A stretch of 64,000 bases of DNA, taken from Thecamonas trahens ATCC 50062 (lineage: Eukaryota; Protista; Apusomonadida). A model generated the notes under the pieces. It was not told where the DNA came from and made no database searches. It worked only from the letters and a program-made list of their open reading frames with translations. This document shows positions 1-64,000 of the stretch, piece by piece. How positions within the stretch are numbered: the first letter of the stretch is position 1; every line of letters begins with the position of its first letter. The stretch lies in assembly GCF_000142905.1 (NCBI RefSeq), contig NW_013657623.1:191175-255174 (forward strand), in the 5' to 3' direction. The translations under genes and the position numbers were made by a program.

Positions 1-354
1 GCATGGGGTCAGGTGATTGGTGGGCGCTGGGGCTTGTACTGGTTGCATGCCGTGCGTGATGGCCCCTTGCAAGTGTGTGTGAAGGCAAACACTCGATCGG
101 GATGGGGTTTTGGGGGATAGGGATGACAGATTGGGTGCGTGTGTCCACGTAGGTTTGTACGTGTGTGTGGAAAGGGGGAGGGGGGGGGGGGGGGGGGGGG
201 CGAGCGGCTGCCTCTGTGTGCCCTTTGTTGTTGTTTTTTCGGGCCAAAGTGTGACGTTTAAGTCGCAAACGACACGACCATCAGACAACGGCTAACGACG
301 GCAGGAGAAACCAGGAGAGAGACATACTTGACTCTCTGCCGCAAGACAACAACG

Positions 355-1095
355 ATGGCACGCGTCAAGCAGAGTCTCGTCCGGAAGAACCGGTTCCCGA
401 CGGCCAACAAGACGCCGCGGATGGCTGCGCCGGCTGTTGCAGCGGCGGACGGAAAGGCGAGCAAGAAGAGGAGGAAGAGCAAGAAGGGCAAGGGCAAGGG
501 CAAGAGAAGCAAGAAGCACAAGAAGAAGCGGGTGCGGGACGACGTCAGGGCGAGCGGGCGCGATGGGGCTGCCGTTGCAGCCGACGGACTTCCCACCATC
601 CGCGTCGACGCCGGTGCGACCAAGAGCTCGTCACCGCGAGCGAGGAAGAGCAACGGCAGCCACGGCATTGAGAGCTGCGCGAGTGATGGACCGAGCCAGT
701 CGGTGGCCACTCAAATCGGGCGGGGAGCCGGCGGAAGGATGGCGGCGCGCAAGGCCGCGCGGCCGGTCCGCAGCGCCAAGACCGCGGCGGGTGTGACCAA
801 GCCGACGATGAGCAACCGTCCGGCGTCGGTGGCGCTTCGGGAGATCCGCAAGTACCAACGGTCAACGGATCTGCTCATCCGGCGGTTGCCTTTTGAACGG
901 CTTGTCCGCGAGCTTGCGCAAGAGCTGATGCCGGATCTGCGGTTCAAGCCGCAGGCGCTGGCCACGCTGCAGGAGGCGAGCGAGGAGTACCTGGTCTCGC
1001 TGATGCAGGATACGAACCTCTGCGCCAATCATGGCAAGCGGGTGACAATCCAGCCCAAGGACATGCATCTTGCGATGCGGCTGAGCCGGCGGTAG
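355..1095 (+). CDS. Divergent histone H3 variant with ~110-aa Lys-rich insertion in the N-terminal tail
   Basis: Starts MARVKQS (H3-like). C-terminal histone fold: [70 protein letters not shown] at 355. Confidence 0.9.
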
Positions 1096-1234
1096 CAGCG
1101 ACGCGGTCGGGTGGGGTTTTTAAAGAAGATCCATGAGTTGGGGTGGTTGGCGGCGGCGATGCAGCCATTGGGAGGAGGAAAAGGGCGTGGAAGGCGTTGA
1201 TAGATGGGAAGGCAAGGAGATTGGTGGGGTGGGG

Positions 1235-1307
1235 TGTACGTGCATGTACGTACATGAAGAAAATGTACGTACAGACGTGTACGTACAAATTTGTGTTTGT
1301 ACGTACA
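1235..1307. promoter_or_regulatory. Array of palindromic TGTACGTACA elements in the H3 upstream region, plus an inverted CCAAT box at 1220-1224
   Basis: Perfect copies at 1245, 1264, 1278 and 1298, imperfect copy at 1235, about 90-160 bp upstream of the H3 ATG. Regulatory role is inferred. Confidence 0.5.
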
Positions 1308-1396
1308 AGCCGGACTGGCGGCGGAGGCTTAAAACCAGCGTCGCTTACGCGCAAGAGGGACAGATTGTCATCGGCATCCCATCCAAACACTTTAAC

Positions 1397-1810
1397 ATGG
1401 CTCGTACCAAGCAGACCGCCCGCAAGTCCGCCACCGGTGCCAAGGCACCGCGCAAGTCGCTCGCCACCAAGGCCGCCCGCAAGTCGGCGCCGGCCACCGG
1501 CGGCGTCAAGAAGGCCCACCGCTACCGCCCGGGTACCGTCGCTCTCCGTGAGATCCGCAAGTACCAGAAGTCGACTGAGCTCCTCATCCGCCGCCTTCCG
1601 TTCCAGCGCCTCGTCCGTGAGCTCGCCCAGGAGTTCAAGGCTGACCTCCGCTTCCAGTCGTCGGCTATCGCCGCCCTCCAGGAGGCCACCGAGGCCTACC
1701 TCGTCTCGATCTTCGAGGACACCAACCTGTGCGCCATCCACGCCAAGCGTGTGACCATCATGGTCAAGGACCTCTCGCTCTCGCGCCGCATCCGTGGCGA
1801 GCGCGCCTAA
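1397..1810 (+). CDS. H3: Histone H3 (canonical-type, 137 aa, intronless)
   Basis: [20 protein letters not shown]...[34 protein letters not shown]...RGERA. Confidence 0.98.
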
Positions 1811-1864
1811 GCGTCTCTTTGCTGTCTTGGCTCGCCGAGATGGCATCCACCGCAACAACAACCT

Positions 1865-1883
1865 GGTTCTTTTTAGAACCACC
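1865..1883 (+). promoter_or_regulatory. Histone 3' UTR stem-loop (SLBP-type)
   Basis: GGTTCT-TTTT-AGAACC-ACC: 6-bp stem and 4-nt U loop, 54 nt after the H3 stop. C/A-rich 5' flank; purine-rich stretch downstream. Confidence 0.85.
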
Positions 1884-2245
1884 CCCCGTCTGACAATGGG
1901 AAACAGAATGAACGCAACCACTACCGCAACCACCATTATGCGACCACTGCCCTGTGACAGCCCACACTACTACGCTTGTTTACACACACACGCGCGCGCG
2001 AGGGGCTCTTGGTCTTGAGTGTAATTCCTGACTTGCGCGAGCGCGCCGTTGTTGGCCTTGCGCGCAATCTCCTCCTTCGCGTACGGCCGCGGGAAGTAGT
2101 CCGAGAGCTTGTCGGGGCGCATGAACAGCTCGCCCTCGTCGTTGGGCCCGTCCTCGACCTCGATCTCCGCCGCCAGAGCCTTAGCCTCCTCCTCGGACCA
2201 CCCCCGTCTGAGAAATGGGAAACAGAATGAATGCAACCACTGCCG
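1878..2245 (+). repeat. ~48-bp imperfect direct repeat (1878-1926 and 2197-2245) bracketing a cytochrome c1 fragment
   Basis: accaccccccgtctgacaatgggaaacagaatgaacgcaaccactaccg versus accacccccgtctgagaaatgggaaacagaatgaatgcaaccactgccg. Confidence 0.9.
2039..2197 (-). pseudogene. Isolated internal fragment of cytochrome c1
   Basis: [53 protein letters not shown] matches the c1 segment after the heme motif. No CXXCH, PPDLS or TM anchor nearby. Confidence 0.8.
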
Positions 2246-2339
2246 TACAACGGTACCACGAGTCGACTGCAGCTGCATGACATCGCGGGCGAGCGCACGA
2301 GAGAGAGGGAGAGAGAGAGATTGCTTTACGGCACGCGCT

Positions 2340-5243
2340 TCAAGCCTCCTGCGCCTGGACCGCAAGCCAGGCCGAGACGGCGGCGCCGTCGCGCTCGATC
2401 CACTGCAGGCGGGCGGTGACCTCCTCGACGGCCTGCTTGAGCGGGCGCTCATAGGAGGAGACGTCGCGGGCGGCGAAGAAAGCGTTGGCGGCGTCGAGGG
2501 CGTCCTGGGTGGTGAGCGAGCCGACAACCATCTTGACGATGCGGGCGAGGAGGAAGGCGCCCTGGAACTTGGCCTCGAGGGCGTCAAAGTTGGAGGAGAC
2601 GTAGTCCCAGACGACGGCGCGGCCGACAGCCGAGCCAAGGAGCGAGCCGACGACGTAGAAGAGGTCCTGGTTGCGGACGTCGCCAGACTCTGCGGCCCAG
2701 ACGGCGACCTTGTGGGCGAGGTCACGGGTGGGCACACCGCCGATGGCGGAGAGGAGAACGACCTTGGTGTCCTGCGAAGTGGCGGCGTTGTATTCGGCGA
2801 CGAGCTTGTTGTGCATGGCGGCGGCGTCGTCGGGCGAGGCGACCGAGAGGAGGGCCCAGTAGACCGACGACTGCAGGTCTGGGTGGACGGTGCCGGCGTC
2901 GAAGCGGGCCTTGGCCTCGTCGACGACCGAGGCGACGTTGGCGCGGATGGCGCGCGAGAGAGCGAGCGGGCGCAGCTGCGAGTCCTGGTATGACTCGCCC
3001 GGCGACTTTGCCCATCCGAGCTTGGCGGCGAGCGGGGCAAAGAGGCGGCCGTAGACGGTGCGGAGGCCGGCGAGGTCGGCGTCCGAGGTCCAGGCCTTGG
3101 CGACGGCCGAGAGCGAGGATGCGATGTCAGCCCAGACAATGTACTCGGACTCGGCGGAGCCGACGGCGGCGATGAGGTCGAGGGCGAGCGGGGTCGAGCC
3201 GTAGCCGGCGGCAGCGAGGGCAAAGGCGTCGTTGACGAGGCCAACGCGGTCGACGGGCGAGAGGGCGGCGAGGGCGTCCGACGACGAGAGGAGGGCGATG
3301 CTTTCGGCGTCGTAGGCGACGCGGTAAAAGCCGACCTGGCCTTGGTTGAGCTTGACCCAGGCGTCGGCGGCGACGGCGATCTCGCCTGTGGCGGCAGTGA
3401 GGAGGTCCTCGGACGCCGCGGCCGGGTCTGCACCCGAGACGGCGCGGAGCGGGATGTTCCACTCGGGGGCGGCGACAGGGGTAGCGGCCGGGCGGCCGGT
3501 GGAGAGGAAGCGCTCCTGGGTGACGGCGAGGGTGGTCGGCGAGGTGCGGGAGACCGAGACGACCGGGTAACCAACGGCGTTAACCCAGGTGTTCATCAGA
3601 CCCGGAACGTCCTTGCCCGAGGCGGCGGAGAGGCAGGCCCAAAGGTCCTCGGTCTTGGTGTTGCCGTAGGCAAACTTGGCGACGTAGTCGCGCATGCCGG
3701 CGCGGAAGGTCTCCTCGCCCAGGTAGGCGACGAGCATGCGGACAACGGCAGAGCCCTTGCAGTACGAGATGGCGTCAAAGATCTCGTCGACCTTGTTCGG
3801 GTTCTCGATGGCGACCTCGATGGGGTGCGACGACTCGAGGGCGTCGAGCTCGAGGGCACGCTGGAAGTCGTTGACCACGTACTGGTTCCACACCTGCCAC
3901 TCAGGGAAGAAAGCGTGTGTGGCGGCCCAGCCGACGTAGGTGGCAAAGGCCTCGTTGAGGTAGAGGTACGTCCACGAGTCCATGGTCACAAGGTTGCCGA
4001 ACCATTGGTGGGCGAGCTCGTGGCCGACAACGTACGCCAGGCGCTGCTTGATCGACGCGGGCGTCGTCTCCTCGTTGTACAGAAGCAGGACCGAGCGGTA
4101 CGTGACGAGACCCCAGTTCTCCATGGCGCCGGCGGCAAAGTCGGGGATGGCCACCATGTCGAGCTTGGGCAGCGGGTACTCCTTGGCGTAGTAGTCCTGG
4201 TAAAAGTCGAGGACCTTGACGCCAACGTCAAGAGCGAAGCGGCCCTGGTCGGCGAGGCCGACCGGAGTGTAGACGCGGACGGCAATGTTGCCGATCTGGG
4301 TGTGCGCCTCGACGTAGTCGAGCTCGCCCACCACAAACGCCAGCAGATACGTCGACATGATCGGCGAGGTGGCAAAGGTCACCGTCCGCTTGCCCGCGGC
4401 CTCGTCGAGAGTCTCGGACACAATGTTCATGTTCGAGAGCGCGACGCGATCGGCCGGCACAACGAGCGTGACGTCAAAGGTCGCCTTGAGCGCTGGCTCG
4501 TCAAAGCACGGGAACGCCCGCCGGGCGTCGGTCGCCTCAAACTGCGTCACCGCCATGTACCGCTCCTCGCCGGTCCCGTCGGCCTTGGAGTTGTACTTGG
4601 ACCGGTAGAAGCCGGCCATCTGGTCGTTAAGCACGCCGTCGTAGGTGAACGCCAGCACACCGTCGGCGCCAGCCTTGGCACCTTCGCCCGCGAGCTCGAT
4701 TGTCAGCTGCTCGAGCGTCTCGTCGTACGAGTGCGACGCCGCAGCCTCGCCGTTGTAGCTCACGCTGTGGATGGTCAGCTCCTTGGCGTGGACCACAATC
4801 GTCTGCGAGTCGGCCGACGAGTTCACCTTGATCTCGCACTTGCCCGCAAAGGTAAACGCCTCAAGATCCGGCGTCAGGTGGACCGAGTAGTGCGACGGCA
4901 GCGTGTGCGTCGGCAGAAAGAACGCAGCAGAGTCAGCCACTGGAGACGTGGGGCGAGCCGCAACGACGTCATCAGTCCGGCCAGCAACAGCAGTTACAGC
5001 ATGAGCATGACCACCACCATCGCCACCATGGTCAGTGACCCCAACATCATGATGGCCCCCACCATCGGTTCCGCCATGAGGCCCAGGACGGGTGTCATCA
5101 TGACCGGCCAGACCCCACAGGTCGCGTTCGACGAAAACCAAAGCAAACGCCACAACGACGACAGCGACCGAAAGCACCGACACCATGACCCATTCCCGGC
5201 TGTAAGTGCTGCTGCGAGGTCTCCCTCTGTCCCCCTCCAGCAT
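2340..5243 (-). CDS. M1 family zinc aminopeptidase (puromycin-sensitive/ERAP-like) with N-terminal TM anchor
   Basis: [39 protein letters not shown] zinc motif, ERAP1-like C-terminus. Start is ATG 5243 or 5186, ahead of hydrophobic [18 protein letters not shown]. Confidence 0.95.
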
Positions 5244-6078
5244 TGCCCTCTTGTTGCACACGTACTGGTTGCTTGTAATGGCAGAGTGGGGTGCGCCGCT
5301 CCCCTGCCTTGGCTCTCGCCACGCTCCTCGCAACCCGCCCTGCCCCTCACCTCGCCACGTGACCTCACCCGCTCGCGTTCATGGCCGGCCGATGACTCGC
5401 TTTTTTCTTTTTTTTTCTCGTCTACCTTGTCACCTGCCGCACTCAATCTCGCGCTATTGCCATCCGATGGGTGCGATCCGATGGGTGCGATAGGGGTATC
5501 TGAGACAATGTGCGGCGGCTTGGGCATGCGACGGTTGTGGGCAGAAGTGAACAGCAGTGCAGCTTGAGGCCACCGATTTGGGTCCGTCACGCGTTTCGGA
5601 CCAAACGGCCAAAACCAAATGTCGCGATGCCTCTCTACACTGCTTGCTTGTCATCCAACCCTGCTCGCCAAACACACCTGGAACTAGTACGGCCTGAATG
5701 TGCACGCTGCCCCTCCCCTGGAGCAGCAACTTGCCACAGTCCCCACAATCTCCAACACCCAAGTATTCCACCCTCTTGTAGGGATCGGTGTGGCATTTTC
5801 CGTCCAAAAAAGTGATCACCACGATCCATTTTCCGTCACGCTGGATGCCTCCGCTCTGCCCTTGCCCTTGCCCAGCAGCTTTGCCAGCCCTGCGCGCCCC
5901 TCCTCCTCCTCTATGACGTTACCTTGTTTCATGCCATCCCGATGGCTTCTCTGGTTGGATTTGATGCCTTTATTTTCTGTCGTGCATGGACGGAAAAGGC
6001 AGACGAGGCGGCGGCGAGCAAACAAAGTCGCGCCTCGCTGCCACAGCCCAGCACTCGACTTGGACACTCAAGGTGCGC

Positions 6079-7413
6079 ATGGTCGGGGCATGGCGACGAC
6101 GCAGGTGGGCGGTGATGGGCGCAGCAATGGCGCTTGTCTGCACCAGCTTGCTCGTTCTCGACCCCGGGATGCCAGTCAATCTCCAGCGCGAGCTCGTCCA
6201 CCGCACCGTGCCACGGGCTGTGCGGACCGTCCGCGGCGTGGGCGGACGATGTGAGGCACGGCGGGGCAATGCGATGCGGCAGCCGCATCGCATCGTTTTT
6301 GCCACACCGTTTTTCGGCGGCGAGTATGGGCCGGCCTCGCGGATGTTCCACGGCGCGGCGTGGGACGGCGGCGACGGGCGGTGCGAGGTGATCGATGCGG
6401 CCGGAGTGAGCGGCGATGTGATCGCCTCGGCCGACGTGGTGGTCTTCCATGCCTTTGACATCGACTCGAGGCAGCTGCCGACTACGCGGCACTGCGACCA
6501 AGCGTGGTTGCTGTGGAACCTCGAGCCGCCGCACAAGTACGAGGTGCGTGCGTCGATCGAGGTTGATCTGCGGCGCCAGGCCGACGCCGCGCTTTTCCAG
6601 CTCCACGCCAACTACCGGCTCGACGCCGATGTGGCGCTGCCGTATCTCGGTGAGCGCGGCGTGCTTGATCGAGTCCGGACCGCGCTGCAGACGGCTGTGG
6701 ATCTGGAAGCTGTCGCTGCCAAGCTGGAGTGGGCGGTGTCAGGGCCGGGTGCGCCGGCCTTCTTCCTCGCCTCCAACTGCCACGCGTTGAACGGGCGCGA
6801 CGAGTACGTCGCCGAGCTTGCCAAGCACATCGGCGTCCACTCGTGGGGCCGATGCGTTCCGAGCGATGCGGCGGAGCTGGCACGGACAGGCCTCGCACAC
6901 AATCGACACGCGCCGGGCTTCAAGGAGAGCCTGCTTGACGCGTATCCGTTTGTGCTTGCCTTTGAGAACTCGGCGGCCGAGTCGTACGTGACCGAAAAGT
7001 GGCATCAGGGTCTGGCAGCACCGACGACAGTGCCAATTGTGCTGGGTGCGCCCAACATAGCCGCCTTTGCGCCGTCATCGGCTGTCTACCTCGACGCGTC
7101 GGCCTACCCATCGCCAGCGGATCTGGCCACGGCCATGCGTGCGCTCCTCGTCTCGCCACGGGCGTTTGCGGCTGCCCTTGTCAGCGATCGCACAACATGC
7201 TCGCCAACATTTGACACACTCTGGGGCTGTCGCGCGCCTGCAACTGCACGTCACCTCGCTGGCGGCCTCACCCAGCTCTGCAATCTGCTCGATCGCCACA
7301 CTCATGACTGGACGGAATACCTCGGGCAGCGCGAAGCGGATCCGGTCATGCTTGCTGATCTCGAGGCGCCCGACGCCGTCGCCTGCATCTCTTGCACTGT
7401 CAACAAAGCTTGA
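6079..7413 (+). CDS. Alpha-1,3-fucosyltransferase (GT10), type II membrane protein
   Basis: ADVVVFH, WNLEPP, NYRLDADV.LPY, FLASNC, YPFVLAFENS...YVTEK, VPIVLG motifs. Basic N-terminus followed by a TM helix. Confidence 0.9.
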   Translation: MVGAWRRRRWAVMGAAMALVCTSLLVLDPGMPVNLQRELVHRTVPRAVRTVRGVGGRCEARRGNAMRQPHRIVFATPFFGGEYGPASRMFHGAAWDGGDGRCEVIDAAGVSGDVIASADVVVFHAFDIDSRQLPTTRHCDQAWLLWNLEPPHKYEVRASIEVDLRRQADAALFQLHANYRLDADVALPYLGERGVLDRVRTALQTAVDLEAVAAKLEWAVSGPGAPAFFLASNCHALNGRDEYVAELAKHIGVHSWGRCVPSDAAELARTGLAHNRHAPGFKESLLDAYPFVLAFENSAAESYVTEKWHQGLAAPTTVPIVLGAPNIAAFAPSSAVYLDASAYPSPADLATAMRALLVSPRAFAAALVSDRTTCSPTFDTLWGCRAPATARHLAGGLTQLCNLLDRHTHDWTEYLGQREADPVMLADLEAPDAVACISCTVNKA

Positions 7414-7502
7414 GATGTATTGTTCTCCGCCTCCTCCCCCCGCTCCGCACCACCAGCCCCCACCCTCCGCGATCCCTTCACCCGTGACCGCCCACCCCAC
7501 TA

Positions 7503-7602
7503 NNNNNNNNNNNNNNNNNNNNNNNNNNNNNNNNNNNNNNNNNNNNNNNNNNNNNNNNNNNNNNNNNNNNNNNNNNNNNNNNNNNNNNNNNNNNNNNNNN
7601 NN
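7503..7602. other. Assembly gap (100 N)
   Basis: Run of N. Confidence 1.
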
Positions 7603-7735
7603 CGGAAAAAATTGCGGACATGGTTCGCAAAGATGCGAGAGTTGTAGCCGAGGACAGGACCTCAACTTTCCCCCCCACCCCCCCCACTCCCCCACTCCCC
7701 CATCCCCTATCCCCCCCCACCGTATCACAAACACC

Positions 7736-9850
7736 ATGTTCCGCATAGCCTCGCTGGCAAGAACATGCCCCCCACAGACAGGCCTCTTCCCCGTGGCTGG
7801 ACTGGCATGGCGCTGGAGTGTGGCAGGCGGTAGCTGGCGTGGCTACGCGACAGCCGCTGCCGGCGGAGCAGGCGACGACGAGCAGGCCAAGAAGGAGGGC
7901 AAGCCAGAGACGAAGGCGGCGATGGGCAAGGCGGGAGGAGTCGGCAGAGGAAAGGACGGAGAGAGCTCGGACATGAAGATCGTGAGCAGACTGCTGCCCT
8001 ATCTTTGGCCCAAGGACTCCAAGGCGCTCCGGACTCGGGTCGCCTTCTCGCTCGCCTGCCTCCTCGGCGGCAAGGTGCTCAACGTCCAGGTTCCGATTCT
8101 TTTCAAGACGGCGGTAGACAGGCTGTCCGAGATGAGCGCGGCAACGAGTGCTGCGGCGAGTGCTGCTGTGGGCGATGCTGCTGCTGCTGCGGCTGCGGCA
8201 GCGCCGGAGATGATGGTGGCGGCGCCGATGGCGGTGCTGCTCGGGTACGGCGCGGCACGGACGGCGGCGTTTGGACTCTCTGAGCTCCGCTCGGCGGTGT
8301 TTGCCACGGTAACACAGTCTGCCATCCGGTCGATTGCGCTGCGGACGTTCAAGCACCTCCACGCCATGGACCTCTCGTACCACCTCGGGCGGCAGACTGG
8401 GGCGCTGGCGCGGTCGATCGAGCGCGGCTCGCGTGGTATTAACTTTCTGCTCTCGGCCATTCTCTTCAACATTGCGCCGACGCTGTTTGAGATCTCGCTG
8501 GTGTGCGGCATTCTCTGGTCGCAGTTTGGCGCCGAGTACGCCGCCGTGACGGTGGCGACCATGTCGGCGTACACCGCGTTCACCTTTGGCATCACCTCGT
8601 GGCGGACCAAGTTCCGCAAGCAGATGAACGCTGCTGACTCGGAGGCCGGGACCAAGGTCATCGACTCGCTCATCAACTACGAGACGGTCAAGTACTTTAC
8701 CAACGAGGACCACGAGGCGAAGCGTTACGATGCTGCGCTGGCAAAGTACGAGACGGCGGCGGTGAAGACCTCGCAGTCACTGGCAGGGCTCAACTTTGGC
8801 CAGTCGGCCATCTTCTCCGTCGCGCTCACCACCATGATGGTGATGGCCGGCAACGGGGTCGCCGCCGGCGACATGACCGTCGGCGACCTCGTCATGGTCA
8901 ACGGCCTCCTCTTCCAGCTCTCACTCCCGCTCAACTTCCTCGGCTCAGTCTATCGCGAGATGCGCCAGGCGCTGGTCGACATGGAGACCATGTTTGGCCT
9001 CCTCGACGTCCAGCCCAAGATTGCCGATGCGCCCGACGCCGTGGCGTACACCGCGCCGGCGACCGGCGCGCCCGGCGAGCTTGTTTTCTCGGACGTCAAG
9101 TTCTCGTACGTTGACGGCAAGCCGCTGCTGAACGGCGTCTCGTTCACCGCGCCGGCAGGCTCCAAGGTCGCCATCGTCGGCGGCTCGGGCTCGGGCAAGT
9201 CGACCATCCTGCGCCTCCTCTTCCGCATGTTTGACCCCGAGTCGGGCTCGATCACGCTCGACGGCCAGCCGCTGGCCAAGCTCAAGCTCCACGACCTGCG
9301 GTCGCTCTTTGGCGTCATTCCGCAGGACACGGTCCTGTTCAATGACACCATCCGCTACAACATCGGCTACGGCGACCTGGGCGCGTCGCAGGCCGACATC
9401 GAGGCTGCCGCGTCGGCCGCACAGATCCACGACGCCATCCTCGCCATGCCCAACGGGTACGACACCGTCGTCGGCGAGCGCGGCCTCAAGCTCTCCGGCG
9501 GCGAGAAGCAGCGGGTCGCCATTGCGCGGACGCTGCTGAAGAATCCGGTCATCCTCCTCTCCGACGAGGCCACCTCGGCGCTCGACTCCAAGACCGAGGC
9601 CCAGATCGCGGCGCTCTCGTCGTCGGTCGGCACCGGCGCCGGCCGGACCGAAATCGTTGTCGCCCACCGGCTCTCCACCGTCGTCGACGCCGACAAAATC
9701 ATTGTCCTCCGTGACGGCCGTGTTGCCGAGTCGGGTTCGCACCACGAGCTCGTTGCCCGCGGCGGCGAGTATGCTTCCATGTGGGAGCGCCAGGCGTCGG
9801 TTATCGACGATCTCGCTGCCGCGCCTGCCTCGGCGCCGTCGCCGGCGTGA
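7736..9850 (+). CDS. ATM1: Mitochondrial ABC half-transporter ATM1/ABCB7 (Fe-S related export)
   Basis: Presequence-like MFRIASLAR. TMD with GKVLNVQVPILFK and DSLINYETVKYF. Walker A GGSGSGKST, signature LSGGEKQRVAIAR, DEATSALD. Confidence 0.95.
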   Translation: MFRIASLARTCPPQTGLFPVAGLAWRWSVAGGSWRGYATAAAGGAGDDEQAKKEGKPETKAAMGKAGGVGRGKDGESSDMKIVSRLLPYLWPKDSKALRTRVAFSLACLLGGKVLNVQVPILFKTAVDRLSEMSAATSAAASAAVGDAAAAAAAAAPEMMVAAPMAVLLGYGAARTAAFGLSELRSAVFATVTQSAIRSIALRTFKHLHAMDLSYHLGRQTGALARSIERGSRGINFLLSAILFNIAPTLFEISLVCGILWSQFGAEYAAVTVATMSAYTAFTFGITSWRTKFRKQMNAADSEAGTKVIDSLINYETVKYFTNEDHEAKRYDAALAKYETAAVKTSQSLAGLNFGQSAIFSVALTTMMVMAGNGVAAGDMTVGDLVMVNGLLFQLSLPLNFLGSVYREMRQALVDMETMFGLLDVQPKIADAPDAVAYTAPATGAPGELVFSDVKFSYVDGKPLLNGVSFTAPAGSKVAIVGGSGSGKSTILRLLFRMFDPESGSITLDGQPLAKLKLHDLRSLFGVIPQDTVLFNDTIRYNIGYGDLGASQADIEAAASAAQIHDAILAMPNGYDTVVGERGLKLSGGEKQRVAIARTLLKNPVILLSDEATSALDSKTEAQIAALSSSVGTGAGRTEIVVAHRLSTVVDADKIIVLRDGRVAESGSHHELVARGGEYASMWERQASVIDDLAAAPASAPSPA

Positions 9851-10052
9851 TGGTACACACCCTCTACGGCACATCACCACAAACTCGCTACACCACTGGC
9901 ACAACCCACGCCGACGGGAGTGTGCGTTACGCAACGATGATGAACCGGCCTGGAACCACCATTGATTCAACGATTAATTCAACGAGTGAGTTATTGTTAG
10001 CTGGCGGCCTTTCTTCACGCTTTTGATCGTTACGCCTTTGTGTGACAGGACC

Positions 10053-10135
10053 CAACAAACAAATGAACGAACAAACGAACGAACAAACGAACGAACGAAC
10101 GAACGAACTGAAGCGAACGAACCGAAGCGAACGAA
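10053..10135 (+). repeat. Degenerate (AACG)n microsatellite upstream of the 10215 gene
   Basis: gaacgaacaaacgaacgaac... tract. Confidence 0.9.
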
Positions 10136-10214
10136 AAATATTCGATGGTCTCCGTCATCAGGCGAGCAGCAAGGCAGCAGGCAGGGCGAGGGTACACTCA
10201 ACTCTCCCTTCACC

Positions 10215-12474
10215 ATGGCCAAGGGCAAGAAGAGCAAGGACTACTCGTACGGTTCGTACGACGACTACAACTACGATGCCGACGGAACCTGGTTCCGCAC
10301 CTGGGGCAACGACTGCTGTGTCGGCTGGCAGCGGATCTTCCTCTTTGTCACCGGCGTCCTCTTTTTCATCGTCGCCGTTTACCAGGCTTCCCATGCCGGT
10401 GACTACATCAACCGCAACATGAAGAGCACCGACTCCACCAAGGCGAACGCCATCTCCTCGGAGGTCATCTCGTTTGCTGAGGGTGGCTCCCTTGTTTCCG
10501 CTGCCGCCGCTGTACGCTCCCTCCCTCCCTCTCCCTTCCCCTGCCCCTGTCCCAGCTGACCTGACCCAGTTCGTTTCCCCCCCTTGCTAACCCCCCCCCC
10601 CCCTCCCACCACCACTACCCGGACGGTTCGTCCTTCTCCACTTGCCCCTACAGTCCCTACAGCCCCAGCAGTCCCTGCGGCCCCTGCAAGAACCCCCCCC
10701 TCCCCCTCCCCCTTCCCTGCTCTGCTCTACACGGCAAAAAACTTCCGTTGGCGCCAGGCAACCAACCAATCGATCACCCCCACCTCCTCCTCCCTCCTCC
10801 CTCCCCCCTCTCCCCCCACCACTGCCCCCACCACTGCCCCCACCACTGCCCCCACTCTTTCCTTTCCCTTCACCATTCTGTTCCTTCCTCCTTCCCTCTC
10901 TCTCTCCCACCCTCCCTCCCTCCCCCCCCCCCCCACCCCTGTTTTCTCCTCTGTCCCGCACTCGCCCGTGGGTGGCCTTTTTTTCTCCTGCCACGGCCAG
11001 CTCCGCCACCACTCACCACAAACCACAACCTCTGCCTTTTGGACTGCTTGCACAGATCGCGATTGTTTGGCATGTGCTCAAGTGGAACGTTGCCTCGCGC
11101 CACATGACCAACGTTCTTGTCTGCCTCTCGCTCGGGATCCAGATTGCCTGCGTCGGTTTCTTCTCGCGCCAGATGAAGGACAACAAGCCGTCGTCTGGCG
11201 ATGGCGACCTCGATGCTGCTATCACGGGCGCCGGTGCCGCGTCTGTGGTCAACGCCGGTCTCTCGATCTTTGCGCTGGTCTTCCTCCAGCTCTTCGCGGC
11301 CGACTTTATGTCCGCCCAGGGCCAGACCAACTGCTGCGACAACATGGGCTGCGCCACCTCGAACGACTGCGCCTGCGACTGCGGCTGCTTCGGCTGCACC
11401 GGTGGCCGGCTTATTGTCTTTGTGACCGGCATTCTGGCCATTGTTGTGGCCGTCGCCCGTGTCGGCAACTACGCGTCGATTGTGTCGGACCTCTTTGACA
11501 GCAAGACCGTCGTTGGCAACCACACGGCCGATGAGCTGTACGGCAACTACGCGATTGCGCTCATCCTCAACCTTGCTGTCCCCGGCATTGTTCTCCTCCA
11601 CGCCTTTGTGTGGAACGTCAACTCGCAGACGGCGGTGCTTGTTATCGGCTTTGCCGGCATCATCAACGACGCCTGGTCGTTTGTCTACTCGTCGGTCTTC
11701 CTCAAGGAGGAGAAGCCGGCCAGTGGCGCTGACAACGACGATCGCCTTGTCTCCCTGGCCTCGCTCGCCATCGTCTCGCTCGCTTTCTCGATTGCCAACT
11801 GGGTTCTGGTCTGGTTCTTCTCGGACAACTTCTTCAAGCATGACGTCGAGGAGGACGAGTCCGAGGAGGAGGAGGAGTGCTGCGACACCATGTGCTACTG
11901 GATCGGCCGCTCGACTGCGCGCCTCATCCTCTTTGTGCTCCTTGCTGTCGGCCTTGTCATCTACATTGTCCGCTTCGGCATTGCCGGCGACCTCCAGTCG
12001 CGCATCCACGACAGCGAGCTCGACTCGTCCAAGGCCGCGCCCAAGGGCAATGCCGCGTCGCGCTTCCTCACCTCCACCTCGCTCTACGGTGCCCCGATGG
12101 GTGCTGCGGTCACCTTCTTCATTGGCCTCGGCCACATGTGGTTCTGGAACCGCACCACGGCCATCGCTACCTCGGCCGCGTTCATGATCCTCTTTGTCTC
12201 GGACATTGCCTCGGCTGGCTACGGCTTCAAGCAGACGCAGCTGTACAACAAGAACAAGGACACCAGCCCCAAGCCCGACGACAAGTACGTCTCGCTCGAG
12301 TCGTTTGCTTTCATCTCGTCCGTCATTGCCCTCATCGTCTTTGTCGTTGCCATCTTCTTCTCGTGCGGCTTCAACAAGGCCGACCGCGGCGAGCTCCGCG
12401 CCGGCCACGTCGACGACTCGGAGGCCTCGGGCGACGAGTACACCTACGCTACCGCCGACGACTACTCGTACTAA
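10215..12474 (+). CDS. ~571-aa 12-TM protein with three AWPM-19/PM19-like 4-TM units; exons 10215-10511 and 11056-12474
   Basis: Phase-0 intron 10512(GTACGC)-11055(CAG) joins SLVSAAAA|IAIVWHVLKWN. Three internal repeats share R-(L)IxxFV, H-xx-(x)-WN and closing helices. Repeat 3 has GNAA.F...G..H..W...A.G...K....LE.F. Confidence 0.7.
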
Positions 12475-12726
12475 GCCATCTGCAGGTGTCGTATGCTCTT
12501 GTCCGCCGTCGTGGAGCGCCGGTCCTCGGTGCTCCACTGCGATAAACGCTTGCATGCAATGCCTCCCTGCCCGCCCGCCAGACACAGCCTTGCCCGCCCC
12601 GTCACCCTGTCCCCATCCGTGACATGTGCGCTCCCCACCATTCGCCACGTGACTGGTGAAGGTTGTGATCACGGCTGCGATCACCGCCACCTCACCCCCC
12701 CCCCCCCCCCATCCCCCTCCACCGCC

Positions 12727-14535
12727 ATGGCGGGCAAGAAACCGACTCGCGAGCACTGGCGGCCAAACGAGTCTGCCACACACTGTTCCCACCCCGGCTG
12801 TGGCACAGCATTCACCTTCTTCTCCCGCCGCCACCATTGCCGAAAGTACGACCCTTTTCCACCTCCCGCCCTCCCCTCCCCTTCTTCCCCCCCCCTCCCC
12901 CCCCTCCCCCTCCCTCCCTCCCTCCCTCCCCTCCCCTCCCCTCCTCACCCTCACCCTCACCCTCCCCTCTCCTCCACCCATTTCACTCCAACCAGATGTG
13001 GTAATATCTTCTGCTCGTCGCACTGCACAAAGGAGCTTCAGCTGAACCAAGACGCCGAGCCGTGCCTGGCCGACGGCACGTTCTGCAGAGTGTGCGACCC
13101 GTGTCACGCCATCGGCTACTCTGAGGTTCTGCCGCTGTCTGCGGCTGCAGCTGCGGCTGCAGCGGCTACATCGACCGAAGCTGCGGCGGCGGCTGCTGGT
13201 CTTCCGATTGACGCGGCCCATGCGCGACATCACAACCCTTCGCATCCATCGTACGGCGGCCTGCCGGTGGCGATGGCGGTGCCAGTGGATGTCGGCCCGG
13301 CCCGGTTTGCGCTGGCCAACCCTGAGCATGTGCCGAGCGAGGTGGCGACCGACGCCGGCGAGGCGGTTGCGGTGGGTAGCGTCATTGATGACGTCCGCAC
13401 CGTGTTTGACAACCTCAATCTCGTTGCCGAGCTCGTCCATCAGCTGCCGACGCTCGAGGCCAAGTTTGAGGTCGTGATCGAGAACCGGTCTGCGCTGGAC
13501 GCCGGTCTGCCCATCCTCAACCACGCGCTCACGCTCTTTTCCGCGCTCCTCGACGGCGACTCGCTGAGAGACGCCCCGTCGGTGTACAACTACTTTGTGC
13601 TTGCCAGCAAGGACATCGCCGCCGCCATCGACTGGCTCGGCCGCATCGACGACGTTGTTCTGAGCGCACCCATCGCCGCTCCCGCTACTGCTGCGGCAGT
13701 TGCGGCGAACGAGCTCAGCGGTGGGGCCGGCGCCGGCGCCGGCTCTTGCTCCGACTCGGACAGCGAGTCGCACGATCTTGTGGCGGCGCCTGCTGCAGCT
13801 ACGCTCCCGCCGTCGCGCCCTGCTCCCGCCTTTACGCCTGCTCCTCCCGCTGCAGTCAGCGACAACACAACGACCTCGGCTGTTGCTACGCTTGTGGCCA
13901 AGCATGAGGCCGACGTCGAGGCAACAGTGACGAGCCTACTCGGCGCAAGCGACGCCGACCGCGAGGCGCTGCAGCAGCAGCTGCGCTACCAGCGCAAGCG
14001 GCTGCGGGCCGACGCGGCGCGGGTGGCGGCCATGGACGCTTCAGTCCTTGCCGAGGACGACCGGCTCCGGTTCAGCCAGCGGCTCGCGTCGGTTGGCGAG
14101 TACCTCGAAGGCTACGCCGCGAGCGTCCTCGCCGCAGGCTTTGAAGACGTGACCGGGCGCGTGTCGGCGCTGGAGGAGTCGTTCTACAATCTCCTCACCG
14201 CGCTTGATGCGCTCGACTCGAGCGACGAGGCCGGCGCCGCCGCTATCTCGGCCGACATCAAAGAGGCCGGCAAGAAGTATGCAAGCTACCGCTCCGAGCT
14301 CTCGGCCGCCGCCGCCTCGGCCGCCTCCCCCATCACCGCCGACGAGGCCGCCCGCGGCATCGACCGCATCGAAGACCTCCAGGAAAACCTCGCCGAGCTC
14401 ATCCGTACGTGCGAGAAGAAGTTTGGCTCGCTCGTTAACTTTGGACGGACCGGCGGCGACGATGCCTCGTCGTCTCGTCTCCAGTCTGCCCGCATCGTCC
14501 ACGCCCAGGTCGCCGACGACATGTTTCGCCTCTAG
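12727..14535 (+). CDS. FYVE zinc-finger protein with C-terminal helical region; exons 12727-12845 and 12996-14535
   Basis: WRPNES..C..C...F.FFSRRHHCRK|CGNIFCSSHC...RVCDPC. The RRHHCRxCG motif is restored by removing a 150-nt GTACG..CAG intron. Confidence 0.88.
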   Translation: MAGKKPTREHWRPNESATHCSHPGCGTAFTFFSRRHHCRKYDPFPPPALPSPSSPPLPPLPLPPSLPPLPSPPHPHPHPPLSSTHFTPTRCGNIFCSSHCTKELQLNQDAEPCLADGTFCRVCDPCHAIGYSEVLPLSAAAAAAAAATSTEAAAAAAGLPIDAAHARHHNPSHPSYGGLPVAMAVPVDVGPARFALANPEHVPSEVATDAGEAVAVGSVIDDVRTVFDNLNLVAELVHQLPTLEAKFEVVIENRSALDAGLPILNHALTLFSALLDGDSLRDAPSVYNYFVLASKDIAAAIDWLGRIDDVVLSAPIAAPATAAAVAANELSGGAGAGAGSCSDSDSESHDLVAAPAAATLPPSRPAPAFTPAPPAAVSDNTTTSAVATLVAKHEADVEATVTSLLGASDADREALQQQLRYQRKRLRADAARVAAMDASVLAEDDRLRFSQRLASVGEYLEGYAASVLAAGFEDVTGRVSALEESFYNLLTALDALDSSDEAGAAAISADIKEAGKKYASYRSELSAAAASAASPITADEAARGIDRIEDLQENLAELIRTCEKKFGSLVNFGRTGGDDASSSRLQSARIVHAQVADDMFRL

Positions 14536-15016
14536 CAGCTGGCGAGCGGCTTGGCCTTGTCGGCAGCATGAGCGGCGAAAAAAAAGACGAGGCGCGCCGT
14601 CAACCCGAAAAAACATCGCCAAAAAGGGCTCCGCCGGCCTGCCCCCGTTGCCTGTGCGAGGGCTTGCTCTCACTTGAGCCGCGGCCACCACTCGTCTGCC
14701 CGGACAGCGGCCGCGGCAGCGACACTGCAGCAGCTTCCTCGTCACCAGCACCAGGCCCCTCTCCCTCTCCCGCCCCTCTCCTCTCTCCTCAGCGTGCTCC
14801 TCCGCTCTACCTCCCCCTGAATCTCCCGCTACACCACCACCCGTCTCCTCGCCCCGCCGCCACCTGAGTCGCCGAAAACCGACTTTTTTTGCAGCCTCTT
14901 TCGCATTCCTTTTCCGACAAACGCTCTTCGATTCCCAGCCCTTTCCGCTTTGTCACGGTCTGTGTCACGGCACGAGGCCTCGAAAAAATTTGCTCCTGAT
15001 TGACTCGATCGTCCTC

Positions 15017-17122
15017 ATGGCTCTCTCCACTGCCTCGGTCCACCAGGCGAGCGCCTCGCCGCAACATCCGGCCCCCGCCCCCACGGCTCCGTCATCGCCC
15101 TCGCCCTCGCCCTCGCCCTCGTCCGACTCGGTCCGTCGCCCTTCACGCCGTCGCGCCGCCACCGCCGTCAAGTCGTATCGCGAGGACAAGCTCGCCGCCG
15201 CTGCCAAAGCCACAGTCAAGAGCACGGAAAAAGCCTCCGTGCCGCCGTCACGCAAGCGCAAGCGCTCTGCCTCGTCGACCACGGCCTCATCATCGCCCAA
15301 AGCGACTGCTCGCGCCTCGCCGTCTGCGCCTCTCCCCGCATCCGCGCCTGTTGACAACAGCAATAGCAGCAGCAACGCGCCAGCCGGCCTTGCGTCGCCG
15401 TCTCCGGCACAAACACCTGCGCCGGCAGCAGCGACAACGTCGCCGACGCCTGCGGCGCAGAGCACCGAGAACGCTGCTCCCGACGCCGGCCCGCCGCGCA
15501 AGCGCGTCCGAACCCTCAACTCGTTTAAGCTGCCACCGGGCCCGCAGATTGTGCCCCCGGCGTCGGCTGGGCTCTCGGCCTGCCGGCACCTCCACTGCAC
15601 CTGGGCGTCACACGCGTCGACCGCCCCCGCCCGCAAGGCCAACACCCTCATCCACGAGACCTCGTGGCAGAAGCACGAGCGCCACTACTTTCGCCACGGC
15701 TCCTCTTGCGGCCTCTGCTCGCAGATCATCTCCCGCGGCGACTGGCCCATGGCCAGCCCCGCCCGCTCGCCGGGCGCCTCGGGCCGCACCACCTCACTCC
15801 TGCCCTCGCCAACTGTCCGCGCGGCGCTCGGGTCGCCGGGCCGGGCGGCCACCTCGGTCGCCCGCAGCTCGCTGCACCCGCCCCCACTCGCCACTTCGCC
15901 TCGAGGCAACACTGTTGCGGCAGGGCCCAAGCCGGCATCGGGTGCCAAGCGGTCGCCGGCACGCTCAAGCGAGACCAAGCCGCGGTCGCGATCCCGGACA
16001 TCCGGTACCGTCGGCAAGTGCTCGCACATCCATTGCAACTTTGAGTCGTCGCGCCGGCAGAACGTGACCCGGCACGAGGCCTCGCTCCACGCGCACCGCA
16101 AGCACTTTGCCCACCACTCCAAGGCCTGCGCCCGCTGCCACGAGTTTGTCTCGTCAGGTGCATGGCCCGCAGACGGCATCCTCACCCGCGGCACCACCGC
16201 AGCCACCGCCACCTCGGCCATCCGGCGCCAGCGCCTCGCCAACCGTGAGCAGGCTGCCCGCGGCGGCGGAGGCGGCCCCGTCCCCGCCCCTGCCCCCGTC
16301 CCTGCCCCTGCCCGCCTGTCACACCCAAAACCCGCTGCGGTCTCACCGCTCGCATCACCGCGCTTCACCATGGGCTCCAGTTCGGCCAAGCGCCGGTTTG
16401 AAGCCGCAGCCGCCTCCTCGCCGCTCGCCTCTACTCCGGTCCTCGGTCTCGCTGTTGACCCGTTGTCCGAGTCCCCGGCCCGTCCGCGATCTCCCCGCCG
16501 CAAGTCCACCAACTACAAGGCGCTCGTTTCCAAAGTCCTCCGCAAGCTCAACTCCAAGCCGGTCCCGTCTTCGCTCGAACTGGTCCGGCTCGCCTCGCTC
16601 TCCGACACGGTCGTCGTCGACATTCCACCCGACTTTGTCACCCGCTCCGAGGAGCGCGCAAAGACCCGTGCGTACCATCGCCAGCGCTACGGCGTCGCTT
16701 CCAACACAGACTCGGACTCGTCGTCAGACTCGTACTCTGTCGTCGACCGTACGCACACTCTCTCCTCCGCCTCTAGCGCCGCCGCTTCCGACTCGGCGCC
16801 GGGCTTCGCCGCAGACTCGGCTGCTCGCGCTCCGCTTGACCCGGATCGTCCCGCCCCGCCGCCCTTTGCCACCGCCCTTCCGCTGCCGACCTCGGCGTGT
16901 CCCGCAAAGCTCTCGGCATCGTTCCGCGCCCTCGACGGCGCCATTGCAGAGTTTGGCTCGACGCTCCGCAAGCCGGCTCCGCCGGCGCCGCCAGCCCTCC
17001 ACAACCGCCTCGCAGACCTTGAGGACGCCCTCGACTCGATTGGCGACGCTCTCTACGTCCTTCGCGCCTCGCGCCGCCTCCGCCCCCGTCCGCTCGTCTT
17101 CCCTTTCACTAACCAACCCTAG
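15017..17122 (+). CDS. Low-complexity, probably nuclear protein with two copies of a Cys/His zinc-finger-like motif
   Basis: NLS-like RKRKR. Motifs CRHLHCTW..RKANTLIHE..H..H..H..C..C..GDWP and CSHIHCNF..RRQNVTRHE..H..H..H..C..C..GAWP. Confidence 0.7.
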   Translation: MALSTASVHQASASPQHPAPAPTAPSSPSPSPSPSSDSVRRPSRRRAATAVKSYREDKLAAAAKATVKSTEKASVPPSRKRKRSASSTTASSSPKATARASPSAPLPASAPVDNSNSSSNAPAGLASPSPAQTPAPAAATTSPTPAAQSTENAAPDAGPPRKRVRTLNSFKLPPGPQIVPPASAGLSACRHLHCTWASHASTAPARKANTLIHETSWQKHERHYFRHGSSCGLCSQIISRGDWPMASPARSPGASGRTTSLLPSPTVRAALGSPGRAATSVARSSLHPPPLATSPRGNTVAAGPKPASGAKRSPARSSETKPRSRSRTSGTVGKCSHIHCNFESSRRQNVTRHEASLHAHRKHFAHHSKACARCHEFVSSGAWPADGILTRGTTAATATSAIRRQRLANREQAARGGGGGPVPAPAPVPAPARLSHPKPAAVSPLASPRFTMGSSSAKRRFEAAAASSPLASTPVLGLAVDPLSESPARPRSPRRKSTNYKALVSKVLRKLNSKPVPSSLELVRLASLSDTVVVDIPPDFVTRSEERAKTRAYHRQRYGVASNTDSDSSSDSYSVVDRTHTLSSASSAAASDSAPGFAADSAARAPLDPDRPAPPPFATALPLPTSACPAKLSASFRALDGAIAEFGSTLRKPAPPAPPALHNRLADLEDALDSIGDALYVLRASRRLRPRPLVFPFTNQP

Positions 17123-17160
17123 AAACACTCTTGTTTTTTGTCACTCACTCACTCTCTCTC

Positions 17161-20100
17161 TCACAGCTCTGCCATCAGCACCTCGAGCGCGGTGTGCTGC
17201 TCCCGGCTGGCTCCCGACTCGCGCTCCTCGCTCGCCGCTGAAGCTTCGTCGCTGACAAGCAGGGCGTGGACAACAAGGACCTGCTGGAGCAGCTCCCACC
17301 ACGCCTGCCACGCTGCTTGCACACGTGCCTGCTCCGGATGCGGAAGAACTCGCAGCAGCTCCAGATCCGGCGCAGCAAGTTTCTCTTGACCGGCCGCCTG
17401 CCGCGCCCGGTTCTCCTGCATCCAGTTCCGCCGCAGTGCCGTCTTGAGCTTGTCCACCACGTACTCGGCATGGATCTCGTAGTTTTCCTGCACAAGCTTG
17501 GCCTTGCGCACCCCGGCCACGCCTTCGCCTGCAGGGTTTAGCTGCCGCAGCACCTCGCCGCCCAGCAACGTCGCCGCCTCGGCCTTGAGCGCCGCCACGC
17601 GGCTCTCCGCCCCGCCGCCGCGAGCAAGCAGCGCTGTTCCGCCGTTGCTCTCTGCAAGCTTGGCGTTGACAAACTGCGACAGCGGGAGACCCATCTCGCG
17701 CCTACTGCTTGGATCAGGACTCTCGCCGTCACCGTCGGTAGCCATCGCGTCCTCCATTTGTGCCACAGCCTCGCTCAGCAAGTCGTGCTCATCCCCAACA
17801 TCGACCGTGCTGTCACCGCCGACCGACGCGCCGAGGCCGAGGCCACCCACCGACGTCGGCGGGCTGCCGAGGCCAAAGTCGGTCGACGACGAGCCTGTTG
17901 GCAGCTTGCTCAGCCGGGCCACAAAGTCTGCCGGAGACGCACCCGAGAACGACGTACCCGTCCGGACACTCACTGACGAAAACGCCGGGCCGCGGAAGCC
18001 GAGCTTGCGCATCCGCGACGAGACCGAGACGCCCAGCCGCGACGAGCCGGCTGCACCTGCTGCCGCGCGCAACACGCCACTGCTCCCCTTTCCTTCCAGA
18101 TCAGAGCCACCACTGCCGTTCCGCTTGCTCCCGCCGCGGGTGCTACTCCCAGAGCTCACCAACGAGTCAAACGATGGCAGCGCAGAGGCGCTACCTGGCG
18201 AGCCCGGGCGGAGCGAAGTGACGTGACTCGCCGAACCGCTGCCATCGCCACCCTCGACCCTAGGTGCTGGCGCAAATACACTGTCAACAACTCCTGGCCC
18301 GCTCGCCGCCAGCCGTCGGTTGCACTGGGCGCAGCCGAGCTCGCCTGATGCCAGCTGGCCGTGCCACGGTGACGAGCCGCGGATGGCGCCGTCGGCGCCC
18401 ACAAGGCCCGCACCCTCGATGAATGGGCGGAGCAGGTGCAGGAGCCACTCAAGCTTGGCCCGTCCTGCCTCTAGAAGGGCAACACACGCGACCGACGACG
18501 GAACAACAGCCTGCGAGACACTCGCCGCCGCCACTGCCATCGACGGGCCAGGCAGCGGCCGCGCGGCGTGCCAAACCTCACGGATAACCAACGGGTCATT
18601 GACAAGCTTGCGCTTCTTGAACGCAATCTCCGGCGGCACCTTGCGCGGCTCATCACCGAGCGAGTACTCGAGCTGGTGTGTCGCAGTCCGGAGCCCCGCG
18701 TACGGGCCCACGAGATGTCCGTCAACTGAGCTCTCGCCGTCGGCCGACCGGAACGAGACGAGCGCAAACCCGTGGCTCGCGCCCTCCACCCCACGCAGCG
18801 GCGTGACCCACGATGTACCGGCGCTTCGACTTCCACGCATCGTCCGCTCGCCCGAGACCAGTGCCACCGCGTCCGGCACAAGAACTAGCGGCTTGCAAGA
18901 GACCTGGCTCTGTGACGCTATCAGCGGGTACACGTACAGCCCGCGCTCCGGAGAAAGCTGCGAGCTCGCCTCCCGGGCTGGGAGCACCACCGTCACGTCC
19001 ATCGACGCCCACTTGGACCGCATTCGCATGCCAAAGGCCTCGACCGACTCGTCCCATGCTCCGCGAACCACGTGCCGCGAGTCGCGGAGCGTCGACGGCC
19101 ACCCGGGACCGGCGAGGACTACACCGAACAGCCTTCCACCTATCCGCGGCACGTGTGCCGACCGCCACGCACACGCGCTTGTCCAGCGCGCCATCTGTAG
19201 CGACAGTGCGAGGTTCGCCTGCTGCTCAAAGCCGCGTGTCACTCTTCGGAGCACCCGCTGTGCCGCGTCCCAGTGTCCACCAGTCACCAGCGCGCTTGCG
19301 CCACGGACCATCACCGCCTGCGCACGCGCGCCCGAGATCGGCACCTCGCTCAGCGACGGAAGCTCAGCCACCCGCCCGCGCCAGACGTCGACCACCCGTG
19401 CAGTCGCAGCGACGCGGTCTTCGGCTGCGGCTGCGTCGACAAACAGCGCTTCAAAGACCAGCGTGTACCCGATGACTGCCGCCGATGCACCCGCAGCGAG
19501 GTATACATGCCGAAGGAGCCGCACCAGCGTCTCGTACCCGCCGCATGCACGGGTCTGAACGTCTGACGGGGCGTCGAGAATCGAGTCGACCATGGAGTAC
19601 GCCACGTGAGCCACCAGCTCGGGCCCAGCACCCGGAGCAACAAGCGCCTCGAGCATCGCCCCTTGGGCCTCGACACGGGCGCCGAGCTCTTGCAGCCCGC
19701 GCTGGAGATCGGTCACAAAACCGGGCCACGAGCCGCCGCCGGCACGGACGGCTACCGGCGCATACCCGCAAAGAAGCGCGAGCCACGACGACATCTCCGG
19801 TGCTTGGCTCACGCTCCGGAGCTTGCGGACAACTGCTAGCCAGGCCTCGGTGGTAGCGGCTACCGAGGCACCCGGCCGAAGCCATGCCCACTCGTCAGGG
19901 AGAACCAGCCGCTCTCCGTCGTCGCCGGCACCGGCTGCCGCATCGTCGAGAACGACTGGCGCGAGATGAGCAAAGACAGCATGAAGCGCGCTGCCGAGTG
20001 CTGTCGGCCGCCCGCTTCCCACCGCCTCGTTGACATGCAGCGCGAGAGCAAGACTAAACGCAGCATCGACCATGGCGTGGTCCCAAGCATGTGGCCTTCC

Positions 20101-23100
20101 AACGCAGCCTGAATACTAGCGGCAAGAAGCTGCTCAGCAAGGCCCGGTCGCGATCGGAGCACGCCCTGTGAGACGAGAGCAAAGAGGCCCGCGAGCGCTT
20201 CCTGACGATGCGCAAGCGTGCGCTGAGCCAGAGCGTACTCGGCGTGGAATGCAACGGCGGAGAGTAGCGAGTCACCAAACAGTGACGGGCTCGCCACCCG
20301 GAGCTCGGCCGCTTGCACTTGTGCCACCAGCAGCTCGACAAGCGCGTCTAAGCACACCGCCTGTTCTCCTGGCACGCTGCGGCTCATGAGCGACTGGCCA
20401 TAGTTGGCGAGCAGGAACATCGTGAGCTGCAAGCCGACAAGCGTCACCTGCGCCATGCCCGGGGTCGAGATCGCAAATTTCGAGTTAAACCGCAGCGGGA
20501 GACGGAGGAGCTCAACGAGAACAACAGGCCCGAGATGAGCGAGGCCCGACGGGTCCCTGCTTCCAGCACCCGTCCACGCCTCACGGACTCGCGCTGGCAC
20601 CGCTGAAGCGCCACTGAGAACCTCATTGCGCCACGCGCGCGAGTCTTCGAGGCCGCTACAGAGCCCGTCGATAAAGTGCGCAAAGAGCGAGGCCGGGCCG
20701 GCACTGGCAGCAGTGCTCATCGAGAGGCGGACAACAGTCGCCTCGACAAGCGACGCTGTCGCTACAAACAGTGCGTCGAGCGAGCCAGCAAGGCCAACCG
20801 ATGAGAGCCAGTGTGCATCGGCCATGACGACCGACGTCGAGCTAGCGAGGCGAAAGATGGCAACGCTGAGTGCAGCGAGGAGCGTGCCCAAGTCGCTGAT
20901 GACGCCCGCGGTAGCGCGAGGCTCGGCTGACGGCGACGCCGCTACGCACGCAACCCGCTCGTTGAGGTTGGCGGAAAAGCCCGCGCCGAGCGCTGCCACA
21001 ACATCCGCCAGCGGCGCGAGCGTCAACACCAGCAAGTGCGTCGACGCCGAGTGGAGGAACTCCGAAACAAGGCCGATGACGTCGTGCAACAGCAAGGCCT
21101 GTACCGCAAACTCATGCGGCGCGAGCGAGTCAAACTTGGACAGCGCATAGCCATGAGCGATAGCCTCAAGCACCGCATGCAGCCCATTGAGCCGCTCGAC
21201 CTGGAGATCACCAGGCGCGCCGTGGTCCTCAGGTACAACGAGGGAGGTGGGGAGCAGTTCGCGCCAGAGCGCCGCAACTTCGGATGCCGGCAAGACAGCG
21301 AGTACGCCCGGATACATGCGCGATGCGGCGCCAACGGCAGTGCTCAGCTCGGCGAGCTGAGCAGCAGCGAGGTGGCGGTGGTCGGCGCGCCACACCGAGT
21401 TGGCGAGGCCATGGCCAAACGAGGAGGCCAACGTTGCCCAGTAACTTGCGTCGAGCTCGTTGGCAAAGTGCGGGGCCTGGCTTGGCGCGGCAGCCAGCGA
21501 AGCGCCAAGTGTGATCATGTAGCCAATGACGGTAGCAGCCGAGTGCCACTCGGGCGCAGCCGTGCCCGCATCGCTCGAGGGCTGTGCGAGAGGCTGAACC
21601 GGCGAGGCCGGGCGCGCGCCCTGGCAGACAAGCGCAAGTTTGGCGTCCAGATAGGCGCGAAGAAAGGCTGGGTCGAGACACTCCCACACAAACGAAACAA
21701 AAGAGTCCTGTAGCGCCTCGGATGCCGCGTGCGGGAGGGTCATGGCAAGGACGAGCGAGTGGAAGACAGCAAAAAGCGCAGTGAGCGCCCGGGGCTCGGC
21801 GGGATGGGCGCCCGAGTTGGTGGCGAGGTCGTAGAACTCGTTGATGCGGTAGGTGAGGAAGCCGTGGAACTTGTACAGGTCAAACGGGGATGCGTTGTGT
21901 AGCAGACGCCCACCCGATGCCACCAGTGTGGCCAGCTGGCCTGGCCCGATTTCGGGCTCGAGGAGAAAGTGGACGTTTGCGTCGTCAAGCACCTCCCCCG
22001 AGACCACATGGACGGCGAGCATGAGCGGCGTTGACCAGCCGGTGGCGACCGAGCCGGAAGGAGCGCCCGGCGGTGGGACACCGAGGTAGTACGGGACGGT
22101 CGTTGTCGGCTCTTCCTGCAGCGCATGGGCACACGCCGGTGTGAGGTCGGTCCTGTGCGGGGCACCTTGCCACATGCGATGTGGCGATGGCGCCGGCGGA
22201 CTGCCCGGGTACACAACAAGCTCGTACTCATTGTCGGAGCGCATCTTGCCCTCACCAGCGTAGAGGTTGAGAAATGCATAGGCAAAGGTGGTCGATCCGG
22301 GCATGGGCTCGCCGGCGGGAGCGGCGGAGGCCGACGAGCTCGGCGCCACAAAGCGGAAGAGGAGATGGGCGGAAAAGTCAGCGAGCGAGACCGAGGGAAT
22401 GTCAAACTCGATCATGTGGTTGGCCTCGCGGGTGGCGCGGGTGACTGGATATGAGCCGACAATGACCCAGCGCGAGGCGCCGTCGATGGCGGCGGTGGAT
22501 CCTACGCCGTGGGCGAGTGACGACGCCGAACGGTTGAAAGCTTGGCCGAGGAGAACGACGAGTTGAGGTTCGGCGACGGACTGCCGTCGGCGGCAGAGTC
22601 ACGCGCGACAGCTCGAAACGGCGCACCCGATCCGTCGAGCAGAGCGCATGTAATCCAGAACACTTGCGGGATGTCAATGTCGCCAGACTGAAGAACAAGC
22701 GACATCATGGTCTTCATGTGGAGCGTGACGTAGAGGTTGTTGCGAACATGCGGCGGAATGACGTCGTCGGTCTCGAGCGCCATCGACGAGGTCGGGTAGT
22801 ACGAGACAACCTCGCAGCAGTCTTCGAGGACGACGCCCTCGAGGGCGGCCGAAGTCGGGACGACACTTCCGGCCTCCATGGCGCGGGCGGCAGCGGCTAG
22901 CGCCTTGTCCATCACTTTGGTGGGAAGGAGCGAGCGGGCAAGGGCACCGAGCTGGAGCGTGCCGTGAGCCGGAATGTCAATGCCTGCGGCGGCGACTTCG
23001 GGCGTGATGACCGGGGTGGGGAGTTGTGGTGGCGATGGAACGAGGGTAAAATGGAACTCAAGCGGGACAAAGAGCGCCTCGTCCGAGAGGTGCGCATAGA

Positions 23101-26100
23101 CGTCGGGCATGATGGCTTGGAGCGCGACGGTGACGTTGACCTTGCGGTGGGGGACAACAACAGTGGTGGGGAGGAGCGGGTTCTCCGACGCTGACTCTTC
23201 AAAGCCTGACGACGGCTGGCGCGGCGGAACAGGGCCAAACTGGGCCTCGAGCGCCGCCGCAAGGCCAATGGGGTCGGTAGAGGCAGCATGGTCTCCGACC
23301 GGAGCGTCAAAAAGAGCCGCGAGGCCAGCGCCTCCAGCCGACGTCGCCAACGCGTTAAGCAGAGCGTTGGGCGAGGTGGGGCGGAGTTGAAGCGGGATCT
23401 TGACTCGTGCGAGTGGAAAGAGGCCGCGAAAGAGAAAGACGGTGAGGTAGACTGCCGACTCGGCGAGGCCAGCGGTGGCGTTGGAGAAGAGCGCAGAGAA
23501 CGGGCCTTCGTGGCAATGATCGAGTCATCCAGCGGGTGAAGCGGGACGTCCTCGAGGCCTGGAGCGAGCGCGTGCTCGGCTGACGTGTGCGAGTGGTGGT
23601 AGTGCGGGTGGACGAGCTGGGCGCGGGCGAGTGCGGCGAGCTGTTCGCTCGACGGCGCAGGGTCGACCAGCGGCTGCACAGAGGCCGGCGATACCTGGCT
23701 TGGGTTGACAAGGGCGTCAAGCGAGATGTTGTAGTCGTTGGAGATGCGGACGTCACGATCATCCCAGAGCGCGATCTTGAGGCGGAGCTTTCCAGGCGAG
23801 GGCGGAAGATCAAGGAGAGCTGAGACACGATCGAGGGCGGTGAGAAACGAGGCACCGAGAGGACGCGACGAGACCAGCGTGGCCATGAGCGACATGGGCT
23901 CAGGCGACGGAACAGGGCCGAGCGCAAACGGGCGCCAGCCCGGAAGCATCCGCACAAAGTTGTCGCGGTAGATCGATGCAGCAGCAATCGACGGCATGGG
24001 TGAGGCATTCATGTGGCGCATGTAGCCCTCCCACACCGGGGAGCAGTCTGGAACGCTCGGCAGCTGGCGAAGCCTGTTGCTCGTGGCCGGAACGTCTGGG
24101 TCGGCGATGAGGCCAGCGAGCGCCGGACGGGCTGGCTTGCCCCGGCCGAGGTCCCAGGTGAGATGCGGCGATGTGGAGGCGAGAGAGAGCAGTGGTGGAG
24201 CGCGCGCGGTCTCGGGCTCGCCGGTCTCAGAGACGGTGAAAACGAACGGCTTGGTGCGGAGAAGGAACATGGCCGGTAGCGGGGTGCGGGCAAGAGCCGG
24301 GACGGCGCGTGACGGACGGGCAAAGGTGGCGATCCACTCCCGAGCGACCGCGAGCGAGGCTAGCGCCGGCTGCGATGGCGACGATGGCGCCGGGACATGT
24401 GGAATCATGACCGGCGGATTCGACTCAATGGCGACGACGGCGTCAGCTGGCGCCAGCCAAGACGTCTCGCCGGTCCGGGCGCAGTAGTAGAAGTAGAGGT
24501 TAGTCTGAGGATCGAGGTAGCGGGCCCATCCGGAGCGAGACGAGAAGAGTGCGAGTTGGATGACGTGGCGGTCGTCGGTGTCTGGCTGAGTGACCGGCGG
24601 CATGAGCGACGGATGAGTGGTGGTGGTGGTACCCGAGGCGGCGTCGGTGTAGAAGCAAGAGAACGAGGCCAAATCGACCTGCCGCTGCCAGCCGGCCGGC
24701 AACGGGACGTCAACGTGCCAATGGTTGGCGTCAAGCGGCTTGGAAGCGGCGGCGAGGTCGGGATCACCAAGGTGCTCCGTGAGGCGGGCAGACTGTGTCC
24801 TGTCAATAGGCTCCGGCGGCTTGTCTGCACGCAGTTCTGACGCAACGATGGCAGTGTCGAGGGCGGCAGGAGAGAGCGATACAAATGGGATTGATGAGTT
24901 GAGGACATCGTCCAGTCGGATGACGCTGGCATCAAAGTTGGCAGCAATCGACTGGGCAACGATGTCGTTCGACGGCTGAGCACGGAGCTCAGGGTAGGAG
25001 ACCGGAGCGTCCGAATCAGTAGGCCCATGTGTGCCGGCTGCATGCGGTTGACGGGCGGTGCGGCGGCGGAGGTGGAGCTTGTGAGGAGAGACTGGTGATT
25101 GATGCGGTGCAGCGGCCGGCTTGGGTGGCGGCGACGGCGATGATGGCGACGACGGCGGCGAGGCCGATGATGACGATGGCGTTAACGGCGGCGAGATTGC
25201 TTCGGGCGCGGGAAAGTCCGACGATTGGATGGCCGGAGTAGCCGGGACAACGTTGACCTTGGGAAATGGCGGTTCGGCGGGTGTGGCTTGTGGGCGACCG
25301 CCACGGCGCTGTCGAAGCAGCTTGAGCCGCTCAGCACGCGGGAGCTTGGCGAGCTCAGCAGATGAGAGCGTCGACGAGCCAGACGCGCTGTCGTTGCGCT
25401 GTGCATTGGCGGTACTGGGATTGCGGCGGGCGCGAAGGCGAGCAAGCCGCTCTTCACGGGTGAGCGGGCGCGGAGAGCTGGTGTCATCCTGTACTGACTC
25501 GCCGTCACGGACGCGACGGAGGCGAGCCAGGCGGGCGGCGCGTGACTCGGTAGACTGCGAGTGAGCGGCGCGTGCGGCAACAACGGCATCAGCAGCACCG
25601 GTGGGGCCAGAGGTGGTGACAATGCGGGAAGAGCGTCCAGTCTTGCGGGCGGCGACCAGGTCGGCGATGGCGCGGGTGTTTGGCACGGGCGACGGGTCGG
25701 CGAGCTTAGTTTCCGAACCAGAGGTCGAGACCACAACTGCAAGGCCGGAATGATGTGGCGGCGAGCTTGAGCTCGACGGAGTCGGCGAGCTCGACGAGCT
25801 GGACGATGAAGAAGAGTGCGAAGCCGAGGGCGATCGCGATCGTGAGATGTGGCCGTCGGACGATGAGTCTGAATCGGAGGCTGATGAAGGGAGCGTGAGC
25901 CGAAACGACGCCGGAACAGCAAGGGTTGATCGCTTTGCCATTCGTGCGGCATCACGGGCCTTGGCCGACGTCGGGCTGTGGTTGTCCGCCGTCTCCTTTG
26001 ACCTCCGCCCGGGCGAAGCAAACGACGCCAGATCGTCTTCAAGCGAGGCGAGTGTACCTCTTCTTCCCGATCGCCATTTCTCCGGAGAACCATTCGCTGC

Positions 26101-26304
26101 ATGCGGAGAGAGAAAGCCAACCGAAGAGCGACCAGCGCCATGGCTGTGACCAGCAGGAGCAGGGGCGATGGACATGAGCCGGGTTGGTGCCTTCTGTCGC
26201 CTGTGCGTAGACTCGCCTGTGGGGCTTGCCTCGCCTGTTGGACGTGATGCTGACGACCGTGGTCGGAGCAGTGCCCGTCTTGTCCGTGGAGATGCGCTTG
26301 ACAT
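17161..26304 (-). CDS. Divergent DOCK-family protein (two WW domains, DHR-1/C2, degenerate DHR-2), ~3050 aa, split by three apparent -1 frameshifts
   Basis: WW motifs LPAGWQRQVD..FY and GWARYLDP..YFYY..GETSW. DHR-1-like VRNNLYVTL and HLLFRF..FAYAFLNL...G....DNEYELVVY. DHR-2-like LFGVVLAGPGWPSTLR...VVRG..DE..EAF..RM. Frame switches near 23503, 22505-22600 and 20083. Confidence 0.7.
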
Positions 26305-26383
26305 AGGTACTGTGGCGGTGTGTGGTGCGGTGGGAGGGGTGTATGTGTATGTGTATGTGTGTGTGTGTGTGTGTGGGGGGGGG

Positions 26384-26483
26384 NNNNNNNNNNNNNNNNN
26401 NNNNNNNNNNNNNNNNNNNNNNNNNNNNNNNNNNNNNNNNNNNNNNNNNNNNNNNNNNNNNNNNNNNNNNNNNNNNNNNNNNN
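26384..26483. other. Assembly gap (100 N) flanked by (TG)n and G-runs
   Basis: Run of N. Confidence 1.
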
Positions 26484-26899
26484 GGGGGGGGGGGGGGGGG
26501 TGGCAGACCTGTGTCTGTTTGGCGCCGAATGGACAGAGTGAGTTGGTTGGGGTACCTGCCGGGTGGCTGGCCAGCATAATGTGGGGCATGCATGCCACAG
26601 TGCATGGCTTGGTGTTTGCACAGGTGAGAGGGATTGGGGGGGAGGGGAGGGAGGCGGGGGGGGGGGGGGGGGTATGCGGGCGATGGGGGTACAAAGGAGG
26701 GTGCGATGGATTGTGGTGGCGGGATATTGTACAATGATGGCGGTAGGTTGTTAGCTCTGGGTGGGAGCGAGGGAGTGGGGGGGGAGAGGGAAGGGGGGGG
26801 CGGGGGGATTCTGGCTTCTGGCACCACTACCACCTCACTCCCGCACACACACATAGGTAGTTGAGGGTGTAGAGGAGGTGGGAGAGTGCCTTATACGGT

Positions 26900-29800
26900 A
26901 TGTCTCGTAGTCATGGGGCTCGTTCGCGTGACTCTCCCACAGCTCCCGTACGGACTGCCTCGGAGGGTTCTGCCGAGTGGGCCACTCGGGCCTCCGCTGG
27001 CAATGGGCACACAAGAGAAGGGAGCCAGGAGATGGTCGGAGCAGATGGTGGGGTTGAGCGACAGCATACGGAACAGCGTTCTGGGCAGGGAGCAACAATG
27101 AGTCCAGGCTCGTCAGAGGCCGGCTCGGCGGTCAACAACATGAACACATCGGCTCCGGTCCATCCGTTACTCTCCATCGATGTTGGGCAGGCCAGACAGG
27201 CGGCAGTGGCGAGGGCCAGAGAGCAGAGTGTCCGCTCGCGCGCAGCGTCGGGTGAAGAGTCCGCCAGATCGCCGTCGACGGGATCGGTCATCATCCGCAG
27301 AAGGTCGTCGCTGAGAGACTCGACCGATGGGAGGATCTCTGACAAGTCCATCGACTCGGTTGAACCGGTCTCACACGGCTCGGTCGTCATCCGAAAGCTC
27401 TCCCTGCGTGAGAAGGACAAAGCAAAGTCAAGCATGGACCCTAAGCTGCTGTCGAGAAAGGGCAACCGTAAGCTGTCAGATCCGCCGCGGTCGTCGTCCT
27501 CGCTCTCCGACTCAAACTCGCACCTTGGGATCTCGCTCTCGCGCTCGCTCTCAGAGGCGCGTCTCCTGCTCAAGACTGCCCACGAGGACAGTCTCGCCGA
27601 TCTGCTGAAAAAGGGCAAAGGCAAGGGCAAAGGCAAGGGCAAAGGCAAGGGCAAAGGCAAGGGCAAAGGCAAGGGCAAAGGCAAGGGCAAGGGCAAGGGC
27701 AAGGGCAAGGGCAAGGGCAAGGGCAAGGGCAAGGGCAAGAAGAAAGGCAAAAGAAAGGGCAAGAAGGGCAAGGGCAAGGGCAAGAAGGAAAGGGCAAGAT
27801 GCCCCTGTCAGGTGTCGTCGGTGATGGCAACGGTGAGACAACGCCCGGATCGCCAGGCGTGATCGCCGGCAGCTTGCACTCACCGGTAGGCAACGAGACG
27901 CCCAAGTTTGACGCCATGACTGGTGCGCAGCTTGTGCACTCTTCAGGGGTATCGTCGGATGAGGCCTCGTTCGAGTCGTACTCGTCGTCGTCGTCGTCAT
28001 CATCGTACTCGTCGTCAAGATCCTCAGCCTCTTCCTCGTCCTCAACCTCAGCCACATCCTCGTCTTTGGCTATCTCCTACAACCCGTTCTCGTCGCCGGT
28101 CGATGTGGCCGGCGCAAGCGACACGCACGGGACATTTAATCGGATTTCGCCACAGTCGCCGGTGGTGCCGATGACGCCGTCGCGCATGACGTTTATGGAC
28201 GGCGAGGCGCATGTGGCGTCGGACAGCCAGCCACTGCCGCACCGAGACATGTCTGTGCATGAGGCGCTGGTGCAAGTTGAGAAGCTCTGGACCGCGCTGC
28301 ACGTCCCGCAGCCGGAGCGCGAGTACTACCGGGCGGCGTGGGCGGCCAAGGGCAAGATTGGTAGGCAGTCCGGAGCCGCTGCCATTGGCGCGCGGCTAAT
28401 GGTGTCGCTGCTCGAGGCCCACCGGGCGCGGACGCTCGAGACAGCCAAGGCAATTGCGCGGGTGGACAAAGCGCTCAAGGGACTCTCCGGTGGCGACGAA
28501 TCGACCCGGCGGCTGGAGCAGATCGCCAAGCGGGTCAAGGCCGCCATGACGGCGGTCCGCGCCTGGCAGCAGGGACTCGGCCACGCGCCGCATCCGTTCA
28601 TGTGGCGCGGGACATCATGGATTGTTGCCATCTCGCACACTCTCCTCCAGCTCCTCGCGCGCCACGACGGCGATGTTCGGCTCGAGCCGCTGGTCGAGCT
28701 CCAGAACGACCTGCTTGTCCGCATCGGCGGCGAGTCGGTCATGCAGATGTACGTCGACTCGGTCCACGTCTCGGGGCATATGATGTTTACCTTTCACTCG
28801 CGGCTTACCTACAGTGTGGCGGAAGATGCTGCTGCCGGCAACCTGTTCGAACCGCTCTCTGTGGTGGAAATCGGGCCCATGAACGCCGGCTCGCCTGTAC
28901 CCAACGGCCGCTCGCCACCGAGCCCAACCTCGCCCCACCACCAGGCGCCGCCCGCCACTGCAGCGCCCGGCACTCGCTCACACTCGCCGCTTGCCCCCAC
29001 GCGGGGCCGCTCGCCGCGGGGGCGCGGCACTCGCAAGCGTAGTCGTGGCCGTGGGCGCGGACGTGGCCGTGGCAGCCCTGCCAAGAGCTCACCAAGTCGT
29101 CGGCGTGGATCAGCGAAGCGGGGGTCGGGCAAGCGCGGGTCGGGACAGCGCAGCGTTGGTGCTCATGGCTCACCGGGCGCCAAGACCGGGCGGGGGCGCG
29201 GGCGTAGACGTGGTCAAGACAAAGTCGGGCCCGTTGCCACAGCCAACACGAATGCCGGCGACGGCGGCGCGGCGAACAAGGAACTGATTCCTGTTCAGCT
29301 CACGGCCGGCGGACCGGTGACGTACATGACCCGCGAGGAGCAAGCGAAGTTTGATGCTGGCGTGGCAAGTTCAAGTAGTGTAGAGCGAAGCGGAGCCGCT
29401 CCGCGACCGGTCCACGCGGCGCTGGAGCGCCCGCCGGTCCCCGGGCCGATGAACCTGCCGCCGGTGGCAGCAGGCGAGGGCGGAGAGCTAGAGTCTGGCT
29501 CGGTCGAGTCCGAGGCCGACGATGAGGTGCCAGGCGGTGGCTCGGGCCCGCGATGGCGGTTAGGCAAGACCAACCGGAAAGTGGCACCCATTGTCGAGTC
29601 GTCGCTGCCAAAAATCTCGTCATCGTCGTCGGTGGCGTCGGAGATGTCCGGCGCCGGCTCGGGCGACGCCGACGACGCCGGCTCGGCCTCGGGTAACGCC
29701 ATCGAGCTGCGGATTTTCTCACCACAAGGCTCGATGCGGAAGCACAAATTCAAGACTGCATCAGGGCAGGTGCGACCAGCGCCAGCGCCAGCGCCAGCGC

Positions 29801-30210
29801 CGGCGTCAGCGCCCAAGGCTGTTCCCAAGACTGTGCCCAAGGCTGTGCCGGCGTCGGCGTCGGCGCACCCCGGCTCCGACTCGGGATCTGACACTGAAGA
29901 CGGCGACGGGGCTGACTACAGCCAGTCGCACACCAGCCTTGCGCGGTCCGACTCTGTCCTCCTCCCGCAGAACGTGACCTATTGTCTCGTCCGGCGCGAC
30001 GTCCGCGAGTCGGCCTCAATCTTTGTCCACACCGCGGTCCAGCCGCCGGTCTCGACGTCGCTTGTCAGCGGCCATCAGCTCCCGATCCGATTCGAGATCG
30101 AACGGCAGGCCGTGCTCGTGCCGGAGCACTCGCTCACTCTCCCGGGTGTCTCTCCCTCTGCCGTTGGCTCACCATCGGGTGACCACGACGACAGTTTTTC
30201 CATGGGATGA
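26900..30210 (+). CDS. ~1100-aa largely disordered protein with a (KG)n tract and a central helical domain loosely like the MAP65/Ase1 C-terminus; one apparent -1 frameshift near 27790
   Basis: ORFs 26900-27862 and 27799-30210 join if one base is added (KKEKGKMPL). Central region VEKLWTALHVP..ER...AW...PFMWRG. Function uncertain. Confidence 0.55.
27610..27790 (+). repeat. (AAGGGC/AAAGGC)n hexamer repeat encoding (KG)n
   Basis: More than 20 tandem hexamers. Confidence 0.95.
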
Positions 30211-30292
30211 GGCGGGAGCAGCGCCGGTGGGCAGAGAGGTCGGTGACAGCGAGACGGTGGGAAGCTGGCACTCTTGTCGCCAACTCGACGAA

Positions 30293-32223
30293 ATGAAGGT
30301 CTCTATCAAGACCATTCGCGGCGAAGTGTACAGCGTGGACGCGGAGGAGAGCGAGACCATTGCCGAGCTCAAGACCCGTATCTCCACCGTCACCAGCATC
30401 CCGCAGGACCAGCAGCGGGTCATCTTTGCCGGTCACGTCATGAAGGACGACCGGACGGTCGAGTCGTATGGTACGTCAAAGGTCGCCACCCACCGGCCAC
30501 AGGTCGCCGCCGCCTTCGGCTGCCCGCACGTGGCCGCCGCTGTTTTGTTTCGGGCAGGCGGCAGACGGCAGGCATACGAGCGTGATCATGGCGCGAGTCA
30601 TGTTGGTCTCGTTGTGTGTCCCGCCTTCCTCCCTCCCTCCCCCCTCCCCTCATCCTACCAAGCCACGCTCGCTTCCTTGCCTTCCTATGCCATGCCCAGC
30701 ACACTCGGCAACGATCGATCGCTACCGCCACCGCCACCGAACACAGTGGAACACCACCACTCCCAGCCCCCCCCCCCCTAATCATTGGCACCAGAACCAT
30801 AGTCCATCGTGATCACCAGCTGGTACCCACCACTCGGCCCCGTTCCCTTTCTCTCGGTGGCCTCGCGAGCTATGAATCGCTTGCGACTGTGATCATTTTG
30901 CCAGGCTTCAGAAAGAGGTCGCACTTTTGGCCAAAGACTCACCGGCGCCGGTCGAGGACCAACCGGGCGGGCGGCATGACAGGCATCAAGGATGGCAACA
31001 CGATCCATCTCGTTAAGGGTGCGGCCAAGACAGCTGCGGGTGCTGCGCCTGCTGCACCGGCGGCTGCAGCAACTGCGCCCGCGACGACAGGCACCGCGCC
31101 GATGGACACGGCGGGCGGAGCGCCGCCGCCGTCGGCGGGAGTTGGCGGAGGTGGGTTTAACCCGTGGGGCGCGGCTGGTGGTGGCGCAGCTGGCGGCGGC
31201 GGAGCCAACCCGTTTGCGGCGATGATGGGCGGAGGTGCGGCTGGCGGCGTGCCCAACGTGGCGGCGCTGCTGCAGGACCCGGCGCAAATGGAGCGGATGA
31301 TGCAGTCGCCGATGATGCAGGCGCTGTTGGATAACCCGGAGATGCTGCAGAGCATGATGTCAGCCAACCCGATGATGCAGTCGCTCATCGACGGCAACCC
31401 GGAGCTTGCGGCGGCGCTCAACGATCCGGCAACGATTCGGCAGAGCCTGGAGATGATGCGGAACCCGGAGGCGCTGGCAGAGATGATGCGCAACAACGAT
31501 GTGGCCATGGCGAACATACAGGCACAGCCCGGTGGCTTTGACGCCCTCCGCTCAGCATACGAGAACATCGGCGCGCCGATGCAGGAGGCGATGACCGGGA
31601 TGGCGCAGGGCGCGACCGGCGGAACTGGAACCGGGACAGGAGGCACTGACGCAGCGGGAGGTGGCGAGCAGGCTGGCTCGGGCTCGGGCCCGAATACCAC
31701 GCCGCTCCCGAACCCGTGGGCGGCGCCAGCAGCCGGGACCGGGGCCGGGACCGGCGGTGTGCCGCCAAGCTCGGCCTTTGGCGGCATGGGCGGTGCGGGC
31801 GGCATGCCGGACCTGGCAAGCATGATGCAGAGCCCGATGATGGCGCAGACTATGGCGGCGATGGCGCAGAACCCGGAGCTGATGGCGGCGATGATGCAGA
31901 ATCACCCCATGCTAGCCAACAACCCGATGGCAGCGCAGATGCTGCAGAATCCTGAGATGCTGTCTTCAATGATGGCGGCGATGGCGGGCACCGGCGGGAG
32001 CGGCATGCCGGGCTTTGGCGGCGCAGGCGCGGGAGCTGGTGCCGGTGCCGGTGCCGGCGGCGGCTCGCTTCAAGCGCAGGAGGAGGCTGCCGCGCTGCGG
32101 TACGCCGACCAGCTTGCTGCGCTCGCCGAGATGGGCTTTACCGACTACGACGCCAATCTCCGCGCCCTAGTCATGACCGGCGGCAACGTCGACGCGGCTG
32201 TCCAGCGGCTGCTCGGCGCGTAA
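30293..32223 (+). CDS. UBQLN: Ubiquilin/Dsk2 (UBL-STI1-UBA); exons 30293-30470 and 30983-32223
   Basis: UBL QQRVIFAGHVMKDDRTVESYG|IKDGNTIHLV restored by intron 30471(GTACGT)-30982(CAG). STI1 NP repeats, PLPNPW, UBA YADQLAALAEMGF...NLRAL..TGGNVDAAV. Confidence 0.95.
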
Positions 32224-32328
32224 GTTGTAAAGGCATGGAATGAGAGAGGGGAGGGGGGGGGGGGAGGGAGGGGAGGGTGGCTGGCGGTCGGCACACTCGA
32301 CTCCGCTATCGCCACTGTTGGTAGGAGC

Positions 32329-33402
32329 ATGAACGGAGGAGGCAGCAGTGCAGGTATTGGCAACAGTGGCAGCAGCAGCAGCAGCACGGGGTTGGGCACG
32401 AACCCTAGCTCTGTGAGTCATGGACATGGAGGCCGAGTGAGTGCCTCTGAGTTTTGCTTTGATATGCTCAAGCGAGCAGTTGCCCAGCTGGTGGCCAACT
32501 ACGAAGCCTTCCAGGGCATGGACGCCACCGCAGTCAATGTCTTTACCTCTGCCCTTGCACGCTGTACGTTCCCCCCCCTCCACCTCCCCCACCCCGCCAC
32601 CGCAGTCATGTTTGTGGCGTCCAAGAAGAGCCACGAGGCGGCAGAGCATGCAGGACGGACGGATGCCAATGCCGATGATGTGGTGCAGGCTGTGCTGGGC
32701 ATGCTGGGAAGCTCGGTGAGGGAGCTGAGGGTGTACGCGGCGGTGGCAGAGGCCAAGCCGCTGCCGCATGTTCTACTGCCCATCCCGGCTCCGCGCTCGG
32801 ACGAGACTGCCTCGTCGTCAGAGGCTATTGCTGCCCGGGCCATGGGCTACTCGCGATCAGGGAGTGCATCGGGCATGCCTGGCGGCAAGCACGCCGGTAA
32901 GGCGTACATTGCCGCTCATCTCCCGCCGCTGCCTGAGCCGAGAACGTACATCCAGACGCCAGCATTCCCCGAGCGCGTCACGGACGAGCGCATGCTGCGG
33001 ACGATGCGCTCGGAGCACGTGGCCCATGCACAGGCGGCGCTCACCGGCCTCCACGCCCGCTTTCCGGCCGCGTCGTCGGCAGCCGTGGTCTCGCGCCGGA
33101 CGCCTCGTTCGGTCAAAGACGTCCCAGCCGCCGCCGCGCCTGCAGGCAAGGCCAAGGGCCGGGCCGCCACGGCTGCCGCCAAGAAAGAAGCCGCCGTCGT
33201 CGCCGCCGCCGCCAATCCGTGGTTCGTTGTCGCCGCCGCGCCACCGCCGCCGTCGCAGGCCTTTGCCGATGCGCTGACCTCGCACAAACGCCAGCACGAG
33301 CCGGCGCCGGCGCCCGCCGCGCCACCGTCAAACCTCGCGCCGCCCGTCGACCAGCCGCCGGCCAAGCGGCAAAAGCTTCTGCCCGAGACGACCGTCTCCT
33401 AA
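32329..33402 (+). CDS. TAF8: TFIID subunit TAF8-like (histone fold plus TAF8 C domain); probable 42-nt intron at 32564-32605
   Basis: Histone fold with AEHAGRT..NADDV. TAF8-C-like YIAAHLPPLPEPRTYIQTP. In-frame GTACGT..CGCAG intron. C-terminal NLS PAKRQK. Confidence 0.8.
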   Translation: MNGGGSSAGIGNSGSSSSSTGLGTNPSSVSHGHGGRVSASEFCFDMLKRAVAQLVANYEAFQGMDATAVNVFTSALARCTFPPLHLPHPATAVMFVASKKSHEAAEHAGRTDANADDVVQAVLGMLGSSVRELRVYAAVAEAKPLPHVLLPIPAPRSDETASSSEAIAARAMGYSRSGSASGMPGGKHAGKAYIAAHLPPLPEPRTYIQTPAFPERVTDERMLRTMRSEHVAHAQAALTGLHARFPAASSAAVVSRRTPRSVKDVPAAAAPAGKAKGRAATAAAKKEAAVVAAAANPWFVVAAAPPPPSQAFADALTSHKRQHEPAPAPAAPPSNLAPPVDQPPAKRQKLLPETTVS

Positions 33403-33974
33403 GTAATGTCAGGATCCCGCGTGAGACGCGAATGAACACTAGCGCTAGTCAAACTGCGGTTGTTGCAAGCAGTGCAGATCCCCGGACAATGCGCGCGCGG
33501 CAGGTTTTCGTGAAGTTTGGCAACAAACGCTTGCTATGTCCCGGCATGAACGATTGTCCGGTCAGCGAGCTGGCCCCTACCACACACCACCAGCATTGAG
33601 CCCATCTCACTCTCAAGCACACGCTTCGTCCTGAGAGTGGTGCGAAGACCAAAGTCCCTCCTCCACACAACAAGCCAGTCACATACCATCTGCCGTTCCC
33701 GTGGTCCTTGGCAGTGTCTGTGGCTACCGCGGTGACAGTTGCCGTGTCAGTAGCGGCACCATTTTCTCCCGCTCTTTCGCTCCAAATTCGCCTCGACAGC
33801 TCTGCGGTCAGAGTGTGGCACTCGACTCTGCTTGCTTGTGCGTGTTTCCCTCGCCGGGTGAACTGAACTGTGTGGCCGAGTGACCGAGTGCGGTAGCAAG
33901 TGGCCACCGGAGCGAGGCTACGGCAAGGCTTGGGGAGGACGGTTGAGCGAAGGGAGAAATAAGCTGAAAGTACC

Positions 33975-36900
33975 ATGGGCTGGATATGTGTGTGGTCGCG
34001 GACTCTGCCGAGTCTGGTCGTTGTGGTGGTACTTGTCCTCGCTCTGGCGGTGGTGGACTCTCGCTCGAATGGGCCGGTGACCGAAGCGGCCGAATGGCCG
34101 GCAAGCGACGCTGTCCAGCCACGCGTCCGCATTGCTGCCTACTATCAGGGCTCTTCGCCGCACATCTCGCTACTTCAACAATGGATTGCGGCGTACAATG
34201 CATATGCTGCAGGCAACACGAGTGCTGAGCTCGTCCTGTACCCCCTTCCTGACAGTTTCGAGGAGTCCCTTCCCTGGGTCCTTGGTGGCATGGACGTCAT
34301 TCTCACGTACCCAAGTCATGGCGAGACACTGCTGACCGGAGCGTATATGGTCCCGCTTGATGAGGTATGGCAGCGTAACGATCTGGAAGATGCTGTACTC
34401 GCTGTGCTCAAACGGACTCTGGCGGCGGGTGGTGACCACAGGTACGGCGTGCCGGCGCTTGCCCTTGCAGGCGTTTGCACCTACCGCAAGTCGATGTTTG
34501 CTGCGCTCGGCGTGACTGTGCCTAGCCATTGGACAGCCTTGCTCGCGTTGTGTGCCAAGGCCAAAGCTGCCGGGCGGATGTGCCTCGCGGTTGACGTGGG
34601 GATTGAGGGTGCGTCGGCGCTCTTTGACTTACTCTTCATCCGCATGTACGGTCACAAAGCTTACAGCGCATTCCTCCTCGGCGACGTCTCGTTTGTGGAC
34701 GGGCCGGTCCGGTCAGTGATGGAAGAAATCATCTGGCTCCATGAGGCTGGCTACTACGTGGCGTCGGACACACCGGCTGGGCGCAAGCTGCCGCACTCGC
34801 GTGGCGTCCTCAGCAATTCGTCTGTCATCTCGTGCGGCGTCGACATGTTTGCCAGCATGATGAGTCGGGACGAGTCTGCCGACGACCTCGCTTCGTTTGC
34901 CTTTCCTGTTTACGACGGCCCCATTGGGTCGGGGCGCGGCGCGGCGGACATGCACAGCGCACCGTCGACCTCGGTCTACTTGGCTGCTCCGCGAAGCGCT
35001 ACCAATGTGGCCGGCGCGGTTGACTTTCTGGCGTTTGTCTCGTCGGCTGCCGGACGCAGCATTCTCTCGGCGTGGCTGAGCCAGACGCATGCCTCGTGGG
35101 GTGTGCCGGTCTTCAAGTCGGTTGCTGATGAACTCGCGTCGCAGCGGACAGCGCTGGGCCGGCAGCTACTCGACTCTGACACTGCTCCGCCGCTTCCGTT
35201 TTCACGGCGGGGTCTCTCACCGCACCAGCTGTCTGTATCCTGGATTAAGCTGCTGGGCAACGTTCAGTTGGCGGCCACGGTGGCCGATGCACGGGAAGAG
35301 CTCGACGCTGGACTGGAGACGATGGAGGCGATTCGGCTCGCTGAACGGTTCCACAAGGCGTCACCGCCGCGAATGCTTCCAGTATCAGGGACGTACCTGG
35401 GCGATGTCGAGGTGACGATGACAAGTGTGACGCCGAACGCGACCATGTACTACACGCTCGACGGGAGTATGCCGACGCCGAGGTCGGCCAAGTACCGCGG
35501 GCCGTTTCGGGTGCGCGGCGAGGTGACGACGGTCCGGGCCATTGCGGTTGCGTTTGCACTCTACGAGTCGACGGTGGCCCAGGCCGAGTACAAGACAGCA
35601 TCGAGCGCCCAGAGCTACTTGGGCGCGGATGACGATTCGCTCAAGGTTGCACTCGGCGTGTCGACAGCGGTGGTGGCGTGCGCAGTGGTGGCGATTGCGG
35701 TTGGTGTGCTGGCGGTGCGGCGGCGGTTCCGGCGGACAGACGTTGCGCCGCTGGGCGACAAGGCAATTCCGTTTGACGAGTTGGATGTCAAGGGCGTTGT
35801 TGGGCTTGGTGTGTTTGGCATGGAGTACATGGGCGCGTGGCAAGGCAAGGCTGTCGTGGTCAAGCACTTGAGTAACTTTCCGACCCACGGAAGCTTCCGA
35901 CGCGAGTTCAATGTTAACTGGGCGGCGCTGGCAGACGAGATGGAGCACGTCATGCATCTCTCGCACCCGAACGTGTCGGCGGTGCTCGGCTTGGCGCGCT
36001 CGCCGCCGGTCCTTGTCAACGAGTTTGTGCCGCGCGGCTCGCTGTACAATGTGCTTCACACGCGGCACATTGCGCTCGACTCGAGTGTCATTTTTATGTG
36101 GGCACACAAGCTGTGCGAGGGCATGGCGTACTTGGTGGAGCACGGCGTGACGCATGGCAGCCTCTCGTCGCTCAGCATCCGACTCGACAACGGGTGGCAG
36201 CCGAAGCTCTGTGACTTTGGCTTTCCGCTCCTCCGGACCGGCTCGACCTCGGCGCGGAATGCGCTTGATCGGACGCACCTTGTCGAGTCTGGGCGCCTGG
36301 TGGCGTCGTCGTCTGGCTTCGGCTTGTCGAGCACGTACATGTCGACCGGCCATGGACCGAGGTTGATGGCAGCGGTGCTGGAGGGCTCGCTCTCGGCTGG
36401 CTCGACGAGCCAAATGTTCGGCTCTGTAACCGAGGGAGAGATGAATGTGGCCAAAGAGCTGCCGTCTGCTGAGTCGATGTACTGGCTAGCGCCCGAGGTG
36501 CTCCAGCTCGGGGCGAATGGGTTGTCGCGTGCGGCGGATGCGTATGCGCTTGGCATTGTACTGTGGGAGCTGACGACACGGCGCGACGTGTACTGGGCGG
36601 AGAATCCGCTTGCGGCGGCGCTTGATGTGGTGCGCAACGAGAGGCGGCCCAACGTGGGCGAGGTGCCGGTTGTTTTTGATGACATCCGCAGCGTCATGGT
36701 CGAGTTGTGGCGGCCCGAGCCCGAAGCGCGGATGGAGTTTGTGGTTGCGGCGCATGCGCTAGGTGCGCTTTACAGCGAGAGCCATGTCATTCTCCCCCGA
36801 TGCATGGCGGCGGTGGTAGGCCGAACAACAGTGGTCCACTGCGAGCTTCTGGGTGCGCTCCGGGGCTTGCTCTGCGGAAGTAAGGCCGAGACCGCGCGCC

Positions 36901-38615
36901 TGACGGCGTTCCACCACGGCCTCCCGGAGCTGGCCAAGCGGACGGGCGGCACAGTGTTTGAGTGGGGCTTGGGGTGGGTGACAGCAGTCATGGAGACGCG
37001 GCAGTCGGTAATTGACTTTGCGCGGTTTATCCGCGAGTTGGAGCTGTCTTCGGGCCCGGTGACAGTGATGGCGACGCATGCCGAGCTAGAGGCGATCGAC
37101 GTCGACGCAGGGCGGCGGACCCTTGCCGGGCCCGCCATGAGCGCCATGCGCACCAGCTGGCGAGCCATGTTTGGCCCATACCGCAACGAGAATCTCACTC
37201 GGCACACGGGTAATGGGCACGCCCCATCGAGCGCAACCGGAGTGTTTGCGGTCGGCGAGCTGGCATCTGTGCTCAAGGGTGACGTCCATGTCACGCTGCA
37301 CAAGGTCGGCCAGCCTGGCGTGTGGCAGCTGCTGCGAGTCGGAGAGGCGCCTGTTGAGCTCGACGCTGACGCTGTCGCAAGAGATGGGACGCTCGGCAAA
37401 GGAGCGAGACGGCGGGGCAGGGCCATGTCGGCTGGTGCGGCCAGCGAGGCGCTTTCGTCGGAACTGTCATCGTCATCGTCAAGCCTTAGCGGCGAAGAGC
37501 GAGAGAGCACAAGCATTGCTGAACGGGTTGCATCTGCAGGAACGCTTGGCGTGCAGGAGCAGTCGCGAGCGATGCTTCGCGAGGTGACAGCCGGCGTGAC
37601 GGCGCTGCACCTGCTGACGACGAGCGAAGTGGCAGCGATGGTGGAGCAAGGTGGCGAAGTATGGCAGAGCTCACTAGGCGTTTCGCACAAGGCCGAGCTT
37701 CCGTACGGCGACGATGAGGAGCTCACGCACCCTGTAGTCGTCAAGGTTCTCGCGCGGCAGACGTACTCGGCATCGGAGCTGGTGGTGTTTGCGGCAGTGT
37801 GTGTGGAGGCAGCGGCGACGCAGGTGGGCGGCGTGATGGGGCCGATTGCGGTGTGTGTAGAGGCACCGTACATGGCAATTGTGACGCCGCGGTTTGAGCA
37901 GGGCTCGCTAGCGGATGCGCTGACGCTCTCGATCTCATCTGTGACAACACAGCGGGTGCGCGATGTATGTGTCTCGATACTGTCGGGTCTTGCAGCACTG
38001 CATGCGGCGTCGGGCCGCGGGCACGGCGCGCTCCGCCCGTCGAACATCATGCTCGAGGGCCGCGGCTTGGGCGAGGCAGCGTCGCGGCGGCTGGCGGTGA
38101 CGCTGGTCGACTTTGGGCTAGAGGCGGTGCGGACTAACCTGGGGACGGTGACGCAAGTGCCGGTTGTGCGGTACATGTCGCCTGAGGCGCTTCGTGGGGT
38201 GGCCGGCTCGCAACAGGGCGACATCTTTGTGGCGGGCACCATCATATACGAGCTCGTAACCGGCTTTCCCGCCTTTGGCGACGAGAGCTCGTCGCTCGAA
38301 GCGGCGATGGACATTGTCGACGGAAAACGGCCGGTGCTCGATGAGCATCTTGTCTTCTCCGAGTCGCTGCGGAGCCTCATCCAGCGGTGCTGGCTAGAAA
38401 ATGCCCAGCTTCGGCCGAGTGCTGATGAGTTGCTGAGCGAGCTGAGCAAGCTAGCCGTCGGCGACTTTATCGGTGTCCAACGGCGAGCTGCGCACGGCCG
38501 GACCATTCCCGCGGGAGCAACAGCCTCCGAGTCAAGCTCGACAGCACGATCCGGTGTGAGCATGGGCACCCACGGCCCGCCACGACCGCATCCTGCCCAG
38601 CTCCGCCTCACATAG
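33975..38615 (+). CDS. Receptor: signal peptide, bacterial-type solute-binding domain, chitobiase/Fn3-like domain, TM, kinase-like, degenerate cyclase, kinase-like
   Basis: SBP motifs YGVP, TYRKSMF..LGVTVP.HW..LLALC. TPNATMYYTLDGSMPT. TM VALGVSTAVVACAVVAIAVGVLAV. Two TKL-like domains with DFG and APE/SPE but HGS/HGA replacing HRD. Confidence 0.85.
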   Translation: MGWICVWSRTLPSLVVVVVLVLALAVVDSRSNGPVTEAAEWPASDAVQPRVRIAAYYQGSSPHISLLQQWIAAYNAYAAGNTSAELVLYPLPDSFEESLPWVLGGMDVILTYPSHGETLLTGAYMVPLDEVWQRNDLEDAVLAVLKRTLAAGGDHRYGVPALALAGVCTYRKSMFAALGVTVPSHWTALLALCAKAKAAGRMCLAVDVGIEGASALFDLLFIRMYGHKAYSAFLLGDVSFVDGPVRSVMEEIIWLHEAGYYVASDTPAGRKLPHSRGVLSNSSVISCGVDMFASMMSRDESADDLASFAFPVYDGPIGSGRGAADMHSAPSTSVYLAAPRSATNVAGAVDFLAFVSSAAGRSILSAWLSQTHASWGVPVFKSVADELASQRTALGRQLLDSDTAPPLPFSRRGLSPHQLSVSWIKLLGNVQLAATVADAREELDAGLETMEAIRLAERFHKASPPRMLPVSGTYLGDVEVTMTSVTPNATMYYTLDGSMPTPRSAKYRGPFRVRGEVTTVRAIAVAFALYESTVAQAEYKTASSAQSYLGADDDSLKVALGVSTAVVACAVVAIAVGVLAVRRRFRRTDVAPLGDKAIPFDELDVKGVVGLGVFGMEYMGAWQGKAVVVKHLSNFPTHGSFRREFNVNWAALADEMEHVMHLSHPNVSAVLGLARSPPVLVNEFVPRGSLYNVLHTRHIALDSSVIFMWAHKLCEGMAYLVEHGVTHGSLSSLSIRLDNGWQPKLCDFGFPLLRTGSTSARNALDRTHLVESGRLVASSSGFGLSSTYMSTGHGPRLMAAVLEGSLSAGSTSQMFGSVTEGEMNVAKELPSAESMYWLAPEVLQLGANGLSRAADAYALGIVLWELTTRRDVYWAENPLAAALDVVRNERRPNVGEVPVVFDDIRSVMVELWRPEPEARMEFVVAAHALGALYSESHVILPRCMAAVVGRTTVVHCELLGALRGLLCGSKAETARLTAFHHGLPELAKRTGGTVFEWGLGWVTAVMETRQSVIDFARFIRELELSSGPVTVMATHAELEAIDVDAGRRTLAGPAMSAMRTSWRAMFGPYRNENLTRHTGNGHAPSSATGVFAVGELASVLKGDVHVTLHKVGQPGVWQLLRVGEAPVELDADAVARDGTLGKGARRRGRAMSAGAASEALSSELSSSSSSLSGEERESTSIAERVASAGTLGVQEQSRAMLREVTAGVTALHLLTTSEVAAMVEQGGEVWQSSLGVSHKAELPYGDDEELTHPVVVKVLARQTYSASELVVFAAVCVEAAATQVGGVMGPIAVCVEAPYMAIVTPRFEQGSLADALTLSISSVTTQRVRDVCVSILSGLAALHAASGRGHGALRPSNIMLEGRGLGEAASRRLAVTLVDFGLEAVRTNLGTVTQVPVVRYMSPEALRGVAGSQQGDIFVAGTIIYELVTGFPAFGDESSSLEAAMDIVDGKRPVLDEHLVFSESLRSLIQRCWLENAQLRPSADELLSELSKLAVGDFIGVQRRAAHGRTIPAGATASESSSTARSGVSMGTHGPPRPHPAQLRLT

Positions 38616-38816
38616 TTGCTCATCGTAAATGAAGCGGGAGCCAGCGTAGGCGGTGGGGTCAGTGCGATGAGAGGACCGAAAGCGGTGATGGTTCGGATCG
38701 CCCGCTTAGCGACACGCCGCTGCAGTTGGAGGGAGGGGAGGAGGGGGGAGGGGGGGGGGGGGGGGTATAGGCATGTTGCACACATACACTTCTCCTCAAG
38801 TGTCCTAGGTGGGCAG

Positions 38817-38854
38817 ATAGAGAGAGAGAGAGTGTGTGTGTGTGTGTGTGTGTG
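38817..38854 (+). repeat. (GA)n(GT)n compound microsatellite
   Basis: Visible dinucleotide runs. Confidence 0.9.
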
Positions 38855-39078
38855 CTACATCCAGAAGACTGTGGCCGCGAGTGCCAAGCAAGCACCACTT
38901 GTTGAGCAACGTGTCGAGCTGCGTGTTGAGCAACAAGTGCAGACGCGAGACCGACCAAGGCAGGACAAGGGCAGGCCGCGAACAAAGCCGTACCAACCAA
39001 CCAACCCCCTCCTCCTGTCAGTGACCGTCACAGGCAAGAGACACTGAGGCAAGTGAGGCACCCACGTTCTGTGTCACA

Positions 39079-40944
39079 ATGCCAATGGAGTCGATGCTGC
39101 TGAGACGCAGAGTCTTGCGCAATCGGACTGTCCGGATTCCCGCCTCGCCCACAGAGTCTGCCGTTGCGCTGGCCAACGTCTTGCCATCGCCGCGTCGGTC
39201 GGCTCGCGGGCGGCCTGACATGTCACCGCCATCGTCGTCGCCGCCGCCGGTGGAGACGATGCAGTCGCGCGGGGGATCGCCTCGGCGTGTCACTCGCGGC
39301 GCGTCGTCGTCGGTCTTTGCCTTTGACAGCCATACCGAGGCGGCCGGCCCATCGCCTGCTGATTCGCACAGCCGGTCGCGGTCACAGTCGCGGTCGCGGT
39401 CGCGGTCGCGGTCGCAGTCGGTGGCGCGCGAGGTGCGCGAGCGGAGCGTGACGATCGAGGTGGACGTTGGAGCAGAGAGCAAGGAGCCGATGGCGATGAG
39501 GATGGAGACTGTCTTTGCCTTTCCGTTCAACTACGGTGATGAGGCGTTGGAGGCCAAGGGAATGGGCAGCGGGGTGGGCACGACGCTGCAACGATTTGTG
39601 TCGGCAACGAACACGCTTGTGGGCGCTGCTGTCGGTGCCCCGCTCGATCAGTGGCAGCCTGGCGAGTCTGCCCGGAACAAGGATATGGAGTTTGAAGAGA
39701 TGCTCCTGGTGCGCCGGCTCGCTGCGCTCGAGCTGGGGTACGCGGATGCGCGCGTAGTGGCAGACCGGGTGGGGACCGAGGCGTGGTCGCTGCCGGTGGC
39801 CCTCCACATTGCAGGAGGTGTTTCCGCCGAGCTGGTGAGCGTGGAGGTGCAGCTCTACTCCAAGTCGGTCGGCCTTCTCATGTTTTCGGTTGCGTCCGAC
39901 GAGCGTGTTGAGATCAACGAAACCATTGTACTGATCAACGTGCTGCGGCGGCTGACCGAGGCCGACAACGTCTTTGTCACGCCGCATCAAGAGCACTCGC
40001 CGCAGCGGCGGCAGCGGAGGCGGGCGTCGGGTGGCGGCAGCGGGCTCTTTGGCACGCCGCGGGTCTCGACTGTCGGGCCTGAGGCACCGGTCGCGTTTGC
40101 CTCGCGCGACCTCGTGTCGTCGGCGCTCAACGCAACGCTTGGACGCGGGGCGTGGACAGCGGCCGGTGGCCTCGATCGGCTCTTCACTTACACCACGGTA
40201 CTGGCGTCGCTGCCAGAGGAGGCCAACGACTTTGCGCTGCGGCGCAAGGTAGCGTACCATCTGGCGACGGTGACGCGGCTGCTGACGCGAGTCGACGAGT
40301 CGTTCATCGAGGAGTTCACCGAGAAGAATGGGTACGGGCGGTTCCTGACCGAGGCCGAAGGCGGCTCGCACATTGTGTTCTCGCACAACGGTGGAGCTGC
40401 GGTGGTGGTGGGCGCGCCAGGCTGCGACTCGGCGGCCATGCTGGCCAAGGGCTGGAAGGGCACTCAGCGGTATACCAAGGCGCTCATCGAACCGCTTCTC
40501 TACCAGCGGACGTATCTGCAATCGCTCGGGGAGCAGCTCTCTGAGCTGATGCTCGCGCGACGAAAGACAAGCTGCCTCGACGAGCTCGCTGAGATCCACG
40601 GCTCGGTGCTGGAGTTCAAGGCGCGCTACTCGCAGCGGTCGATCTTCAAGACCCGGTCGATGAAGGAGCTGTTCGCGATCTGGTCAGCTACCGTCGGGCT
40701 CGACGTGCTCAACTCGTCGCTTGCCAGTTCTATCGGCGACCTGCACACCTACTACTCGGACGTCTCGTCGCGCAACACCCAGAAACGGCTCGACGTCCTC
40801 GCGGTTGTCCTTGGCATGCTCACGCTCGCCGAGCTCGTCATCAACGTCTACTTTTCTGACGCCGACTGGTGGGTCCCGCTGGCTGTCATCGGCGTCTTTG
40901 GCGTCCTCGCCGCCATCATCCTCATGCTGTACGTGTTCAAGTGA
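39079..40944 (+). CDS. Intronless divergent CorA-like protein with two C-terminal TM helices (no canonical GMN)
   Basis: Long helical stalk (LYQRTYLQSL...LEFKARY...ELFAIW...IGDLHTY) followed by two TMs. N-terminal FAFPF, VQLYSKSVGLLMF, INVLRRL and DRLF motifs resemble bacterial divergent CorA-like proteins. Confidence 0.6.
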   Translation: MPMESMLLRRRVLRNRTVRIPASPTESAVALANVLPSPRRSARGRPDMSPPSSSPPPVETMQSRGGSPRRVTRGASSSVFAFDSHTEAAGPSPADSHSRSRSQSRSRSRSRSQSVAREVRERSVTIEVDVGAESKEPMAMRMETVFAFPFNYGDEALEAKGMGSGVGTTLQRFVSATNTLVGAAVGAPLDQWQPGESARNKDMEFEEMLLVRRLAALELGYADARVVADRVGTEAWSLPVALHIAGGVSAELVSVEVQLYSKSVGLLMFSVASDERVEINETIVLINVLRRLTEADNVFVTPHQEHSPQRRQRRRASGGGSGLFGTPRVSTVGPEAPVAFASRDLVSSALNATLGRGAWTAAGGLDRLFTYTTVLASLPEEANDFALRRKVAYHLATVTRLLTRVDESFIEEFTEKNGYGRFLTEAEGGSHIVFSHNGGAAVVVGAPGCDSAAMLAKGWKGTQRYTKALIEPLLYQRTYLQSLGEQLSELMLARRKTSCLDELAEIHGSVLEFKARYSQRSIFKTRSMKELFAIWSATVGLDVLNSSLASSIGDLHTYYSDVSSRNTQKRLDVLAVVLGMLTLAELVINVYFSDADWWVPLAVIGVFGVLAAIILMLYVFK

Positions 40945-40993
40945 TGAAGTAGCGGGCTCACAGGCAAGTGGACTCCGGTGGAGCTCTCGGTGT

Positions 40994-43900
40994 TTACTCG
41001 CTGGCGTTGAGGTCGTCAAGGCCAGGCGGGCGCATGCAGACTGCTGACGGGCTCGGCTCAAAGGCGGCAAGCATGGAGACGAGCGCAGACATGGGAAGAT
41101 TGTGGACGCCGCGGGAACGAAGACGCGCGAGATCGGCGCCGGTAGTGACCAGCTCGAGGATGCCGACGGCGTAGCCGGCCTTGGTGGCCGAATCTAGGTA
41201 GGGCGCCAGGCTTGCAAGCGTGACCGATGTGTTGTCGACAATGACCAAGCCGACGTCGGTGGCAAGAGCATCATTAAAGGCTGTCTGGCACGCGGCGTGG
41301 GCGAGTGGGAGGAGGCTGGTGTCAAAGACGGCGGCGTAGACCTCGTGAGGCAGCATGCCCTTGCGCTTCTTGGCGGTCAGCTTGCCGGCACCGGCCTCAA
41401 AGTAAGCATCTGCCGAGACGACCGAAATCTCGTCGCCGGCACGTCCGAGCTGAGCTACGATCTCGGTGATGAGCGTCGACTTGCCGGTACCGGGCAAGCC
41501 GCGGACGAGGAGAACTTTGCGCGTGGCCTTGCCCAGAGGATCCAGCACATGTTCGATGACGTGAGATGGAGTGGCCACATGGAGCGGCGACGGTGCCGGT
41601 GGTGCTTTCCCGGCATCGTCGCGCCAGGCCGCGTACGGTCGCGTGATGGTGACCGTGAGCTTACGCGAGGCCTTCTTGCCTTCGGCGTGCGTAGAGAAGC
41701 CGTAGCTTTCCGCAAGCTCGTGAATGATCTTGCGCTGGTCGGCTGTGGTGGTGCCGGCCTTGAGTTTGAGTTTCTCGCCCGGAAGGCCGGCCTCGAGAAG
41801 CGTGGCAAGATCACGGCGGAGGCGCGTAGGAAGGCCGATGGAAGCGATGGCGTCAGAGAGTGCATGCCATGAAAGGCTGGCCGGCACTGCGCCGGCATGG
41901 TGCGTGTCGCTGCCAGTGATTGTGTGCCCGACATGGCCGACGAGTCTCGCAAGGGTTGGTGGAACGTCTGCGCGCTGTGCACCAGCGCAACCAGCAACGT
42001 CAAGCCCGATCGCTGGCGCTCTTCCCGAAGCCATACCGAGTGTGAGATGGGCAACCTGGCCGTGCGCAAGCGGCATGCGAGCAGGCAGGTCGACGAGGGC
42101 AACAAGGCCAGCGTCCGGTACATAGGCAAACGACGCAGCCGCAAACTCAATGGAGGCGCCGGTGAGTGGAATGAGCTCGGCGAGGAGATCGTTAGCGGGG
42201 CGGTGAGCAAGGGTGATGTGCGGCGGAGCGAGCGGGCGAAGAAGATTACAGCTGCTCGCGTCAGGGCTGAGGCCAAGGCCAAGAAGCGCCGCATGCCACA
42301 GGGCGTCCGCGTCCTTCTCCGAGACAAAGATCGCTGTGTAGATGACAGCAGCGTCGGTCGGCAGTGGCAGAGCAGTGATCACACCTGGGGGCGCCGGGGC
42401 GGTGGATCGGGGGTAGCGGGCGAGCGCGCGCGGCGATGCATGACACTCGTGGCGGTGAGTGTAGATGCGAGCGAGAGGCTCTGGCAATGCGTTCGAGACA
42501 GCAAGAAGGCTGGTGAGGGATGTGGCGGCAGCGTCGAGACAAGCGGGAGGCAGAGGACGGGCGCACCAGTCCAGATCGTCATGGGCGTCGGGCGCGCAAA
42601 ACGCGCGAAGCGGAGCAGAGTCGGGCAGGGTGGCCAGAGCGGCGTCAATGTCGCGGCCTGCAGTGATGACACGGATGTCAAGTCCGGGCGTGGCAGCCAT
42701 TCGCGTGATGACTGTGCCGAGATTGCAGCTGGCCTTGACGAGGTGCGGCGAGTCAGTGATGAGGCTGCAGAGAGCGGCGACGAGGTCGGGCGGAAGAAGG
42801 GTAAAGGTGAGGAGGTCGATGGCCCAGGAGCGGGGCGGGGCGTTGGGTGTCTCGAGGGCAAGGCCTAGAACAAGCGGGCTTGTGCGTCCGCCGCCCGGCC
42901 AGAGCTGAAGAGCAACCGCGCGTAGGTCCGGCACTGCGAGTGCGTCGACGAGACCGGCGATGCCCCAGGTTGCCGGTGGAGGAGCTGGCGATGGTGGAAG
43001 AGACAGGGTTGGAAGGCTAGGGGCATCAACAGCGCCGACAAGAAGCTTCAGCTCGTAGGCAGAGCGCTGTGGTGTGGAATGGTGGACAAAGACCCCGCCG
43101 CGGGCGATCCAGGGGTGCGATGCTTGAGCGAGTCATCGATGAGGACGGCGCCAGGGATCGCAAACGGAGACTTGTCCGAATCCTCAGCAAAGAGCACACG
43201 GTCAGCGGGTAGGCCGAGATGGGCCTTGCACCAGGCTCGCTTTTTCTTGCGGGCCTGCTTCCCGATTTTGCCGTGAGGCACAGCAGTGAGGATGTGGAGC
43301 GAAGCGATGGCACCGGCAGCACGCAGGTCGAGAAGGGACTTCCACAGGATGGCAGCGCCGTCTGTCAGAGCGAGTGAGCCAAAAAAGCCCGCGCTCGAGC
43401 CGATGAGTTTCCACATCTTGGCCGGACCGAGCTCTGCCGAGCTCATGCCGCGCGAGAGGGCACGGACGCCAGCCTCAAAGTCAGCGAGTACGCCGTCGAG
43501 GTCGCAGAAGACCGGTGGGGGCCTGATGGCGAGCGAATTGAGCTCGATGCGGCAAGCAGGTCAGCCTTGTCGGACTCGACAGCGAGTCGGATAGCAACTC
43601 CGCGGTCGATGGATGCCTCGATACCGGTGGTGAGCTGGCGGAGAGTGATGGAAGAGCCAACCGGGACAAGGCAGGCAGCGATGGCACGAGTAGCACCTGA
43701 TGCGGCGTCGGTGGCGCAGACGCGCCAGTGGGCGAGAGCAGCCGAGCCCGAGAAGGCCGAGACGGCAGCAGCGGGCGGGAGGAGATCGATTCGGAGCTCG
43801 CGCGAGCCGTCCTTGCAGTACTTTTCCCAGAGGCCCTTGATGGCACCAGTCGACGGGGCGTAGCCCGGCTCGACAGCGAGACGCGTGGCGTCGCCGACGG

Positions 43901-45941
43901 ACCGGACCGGAAGGCCGAGGTAGGCAGCGATCTTGCGTGGAAGGTAGGTGTTGAGCAGGTGCTTGCGGGTCCTGCGGGAGATGGGGACAAGGCTAGACGG
44001 CAAGAGATCGGCCGCGGATACAAAGGTAAGGTCTGCGGTGGTAGCGGCCAACGATGCGGTGGCACTCGGTCCAGGCTCGAAGAATGCCCGATCCGAGGCG
44101 GCGAGCATGGCCAAAGAGGCGTCCCAGGCCAGCCCGAGCCAGGACTCGAGGTCATCGACCGGGGCCGAGGCGAGCGATGCACAGAGGAGATCAAAGCCGC
44201 GAATGGCATCGCCCTTGATGTAGGCGGCAACCATGGTCTCGGATGGAGCAAGGGCTGAGGCGCGGCCTGCTGCAAGCGCCGCGCGCATGTTGGCCTTTGC
44301 GCTGCCAATGCGTGGCGAGACGGCGGCAGCCCAGGCGATCCAGGCAGCATTAAGAGCGGCGAGACGGGAAGCTGCAAGGGCAAAGAAACGCTCGAGCACC
44401 GCGCGCTGCCTGGCACGCTCTGCGGTGTCGAGATGACTGCGGCGCAAGAGGCTGGCCAGGAGAGCAAGGGTATCGTCGGGTGCGTGAGCGGCGTCGATGG
44501 CCGAGGCCCAGAGGGCGGCAGCCGGCGCGCCGATGAGGGTCGGGCGGAGCTTGAGCAGCTCGGCAAGGAGCAAGCACGGCTTGCCGCCGCCGCGCTTGGC
44601 AGCACGCGCGAGGGCGACGTACCACTCGGTTTTGATCTTATACAGCGCCGCGCGAGTACCGGTGCCGATGGTGAGGACACCGCCTTCGGTGCCGACAAGC
44701 GGGGCGAGAGCATCGATGACGCCGGAAAGACCACCCAAGGAGCGAACGGTAGCATCATCCATGAGCAGCTGGGTAATCGGAAGGTTGTAGCTCGCAGCCA
44801 GGTCCTCGAGCCATTCTCGATCCATGTAGCCGCCGGAAACGTTGTCTCGCGCGGCAAGGAGGACGAGGGCGGCGGTAGAGGGCGGGTGGGCGATGACGCC
44901 CGGCGAGCCAGCGCACCACTCGAAGAGCAGGGTCACACCGTGGACAGCAGCAGCATGAAGAGCGGCGGCATCATAGCCGGGCACAGCGGCGGCATGGGCG
45001 GCAACGGTCAGCGAAGGCAGGCCGCGGGTGGCCCAGACGACAGTCGAGCCGAGAACGATGGGCGAGGCGAGCGAGCCGTCGAGCTTTTCGGAGACCAGGA
45101 CTGGGAGGCCGTCAGCGAGGGCACGGGCGACGGCGTCGGCGACAAGGTCAAAAGCGGTTTCTGCGAGCTCGTCGATGTTGAAGAACTTGTGGAAGCGGCG
45201 GGCGAGGACGGCGCCAGAGCGGGCGTCGACGATGAGGCCGCGAGCCTCGCGGCGGGCGGCCCGGCGCCAGGCCTCGGCTGCGCGCTCGCTTCGCTTGCAG
45301 CCAGTGAGATCATCAAGCGGTGGGAAGGCATCGGCCATTGATGCCACGTTCTTGTAGTCGTAGGCGATGTAGGCAGCGTCGGGCGCGACGTCGATCTCGC
45401 GAGTGACGAAGCAGTCTGCGCCGGCAAGCGCTGCAGCCATTCGGCTCCGTACGTCGCCTTCAAGGCTGGGGTAGGCGCCCGAGAGAGCGTACGGCTCCAA
45501 TGCTGAAAGAGGAGGAAGCGAAGTGGCGAGGCAGCTCTTGGGTTTGGGATCGGGGTTGGCGACGGGCGACGGGTTGGCGATGGGAGACGGCAGCGGGTTG
45601 GTAGCGGCCAGCGGCGGAAGCGGGAGATCAAGCGAGCGGGCATGGGCGAGGTGACTTGATGTCGAGTGCATAAAGTCGGCGCCGTTGGCAGAGACGCACA
45701 CGAGTGAGCCATCGACGAGGACGGCGTCAAGGTGACGCTGCGGCGAATCGGAGAAGAGCTCGTCACCCGAGTCGAAAAGAAAGATGCGAACCGAGGCCGC
45801 CGCCCGTGCCGGAAGCTTGAGCTTGGAGATGGCAGCCTTGACGAGGGCGGGCCAAAGCGGAGGAATAACGACGGTCGAGCATGCCACGCCGCGGTTCTTT
45901 CCGGCGTTGCGGCAGAAGGAGATCCGTCGGCGAGAGGCCAT
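40994..45941 (-). CDS. Multidomain RNA repair protein (~1649 aa): KHA-like, Rnl1-type RNA ligase, HAD nucleotidase, degenerate 3'-5' exonuclease, 2H phosphoesterase, R3H, P-loop polynucleotide kinase; two apparent -1 frameshifts (~43520 and ~43113)
   Basis: Ligase: EARGL, RRFHKFFN, EKLDGS, FEW, EGGV, YKIKTEWY. HAD: FCDLDGVLADF and LIDD..W..RGG.F.H. Exo-like: DWCARPL. 2H: HITL/HLTL. R3H: QRKIIHELAE. Kinase: RGLPGTGKST, SAD.YF, VIVDNT, RGVHN.P. Confidence 0.85.
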
Positions 45942-46264
45942 GGGTGGAAGAGGAGTGGTGTGAGATGATGATGTGGTGGGGAGAGGGTGGGGCGGGTGGA
46001 AGGGTGACGGGTGGCGGGTGACGGGTGGGGGGATATATTTTATACAATTTTATCTCAAGCACCGAGACGGGGGAGAACCACGACCTTTTTCGGTCGAGTG
46101 GGCAAAGTGGTGAATGGGCGCGACATCTCGCAAGAGAGCGCCAGACAGGGGGAGCGTGGGTGGGGCGAGGGCGGAGGGGGGAGGGGGACGGGGGAAAGGC
46201 ACACACCTGACTCGCAGGAGCAGTGGGTGTAGAGGAGGCGTGGCGTGCGGAGGGGCCAAAGGAG

Positions 46265-49200
46265 ATGAACGTTGCGCAGAGCGTGCTGTGTGTGCTGGAC
46301 CCGCAGACGGAGGAGGCGGTGCGACGGGCGGGCGAGGCGAGCATCGAAGCGGCGCGGAGTGAGGCGGGGCCATGCCTCGCTGCCGGACGGGCACTCCTTG
46401 GCGACCACCCGGTCGGAGGCGACGGTGAGCTGGCGCTGACTGTTGGCGGTATCGACTTTTACATCCGGGCCCTCCGCAGCCATTGGGGCATGTACCCGGG
46501 CGAGGTCCAGGCCGAGATGACCAGAGAGGTTCTCGGGCTGGCGGCGGCGACGGCGGCGGCGCGTAGCGGCGATGGGCACGTGCCGGCGGTGGTGGAGGAA
46601 AAGGTGGCGGACGCGCTGGTTGCTGTCTCGCTGAGGCATGGCGTGGAGAGCGTGATCAGCGATGTGGCCGAGCTGGCGACCGGCAATGACTGCGCCTCGC
46701 CGCTCGGCTTCCTCGCACTCCGCTCGCTCTCGGAGGCTGCGCTCGGAGTCGGGACTGCTGGCTCTGGGCGCGGGTGGGTGGAGCCTCCGCCGCGGCGGGC
46801 GGTGATGGACGCGATGGTGAGTGCGGCCGAGCCGCTGGCGTCGATGCTTGTGGAGGCGACGAGCAGCGTGGCGAGCAACGCGGCGCACAGCGCGCGGCGC
46901 GAGGTGGTCAAGGCCGGGCTGCAGGCCATGGCGTCGGTGGCCGAGTGGGCGCCGCTGCCGATCCTGTTTGAAGCCAACTTTCTTGGCCTCGCGGCGTCGC
47001 TCCTCGCCGAGCCTGCTGTGGCGGAGCACACGCGGGCGGTGCTGGAGAACATGCTTGTGCGGCGGCGGACGCTGCGGCTGGCTGAGCAGGTGCCGTATCT
47101 GGCCATGCTCGAGTGCCTCGAAGCGTTTGGCGGGGCAGTGGACGGGAGCCGCGGCGTCGAGTCGCACGCCGAGGCTTCGCACGCGCGCGGGGTGGCCGAG
47201 GTCCTTGTTGATCTCGGGACGCTCATGCTCGAGTTTGTGGCGAGCGAGCGGCCACCAGAGGGGCTCGACAGCGCGTTTGGTCCGTTTCTGGAGGTCATGG
47301 TGGTAGCTTCGGCGCATCCTGCTGTGAGCGTCTCGACCGAGGTGCTTCCGTTCTGGTGTGAGGTTGTGGCGTCGCGTGTGGTGCCCAAGGCGACGGACGA
47401 GCTTGCGAGGTCAGACCTGTACGCGACGCTGTGGCACATTGCAGCAGCGCGGGTGCGCAAGGTCGGCGATCCGGAGCTGGATGAGGGCGCGTTTGGCGAG
47501 GCGTCGCGGGCTGTCGGGCTGACGACGGCGGAGTGGACGGTTGCCGCCGGGCGGCAGCGGTCGCTGGCGCTGCGGATGGTGCGCGAGCTGACGCGGATGC
47601 ACCGGCCGGGCGCGGTGGCGTTTGTGGCGACGTTTGTGCGGGAGACGCTGCGCGGGTTAGGCGAGGACGGATACGGGGCGTCGCCGGACGCGAGCTTTGC
47701 GTCGACCTGGTCACCTGTGTTTGTCACGTTTGAGGCGCTCTCGCTGCTTGTGGCGTCGGTCATCGACGAGGTAGCACAGGTCCCGGCGTGGCTCGCCAAC
47801 GCGCCGACCGAGTCGCTTGCGGACCAGGCGGCCGAGACGGCGGCGGCGCGAAAGGCGGCGCTGCTGCCGGACGGGGTCAACCGGTTCGACGAGCTGTACG
47901 AGGCCAAAGGTGAGCTTCTCGGCGAGCTTGACGGCATGCTCGAGATGCTTCTGCAGCTCGAGCTGGGCGAGCTCGGGGCGCCGACGGCGGATCCAGGACT
48001 GATGTCGCGGCATGTGCACATGCTGGTGGCCTTTGCGCCGTTCCTCCGTGAGTTCCCTGACCGGCTCTCGGCAGTGCTGGGCGTCCTGCTCTCGTACGTG
48101 GCGCTCGACGGCGAGAGCGGCAAGGCTGCGCTTGCGGCTGCAGGGCTAAGTGACGGCGCGGTGGCGCGGTACGGCGAGTCGCTCCGGGCTGCTTCGAAGA
48201 AAGCCTCGTCGTCGCTCATTAAGCTCGCGTCGAGTCTCGGGCCTGTGCTTGCGGAAGCGCTGCCTGGCCTGTTGGAGGCATACCAGGAGCTGCAGGTGCG
48301 GGGGCGCTGTCGTCGATGGTGCGGATGCTGCTGGTGGAGGCACTGCTTGTGATGACCTCGCACGTGCCGGACGAAGCGACCAAGGGTGCGCTGCTGGAGC
48401 AAGTACTTGCGCCTGTGACCTCAACACTCGACATCGACGGGATCATTGTGCCGGGGCTGAGCTCGGGCAGGTCGCTTGTGGCGGCGATCGGGCTCGACGG
48501 GAGCGGACTCGACGAGGCGGGTGGGATGCTGTTCAGCGAGGCACACGGGAGCTTTCGGTCGCAGCTATGGGCGTTTGTGCACCTCGCGGCGGCGGTGGTC
48601 AAGCACGGGTCTGTGGGCACGCTTGTGGCGCACCTTGTGGCGTCGTACCTCGAGGGCCTGATGGCGTTTCTGGCGGCGGTCCACGGGGTGTGGGACGAGC
48701 GGGCGCGGGTGCCGGCGCCGTACGACGCGGTGCTGGGCGTTGGTCCGCCGTCGGCGCGGTACCCGGAGCTGGGCGAGGCCGAGTCCGAGCTGGTGTCGCT
48801 GCGGGGCATGCTTGGCTCTGCACGGCGGCAGGCGTACGAGGCGCTGGCGACGGCGTTCTCGCTACACGGCGGGCGGTACCTGGCGAGCGTGGCGTTGCCA
48901 TCCGAGGTGCTGGAGCGGTGCGTGCTGGCCTCGCTCGGCGCACTCTCAGTCCAGCACATCAAGCCGCTGCTGGACGGGTTTGTCTGCCCGATGTTGGGCT
49001 CTGTCAGCGATGCGGTGCTCGACGAGCTGTGTGGGTCGAATGCACTAGTGGCGCTTCTCGCAAGCCTGCACAGCGTGCTTGCTGCCGGGTGGGTGACAGC
49101 GGCAGAGGGCGGGTCGGGCGCGGCGGACGTGGTCGAGGTTGCCGAGGCGCGGGCGCTGTGCGACGGGACGCGGGCGCTGGCGCACTTTCTGGGGCGGGTG

Positions 49201-49944
49201 GCAGTGGTGGCCGGCGCAGGCCTCACCCGCGCCAACGGGTACGGCATGCACGCGCTCAGCGGCTCGGACCGCTCCAGCAGCTCGGAACCGGTCGACGCCG
49301 AGGCTGTGGCGCAGAAGCTGCGGGCGTCGCTGCCGCCGCTGACGGCGCGGCTGCTTTTCACGTCCGAAGCGCTGCTCTCTGCTGTGGCTGGCAGCGCACT
49401 GGCGCTGATGTCGTGGGGCGACGTGCCGAGCATTGCCGAGGCTGCCGATGTGTGCCTGCGGCTTGTGCCGCTGCTGGCGACGCACTCGGAGCTTGGTGCG
49501 GCGTTGGTGGGGACCGAGATGCTCACCGGGGCCATCCAAGCGCTGGCCAACGGCGTCGACGCCAATGCCGAGGGCCTCCTCGTCAATGTCGTGGCCAACG
49601 CATACATGGCGGTCGGCCCGGTAGCTCCGGACCGTGTCCGCTCGGTTGTCGTCCAGATCCCGGGCATGGACGATGCCGGCGTCGTGGCCTTTGAGGAGAC
49701 GCTCCTGGCCACGCGATCGGAGAAGCACCTCCGACGGCTCGTCCGCCAGCTCCTGTCGCCCATCCTCGGCATCAACAACGCGTTTGGGCGGAGCGGGAGC
49801 GCCGGAGCTCCGCGGCGGGATCGCAGCGAGCGCAACGAGCGCAAGCAGGCCGCGTTTGTTGTCTCCAAGCCCCGGCGCGGTGGCGACGACGACAGAGGCG
49901 ACGACGTGTCGGTCGGCGACTCGCTGCGTGCGCTCTTTGGGTAA
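46265..49944 (+). CDS. XPO5: Exportin-5/Msn5-like karyopherin (~1226 aa); one apparent frameshift in the G-run at 48300-48304
   Basis: HEAT/ARM-like helical protein. N-terminal LDP.T....R and C-terminal SEKHLRRLVRQLLSPILG...LRALFG resemble XPO5. One extra G joins QVRG|ALSSMVRMLLVEAL. Confidence 0.7.
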
Positions 49945-50285
49945 ATATGTGCGATCTGCAGCTGAGCTCGGGATGTGTGGCTGTGACGAATGTTGGAGAT
50001 GGGGACGCGGGCGTGAGGTAAATTTCCAGCAAGTGAAGAGGGGGGGAGAGAGAAACAGATATGGATGTGTTTTGATGTGTGTGTGTATGTGTGTGTGTGT
50101 GTGTGCGGAGGGGGGGAAGGAGGGGGGGGGAGGGAGTCCGGAAAGGAGAGATTGGTGGGGCGGGATGTGAGAGTAAATTTTTGACCCGGCATAGGATGAT
50201 GATGAGTGGAAGAGCATGTTCGCCACTCGGTTGGCCAACGACGACGACAGACGCAACTCTTGGGCAGCTCATGGCTTGCGGACGT

Positions 50286-50930
50286 ATGGGAACGAGAAGG
50301 GTGCTTGTGACTATGGCGATGTTGATGGCAGTGTGTGCCACAGCGGTGACGGCGACGGCGAGCAGTGGCGACGACAACGACGGTGGGTTGTTTGCGGCGG
50401 GGAGCTTTGCCATGAACGGACGCGAGGTGCTGCTGAGCTCGTACGCCGGCTCGCCAGTGCTTGTGGTCAACGTGGCGTCCGAATGCGGACTGACCGAATA
50501 CATGTACACGCGGCTGGTCCGTCTTGCGCGTGCGGCGCCGCAGCTGAGGATCATCGGCTTTCCATCGAACGAGTTTGGCGGGCAGGAGCCGCGGAGCTCA
50601 TCCGCGATTCGTGCAGAGATGGCGGCGGCGTACCGAGTCACCTTTCCTCTTGCGGACAAGATCGAGGTCAATGGGGCACGGGCGCATCCGGTGTTCAAGT
50701 GGCTGGTGGCCGAGTCGGGCGGGGAGGACATTGCGTGGAACTTTACGGTCTTTCTCGTCAACGGCGACGGGAGACTCGAGGGCCGGTTCGAGCCGGGTGA
50801 GCCGTTTGAGGCCATTGAGGCGGCGGTGGCCGGCATGATGGCCGAGGCTCGCCGGAAGCGGTGGGAGGCCGACGGCGGGCCGCGGCACACCGGAGCCGAC
50901 CTTCCAGTCGGGCACGGTGATGAGCTGTGA
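50286..50930 (+). CDS. Cys-type glutathione peroxidase, ER-luminal GPx7/8-like
   Basis: Signal peptide, VVNVASECG, GFPSNEFGGQEP, WNF.VFLV..DG, C-terminal GDEL. Confidence 0.92.
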   Translation: MGTRRVLVTMAMLMAVCATAVTATASSGDDNDGGLFAAGSFAMNGREVLLSSYAGSPVLVVNVASECGLTEYMYTRLVRLARAAPQLRIIGFPSNEFGGQEPRSSSAIRAEMAAAYRVTFPLADKIEVNGARAHPVFKWLVAESGGEDIAWNFTVFLVNGDGRLEGRFEPGEPFEAIEAAVAGMMAEARRKRWEADGGPRHTGADLPVGHGDEL

Positions 50931-50939
50931 GGCGCGCCA

Positions 50940-52646
50940 TCAGTGGGCAAGGCGCGGAAAGATGGCGGCGACGGCGACGGCGGCAGCCGGCGTGTCGTAC
51001 CCGTCGTTGCCCGAGAGGTCGAGGGCAGTGAGTGAAGCAGCGAGCGGCGAGCCTGCAAGACCGGCAAACGCGACGGCCGGGTCGGGATGGAGTGCGTTGT
51101 TGGCGAGGTTGAGCGAGGCGAGGACCGGAAGGTCGGCGAGGTGTGTGCCGAGCTCGCGGAGGCCACACGACGAGAGATCGAGGGCGGTGGCCGAGACAAA
51201 AGCCTCTGCACCGGCAAGGCAGCGCAGCGGGTTGCCAGAAAAGTCGAGGGCGGTGGCGGAGGCGAGGGCGTGTGTCCGCGGGCCAAGGGCGACCAGTCCG
51301 GCGGCAGGAAGAGCAAACGAGAGCGATGCGGAGTCATGATCGGCGAGTGCGGCGTCGAGGGTACGGCGCGAGAGCGCGTCGCGGTAAAAACCGGCGCGAT
51401 AGGGATCGACGTCGAGGAGGCAAGTGTAGAGGGTGTCGAGGACGGGCGAGGCCGGATCGAGAGCTTCAAGAATGAAGGCCTTGGTGAGGAGCGCCCACTT
51501 TGCATCGGGCTCGAGGTCGAGAAGCTCGTCGCAGGCGGCAAGCTCGCGGGCGAGCAGGTCGGAACGGGCAGCAGCAGCGGCAGCGAGCTGGGCGTCGAGC
51601 TCGAGCACGACGGTGGCCGGTCCCGGCAGCTCGAGCTCGGCGTTCATGGCGACGCCGTCGATCAGCGGCGAACCGTCCTTGGCGGCGATGCCCGGCCCAG
51701 TGTTGACGGCGACCGAGAGTGTGGCGGGCGACGCGTCGAGAGTAGCGAGCCAGACCGGCGACAAGCCGCCGGCGAGGCGGCCCGAGTGGGCGGGGCGCCA
51801 GCGCAGCGGCGGGGATGTGGGCGGGAGTGGGGCGACGGTGACGTTTGTAGGCGCGACGCCGGCGACCGGGACGGAGAAGACGAGCGCGAGGATGGGTGCC
51901 GGGCCTGGGAGGGCAATGACGGCGGTGAGGCGCGGTGGGGCGGCGGATCGGCCGAGGAGCCAGCGGTGGTAGAGCCAGGCGGACTGGTCGTCGGGCTCTG
52001 TGTAAAAGGCCGACTGGACGAGCTCAAACTCTGTGGTGGCAAAGGACGAGTCCGAGGCGGCAAAGTCCGGGCCGTGGATGCGCGGCAGGAGGTGTGAGCG
52101 GTAGTGCCAGGCCGAGTAGTTTGAGAAGTTTGCGTTGATGCGGTCGAGGGTGTAGTCGAGCTCGTCGGCGTCGGGCACGGCGGCGGTGCCAGCGATGTAG
52201 CGGCGGTAGTTCCAGCAGTGGAAGTTGCGATCGTCGGCGTCGAGCATGAGGCCGCAGAGGCGGAGCTCCTCGGCAAAGTCGGGCGTGTAGCCGTCCATCT
52301 CCATGACCCACACCCTGTGATGCCAGAGCCAGTACGACTTTGGGTTCGACCGCAGGCAACGGGCGGTAAAGGCGAGCTCGACGGCGGCAGTGTCGGCCGG
52401 CTCGGCCCGCCCGTCGGCCATGCGGGCCATCAGCATCTCCCTCCGGTAGTTCCACAGCGAGTACAGGTCCGAGTTCATCTCCAGCGCCCGGGTCACTGTC
52501 TCGAGCGCCGCCTCATCGTTCGACCCTGCCTGTCTGCTCTCCATGGCCTTGGCCACGCATGCCCGGTACGCCTTGACCCGCGCCGCCACCTTGGCCGCCC
52601 GGGCCGCCTCGAGCGCCGCGGGCGTCTTCTTCTTCAGTCGTCCGTG
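50940..52646 (-). CDS. RABGGTA: Rab geranylgeranyltransferase alpha subunit (PPTA repeats, Ig-like insert, LRR); initiator exon probably in or near the gap
   Basis: cag|HGRLKK start; NPKSYWLWHHR, DDRNFHCWNYR, NFSNYSAWHYR, YTEPDDQSAWLYHRWL, VDPYRAGFY; LDFSGN/LNLANN LRRs. Confidence 0.93.
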   Translation of the reverse strand, partial: HGRLKKKTPAALEAARAAKVAARVKAYRACVAKAMESRQAGSNDEAALETVTRALEMNSDLYSLWNYRREMLMARMADGRAEPADTAAVELAFTARCLRSNPKSYWLWHHRVWVMEMDGYTPDFAEELRLCGLMLDADDRNFHCWNYRRYIAGTAAVPDADELDYTLDRINANFSNYSAWHYRSHLLPRIHGPDFAASDSSFATTEFELVQSAFYTEPDDQSAWLYHRWLLGRSAAPPRLTAVIALPGPAPILALVFSVPVAGVAPTNVTVAPLPPTSPPLRWRPAHSGRLAGGLSPVWLATLDASPATLSVAVNTGPGIAAKDGSPLIDGVAMNAELELPGPATVVLELDAQLAAAAAARSDLLARELAACDELLDLEPDAKWALLTKAFILEALDPASPVLDTLYTCLLDVDPYRAGFYRDALSRRTLDAALADHDSASLSFALPAAGLVALGPRTHALASATALDFSGNPLRCLAGAEAFVSATALDLSSCGLRELGTHLADLPVLASLNLANNALHPDPAVAFAGLAGSPLAASLTALDLSGNDGYDTPAAAVAVAAIFPRLAH

Positions 52647-52668
52647 CTGCGGCAGGTGACGGAGGGTG

Positions 52669-52858
52669 NNNNNNNNNNNNNNNNNNNNNNNNNNNNNNNN
52701 NNNNNNNNNNNNNNNNNNNNNNNNNNNNNNNNNNNNNNNNNNNNNNNNNNNNNNNNNNNNNNNNNNNNNNNNNNNNNNNNNNNNNNNNNNNNNNNNNNNN
52801 NNNNNNNNNNNNNNNNNNNNNNNNNNNNNNNNNNNNNNNNNNNNNNNNNNNNNNNNNN
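52669..52858. other. Assembly gap (190 N), followed by (TG)n at 52861-52950
   Basis: Run of N. Confidence 1.
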
Positions 52859-52877
52859 AGTGTAAGTGTATGTATGT

Positions 52878-52951
<74 letters not shown>

Positions 52952-53154
52952 CTGGGCGTGGTGCCGTGATTCGGCAGCGACGGGGACAGTGGTGGGGACA
53001 ATGGTAGAGATGGTGGCACGGACTCATGTGATTATGGTGCCTCGGGGTATTGATGGCGATCAAAGGAGCGATGAGCACAATTATCGCATATGTTTGTCTG
53101 TATGCCCGTGTGGACGTCCATACCCATGTTTATGCAGATGCTGATACAAGCATA

Positions 53155-53245
53155 CAATCATTCGTTTGTGCAATTGTTCAATCGTTCGTTCCATCGTTCG
53201 TTCGTTCGTTCAATCGTTCGTTCAATCGTTCGTTCAATCGTTCGT
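53155..53245 (-). repeat. Degenerate (CGTT)n, i.e. (AACG)n, tract in the RABGGTA/CAF1 divergent intergenic region
   Basis: tcgttcgttcgttcaatcgttcgttcaat... Confidence 0.9.
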
Positions 53246-53314
53246 GCCCTCCTGCCATTGGCCCATTCGCCATAGTTGGCACACTCCCCTCCCCTTTCGC
53301 GCCACGCGGCCACC

Positions 53315-54660
53315 ATGGCGGCCCGCGGGACTCCTGTACCACCCACACAAGCGGTGACCATCACCGAAGTGTGGGAGGACAACCTCGAAGAAGCATTCAT
53401 CGACATCAGAGAGCTGGTCGACAAGTTCCCCTACATTGCCATGGTACGTCATGGCCACACGCCGGGCGCGACCAGCGGGCCAGGAGCCCCCCGTCGCCGC
53501 CGCATAGCTACCGAGCCGCCGGCTGACGGGGGAGGGAACGGAGAGTCATGCAGGGAGGGCAGAGCGAGAGAGAAGAGGACAGCCGATATGGTAGCCGTGG
53601 TGTGTGGGCAAGGGCTTGTGCGGTGGCGTGTGTAGGGGCAGGGAGCGTGCGGCGACATTGGTGGGTCGGCCCGTACTGAGCGCGTTCCTTTTTTGGTCAG
53701 TGGCGCGCGCCCGCCGCCAGCCGGCAGTGTTGGACAAAGCTCACGGCAGGCACGGGATGTGGGCATGGGTGGGTGTGGACGGTTGACGGCGGTGGTGACG
53801 ACGGCGACGGGCGAGAGTAGGACACCGAGTTTCCCGGAGTTGTGGCGCGGCCAATGGGCCACTTCAAGTCGACGGCCGACTACCACTTCCAGACGCTGCG
53901 GAGCAACGTGGACCTGCTCAACATCATCCAGCTGGGCATCACCTTTGCGGACGAGCGCGGACACATCCCGGCGTGGATGCCGACGTGGCAGTTCAACTTT
54001 AAGTTTTCGCTCGGCGAGGACATGTACGCGCAGGACTCGATCGACCTGCTCACGCGGTCGGGCATCCAGTTCAAGGCGCACGAGGACCGCGGCGTGGACC
54101 CGCACGCGTTTGCCGAGCTGCTCATGTCGTCGGGCCTTGTCCTCATGGACTCGGTACAGTGGATCTCGTTCCACTCGGGCTACGACTTTGGCTACCTGCT
54201 CAAGCTGCTGACCTGTGCGCCACTGCCGTCGCACGAGGACGCCTTCTTTGAGCTCCTTTCGTTGTACTTTCCCAACATCTTTGACATCAAGTTTGTGGCC
54301 CGGTCCATTGGCAAGGCCAAGGGCGGCCTGCAGGACCTCGCCGAGGAGCTGCACGTCACCCGTATCGGGCCGCAGCACCAGGCAGGCTCGGACTCGCTCC
54401 TCACCCTCAACACTTTCTTCCGCCTCCGCGAGACCTACTTTGGCACCGGCTGGGATCCGAGCCCCTACGTCGGCCGCATTTACGGCATCTCCACCTACTC
54501 CCAACGCATGGCAGACGTCGAGAACCACAAGGCCAACAAGGGCGCTCCCGCCCGCCAGCCCGTCCAGCACCTGCCCGCTCACTCGGGCGCCGGCGCCGGC
54601 CGCACCCACAAGTCCTCGGGCAGTAGCAAGAAGCGCCAGAATTCGCGTCGCCGCGGCTGA
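53315..54660 (+). CDS. CAF1: CCR4-NOT deadenylase CAF1/POP2 (CNOT7/8); exons 53315-53443 and 53821-54660
   Basis: EVWEDNL...YIAM|DTEFPG joined by intron 53444(GTACGT)-53820(TAG). FHSGYDFGY, IGPQHQAGSDSLLT. Confidence 0.96.
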
Positions 54661-54937
54661 GCTGCGATTGAACGCAAGTCCTCCCCCTTCCCCACCGCTT
54701 GTTCTTGTCCCCAGCCATCCCCCATGTCCATCGCCAAGGTCACGTGCTCCACGTGGTGCCACACTCCAGCGGCAACCAGCACCAGCACGTGCGACCAACG
54801 CCATCGACTCAATAGAAGGAGAGCCGCGTCAAAGCCACGGCGACAGGCACGACACCAGCGACCACCACACTCTCTCACTCCCCCCTCCCCTACCACCACC
54901 TCACCCCACCGTCCACACCGCCCACTGCCTGCCTGCC

Positions 54938-55840
54938 ATGTCCATCTTCCCGCCACCGCCGCCTGCGCCGCCTCCGCCGCCTCCGCCAGCTGTCCCGGGC
55001 TTCTTCACCATGGAGTACTTCTGCGAGAAGGCGTATCTCACCGTGTGCAACGCCACGGCGGTGCGGTATGTACCGGACGAGGCCAAGTGCATCCCGCCGA
55101 CGCTCACCTCGGGATCGCTGACACTGCAAGAGCCGTCACTGGTCATTGTCGGCCTCGTCTCGGCCATCACCGCCTGGTACTCGGCCTACCGCATCGCCAT
55201 CCATGTCAAGGGCGGCGCGCTCGAGTACGCCTCCTTCTACGGCCTGCTGGGGACCAATATACTGTTCCTCGTCCTTCTACGGACCCTGGCATACGAAGCC
55301 TCCATCATCCACACCGTCATCCTGGGCCTCACCATGGTCCTCACTTCATGGACGTGGTCATCGCTGCTCTTCTGCGGCCTCGCAGACCTCGCCTTCGTTC
55401 CCATCGCCCTTGCCCCTCGCCTCAAGATCTACATCCCGTTCCTCACTGTCATCGGTGTTGGTGTCCTGGCAGGCGCTGTCTCGGGCTGGCATCCACTGCT
55501 GTTTGTATTCTACTACACCGTGCCCATCGCCTGCTTTGTCCTCTTCCTCATCCTCGAGGCGCGGGTCGTGTACACCCTCACCTCGCACCGTCGCAAGGCC
55601 ACTATCTGGATGGGCATCGGCACTGTGGTTGTCATTGCCGCAGTCACTGCCTCCACCGCAGCCTCCAAGTACCTCTGCCTCGCCTTTACCTCCAACTTTG
55701 ACGGCACGTTTTTCTTCTACATCCTCGTCGACGTCGCGTCCACTGTCCTCTACCAGTTCCTCTCTGCCACCAAGACCGGCCTCGACCCCGACGTCCTCAA
55801 CATGCTCCGACTCCAGCGCGACGTGGCGCGCGGAGCGTGA
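54938..55840 (+). CDS. 7-TM protein resembling the chitin synthase export chaperone Chs7
   Basis: FCEKAYLTVC, C after the N-loop, GALEYASFY, SLLFCGL, LFVFYY, S.YLC.....FDG.FF..L...A...LY.F...T follow the Chs7 motif order. Confidence 0.65.
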   Translation: MSIFPPPPPAPPPPPPPAVPGFFTMEYFCEKAYLTVCNATAVRYVPDEAKCIPPTLTSGSLTLQEPSLVIVGLVSAITAWYSAYRIAIHVKGGALEYASFYGLLGTNILFLVLLRTLAYEASIIHTVILGLTMVLTSWTWSSLLFCGLADLAFVPIALAPRLKIYIPFLTVIGVGVLAGAVSGWHPLLFVFYYTVPIACFVLFLILEARVVYTLTSHRRKATIWMGIGTVVVIAAVTASTAASKYLCLAFTSNFDGTFFFYILVDVASTVLYQFLSATKTGLDPDVLNMLRLQRDVARGA

Positions 55841-55922
55841 GCGGCACCGAAGATGAGCACCGTGACGCGTGGAGAGCGTTGCAGCTTTGCTGCCCTTCTC
55901 GCTTGCGCCGGCGCTTGCGCGT

Positions 55923-58674
55923 CTACGCAATGTCAAAGCCAGCGCTCTCCATGATGGAGAGACGGAGCTTGTTTTCAAAGACGGCGCGCGAGGGATAGAC
56001 TGGCATGTTGATGCGATTGAAGCACGAGTGGGCGTACATGAGGCGGTCGGCCGAGCCTGGGAGGCTGTCAAGCTCAAACTGCTTCGGCCCGTTGGAGCCA
56101 ACGAGGTGCGCAAAGCCGCCGAGCGGGACCCGCGAGGTGCCTGTGGCAAACGAGAGCAGCCGCGACCGCTCCTCGTCGTTGAACGAGCGGACAATGTCCC
56201 AGAACCAGCGAATTTGCTTGTGCGAGGACGAGAACGGGCCCGAGTACGTGGTGTGCGCCTGCCAGTCGTCGACGTCGATCGTGCCGAGACCCGAGATGAG
56301 GTATTCGAGCTGGCGCGAGTCGAACCGCTCGAGGAGCGCCAGGTCAAAGACATCAGCGATGCCGGTCCGGATCGCCTCCATCTGCTCCTCGACCGAGTCG
56401 AACAGGTAGTAGTTCATGAGCAGCCCGATGTACCGCGCCTTGTTGGCGTCGGTCACGTCGATGTTGCGCCCATCGGGAATGAGGTCGATGACAACCTCGG
56501 TGCCAAAGGTGTGCTCGACAACCGAGAACGTCTCAAACAAGATGTTGTCGATCGAGTTGGACGAGGCCCACGCCAGCGAGTTGTACGTCTCGAGGTCGTA
56601 CGACTGCATGTCACGCAGCGTCGCCGGCCGCCGGAGGAGGTGCTTGTAAAAGGCAGGCGTAAAGTATGCCTCCATCAGCTTGCCGTTGCGGATAGCAAGG
56701 CCGATGGTCCGCCCCACCAGCCGAAACAGCCGCAGGTGGTCATCGGCCACAAGACCCGAGTGCTTGTTGATCTGCAGCGTACCGGTGTCCGACCCACAGT
56801 ACTCAAACAGCCCGTAGTAAGGTGAGAACATCGACTGTGAGATGGTGGTGAAGAACTCGCGCGAGAGACCGCCGTAGTCCAGCCCGGCTTCGCCGTCAAA
56901 CTGAACGCGAAAGTACCGCTTGAGTGCGGTAGAGTCGAGCGCCATAATCCGTTGGTACGCGTCCTCGAACAGCCGGTCACGCGAGACTGTGATGAGGGTC
57001 TCGCCCGAGACCGACGGCAGCTCGTTGTGGAGCGCGGCAAGCTGATTCTGAAAGCCGGTCGCGTCGGCCGAGCCGGCCGCCGTCGACATCGATGGCCCGG
57101 CGCCGTCGCCTGACTCGCTTGCCAGCCGCGGGTCGGTCCACGTCGTTGACTTGGACAGGTGATTGACGTAAAAGACCGAACCATCGCCCATAATCTTGCG
57201 CTCCCAGCCCGGCGGGAACGCGCCGCGGACCTCGTCATGGTAGCTCTCGAGCTCAGAAAACTCTTCACCCGGAGCGTTCCATTGCGAGAGCCACAAATCA
57301 ATGTTGATGTAGTACAGTCGGTGCGTCACCGCCATCACCCGCCGCTCCCAGCCGTCCTCCAGCGGCGCGTTGGCTGCCAGCACCGTCTGGACGTCGACAT
57401 GGAAGGTGTCCGCCGGCCCGGGCACCCGCGGATCGTCCCACGTTGTTTTGCGGAGCGAGTGGTTAATGAAATACGGCTTGGCCGCGCCCTCGCTGCCAAG
57501 CTCCCACCCCGGCGGCATCGGCCCGAGCTGCTTAGTCCGCCACCACACCGGCGATGCCGCATACGTGTCCGAGTCCTCGGACGGCGCCGAAGTCACGCTC
57601 TCGTCGTCGCTGGCGACGTGAGCAACCAGCGAGCCGTCGCCGACGGACCACATGGAAGTGTCATCAACCGAACCAATTGACGAGTTGAGGTCGGCTGCCG
57701 CCAGCTGCGGCGGCGCCTCGTAGGTTACACTCTGTGCTGCGTGGTTGAGGTAGAAAATGCGCCCATGGGCGTCAAACTTGGCCTCGTAGTCGGACGACGG
57801 GCCCAAGATCGAGTTGAGCCGCGCGAGGACCGAGTCTTGGACCGAGACTGTCCACGTGGCCGGCGGAGCGCCGAGCGAGAGTGCGAGGGTCACAACGCCG
57901 ACCGCATCCTCGTCGACCGCATTGCCATGCTCGTCGACATGGGCATTAGAGGCTGCAAAGCGGGCATTACGCTCCGCCCGCGACAGCTTGCCCATTGCCT
58001 TGTACTCTTTCTTGGGGTAGAGCTTGAAGGTCTTGACCACACGTAGGTCGTCGCCCTGAACATCGCTGAGAGTCAGGTCTATCAAGCGGAGAACAGCCAC
58101 ACCAAGCCGGTCCGAGAGGCTCTCGGGCGTGGCCTCGTCTAGCCACTGGCGGATCTCTTCGTCGGCAGCGACATAGCCACCCATAAACGACGAGCGGAAG
58201 ACGTTCTTGTTGGCGATCTTGACATCAAAGGCCGATGACGACCAGCTCAGCTCCTTGACAAACGTCTCCAGCGGCCATGCATACCTCCGATTCCACTCGG
58301 GCTCGAGAGAGTCGGTCACGTGCGGCGTCTCCAGCGAGAGCTTGCCGAACCGGACCTTGAGGTACGGGTCCTTCTTGGTTGCCTCCTGGTACTCGGTCTG
58401 GGGTGCGTGGCAAGGGCGAGTGAGAGGGGTGAGGGAGGGAGGGAGGGAGGGAGGGAGGGGAGGGAGGGAGGGACGGGAGGTCATGTACGTACGCCCGTGA
58501 GGAACGATGCCTTGACGGCGTCAATGCGGACCTGTTGCGAGACGAGGGGGGCAGGGGGGAGCGTTAGTGGAGGAAAGGGGGGGGGGGGGGGGGGGGGGGG
58601 GGAGGGGGCAAGGGAGGGAGGGGGAAGGGGTAGCCTACCCAAACACCACTCCTGGAAAGACGTGTGCTCTGCAT
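55923..58674 (-). CDS. NEDD4/Rsp5-family C2-WW(x4)-HECT E3 ligase; exons 58674-58639, 58531-58493, 58397-55923
   Basis: Spliced N-terminus [12 protein letters not shown]|[13 protein letters not shown]|TEY..DPYLKV (C2). Four WW repeats. [32 protein letters not shown]. Confidence 0.93.
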
Positions 58675-58932
58675 GTAGTTGGAGGGACAAAGTGGGTCGA
58701 GTGGTGTTGTGGGCGTGAGGGTCTCAGTGGTCTAGTGGTGGTGCCGGTTCTTGCCATGCGACGTGAGAAGGCGTGGAAACCTGTGACGGACAGTGGGGGG
58801 GGCAGGGCGTGCCACTGTGAGCGGGCGGGGGCGGTGGCGGTGGCAGGCAGGGCAATGGCAGGCACCTGGACACCTGTCTGTTGTGAGGGGAGAAAAGCAG
58901 AGAGTGTGTGTATGGGAGGTTATAGAGCAGGT

Positions 58933-60213
58933 ATGAGTGTGGTGGTCGTGGTGGTGGCGGTGGCGTTGGTGGCAGTGGTAGCTGGTGGTGGCGGTGGCGG
59001 TGACCGGCGCGAGGCGACAGGGGTGGTCAGTGGCCAGAGCGCAGCGGCAGCGGCATCGCCCCCGCCCCCGGCTGCACCAAAGAACCCATGTGTGTACAAA
59101 AACTATGACGTGACCAAGTTCTCCAACGGTGGCAAGGGATACAAGGTTGCTGGAACGGGCAAGGCTGCCGACTTGAACTACGTCTTTGATGTCTGCGTCG
59201 CACTCAACGACAAGACCTCGGCCTGTCCCGAGAGCGGCATTGTGGCTTGCCAAGAGTCGAGCGACAAGAGCGATACGTTCTACTTGGGCAAAGTAGACGA
59301 GGCCACTCCGTCGTTCTTTCCTAAGCACTCGCCGGAGGGCATGATCATGGTGTACGGAGGAGGCCACTTTGAGCTCAAGTGTCTCAAGGCCAACCAGGTC
59401 CACTTTGAGTTCGAGTGCGCGCCGGCTGTCGACGGGCCGATCACATGGTCGTTTGTGTCGGCTGACGACTGCGTCACCGTGTTCAAGACGAGCCACAAGG
59501 ACGCATGTCCGTTTGCGCCTGCCCCGCCACCTCCGCCGCCGACCCCCGCCCCAACCCCCGCCCCGACCCCTGCCCCGACCCCTGCACCGACGCCAACACC
59601 TGGGCCGACGCCTGGGCCGACGCCTGGACCGACGCCTGGGCCGACGCCTGGCCCGACGCCAGGGCCGACGCCTGGGTCGACGCCGGGGCCGACGCCTGGG
59701 CCAACACCCGGACCAGCGCCTACGCCGAGCCCCGGCCCGCCGCACCGCCCGCCGCCACCGACGCCGTACTCGCCGACGGTGACTGGCAGCAGCTCTGGCA
59801 GTCCGATGGGCAAGACCTGGAGCCGAACCGACATCATTGGGCTGACCATCGGGGTTGCGCTTGGGTTCTCTGCGCTCATCTTTTGTGCGCTTGGTTGGTT
59901 CTTTGCCATCAAGAAACGTGCGCTCCGCCGCGAGTACGAGGTCCTCGACGCTCGACGCTCCGCAGCGGAGGACCGGGCGCGCCTGTCGCTGCAGTACGGC
60001 GCGTGGGACGACGGCGTCATTGGCGACGACATGTACGGCGACGGTATTGGCGGCCTTGTGCGCGAGCCAATGGACACCAGCAGCATGGTCAAGGTCGACA
60101 AGTATGGCCGCAACCTACCGTCGTTCTGGAGAATGGGCCGCACGCCAAGCGGGCATTACTTTTACTACAACACCCGGACCCACGCCCGGACTTCGCAGCG
60201 GCCGTTCTCGTAG
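58933..60213 (+). CDS. Type I membrane protein: signal peptide, MRH (M6P-receptor/ATG27-like) domain, PTPG stalk, TM, cytoplasmic WW domain
   Basis: YD..K, YVFDVC, ACQ...YLG, MVYGGG..C...F.C, C...[41 protein letters not shown] sorting motif. [23 protein letters not shown]. Confidence 0.75.
59540..59730 (+). repeat. 12-bp tandem repeat encoding a (PTPA)/(PTPG)n stalk
   Basis: ccgacgcctggg units. Confidence 0.9.
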
Positions 60214-60219
60214 CCGTGC

Positions 60220-61606
60220 TCACGCCGAACAGCCTGCCTCTATCAGAACCTCCATGATTGCGGTTCGGCGTTTGCGCCGCGCAATGTCCGCCGCCCGGTT
60301 GTTGCCGATTGTAGGATCAACCCGCGGGTCAGCGAGCAGCATCTGCACCAGCTCCAAGCGATCACAAAAGACAGCGTACCCGAGCGCAGAGCCGTTTTCA
60401 GCGTTGGGGTCAACGCGCGTGTCAGCAAGGAGGATCGAAGCAATGTCGGCGTGCCCACACTTGATCGCCAGCGCAAGCGGGGAAGGCGGTCGACGACAGC
60501 GGTGACGTCGGATCGGCCGTCGGCGAGTAGCAGCTCGACAACGGGCGCATGGCCGTTCTCGATGGCAGTGCGGAGTAAAGCATCAAAGTCGACACCAGTG
60601 CCTACACTATCATCGCTTAAAAGGTTCGCCACGGTCGTTGCGTCGCCGCTCACCGCAGCGCTCAGCAGCGTCGCTGCGCGGTCGATGGCACGGTTGATGC
60701 GGCTGTCGGCGAGGAGAACTTCAAGCGTCTTCCCGCCGCCGCGCCGCAGCGCATCGTCGACAAGCTCGGCGGCGATGGTCGTCGGATCTATCTGTGGATC
60801 AGCAAGGAGCAGGGTGATTGCACCCACATGGTGCTTGCGGACAGCCCAGCGGAGAACGTAGTTGTCGTCGGCTGTAGGGTCGACGCGAGGGTGGGCGAGG
60901 ATCGAGTTGACAAAGTCGACGATGCCGATTTCGGCAGCCGTCCGGAGCGCGATATTGTGGTCAAAGGTCGTGTCGAGGTAACGGTGGGCAAGAAGAAGGT
61001 CTACAACCTCCACTTGGTAGAAGGTGATGGCAGACTCGAGCGCCAGCTGTACTGCTCCTGCTCGTAGCCGCCGTCAGGCGCAGCGTCGAGAAGGGCGCGG
61101 ACGGCAGCAGCATCGCCGCGCACCGCGGTGTCGCGCAGTGAGGCCTGACAAGCAGCCGCGTCCGCAAGTGGAACAAGAACATCAAAATGCTGCGTGAGGT
61201 CCGCGATGGCCAGCGCTTCCAAAGTCGAAGTTGTGCCGTGAGAGAAAGCCACTTTCCACGAGTTCGCCACTAGCTTGCGGCAGAGCAACTGCCAGTGTGG
61301 ACAATCAGGCTCCGGTGCAGTGACCAGCGGCGATCGAAGCGAGTCCACAAGTGGAAGCACCCGATCGGCAGGCGGAGTCTCGCAGCGGGTCAAGGCAAGC
61401 CTCGCCGCCAGCCAGAAGCGACGGGCCACACACGCTTGCATGCCGAGCGAAGCCCGGGCCAGAGCCAGGCTATGCGGCGAGCCGAGGAGGGCAGCATGGA
61501 GGCGCTTGCAGGTAGACGCAAGCGCCACAAGCGAGGACGGAGCAAGAGAAGACGGCGAGGCGTAGGCAATGCGGTGAACGAGCTCGACAGGGAGGGTGTC
61601 GAGCAT
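60220..61606 (-). CDS. F-box-like plus ankyrin-repeat (DPRVDP-type) protein, ~462 aa; two apparent -1 frameshifts (~61057 and ~60480)
   Basis: LDTLPVELVHRIA..L.ALASTCKRL (F-box). Repeats ALRTAAEIG, LAHPRVDPTADDN, AIENGHAPVVELLLAD. The alternative frame continues AIKCGHADIASILLADTRVDP...LLADPRVDPT to TGA at 60220. Confidence 0.75.
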
Positions 61607-61964
61607 GGCAGGCAGGTCGAGAGCAGTGGTGCCGTGCTCTCAAGGTCGGTGACGAGGCTTGCGATGCGACAAGCGAAGACACAGCCGCCGTCACCTCGAG
61701 AGGCACACGCGTCTCGGGAACCACAAGCGAGAGCTTTATGTCGAATGTGCCAGACACGGATGTGCGTGATGATGAACGGTGACTGGCTCTAGCTGCGGTG
61801 AGCGACCAGAGGCGGCGGAGCCAGATGTCGAGGAGGGTGCCTGTGGGCAAGCGCGAGGCTGTGGTGGTCGTGAGGAATGCCAAGCTGGTGAAGGAAATAC
61901 AGGCGAGGCCGCTGCGCAACGTTGGAATGCACCCTGAGATGGAGGGGGTGCTGAGTTGGAATTA

Positions 61965-63997
61965 GTATGGCAAGTGATGGTTGACGGATGGCAATGTCGG
62001 AGTCGGGGATGAGGATGGCGGTAAGTTGGAGTGGGGACAGGACGAGGATGAGGAGGAAGAGGAAGCCGAGTGCGCGATGGGATGGTGGTGGGCATGGCCA
62101 TGGCATGGGGGTGGGTGCTGTGGCTGGAATGAAAGTGGTGGTGATGAAGTAGGGGGTGAGGGTGGTGGTTGGGGGTAAGGGGCGTAATGAGTATGGTAGG
62201 GGGGGATGAGGGGGGTCGTGGAGTGGAGGCGTGGCGGGCGGCTTATATCTCCATTGGATATTGGGGGTAAGGGGCGGTAATGAGTATGGTAGGGGGGGAG
62301 TGAGGGGGGTCGTGGAGTGGAGGCGTGGCGGGCGAAGTGATGGTGGGTATGGCGATTGGGCTTGCGGATGGATGTGGGTGGGTATGGTGAGGATGAAGGG
62401 TGTGTGTGGGGTGGTTGATGAGGGTGGAGGGGCTTGGGTGGCGAGGGAGAGGAGGGCGGGACGGATTGGATTGAGATGGACGTCGATGGAGACGATGGCT
62501 TGGGATTGGACGAGAAGGCAAACCACTGCACTGTAGCCCACCACTGCATTGCCTATCGTTTGCCCTTGCCCTCTCTTGTTCTTCCTTGTCTTGGCCAGCC
62601 CATGGGCCTCGTCGTCTGGCTCGGTGGTCGGTGGCAGGGGCGGCTGGCGATGAGCAGGCCGGCGGGGGCTGTGATGGGCAAGGCCGGAGGAGGGAGGGGA
62701 GGTTTGGGTTGGAGAGCAGACTGGTAGTCATTGCTATTGCTGTGGCTATCCGTATGCATCGTCTCCAATGCCCTGTCGATGGCGAGCTTGCTCTCGGTGG
62801 TGCCGGCGATGGTCGGTCGGCGGCGGGCGGCGGTCAGCGGCGAGCAGCAGACAGCCGGCAGCGGTGCTGTTGACGGGATGGTGTCGGCTGAGGTACGTCC
62901 ACACGGGCGGAGGTTGGATGGGTGAGGTTGTAGGGATGGTGGGCAGGTGTGGTGTGGGTGTGGTGGTTGTGGGTGGGGATGGTGGGGAGTGGGGGTCGGA
63001 GATGGGCCCGCGGCGGGGGGTGAGCAGCATCGAAACGACACCAGGACAACAAGTTGGGCCTCAGGTGGCAGAACTCGGATTCCGGAATACTGCAGCTGTG
63101 GATTGGAGACTGTGCAAAGGGGTAGTGTGGGCATGTGGTAGATTAGTAGTGAAATCAGATTGGCCATATCTTGTAATGAGGTTGGTGGGGGGCATGTGCG
63201 GGGTCGGGCGGTCGAGGACGTGCTCAACCACCTAGGCAAACAAGTCGACGCGGAAATGAGCCGAGGAAGATGGGAATCGATGACAGCGATATTGATACTG
63301 GAGATAGTGTGGAATGTGACATGACCTTGCGTGTCGTCACGGGTTGCGTAGCTGGTGGTGGGAAGGAGCTAGGTGGTGATGAAGGTGGGCTGATCGGGCG
63401 AGCGGGCGGGTGTGCATGGCTGCGAGTTGGCTGTGTGGAGGTCGGGACAGGTGGGTCATGGCTGGGTGGCTCGAGATTGCTGTTGGTTGGCGATTGGGCA
63501 GTATGAATAGTGATGGTTGAGGGGTATGGGTGTCAGGGTCGGGGGAGAGGATGGAGGTGACATAGAGCGGGAAGACGAGGAGGATGAGGAGGAAGAGGAA
63601 GCCGAGTGCGCGATGGGATGGTGGTGGCGATGGCCACGGAATGAGGGTGGGGGCTGTGGCTGGGATGATAGTGATGGTGGTGGGGTAGGGGGTGGGGGTG
63701 GTCGTTTATGGTGACGGGTGGTAATGAGTATGGTAGGGGTGGATGAGGGGGGTCGTGACGTGGGGTCCTGACGGGCGAAATGGTAGTAGATATGGCGATT
63801 GCGCTTGAGCATTGATGTGGGCGAGTATGATACGGCTGATGGGTGGGTGTGGGGAGTGGGCAATGAGGGTGGAGGGGCTTGGGCGGCGAGGGGGAGGAGG
63901 GCAGGATGGATTGGATTGAGATGGACGTCGATGGGGACGGATGGCTTGGGATTGGAGGACAATGTAGACCACTGCACTCTAGCCCACCACTGCATTG
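61965..63997. repeat. Two diverged copies of a ~0.5-0.6 kb G/T-rich element (~61965-62551 and ~63500-63997); copy 1 has an internal ~92-bp tandem duplication
   Basis: Shared gaggatgaggaggaagaggaagccgagtgcgcgatgggatggtggtgg and ggattggattgagatggacgtcgatgg...ccactgcactgtagcccaccactgcattg. Offsets 1536 and 1446 bp. Confidence 0.85.
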
Positions 63998-64000
63998 GCG

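Follow-up and report, generated by a model that had tools for sequence, protein, structure and literature searches.

In plants, seed dormancy, pre-harvest sprouting and the response to drought are all influenced by PM19/AWPM-19 proteins. One of them, PM19L1, crosses the plasma membrane with four transmembrane segments (four-TM) and complements a yeast sho1 mutant, and the available parts of the paper describing it state that it does not complement yeast mutants in K+ uptake, Na+ efflux or glycerol synthesis (PMC12089654). Yeast Sho1 is described, in the accessible portion of another report, as trimerizing at its TM2/TM3 interface (PMC4411306). The mechanism of the plant proteins is disputed, an osmosensor being set against an ABA influx carrier, and it is as an ABA influx carrier that rice OsPM1 has been described (PMC9919377, available text). 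The sections of the 2025 PM19L1 paper that were available to us report no AWPM-19/PM19 homologues outside land plants and interpret this restriction as an adaptation to terrestrial life (PMC12089654). When the literature was searched, no paper was found in which AWPM-19 and Thecamonas appear together, PF05512 (the Pfam AWPM-19 family) was found only in spruce EST work, and the texts accessible on AWPM-19 and algae reported no non-plant member.

Here, we analyze a gene within a 64,000-nucleotide stretch of the genome of Thecamonas trahens ATCC 50062 (the window, to which all coordinates refer). A first-pass annotation, made from the DNA sequence alone, had proposed that this gene encodes a triplicated AWPM-19-like protein in a non-plant eukaryote; the host is an apusomonad. 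The gene is AMSG_10158, and we are highly confident of this identity and architecture, that is, of a triplicated AWPM-19-like protein.

Gene structure, expression and internal repeat

AMSG_10158 is a two-exon gene at 10215-12474 on the forward strand, with its ATG at 10215 and its TAA ending at 12474 (Table 1). The spliced product of 571 residues is the same at every residue as the public protein AMSG_10158 / XP_013753720.1 of this strain (P0016 among the 16 proteins compared here), which is annotated as uncharacterized. The gene is expressed: the 10511 to 11056 joint is present in RNA contigs of all four runs (X1, X4, X6 and X7, although the X6 and X7 contigs do not differ in length, and these two runs may be duplicate filings of a single data set), both exons are spanned by single contigs of 1697-1814 nt in each of these runs, and exon 2 is covered by RNA contigs without a gap, out to about 12560. 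The intron contains a 12-nt tandem repeat, with repeat tracts at 10813-10855 and 10883-10932, and the GC content of the gene is roughly 60-65%, the same as that of its neighbours. Gene callers disagree at this locus, in that a public call of 114 aa (P0006) reads exon 1 through into the intron, which could suggest that separate genes have been joined by mistake, in gene prediction or in assembly, to give the three-unit protein. We regard this as exceedingly improbable: exon 2 by itself is one 472-codon frame holding half of unit 1 and the whole of units 2 and 3, the single RNA contigs span both exons in four of four runs, and the three-unit order is repeated in seven other proteins.

Table 1. 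Coordinates of the AMSG_10158 gene and of the elements of its product.
Feature	Position in window	Strand	Residues	Description	Basis
Exon 1	10215..10511	+		99 codons; Tyr/Asp-rich N-terminal tail, C34-C35 pair, TM1 and first part of TM2 of unit 1	Sequence, splice model, RNA contigs ending at 10511
Intron	10512..11055	+		544 nt, GT..AG, phase 0, very C/T-rich	RNA contig joint
Exon 2	11056..12474	+		472 codons plus stop, open frame; rest of unit 1, units 2 and 3, C-terminal tail	
Unit 1	10299..11328	+	29-190	Split by intron; helices 36-67, 81-108, 111-140, 153-178 (AlphaFold2); H105-x3-W109-N110 at TM2/TM3 turn; Q128 mid-TM3; unit HMM 161 bits (29-190); HMM of Pfam-matching relatives 68.9 bits	
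Unit 2	11359..11853	+	201-365	Helices 213-246, 257-284, 287-316, 328-355 (AlphaFold2); D304 mid-TM3; NHT sequon at residue 254, TM1-TM2 loop; unit HMM 154 bits (201-365); HMM of Pfam-matching relatives 55.5 bits	
Unit 3	11872..12393	+	372-545	Helices 375-421, 432-462, 465-498, 508-533 (AlphaFold2); H459-x3-W463-N464; D482 mid-TM3; G487-Y-G-F-K491; unit HMM 171 bits; HMM of Pfam-matching relatives 103.5 bits; PF05512 19.8 bits	
Cys cluster 1	10314..10319	+	34-35	C34, C35, directly ahead of unit 1 TM1	Sequence
Cys cluster 2	11332..11397	+	192-213	8 Cys in 22 residues (CCDNMGCATSNDCACDCGCFGC), unit 1-2 linker	
Cys cluster 3	11878..11895	+	374-379	CCDTMC (C374, C375, C379), directly ahead of unit 3 TM1	
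Acidic run	11839..11877	+	361-373	HDVEEDESEEEEE, unit 2-3 linker	
C-terminal tail	12412..12471	+		Acidic, Tyr-rich (DDSEASGDEYTYATADDYSY); mirrors N-terminal tail at 10239-10283	

The protein has 12 predicted helices in three four-helix units of ~165 aa each, which agrees with the three four-TM units that the first-pass annotation had read from the spliced gene. A 19-residue hydropathy scan finds 11 separate hydrophobic segments, TM2 of unit 3 falling under the cut-off, while the AlphaFold2 model contains 12 long helices that fall into three sets of four, and a short helix at the N terminus. Pairwise identity between the units is 20-27%, and hhalign of their profiles recovers each pair with high probability: 99.2% for units 1 and 2 (E 9.6e-20), 99.0% for units 1 and 3 (E 7.7e-18) and 99.6% for units 2 and 3 (E 1.8e-24). 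The scores of these real pairs (110.7-151.2) can be compared with 21.6-25.5 for reversed-column controls, whose probabilities are 3.4-10.1%, and with 7.2-17.1 for 24 column-shuffled controls. Judged by profile comparison, all three units are homologous, at a level that chance comes nowhere near, and the triplication originally proposed stands.

A Cys cluster precedes the first helix of every unit, again as proposed, and the three clusters hold 13 of the 16 Cys of the protein. Clusters resembling the first occur in P0001, P0009 and P0010, and clusters resembling the third in P0001, P0003, P0004 and P0007; the NCCDN..C..NDC pattern of the second is common to P0001, P0002 and P0003, and its region is one of low model confidence (pLDDT <50 at residues 184-212). 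The acidic character of the run between units 2 and 3 is conserved in P0001 and P0003, and the EYTYATAD motif of the C-terminal tail (pLDDT <50) is common to P0001 and P0004. Across 23 units, the H-x3-W-N and G-[YF]-x2-K motifs and a D ahead of TM4 are conserved, and a D, E, Q or N, mostly acidic, occupies the mid-TM3 column in 21 of them.

Relation to AWPM-19 and distribution of the relatives

When the pieces of AMSG_10158 were searched against 24,736 models, unit 3 matched PF05512 at 19.8 bits (E 9.3e-4) over profile positions 32-135 of 142, and neither unit 2, exon 1 nor the exon-2 half of unit 1 gave a PF05512 match at E<=10. The whole protein scores 18.0 bits, under the gathering score of 27 bits. 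Several relatives score higher against the same model: P0007 at 91.0 bits (in three collinear stretches), P0012 at 71.6, P0008 at 45.7, P0001 (45% identical to AMSG_10158) at 32.8 and P0013 at 28.5. Among the 13 hits of a profile search described below, four pass the gathering score, four are listed under it, and the remaining five, all fragments of at most 182 aa, have no PF05512 match. An HMM built from the Pfam-matching relatives (eight units from four proteins, of which three are above the cut-off and one, P0011, is 0.5 bit below it) scores units 1-3 of AMSG_10158 at 68.9, 55.5 and 103.5 bits, with 84 reversed or shuffled controls at 6.4 bits or less. The AWPM-19 kinship first proposed is thus supported directly for unit 3 and for all three units by way of the relatives, and it is weaker than that proposal implied. 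On these scores the link is real but indirect, and it is firm through the relatives. The gathering score is an operational cut-off that AMSG_10158 misses, and we therefore file it as a divergent AWPM-19-like relative, short of membership at the Pfam level. None of the 13 hits carries a plant name (five carry organism names, all of protists), so that the connection to plants is made solely through the Pfam model.

A better match to MARVEL, CASP or claudin, which the first-pass annotation had itself set against its reading, was not found: no MARVEL, claudin, CASP or tetraspanin model matched the window pieces or P0016 at E<=10, and AWPM-19 is the sole family near threshold. This bears on the idea that each unit is a generic tetraspan bundle, of a tetraspanin, MS4A, MARVEL or claudin-like kind, which uses palmitoylated Cys clusters to organize membrane domains and owes its AWPM-19 likeness to membrane-protein composition and not to shared ancestry. 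Structural comparison of single units would fit this idea, the best matches being tetraspan proteins: the uroplakin tetraspanin 8jj5_A (Z 15.5), FcERI beta 8k7t_B (Z 14.5), sarcospan 9c3c_n (Z 14.3), synaptogyrin (Z 12.4) and claudin-15 (Z 10.6). Soluble four-helix bundles with comparable Z values are scattered among these matches. Juxtamembrane Cys clusters are typical acylation sites in tetraspan proteins. However, the structural matches share 5-10% sequence identity with the units, whereas the relatives reach 91 bits on PF05512 over three collinear stretches and the real units score 55-104 bits where reversed or shuffled sequences of the same composition reach at most 6.4. We therefore consider it very improbable that the units are generic tetraspan bundles, and treat them below as AWPM-19-like.

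The profile search covered 1,835,955,588 proteins and returned 13 hits at E<=1e-3, as representative clusters; the relatives that pass the PF05512 cut-off were found at E 1e-17 to 5e-4. A further search, with the family alignment and confined to proteins of 30-74 residues, gave no hit, and one with an alignment of the more plant-like relatives recovered P0007 alone, probably by way of its low-complexity tail. Named relatives include the Thecamonas paralog P0008, a choanoflagellate and a pinguiophyte (stramenopile) alga, and relatives in the latter two fit the earlier suggestion that the family is older than land plants. Taken as AWPM-19-like, AMSG_10158 and its protist relatives contradict the published statement that the family is confined to land plants. 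Three unit matches are found in eight of the 16 proteins (P0001, P0002, P0003, P0005, P0007, P0008, P0015 and P0016), two in P0012, and P0013 has one complete unit. The units cluster by position and not by protein: the labels change 5 times, shuffled labels do so 11.1 times on average, and none of 200 shuffles matched the observed value. Since this grouping by position holds across the Thecamonas paralogs, the triplication is older than the paralog split. AMSG_04529 of T. trahens (P0008, 623 aa) and P0007 (619 aa) have their three units in the same order as AMSG_10158, but differ from it in sequence (about 18-23% identity per unit), in lying much nearer the PF05512 profile (45.7 and 91 bits, respectively), in their small or absent Cys clusters and in their long Ser/Gly/Ala-rich C-terminal tails.

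The family might instead not be ancient, the protist copies having come from one or more plant or algal gene transfers and been triplicated afterwards in one lineage. The patchy spread (1.84 billion proteins yielded only 13 representative clusters) would be compatible with such a history, as would the named hosts, which come from three unrelated lineages of protists, including an alga. We nevertheless judge it improbable, as the copies diverge widely from the Pfam model (mostly at or below its cut-off), the gene carries an intron of the spliceosomal type and matches its neighbours in GC content, and no plant sequence occurs among the named hits (five of 13). The two deeply diverged Thecamonas paralogs, in which the triplication preceded the split, likewise argue against a transfer.

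Predicted assembly and proposed role

The AlphaFold2 model of AMSG_10158 has a mean pLDDT of 76 and a pTM of 0.79, with helical blocks at pLDDT 77-96, from an alignment of only 13 rows. In this model the twelve helices would pack into one body, a covalent pseudo-trimer. We also predicted a complex of three copies of residues 1-150 of P0013, the choanoflagellate single-unit relative; this prediction, made without an alignment and outside the calibration of the tool (three copies; a eukaryote), gave an ipSAE of 0.56, with the best control at 0.00. The three runs (0.52, 0.56 and 0.56) agree in at least 88% of their contacts, with a partner pLDDT of at least 76. In the calibration of the ipSAE mark, which was done on two copies, it was reached by 21 of 30 proteins with a solved structure of two copies of one chain and by none of 23 solved as a single chain; on eukaryotes 17 of 29 reach it, but only one of the seven without an older solved relative. 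In the best contacts, TM2 residues 52-64 meet TM3 residues 81-93 of a different copy. In the model, single units would join head to tail, each contacting the TM3 of its neighbour through its own TM2, and with such an association the fusion seen in Thecamonas would hard-wire the trimer. Conversely, the fusion suggests that AWPM-19-like proteins likely work as trimers. The trimeric function that the first-pass annotation raised is thereby backed only at the level of models, namely the AlphaFold2 fold and the three-copy prediction. Sum-of-pairs BLOSUM conservation per helix does not clearly separate the helices, with 1.21 and 0.61 for TM2 and TM3 against 0.80 and 0.61 for TM1 and TM4, and we do not count it in favour of a TM2/TM3 interface.

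With the whole model, Foldseek found no match in the PDB at E<=0.001 (best E 0.018, TM-score <=0.22), a profile search of PDB sequences had a best E of 0.52 (no AWPM-19 structure exists), and a look-up in the ESM Atlas gave low-scoring, unrelated clusters only (features <=0.81, structure TM <=0.27). For 12-TM transporter folds (MFS and others), the best Foldseek E was likewise 0.018, and in VIA-align no row gives good coverage of all three units.

We took the topology of AMSG_10158 from the description of the plant protein in the available part of PMC12089654; inspection of the loops by eye under the positive-inside rule did not favour either orientation decisively. By this analogy, both termini, the tight TM2/TM3 turn with its H-x3-W-N motif and the two Cys-rich linkers would lie on the cytoplasmic side, where the juxtamembrane Cys clusters are candidate S-acylation or metal-binding sites. 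The protein would likely act at the plasma membrane, sensing osmotic or membrane stress, and the polar, mostly acidic mid-TM3 residue would take part in this sensing. We infer osmotic sensing because plant PM19L1 complements the yeast sho1 mutant; taken singly, we offer this function tentatively, as possible rather than probable.

A small-solute channel or carrier of the same identity would place the function elsewhere: a small solute, uncharged or a weak acid, would pass through each unit, or through a central TM2/TM3 core, along a path lined by the conserved mid-TM3 residue. The description of rice OsPM1 as an ABA influx carrier (PMC9919377, available text) is in keeping with this, as are the membrane-embedded D, E, Q or N of 21 of the 23 units and the superposition of unit 2 on the LCI1 channel (6bhp_A), which the accessible text of PMC12988405 describes as a trimer of four-helix subunits. 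However, a Z below about 13 may, for helical bundles, reflect a common arrangement only; PM19L1 failed to rescue yeast mutants defective in K+ uptake, Na+ efflux or glycerol synthesis, according to the available parts of PMC12089654; the whole model recovered no transporter fold in Foldseek; and ABA signalling is not established in an apusomonad. A channel or carrier therefore seems to us unlikely, if still credible. Returning to the osmosensor, we find it fairly probable that the combined description holds, in which AMSG_10158 is an expressed gene for three AWPM-19-like units that form a predicted pseudo-trimer and likely serve as an osmotic-stress sensor of the plasma membrane.

A broader and more speculative proposal, which we doubt will hold in full, is that AWPM-19/PM19 proteins, the plant osmosensor and ABA-influx members among them, are cyclic trimers built on TM2/TM3 hairpins in a Sho1-like geometry, that the family dates from near the common ancestor of apusomonads, opisthokonts, stramenopiles and plants, that the Thecamonas proteins are natural single-chain trimers, and that the four-helix module of Sho1 may be a diverged member. 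Public databases already list AMSG_10158, as uncharacterized, and its paralog scores above the Pfam cut-off, so the novelty lies in the architecture and its implications and not in the gene. The AWPM-19 fold and sequence family extend to an apusomonad, a choanoflagellate and a stramenopile alga, and the three-in-one fusion allows a specific idea about the working oligomer to be tested, namely that it is a trimer centred on TM2/TM3, like the one reported for yeast Sho1. Structure determination and asymmetric mutagenesis would be convenient on such a single chain.

Comparison with known four-helix membrane proteins

The tetraspan proteins (tetraspanins/uroplakins, MS4A/FcERI beta/CD20, sarcospan, MARVEL and claudins) have the same up-down four-helix bundle as the units of AMSG_10158, at Z 10.6-15.5. 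Unlike them, AMSG_10158 lacks a large extracellular domain and matches none of their Pfam models, and no structural match is convincing beyond one unit. The plasma-membrane CO2 channel LCI1 of Chlamydomonas (PDB 6bhp) is, according to the available text, a trimer of four-helix subunits (PMC12988405). Its chain 6bhp_A superposes on unit 2 at Z 12.6 (rmsd 2.7 A over 136 residues) with 10% identity, a Z of ambiguous meaning between helical bundles. The trimer of LCI1 consists of separate chains held together non-covalently, and there is no sequence-level link to AMSG_10158.

Yeast Sho1 is, in the portion of PMC4411306 available, a four-TM plasma-membrane protein that forms a trimer through TM2/TM3, and the contacts predicted for P0013 are also between TM2 and TM3. 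Plant PM19L1 replaces Sho1 in yeast, yet in the available text its authors describe the two as without sequence homology (PMC12089654). Sho1 carries a cytoplasmic SH3 domain after its four TM helices, whereas a search of all pieces and of the whole protein for an SH3 or other Sho1-type domain in AMSG_10158 gave none at E<=10.

The plant AWPM-19/PM19 proteins (Arabidopsis PM19L1, rice OsPM1 and wheat AWPM-19) likewise have a ~150-residue four-TM bundle per unit. The TM2/TM3 region appears to be the most conserved in the units, as described for plant PM19 in the available text of PMC12089654, with the reservation that the per-helix scores separate unclearly. AMSG_10158 differs from the plant proteins in its Cys-rich and acidic linkers, its Tyr/Asp-rich tails and its apusomonad host. 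The main difference is the architecture itself: AMSG_10158 has three fused units in 571 residues, where AWPM-19 is a single-unit protein of ~19 kDa.

The gene and its surroundings

The gene, AMSG_10158, has exactly the bounds given by the first-pass annotation, from its ATG to its TAA (see table), and joining its two exons yields a 571-residue product that is matched at every residue by its database copy (P0016; XP_013753720.1, A0A0L0DQ78), annotated as uncharacterized. RNA contigs of four out of four runs (X1, X4, X6 and X7) include both exons and leave out precisely the intron with its GT..AG ends, which shows that the gene is transcribed and its model right. The X6 and X7 contigs are equally long and may come from a single data set entered twice. 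A public gene call of 114 aa (P0006), in which exon 1 runs on into the intron, is wrong. Four single bases differ between the window and RNA contigs of environmental runs, suggesting near-identical strains in marine samples, and one of these differences appears to match a Ser-to-Leu change in P0006.

The frame of the upstream ABC half-transporter ends about 365 nt ahead of the start codon. The downstream neighbour begins with a FYVE domain that seems to be interrupted by an intron-like stretch, in frame, Pro-rich and C/T-rich, of the same kind as the intron of AMSG_10158. The antisense frame, for which no start was required, most likely just reflects the 60–68% GC content; we do not take it for a gene.

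Features in and around AMSG_10158, in window coordinates
Feature	Position	Strand	Remarks
Assembly gap (N stretch)	~7550-7660		estimated from a run of 34 X in translated frame 7061-9850; upstream of the ABC transporter gene
ABC half-transporter	7802-9847	+	ABC_membrane 122 bits, ABC_tran 114 bits
(AACG)n microsatellite	10054-10135		19.5 copies, just 5' of the start codon
Exon 1	10215-10511	+	ATG at 10215; frame open to GT at 10512
N-terminal acidic Tyr-rich tail	10239-10283	+	DYSYGSYDDYNYDAD
Single-base RNA differences	10301, 10471, 12033, 12051		C>T at 10471 is the one compared with P0006
Intron	10512-11055	+	skipped in RNA contigs
Perfect 12-nt repeat	10813-10855		CCCCCACCACTG, 3.6 copies, within the intron
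Antisense stop-free frame	10870-13935	-	1021 codons; spans AMSG_10158 and its neighbour
Exon 2	11056-12474	+	frame resumes after AG at 11055; TAA at 12472-12474
C-terminal acidic Tyr-rich tail	12412-12471	+	DEYTYATADDYSY
FYVE zinc-finger gene	12727-14532	+	only profile positions 1-29 of 67; 34.3 bits

Three units and their kinship to AWPM-19

A hydropathy scan of the protein gives 11 separate hydrophobic segments, with TM2 of unit 3 just below the cut-off, and the AlphaFold2 model has 12 long helices in three sets of four (residues 36–178, 213–355 and 375–533). When unit profiles cut from an alignment of seven full-length relatives were compared over about 150 columns, hhalign gave probabilities of 99.2% for units 1 and 2 (E 9.6e-20), 99.0% for units 1 and 3 (E 7.7e-18) and 99.6% for units 2 and 3 (E 1.8e-24). 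With one partner's columns reversed the probability was only 3.4–10.1% (scores 21.6–25.5), and 24 column shuffles scored 7.2–17.1 against 110.7–151.2 for the real pairs. The three units are thus mutually homologous, as the claimed triplication would have it, at a pairwise identity of 20–27% within the protein. The Cys cluster described before each unit is likewise present: 13 of the 16 Cys fall in three clusters (C34-C35; eight in residues 192–213; C374, C375 and C379), each immediately preceding a unit's first helix.

Across 23 units, conservation extends to the TM1-TM2 loop, which holds an Asn, and to the turn between helices 2 and 3 (two residues in the AlphaFold2 model, as between helices 81–108 and 111–140), where an invariant His has a Trp four residues after it and usually then an Asn; a G-[YF]-x2-K closes helix 3, and an Asp stands ahead of helix 4. 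The mid-helix 3 residue is D, E, Q or N in 21 of the 23 units, acidic in 15 of those 21; in the window protein these are Q128, D304 and D482. Relatives (P0001, P0004, P0008) likewise have EYTYATAD or comparable Tyr/Asp tails, and the tails could be phosphorylation or sorting signals.

Direct Pfam evidence for AWPM-19 kinship is weakly positive: unit 3 matches PF05512 at 19.8 bits (E 9.3e-4; profile positions 32–135 of 142), below the gathering score of 27 bits, and the whole protein at 18.0 bits, while unit 2, exon 1 and the exon-2 half of unit 1 have no Pfam match at E≤10. The closest relative, P0001 (617 aa, 45% identical), reaches 32.8 bits, its best stretch being unit 1. A HMMER profile of these two proteins, searched against 1,835,955,588 representative proteins, found 13 at E≤1e-3. 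Four pass the PF05512 cut-off, namely the 619-aa three-unit P0007 (91.0 bits, three stretches), P0012 (71.6), the Thecamonas paralog P0008 (45.7) and P0013 (28.5); four are listed below it (P0011 26.5, P0005 23.1, P0003 16.3 and P0002 14.2 bits); and the five without any Pfam match are all fragments of at most 182 residues. Against an HMM of eight units from the Pfam-matching P0007, P0008, P0013 and P0011 only, the window units score 68.9, 55.5 and 103.5 bits, compared with at most 6.4 bits for 84 reversed or shuffled controls.

The expected AWPM-19 match of each unit thus holds directly for unit 3, below the cut-off, and for all three by way of the relatives' HMM. No named plant protein is among the 13 matches, and the strong sequence argument for kinship through relatives has its plant link in the PF05512 model. 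The better fit to MARVEL, CASP or claudin folds that the first-pass annotation had named as its refutation did not appear at the sequence level, where no MARVEL, claudin, CASP or tetraspanin Pfam model matched the window sequences at E≤10. The earlier observation is confirmed and its interpretation supported: the evidence supports a divergent, triplicated relative of the AWPM-19 family.

Distribution and age of the triplication

Named relatives come from Thecamonas (AMSG_04529, P0008), the choanoflagellate Salpingoeca macrocollata (P0013) and the pinguiophyte alga Pinguiococcus pyrenoidosus (P0012). P0012 has two units; P0013, which its source marks as a complete ORF, has one unit and a zinc ribbon. 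This C-terminal ribbon (PF13248, residues 158–179, E 5.7e-5) is absent from the three-unit proteins and would be a cytoplasmic add-on. The remaining relatives stem from transcriptomes and assemblies. Three unit matches are found in 8 of the 16 proteins compared (P0001, P0002, P0003, P0005, P0007, P0008, P0015 and P0016, with the N-terminus cut off in P0003 and P0005/P0015). In a tree of 21 units, from which P0011, a fragment, and the incomplete unit 1 of P0005 were left out, units of the same position fall together and those of one protein never do. The tree requires 5 label changes, where shuffled labels average 11.1 and 0 of 200 shuffles get as low; support for the unit 3 clade is weak (69/80). 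The triplication thus took place before the two Thecamonas paralogs diverged.

The host is, as proposed, no plant but an apusomonad. A 2025 study (PMC12089654) describes the AWPM-19/PM19 family as without homologues outside land plants, and our literature search found no publication tying AWPM-19 to Thecamonas or other protists; a related, triplicated protein therefore occurs in an organism where the literature has the family absent. The gene as such is already on record, since it is deposited as uncharacterized and has a paralog above the Pfam cut-off; what is new is how the protein is built, how widely its relatives occur and the hypothesis of a trimer.

Predicted structure and possible role

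The AlphaFold2 model, built on a 13-row alignment, has a mean pLDDT of 76 and a pTM of 0.79, with helices at pLDDT 77–96 and the termini and linkers (184–212, 357–376) below 50. Because this pTM is high for three 150-residue bundles, the model suggests that they pack in a fixed mutual arrangement. Foldseek found nothing like the whole model among PDB chains (best E 0.018, TM-score ≤0.22), and a PDB sequence search found no solved relative. Single units align by VIA-align with uroplakin tetraspanin (Z 15.5), FcERI beta (14.5), sarcospan (14.3), the trimeric LCI1 channel (12.6), synaptogyrin (12.4) and claudin-15 (10.6), at 5–10% identity and with soluble four-helix bundles interspersed, which at the level of models shows a generic fold and no family membership.

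The suggestion that the working unit is a trimer stands at model level only. Three copies of P0013 residues 1–150, predicted with no alignment fed in, gave a complex score of 0.56 (runs 0.52, 0.56 and 0.56) against 0.00 for the best of three controls, with at least 88% of contacts agreeing between runs and partner pLDDT of at least 76. In the tool's calibration, made with two copies where the P0013 run used three, 21 of 30 proteins with a structure solved as a pair of one chain came up to the mark, and 0 of 23 with a single-chain structure did; among eukaryotic proteins 17 of 29 did so, but only 1 of the 7 without an older solved relative. In the scored copy, helix 2 (52–67) is predicted to contact one neighbour and helix 3 (74–93) the other, a head-to-tail ring pattern.

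In plant PM19, the tails and the helix 2/helix 3 loop are described as intracellular (PMC12089654). By homology, each unit would start and end in the cytoplasm, so that both Cys-rich linkers, the acidic run and the Tyr/Asp-rich tails would lie inside the cell, with the juxtamembrane Cys clusters as putative acylation or metal-binding sites. In the predicted covalent pseudo-trimer, the core would be made up of the TM2/TM3 hairpins of all three units, including the polar residues at mid-helix. The role we place first, tentatively, is that of a sensor in the plasma membrane that responds to osmotic or membrane stress. Close behind it comes its main rival, a small-solute conduit, on account of reports that rice OsPM1 acts in ABA influx (PMC9919377) and of the likeness to LCI1. 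The predicted P0013 contacts parallel those of yeast Sho1, which forms a trimer at its TM2/TM3 interface (PMC4411306), and plant PM19L1 is described as able to replace Sho1 in yeast (PMC12089654).

Follow-up and report, generated by a model that had tools for sequence, protein, structure and literature searches.

We find that a 621-aa membrane protein encoded in a 64-kb window of the Thecamonas trahens genome (the window being the whole stretch of 64,000 nucleotides that was analysed) is, judged by profile comparison, distantly homologous to the type III CRISPR CorA effector and not to Mrs2/Alr1. At the level of sequence profiles, homology to the CRISPR CorA-like family spans the sensor, stalk and membrane parts of the protein. 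The reading we prefer, with a probability of roughly 0.42, is that it represents a long-resident, stand-alone eukaryotic member of this family that is filter-less, likely forms an oligomeric pore, responds to a nucleotide-like ligand and serves in a stress or anti-viral role. Such a eukaryotic branch is apparently undescribed. We found it described nowhere in the open full-text literature, although large surveys of eukaryotic defence homologues may include the family in their tables, and in the literature consulted the CRISPR CorA effector is described from prokaryotes only. The gene, its parts and its tail-to-tail neighbour are laid out as follows.

39079..40944, plus strand: CorA-effector-like membrane protein gene, 621 aa, a single exon with an uninterrupted ORF.
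39079..39495, plus strand: N-terminal extension rich in Ser/Arg/Pro (residues 1-139), probably disordered; the start codon is a candidate, and the closest homologue, P0001, lacks the extension and begins at the FxFPF region.
39496..40431, plus strand: soluble alpha/beta N-terminal domain (residues 140-451), the predicted sensor; model pLDDT 74.2, pTM 0.75.
39946..39951, plus strand: R290-R291, corresponding to R152/R153 of B. fragilis CorA in a by-eye motif register with the available alignment.
40174..40185, plus strand: DRLF (residues 366-369), corresponding to D220-R-M-F of B. fragilis in the same by-eye register, with Leu at the D219 position.
40432..40782, plus strand: CorA-type helical hairpin and long stalk helix (residues 452-568), from the AlphaFold model and Foldseek.
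40795..40935, plus strand: two C-terminal TM helices, from hydropathy and alignment, with GML in mid-TM1 (40813-40821) and without GMN.
40994..45941, minus strand: multidomain RNA-repair-type gene of about 1649 aa, adjoining the CorA-like gene and probably a separate system.

In the whole-protein AlphaFold model (pLDDT 73.6, pTM 0.73) the alpha/beta N-domain is followed by a helical hairpin, a long stalk and two TMs. The initial annotation had described an intronless ORF with a series of motifs and two TMs, and these observations hold: the frame at 39079-40944 (+) is uninterrupted over 621 aa, every named motif is found in it (FAFPF at residue 146, VEVQLYSKSVGLLMF at 255, INVLRRL at 286, DRLF at 366, LYQR at 474, ELFAIW at 530 and IGDLHTY at 552), and two C-terminal hydrophobic segments span roughly residues 573-591 and 597-619. 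An Rfam scan of window positions 30000-56000 returned no match.

The only significant family matches of the protein are to PADLOC CorA-like profiles, namely PDLC01174 (E 2.2e-9, with a match to residues 247-614 that takes in part of the N-terminal domain) and PDLC01043 (E 3.2e-8 over residues 405-587). These values are modest, at 1e-9 versus 1e-37 for the homologue P0033; the same kind of match was obtained for P0001 (E 2.2e-12 over 106-464) and for 12 of 16 further homologues at E<=0.01. The N-terminal domain alone scored 83 bits against an HMM built from 14 other members, whereas 200 shuffled sequences (105 reported) reached no more than 2.6 bits with the same HMM, and the reversed sequence -3.3 bits. 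Taken together, the PADLOC E-values and the N-domain score relative to its controls therefore place the family match above chance. Pfam yielded no CorA (PF01544), Mrs2-like or DUF155 match for the protein at E<=1, nor for any of 20 aligned members at E<=0.1, and NCBIfam and Pfam together returned nothing significant for it. In the ESM Atlas it neighbours unnamed bacterial clusters at 0.96-0.97, in one of which 23% of members are labelled CorA. The suggestion that the protein stands nearer to the CRISPR CorA-like family than to Mrs2/Alr1/RMD1 is thus borne out by the PADLOC matches, the missing Pfam match and the bacterial Atlas neighbours.

Structural searches give an ambiguous picture of a CorA fold over the whole chain. 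In Foldseek the whole model matched CorA best (E 2.7e-5, with a low TM of 0.23 and an rmsd of 16.6), and among the matches listed all were prokaryotic CorA with TM about 0.23. VIA placed the E. coli CorA cytosolic domain sixth (Z 8.5, rmsd 4.8, 149 aligned), amid unrelated helical bundles of equal Z. Folded alone, the N-domain had no Foldseek match at E<=0.001 and no clear VIA match among solved structures (best Z 4.5, rmsd 4.6, 152 aligned; Z 3.2 to the A. fulgidus CorA soluble domain), which fits the description of the CRISPR CorA N-domain as a 'unique fold' (PMC10600005). Neither a PDB sequence search nor a viral structure search at E<=0.001 gave a match, and CRISPR CorA structures were absent from the results of every fold search.

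Relatives of the protein are few. A word-index search recovered one homologue, P0001, at 42% identity, and HMMER with a two-sequence profile recovered 35 proteins at E<=0.001 among 1.84 billion representatives. Twenty of these were looked up, and five bear EukProt names: the choanoflagellates Salpingoeca infusionum, S. helianthica and Diaphanoeca grandis, the sponge Oscarella pearsei and the alga Chlorokybus atmophyticus; the other 15 carry no taxon. Because the Oscarella record is truncated and falls in a choanoflagellate-containing group, contamination is possible. One metagenomic copy (L001) contains a 96-nt GT-AG intron with an in-frame stop, so at least one family member looks like a spliced nuclear gene; a metagenome scan with the closest homologues as queries gave no matches. 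The stalk and both membrane helices are retained throughout the family, and several members carry long low-complexity N-terminal extensions.

The group containing the window protein aligned with the choanoflagellate group at a probability of 100 over 349 columns, and with P0024, P0049 and P0050, which are presumed prokaryotic, at 96 over 215 columns. These three proteins form a small group on contigs of up to 38 kb and have the Y-x-R and LVFHxNAG-type segment seen in eukaryotic members. They are a candidate for the nearest prokaryotic sister. Searches with P0033 or A5 as query confirmed no prokaryotic loci in genome contigs, and none was confirmed in viral contigs or in plasmid and phage records, where three plasmid/phage matches stood at E about 1; no prokaryotic neighbourhoods having been found, P0033 and the three-protein group are presumed to be prokaryotic. 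Two loci from a motif scan (L002 and L003) were dismissed as chance. In trees, three eukaryotic-type groups are each well supported. The 18-row tree, built mostly from full-length rows after 12 of 30 rows were dropped as fragments or near-copies, put the 15 eukaryotic-type rows on one side with support of 97/98 (LG+G4) and 96/96 (mixture model), and with 30 rows this side was recovered in only 40% of bootstrap trees. Since the outgroup comprises only three or four rows, long branches meet and many rows are unlabelled, a single origin of the eukaryotic-type rows is possible, short of demonstrated.

Residues of the putative ligand site were compared with B. fragilis CorA-1 by matching motifs by eye to the alignment in supplement 1 of PMC10600005. 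The motifs follow the same order there as here (CorA-1/this protein): FYFPF/FAFPF, a GVG strand/SVG, RR/RR, DDRMF/LDRLF, YxRW/YGRF, VQR/YQR and ELHQY/DLHTY. In B. fragilis CorA, pair mutants of R152/R153 and of D219/D220 abolish immunity, and according to the authors these mutants may act via assembly instead of binding (PMC10600005), so the residues kept in the 621-aa protein may be structural. In the by-eye register the putative site is partly kept: RR and D220 have equivalents and D219 is lost. Among eukaryotic-type rows, whose overall identity is roughly 20-30%, 13 of 17 retain D-R of DRLF and 15 of 17 retain Y-x-R, and 13 of the 16 rows covering the R153 position have a basic residue there; Arg at the R152 position occurs in three of the 16 covering rows, the RR pair is not retained as a pair in most eukaryotic relatives, and D219 is kept in none (0/17). 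That D-R, Y-x-R and the R153 position persist at such identity suggests a sensor-domain site conserved while the filter is gone. A subgroup with Chlorokybus (P0014, P0017, P0020 and P0039-P0042, one member lying on a 1.5-Mb contig) has lost RR and DR, and its three rows in the alignment are without both motifs; it offers a natural control for the ligand-site idea. To our knowledge, Cas10 is the only SAM-AMP synthase; for this reason, and because D219 is lost in all eukaryotic-type rows, the ligand is probably something other than SAM-AMP itself. Ligands are reported to vary within the family (PMC11229360, PMC13294483, PMC12669027), with SAM-AMP, SAM-AMP2 and possibly cA6 named in the first two of these sources.

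The Mg2+ filter is absent from the protein by the same alignment. The initial annotation had read 'GML rather than GMN', a mis-registration: GML (residues 579-581) lies in mid-TM1, 9-13 residues ahead of the GMN position when set by eye against the available CorA-1 alignment, in which GMN closes TM1. That position maps to residues 588-594 here, depending on the anchor, and holds no such motif. The register thus rules out GML as a degenerate GMN, the filter being missing and not mutated. None of the 16 rows whose TM1 is complete has GMN or GxN at the TM1 end, a count that leaves out four truncated rows; P0050 has GMT, and prokaryotic-type relatives are without GMN in the alignment as well. In canonical CorA, GMN forms the Mg2+ entry (PMC3629940).

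Under our preferred reading, the protein would assemble as a pentamer, as CorA does, and a small nucleotide-like molecule would bind between the soluble domains at the partly kept RR/DR/YxR site. Binding may then open the filter-less pore, and a non-selective ion leak would depolarise the membrane as a stress or anti-viral response. The window holds a single copy of the gene and no sign of its rapid change (three of three differences are synonymous), and a housekeeping role fits these two observations equally well. The main rival, somewhat less probable than the preferred reading, is a housekeeping protein that transports or leaks divalent cations or some other small solute, whose N-domain is regulatory or structural and which has no part in defence. 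Consistent with it are the CorA-superfamily architecture, the potentially structural nature of the residues mutated in B. fragilis, and the conservation of an apparently single-copy gene among housekeeping genes with synonymous-only polymorphism; moreover, a CRISPR-linked type VI-B CorA relative moves Zn, Ni and Cd in liposomes (PMC11662929). However, a transporter sits less easily with the loss of GMN/GxN in all 16 rows with full TM1, the lack of a Pfam CorA match in 20 of 20 members and the very sparse distribution (35 matches among 1.84 billion representatives), and sensor-domain residues are among the most strongly conserved. Were the protein a transporter only, it would still define an unannotated, filter-less CorA-type family missed by Pfam and NCBIfam.

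We also consider it unlikely, if of wide consequence, that choanoflagellates, a streptophyte alga and other protists retain an ancient eukaryotic branch of the SAM-AMP-type CorA effector, acting as a second-messenger-gated pore for death or dormancy. If true, this would imply a new eukaryotic nucleotide or SAM-derived immune signal together with its synthase. Several eukaryotic immune proteins, such as cGAS-STING, viperin, gasdermin and TIR, trace to bacterial anti-phage systems. A eukaryotic CorA branch with a partial putative ligand site would be a concrete bait for a new eukaryotic second messenger, and the choanoflagellate members make the idea testable in a tractable group.

Rather improbable is a membrane-anchored scaffold or receptor that keeps the CorA fold, does not conduct and signals by protein contacts. 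Loss of the filter, a hydrophobic TM1 with a small-residue Gly motif and the long low-complexity N-terminal extensions of several members would all suit such a role, but the stalk and both membrane helices are retained family-wide, and prokaryotic-type relatives are without GMN as well.

The surroundings of the gene are eukaryotic, with TAF8, exportin-5, ubiquilin, a HECT/WW ligase and a prenyltransferase alpha subunit nearby. Its flanks comprise a receptor kinase, the RNA-repair gene and eukaryotic housekeeping genes; no signal-making partner gene, cas genes or NrN, DEDD or lyase partner was found within the 64-kb window. The receptor kinase (33975-38615, +), directly upstream on the same strand, combines a bacterial-type solute-binding domain (SBP_bac_1), an Fn3-associated domain, one TM and tandem kinase domains. 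A multi-pass membrane protein at 54215-55840 (+) weakly matches Chs7, a chitin synthase export chaperone (E 4.4e-5), and a number of long ORFs that have host-like codon use and lack a Pfam match lie at 10642-22415 and 27799-30210 (for example, 14990-17122 +, 17161-20073 -, 19860-22415 - and 27799-30210 +).

The RNA-repair gene encodes a T4 Rnl1-type ligase (PF09511, E 2.7e-15), an NT5C-like HAD domain (PHROG 2643, E 1.6e-15), R3H and AAA_33 P-loop (kinase) domains by Pfam, and two HxT motifs that we take, by eye, to be 2H-like; no 2H profile matched the HxT segment. The product, although eukaryotic, has phage-like parts and an all-in-one architecture for healing and sealing ends. In the assembly the gene reads in three frames, with breaks at 43516 and 43111, and other runs carry one extra base at each of these positions and at 48299 in exportin-5, so these breaks stem from assembly errors, and the gene forms a single ORF of about 1649 aa. 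As the other runs restore the frame, real lesions in the RNA-repair gene and exportin-5 are ruled out. The exportin-5 gene (46223-49944) is split by the one missing base at 48299, which other runs supply, and homopolymer deletions disturb gene calls in the assembly.

The proximity of the two genes had been taken as a hint of a defence module. The distance of 49 bp between their stops was measured exactly as claimed, but it does not point to a module: the window also has convergent pairs separated by 9 bp (50930/50940, glutathione peroxidase and prenyltransferase alpha), 29 bp (60213/60243, one partner without a Pfam match) and 82 bp (55840/55923), which makes 49 bp ordinary and rules out this reading of the gap. 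A two-gene system, in which the gating nucleotide is produced or cleared by the ligase, 2H or HAD domains, would be in keeping with the adjoining, contig-bridged genes, the nucleotide-processing domains of the neighbour and the phosphodiesterases that adjoin bacterial CorA effectors. Yet the genes converge and have no common promoter, other convergent gaps are of similar order, and the tail-to-tail neighbour at L001, the only homologous locus with flanks (1.6 kb downstream, 0.4 kb upstream), is an unrelated, membrane-anchored 417-aa ORF (2549-3802, -), presumably glycosyltransferase-like by eye and without a Pfam or NCBIfam match. Conserved linkage is thus absent in the one locus (1/1) where synteny could be compared; one short locus is a thin test, but overall we hold a module to be very unlikely, and the adjacency is probably coincidence.

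The CorA-like gene is probably long resident in its host, with host-like codon use (CAI 0.69 and GC3 0.81, against 0.61-0.76 and 0.73-0.85 in ten host genes). The stretch is also present in three environmental runs (estuary and marine) from three studies, and contigs bridge the CorA-like and RNA-repair genes. Among 40 of the 41 differences in environmental contigs, three fall in the CorA-like gene, all synonymous, and 30 in the RNA-repair gene, 18 of them synonymous; synonymous-only variation at three sites is weak evidence of constraint. The initial annotation proposed horizontal acquisition; a recent one by this organism is not supported, given the codon use and the homologues in several eukaryotic lineages. 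A recent bacterial transfer into the Thecamonas lineage alone, or a contaminant, is largely refuted, for although the gene is intronless and the nearest large ESM Atlas clusters are bacterial, intronless genes are common in the window, codon use is like the host's, the nearest homologues are eukaryotic or unlabelled, contigs join the gene to its neighbour, and it is present in three environmental runs of three studies.

Compared with known systems, the protein has the stalk helix and 2-TM topology of canonical CorA/ZntB/Mrs2/Alr1 (PF01544) and differs from them in having no GMN filter, no Pfam match and a larger, distinct N-domain. The CorA proteins of type III-D2 and type VI-B1 systems (PMC13294483, PMC11662929) belong to the same broad family, in which ligand and context vary; they are prokaryotic and CRISPR-linked. 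From SAM-AMP-activated B. fragilis CorA-1 the protein departs in the missing GMN, kept in the CorA-1 alignment, and in the loss of D219; CorA-1 sits in a cas10 locus beside NrN, DEDD or SAM-AMP lyase, whereas the 621-aa protein is encoded by a eukaryotic nuclear gene. Nonetheless, both combine a large unique N-domain with a CorA stalk and two C-terminal TMs, their motifs follow the same order, and the 621-aa protein has putative equivalents of RR and D220-R.
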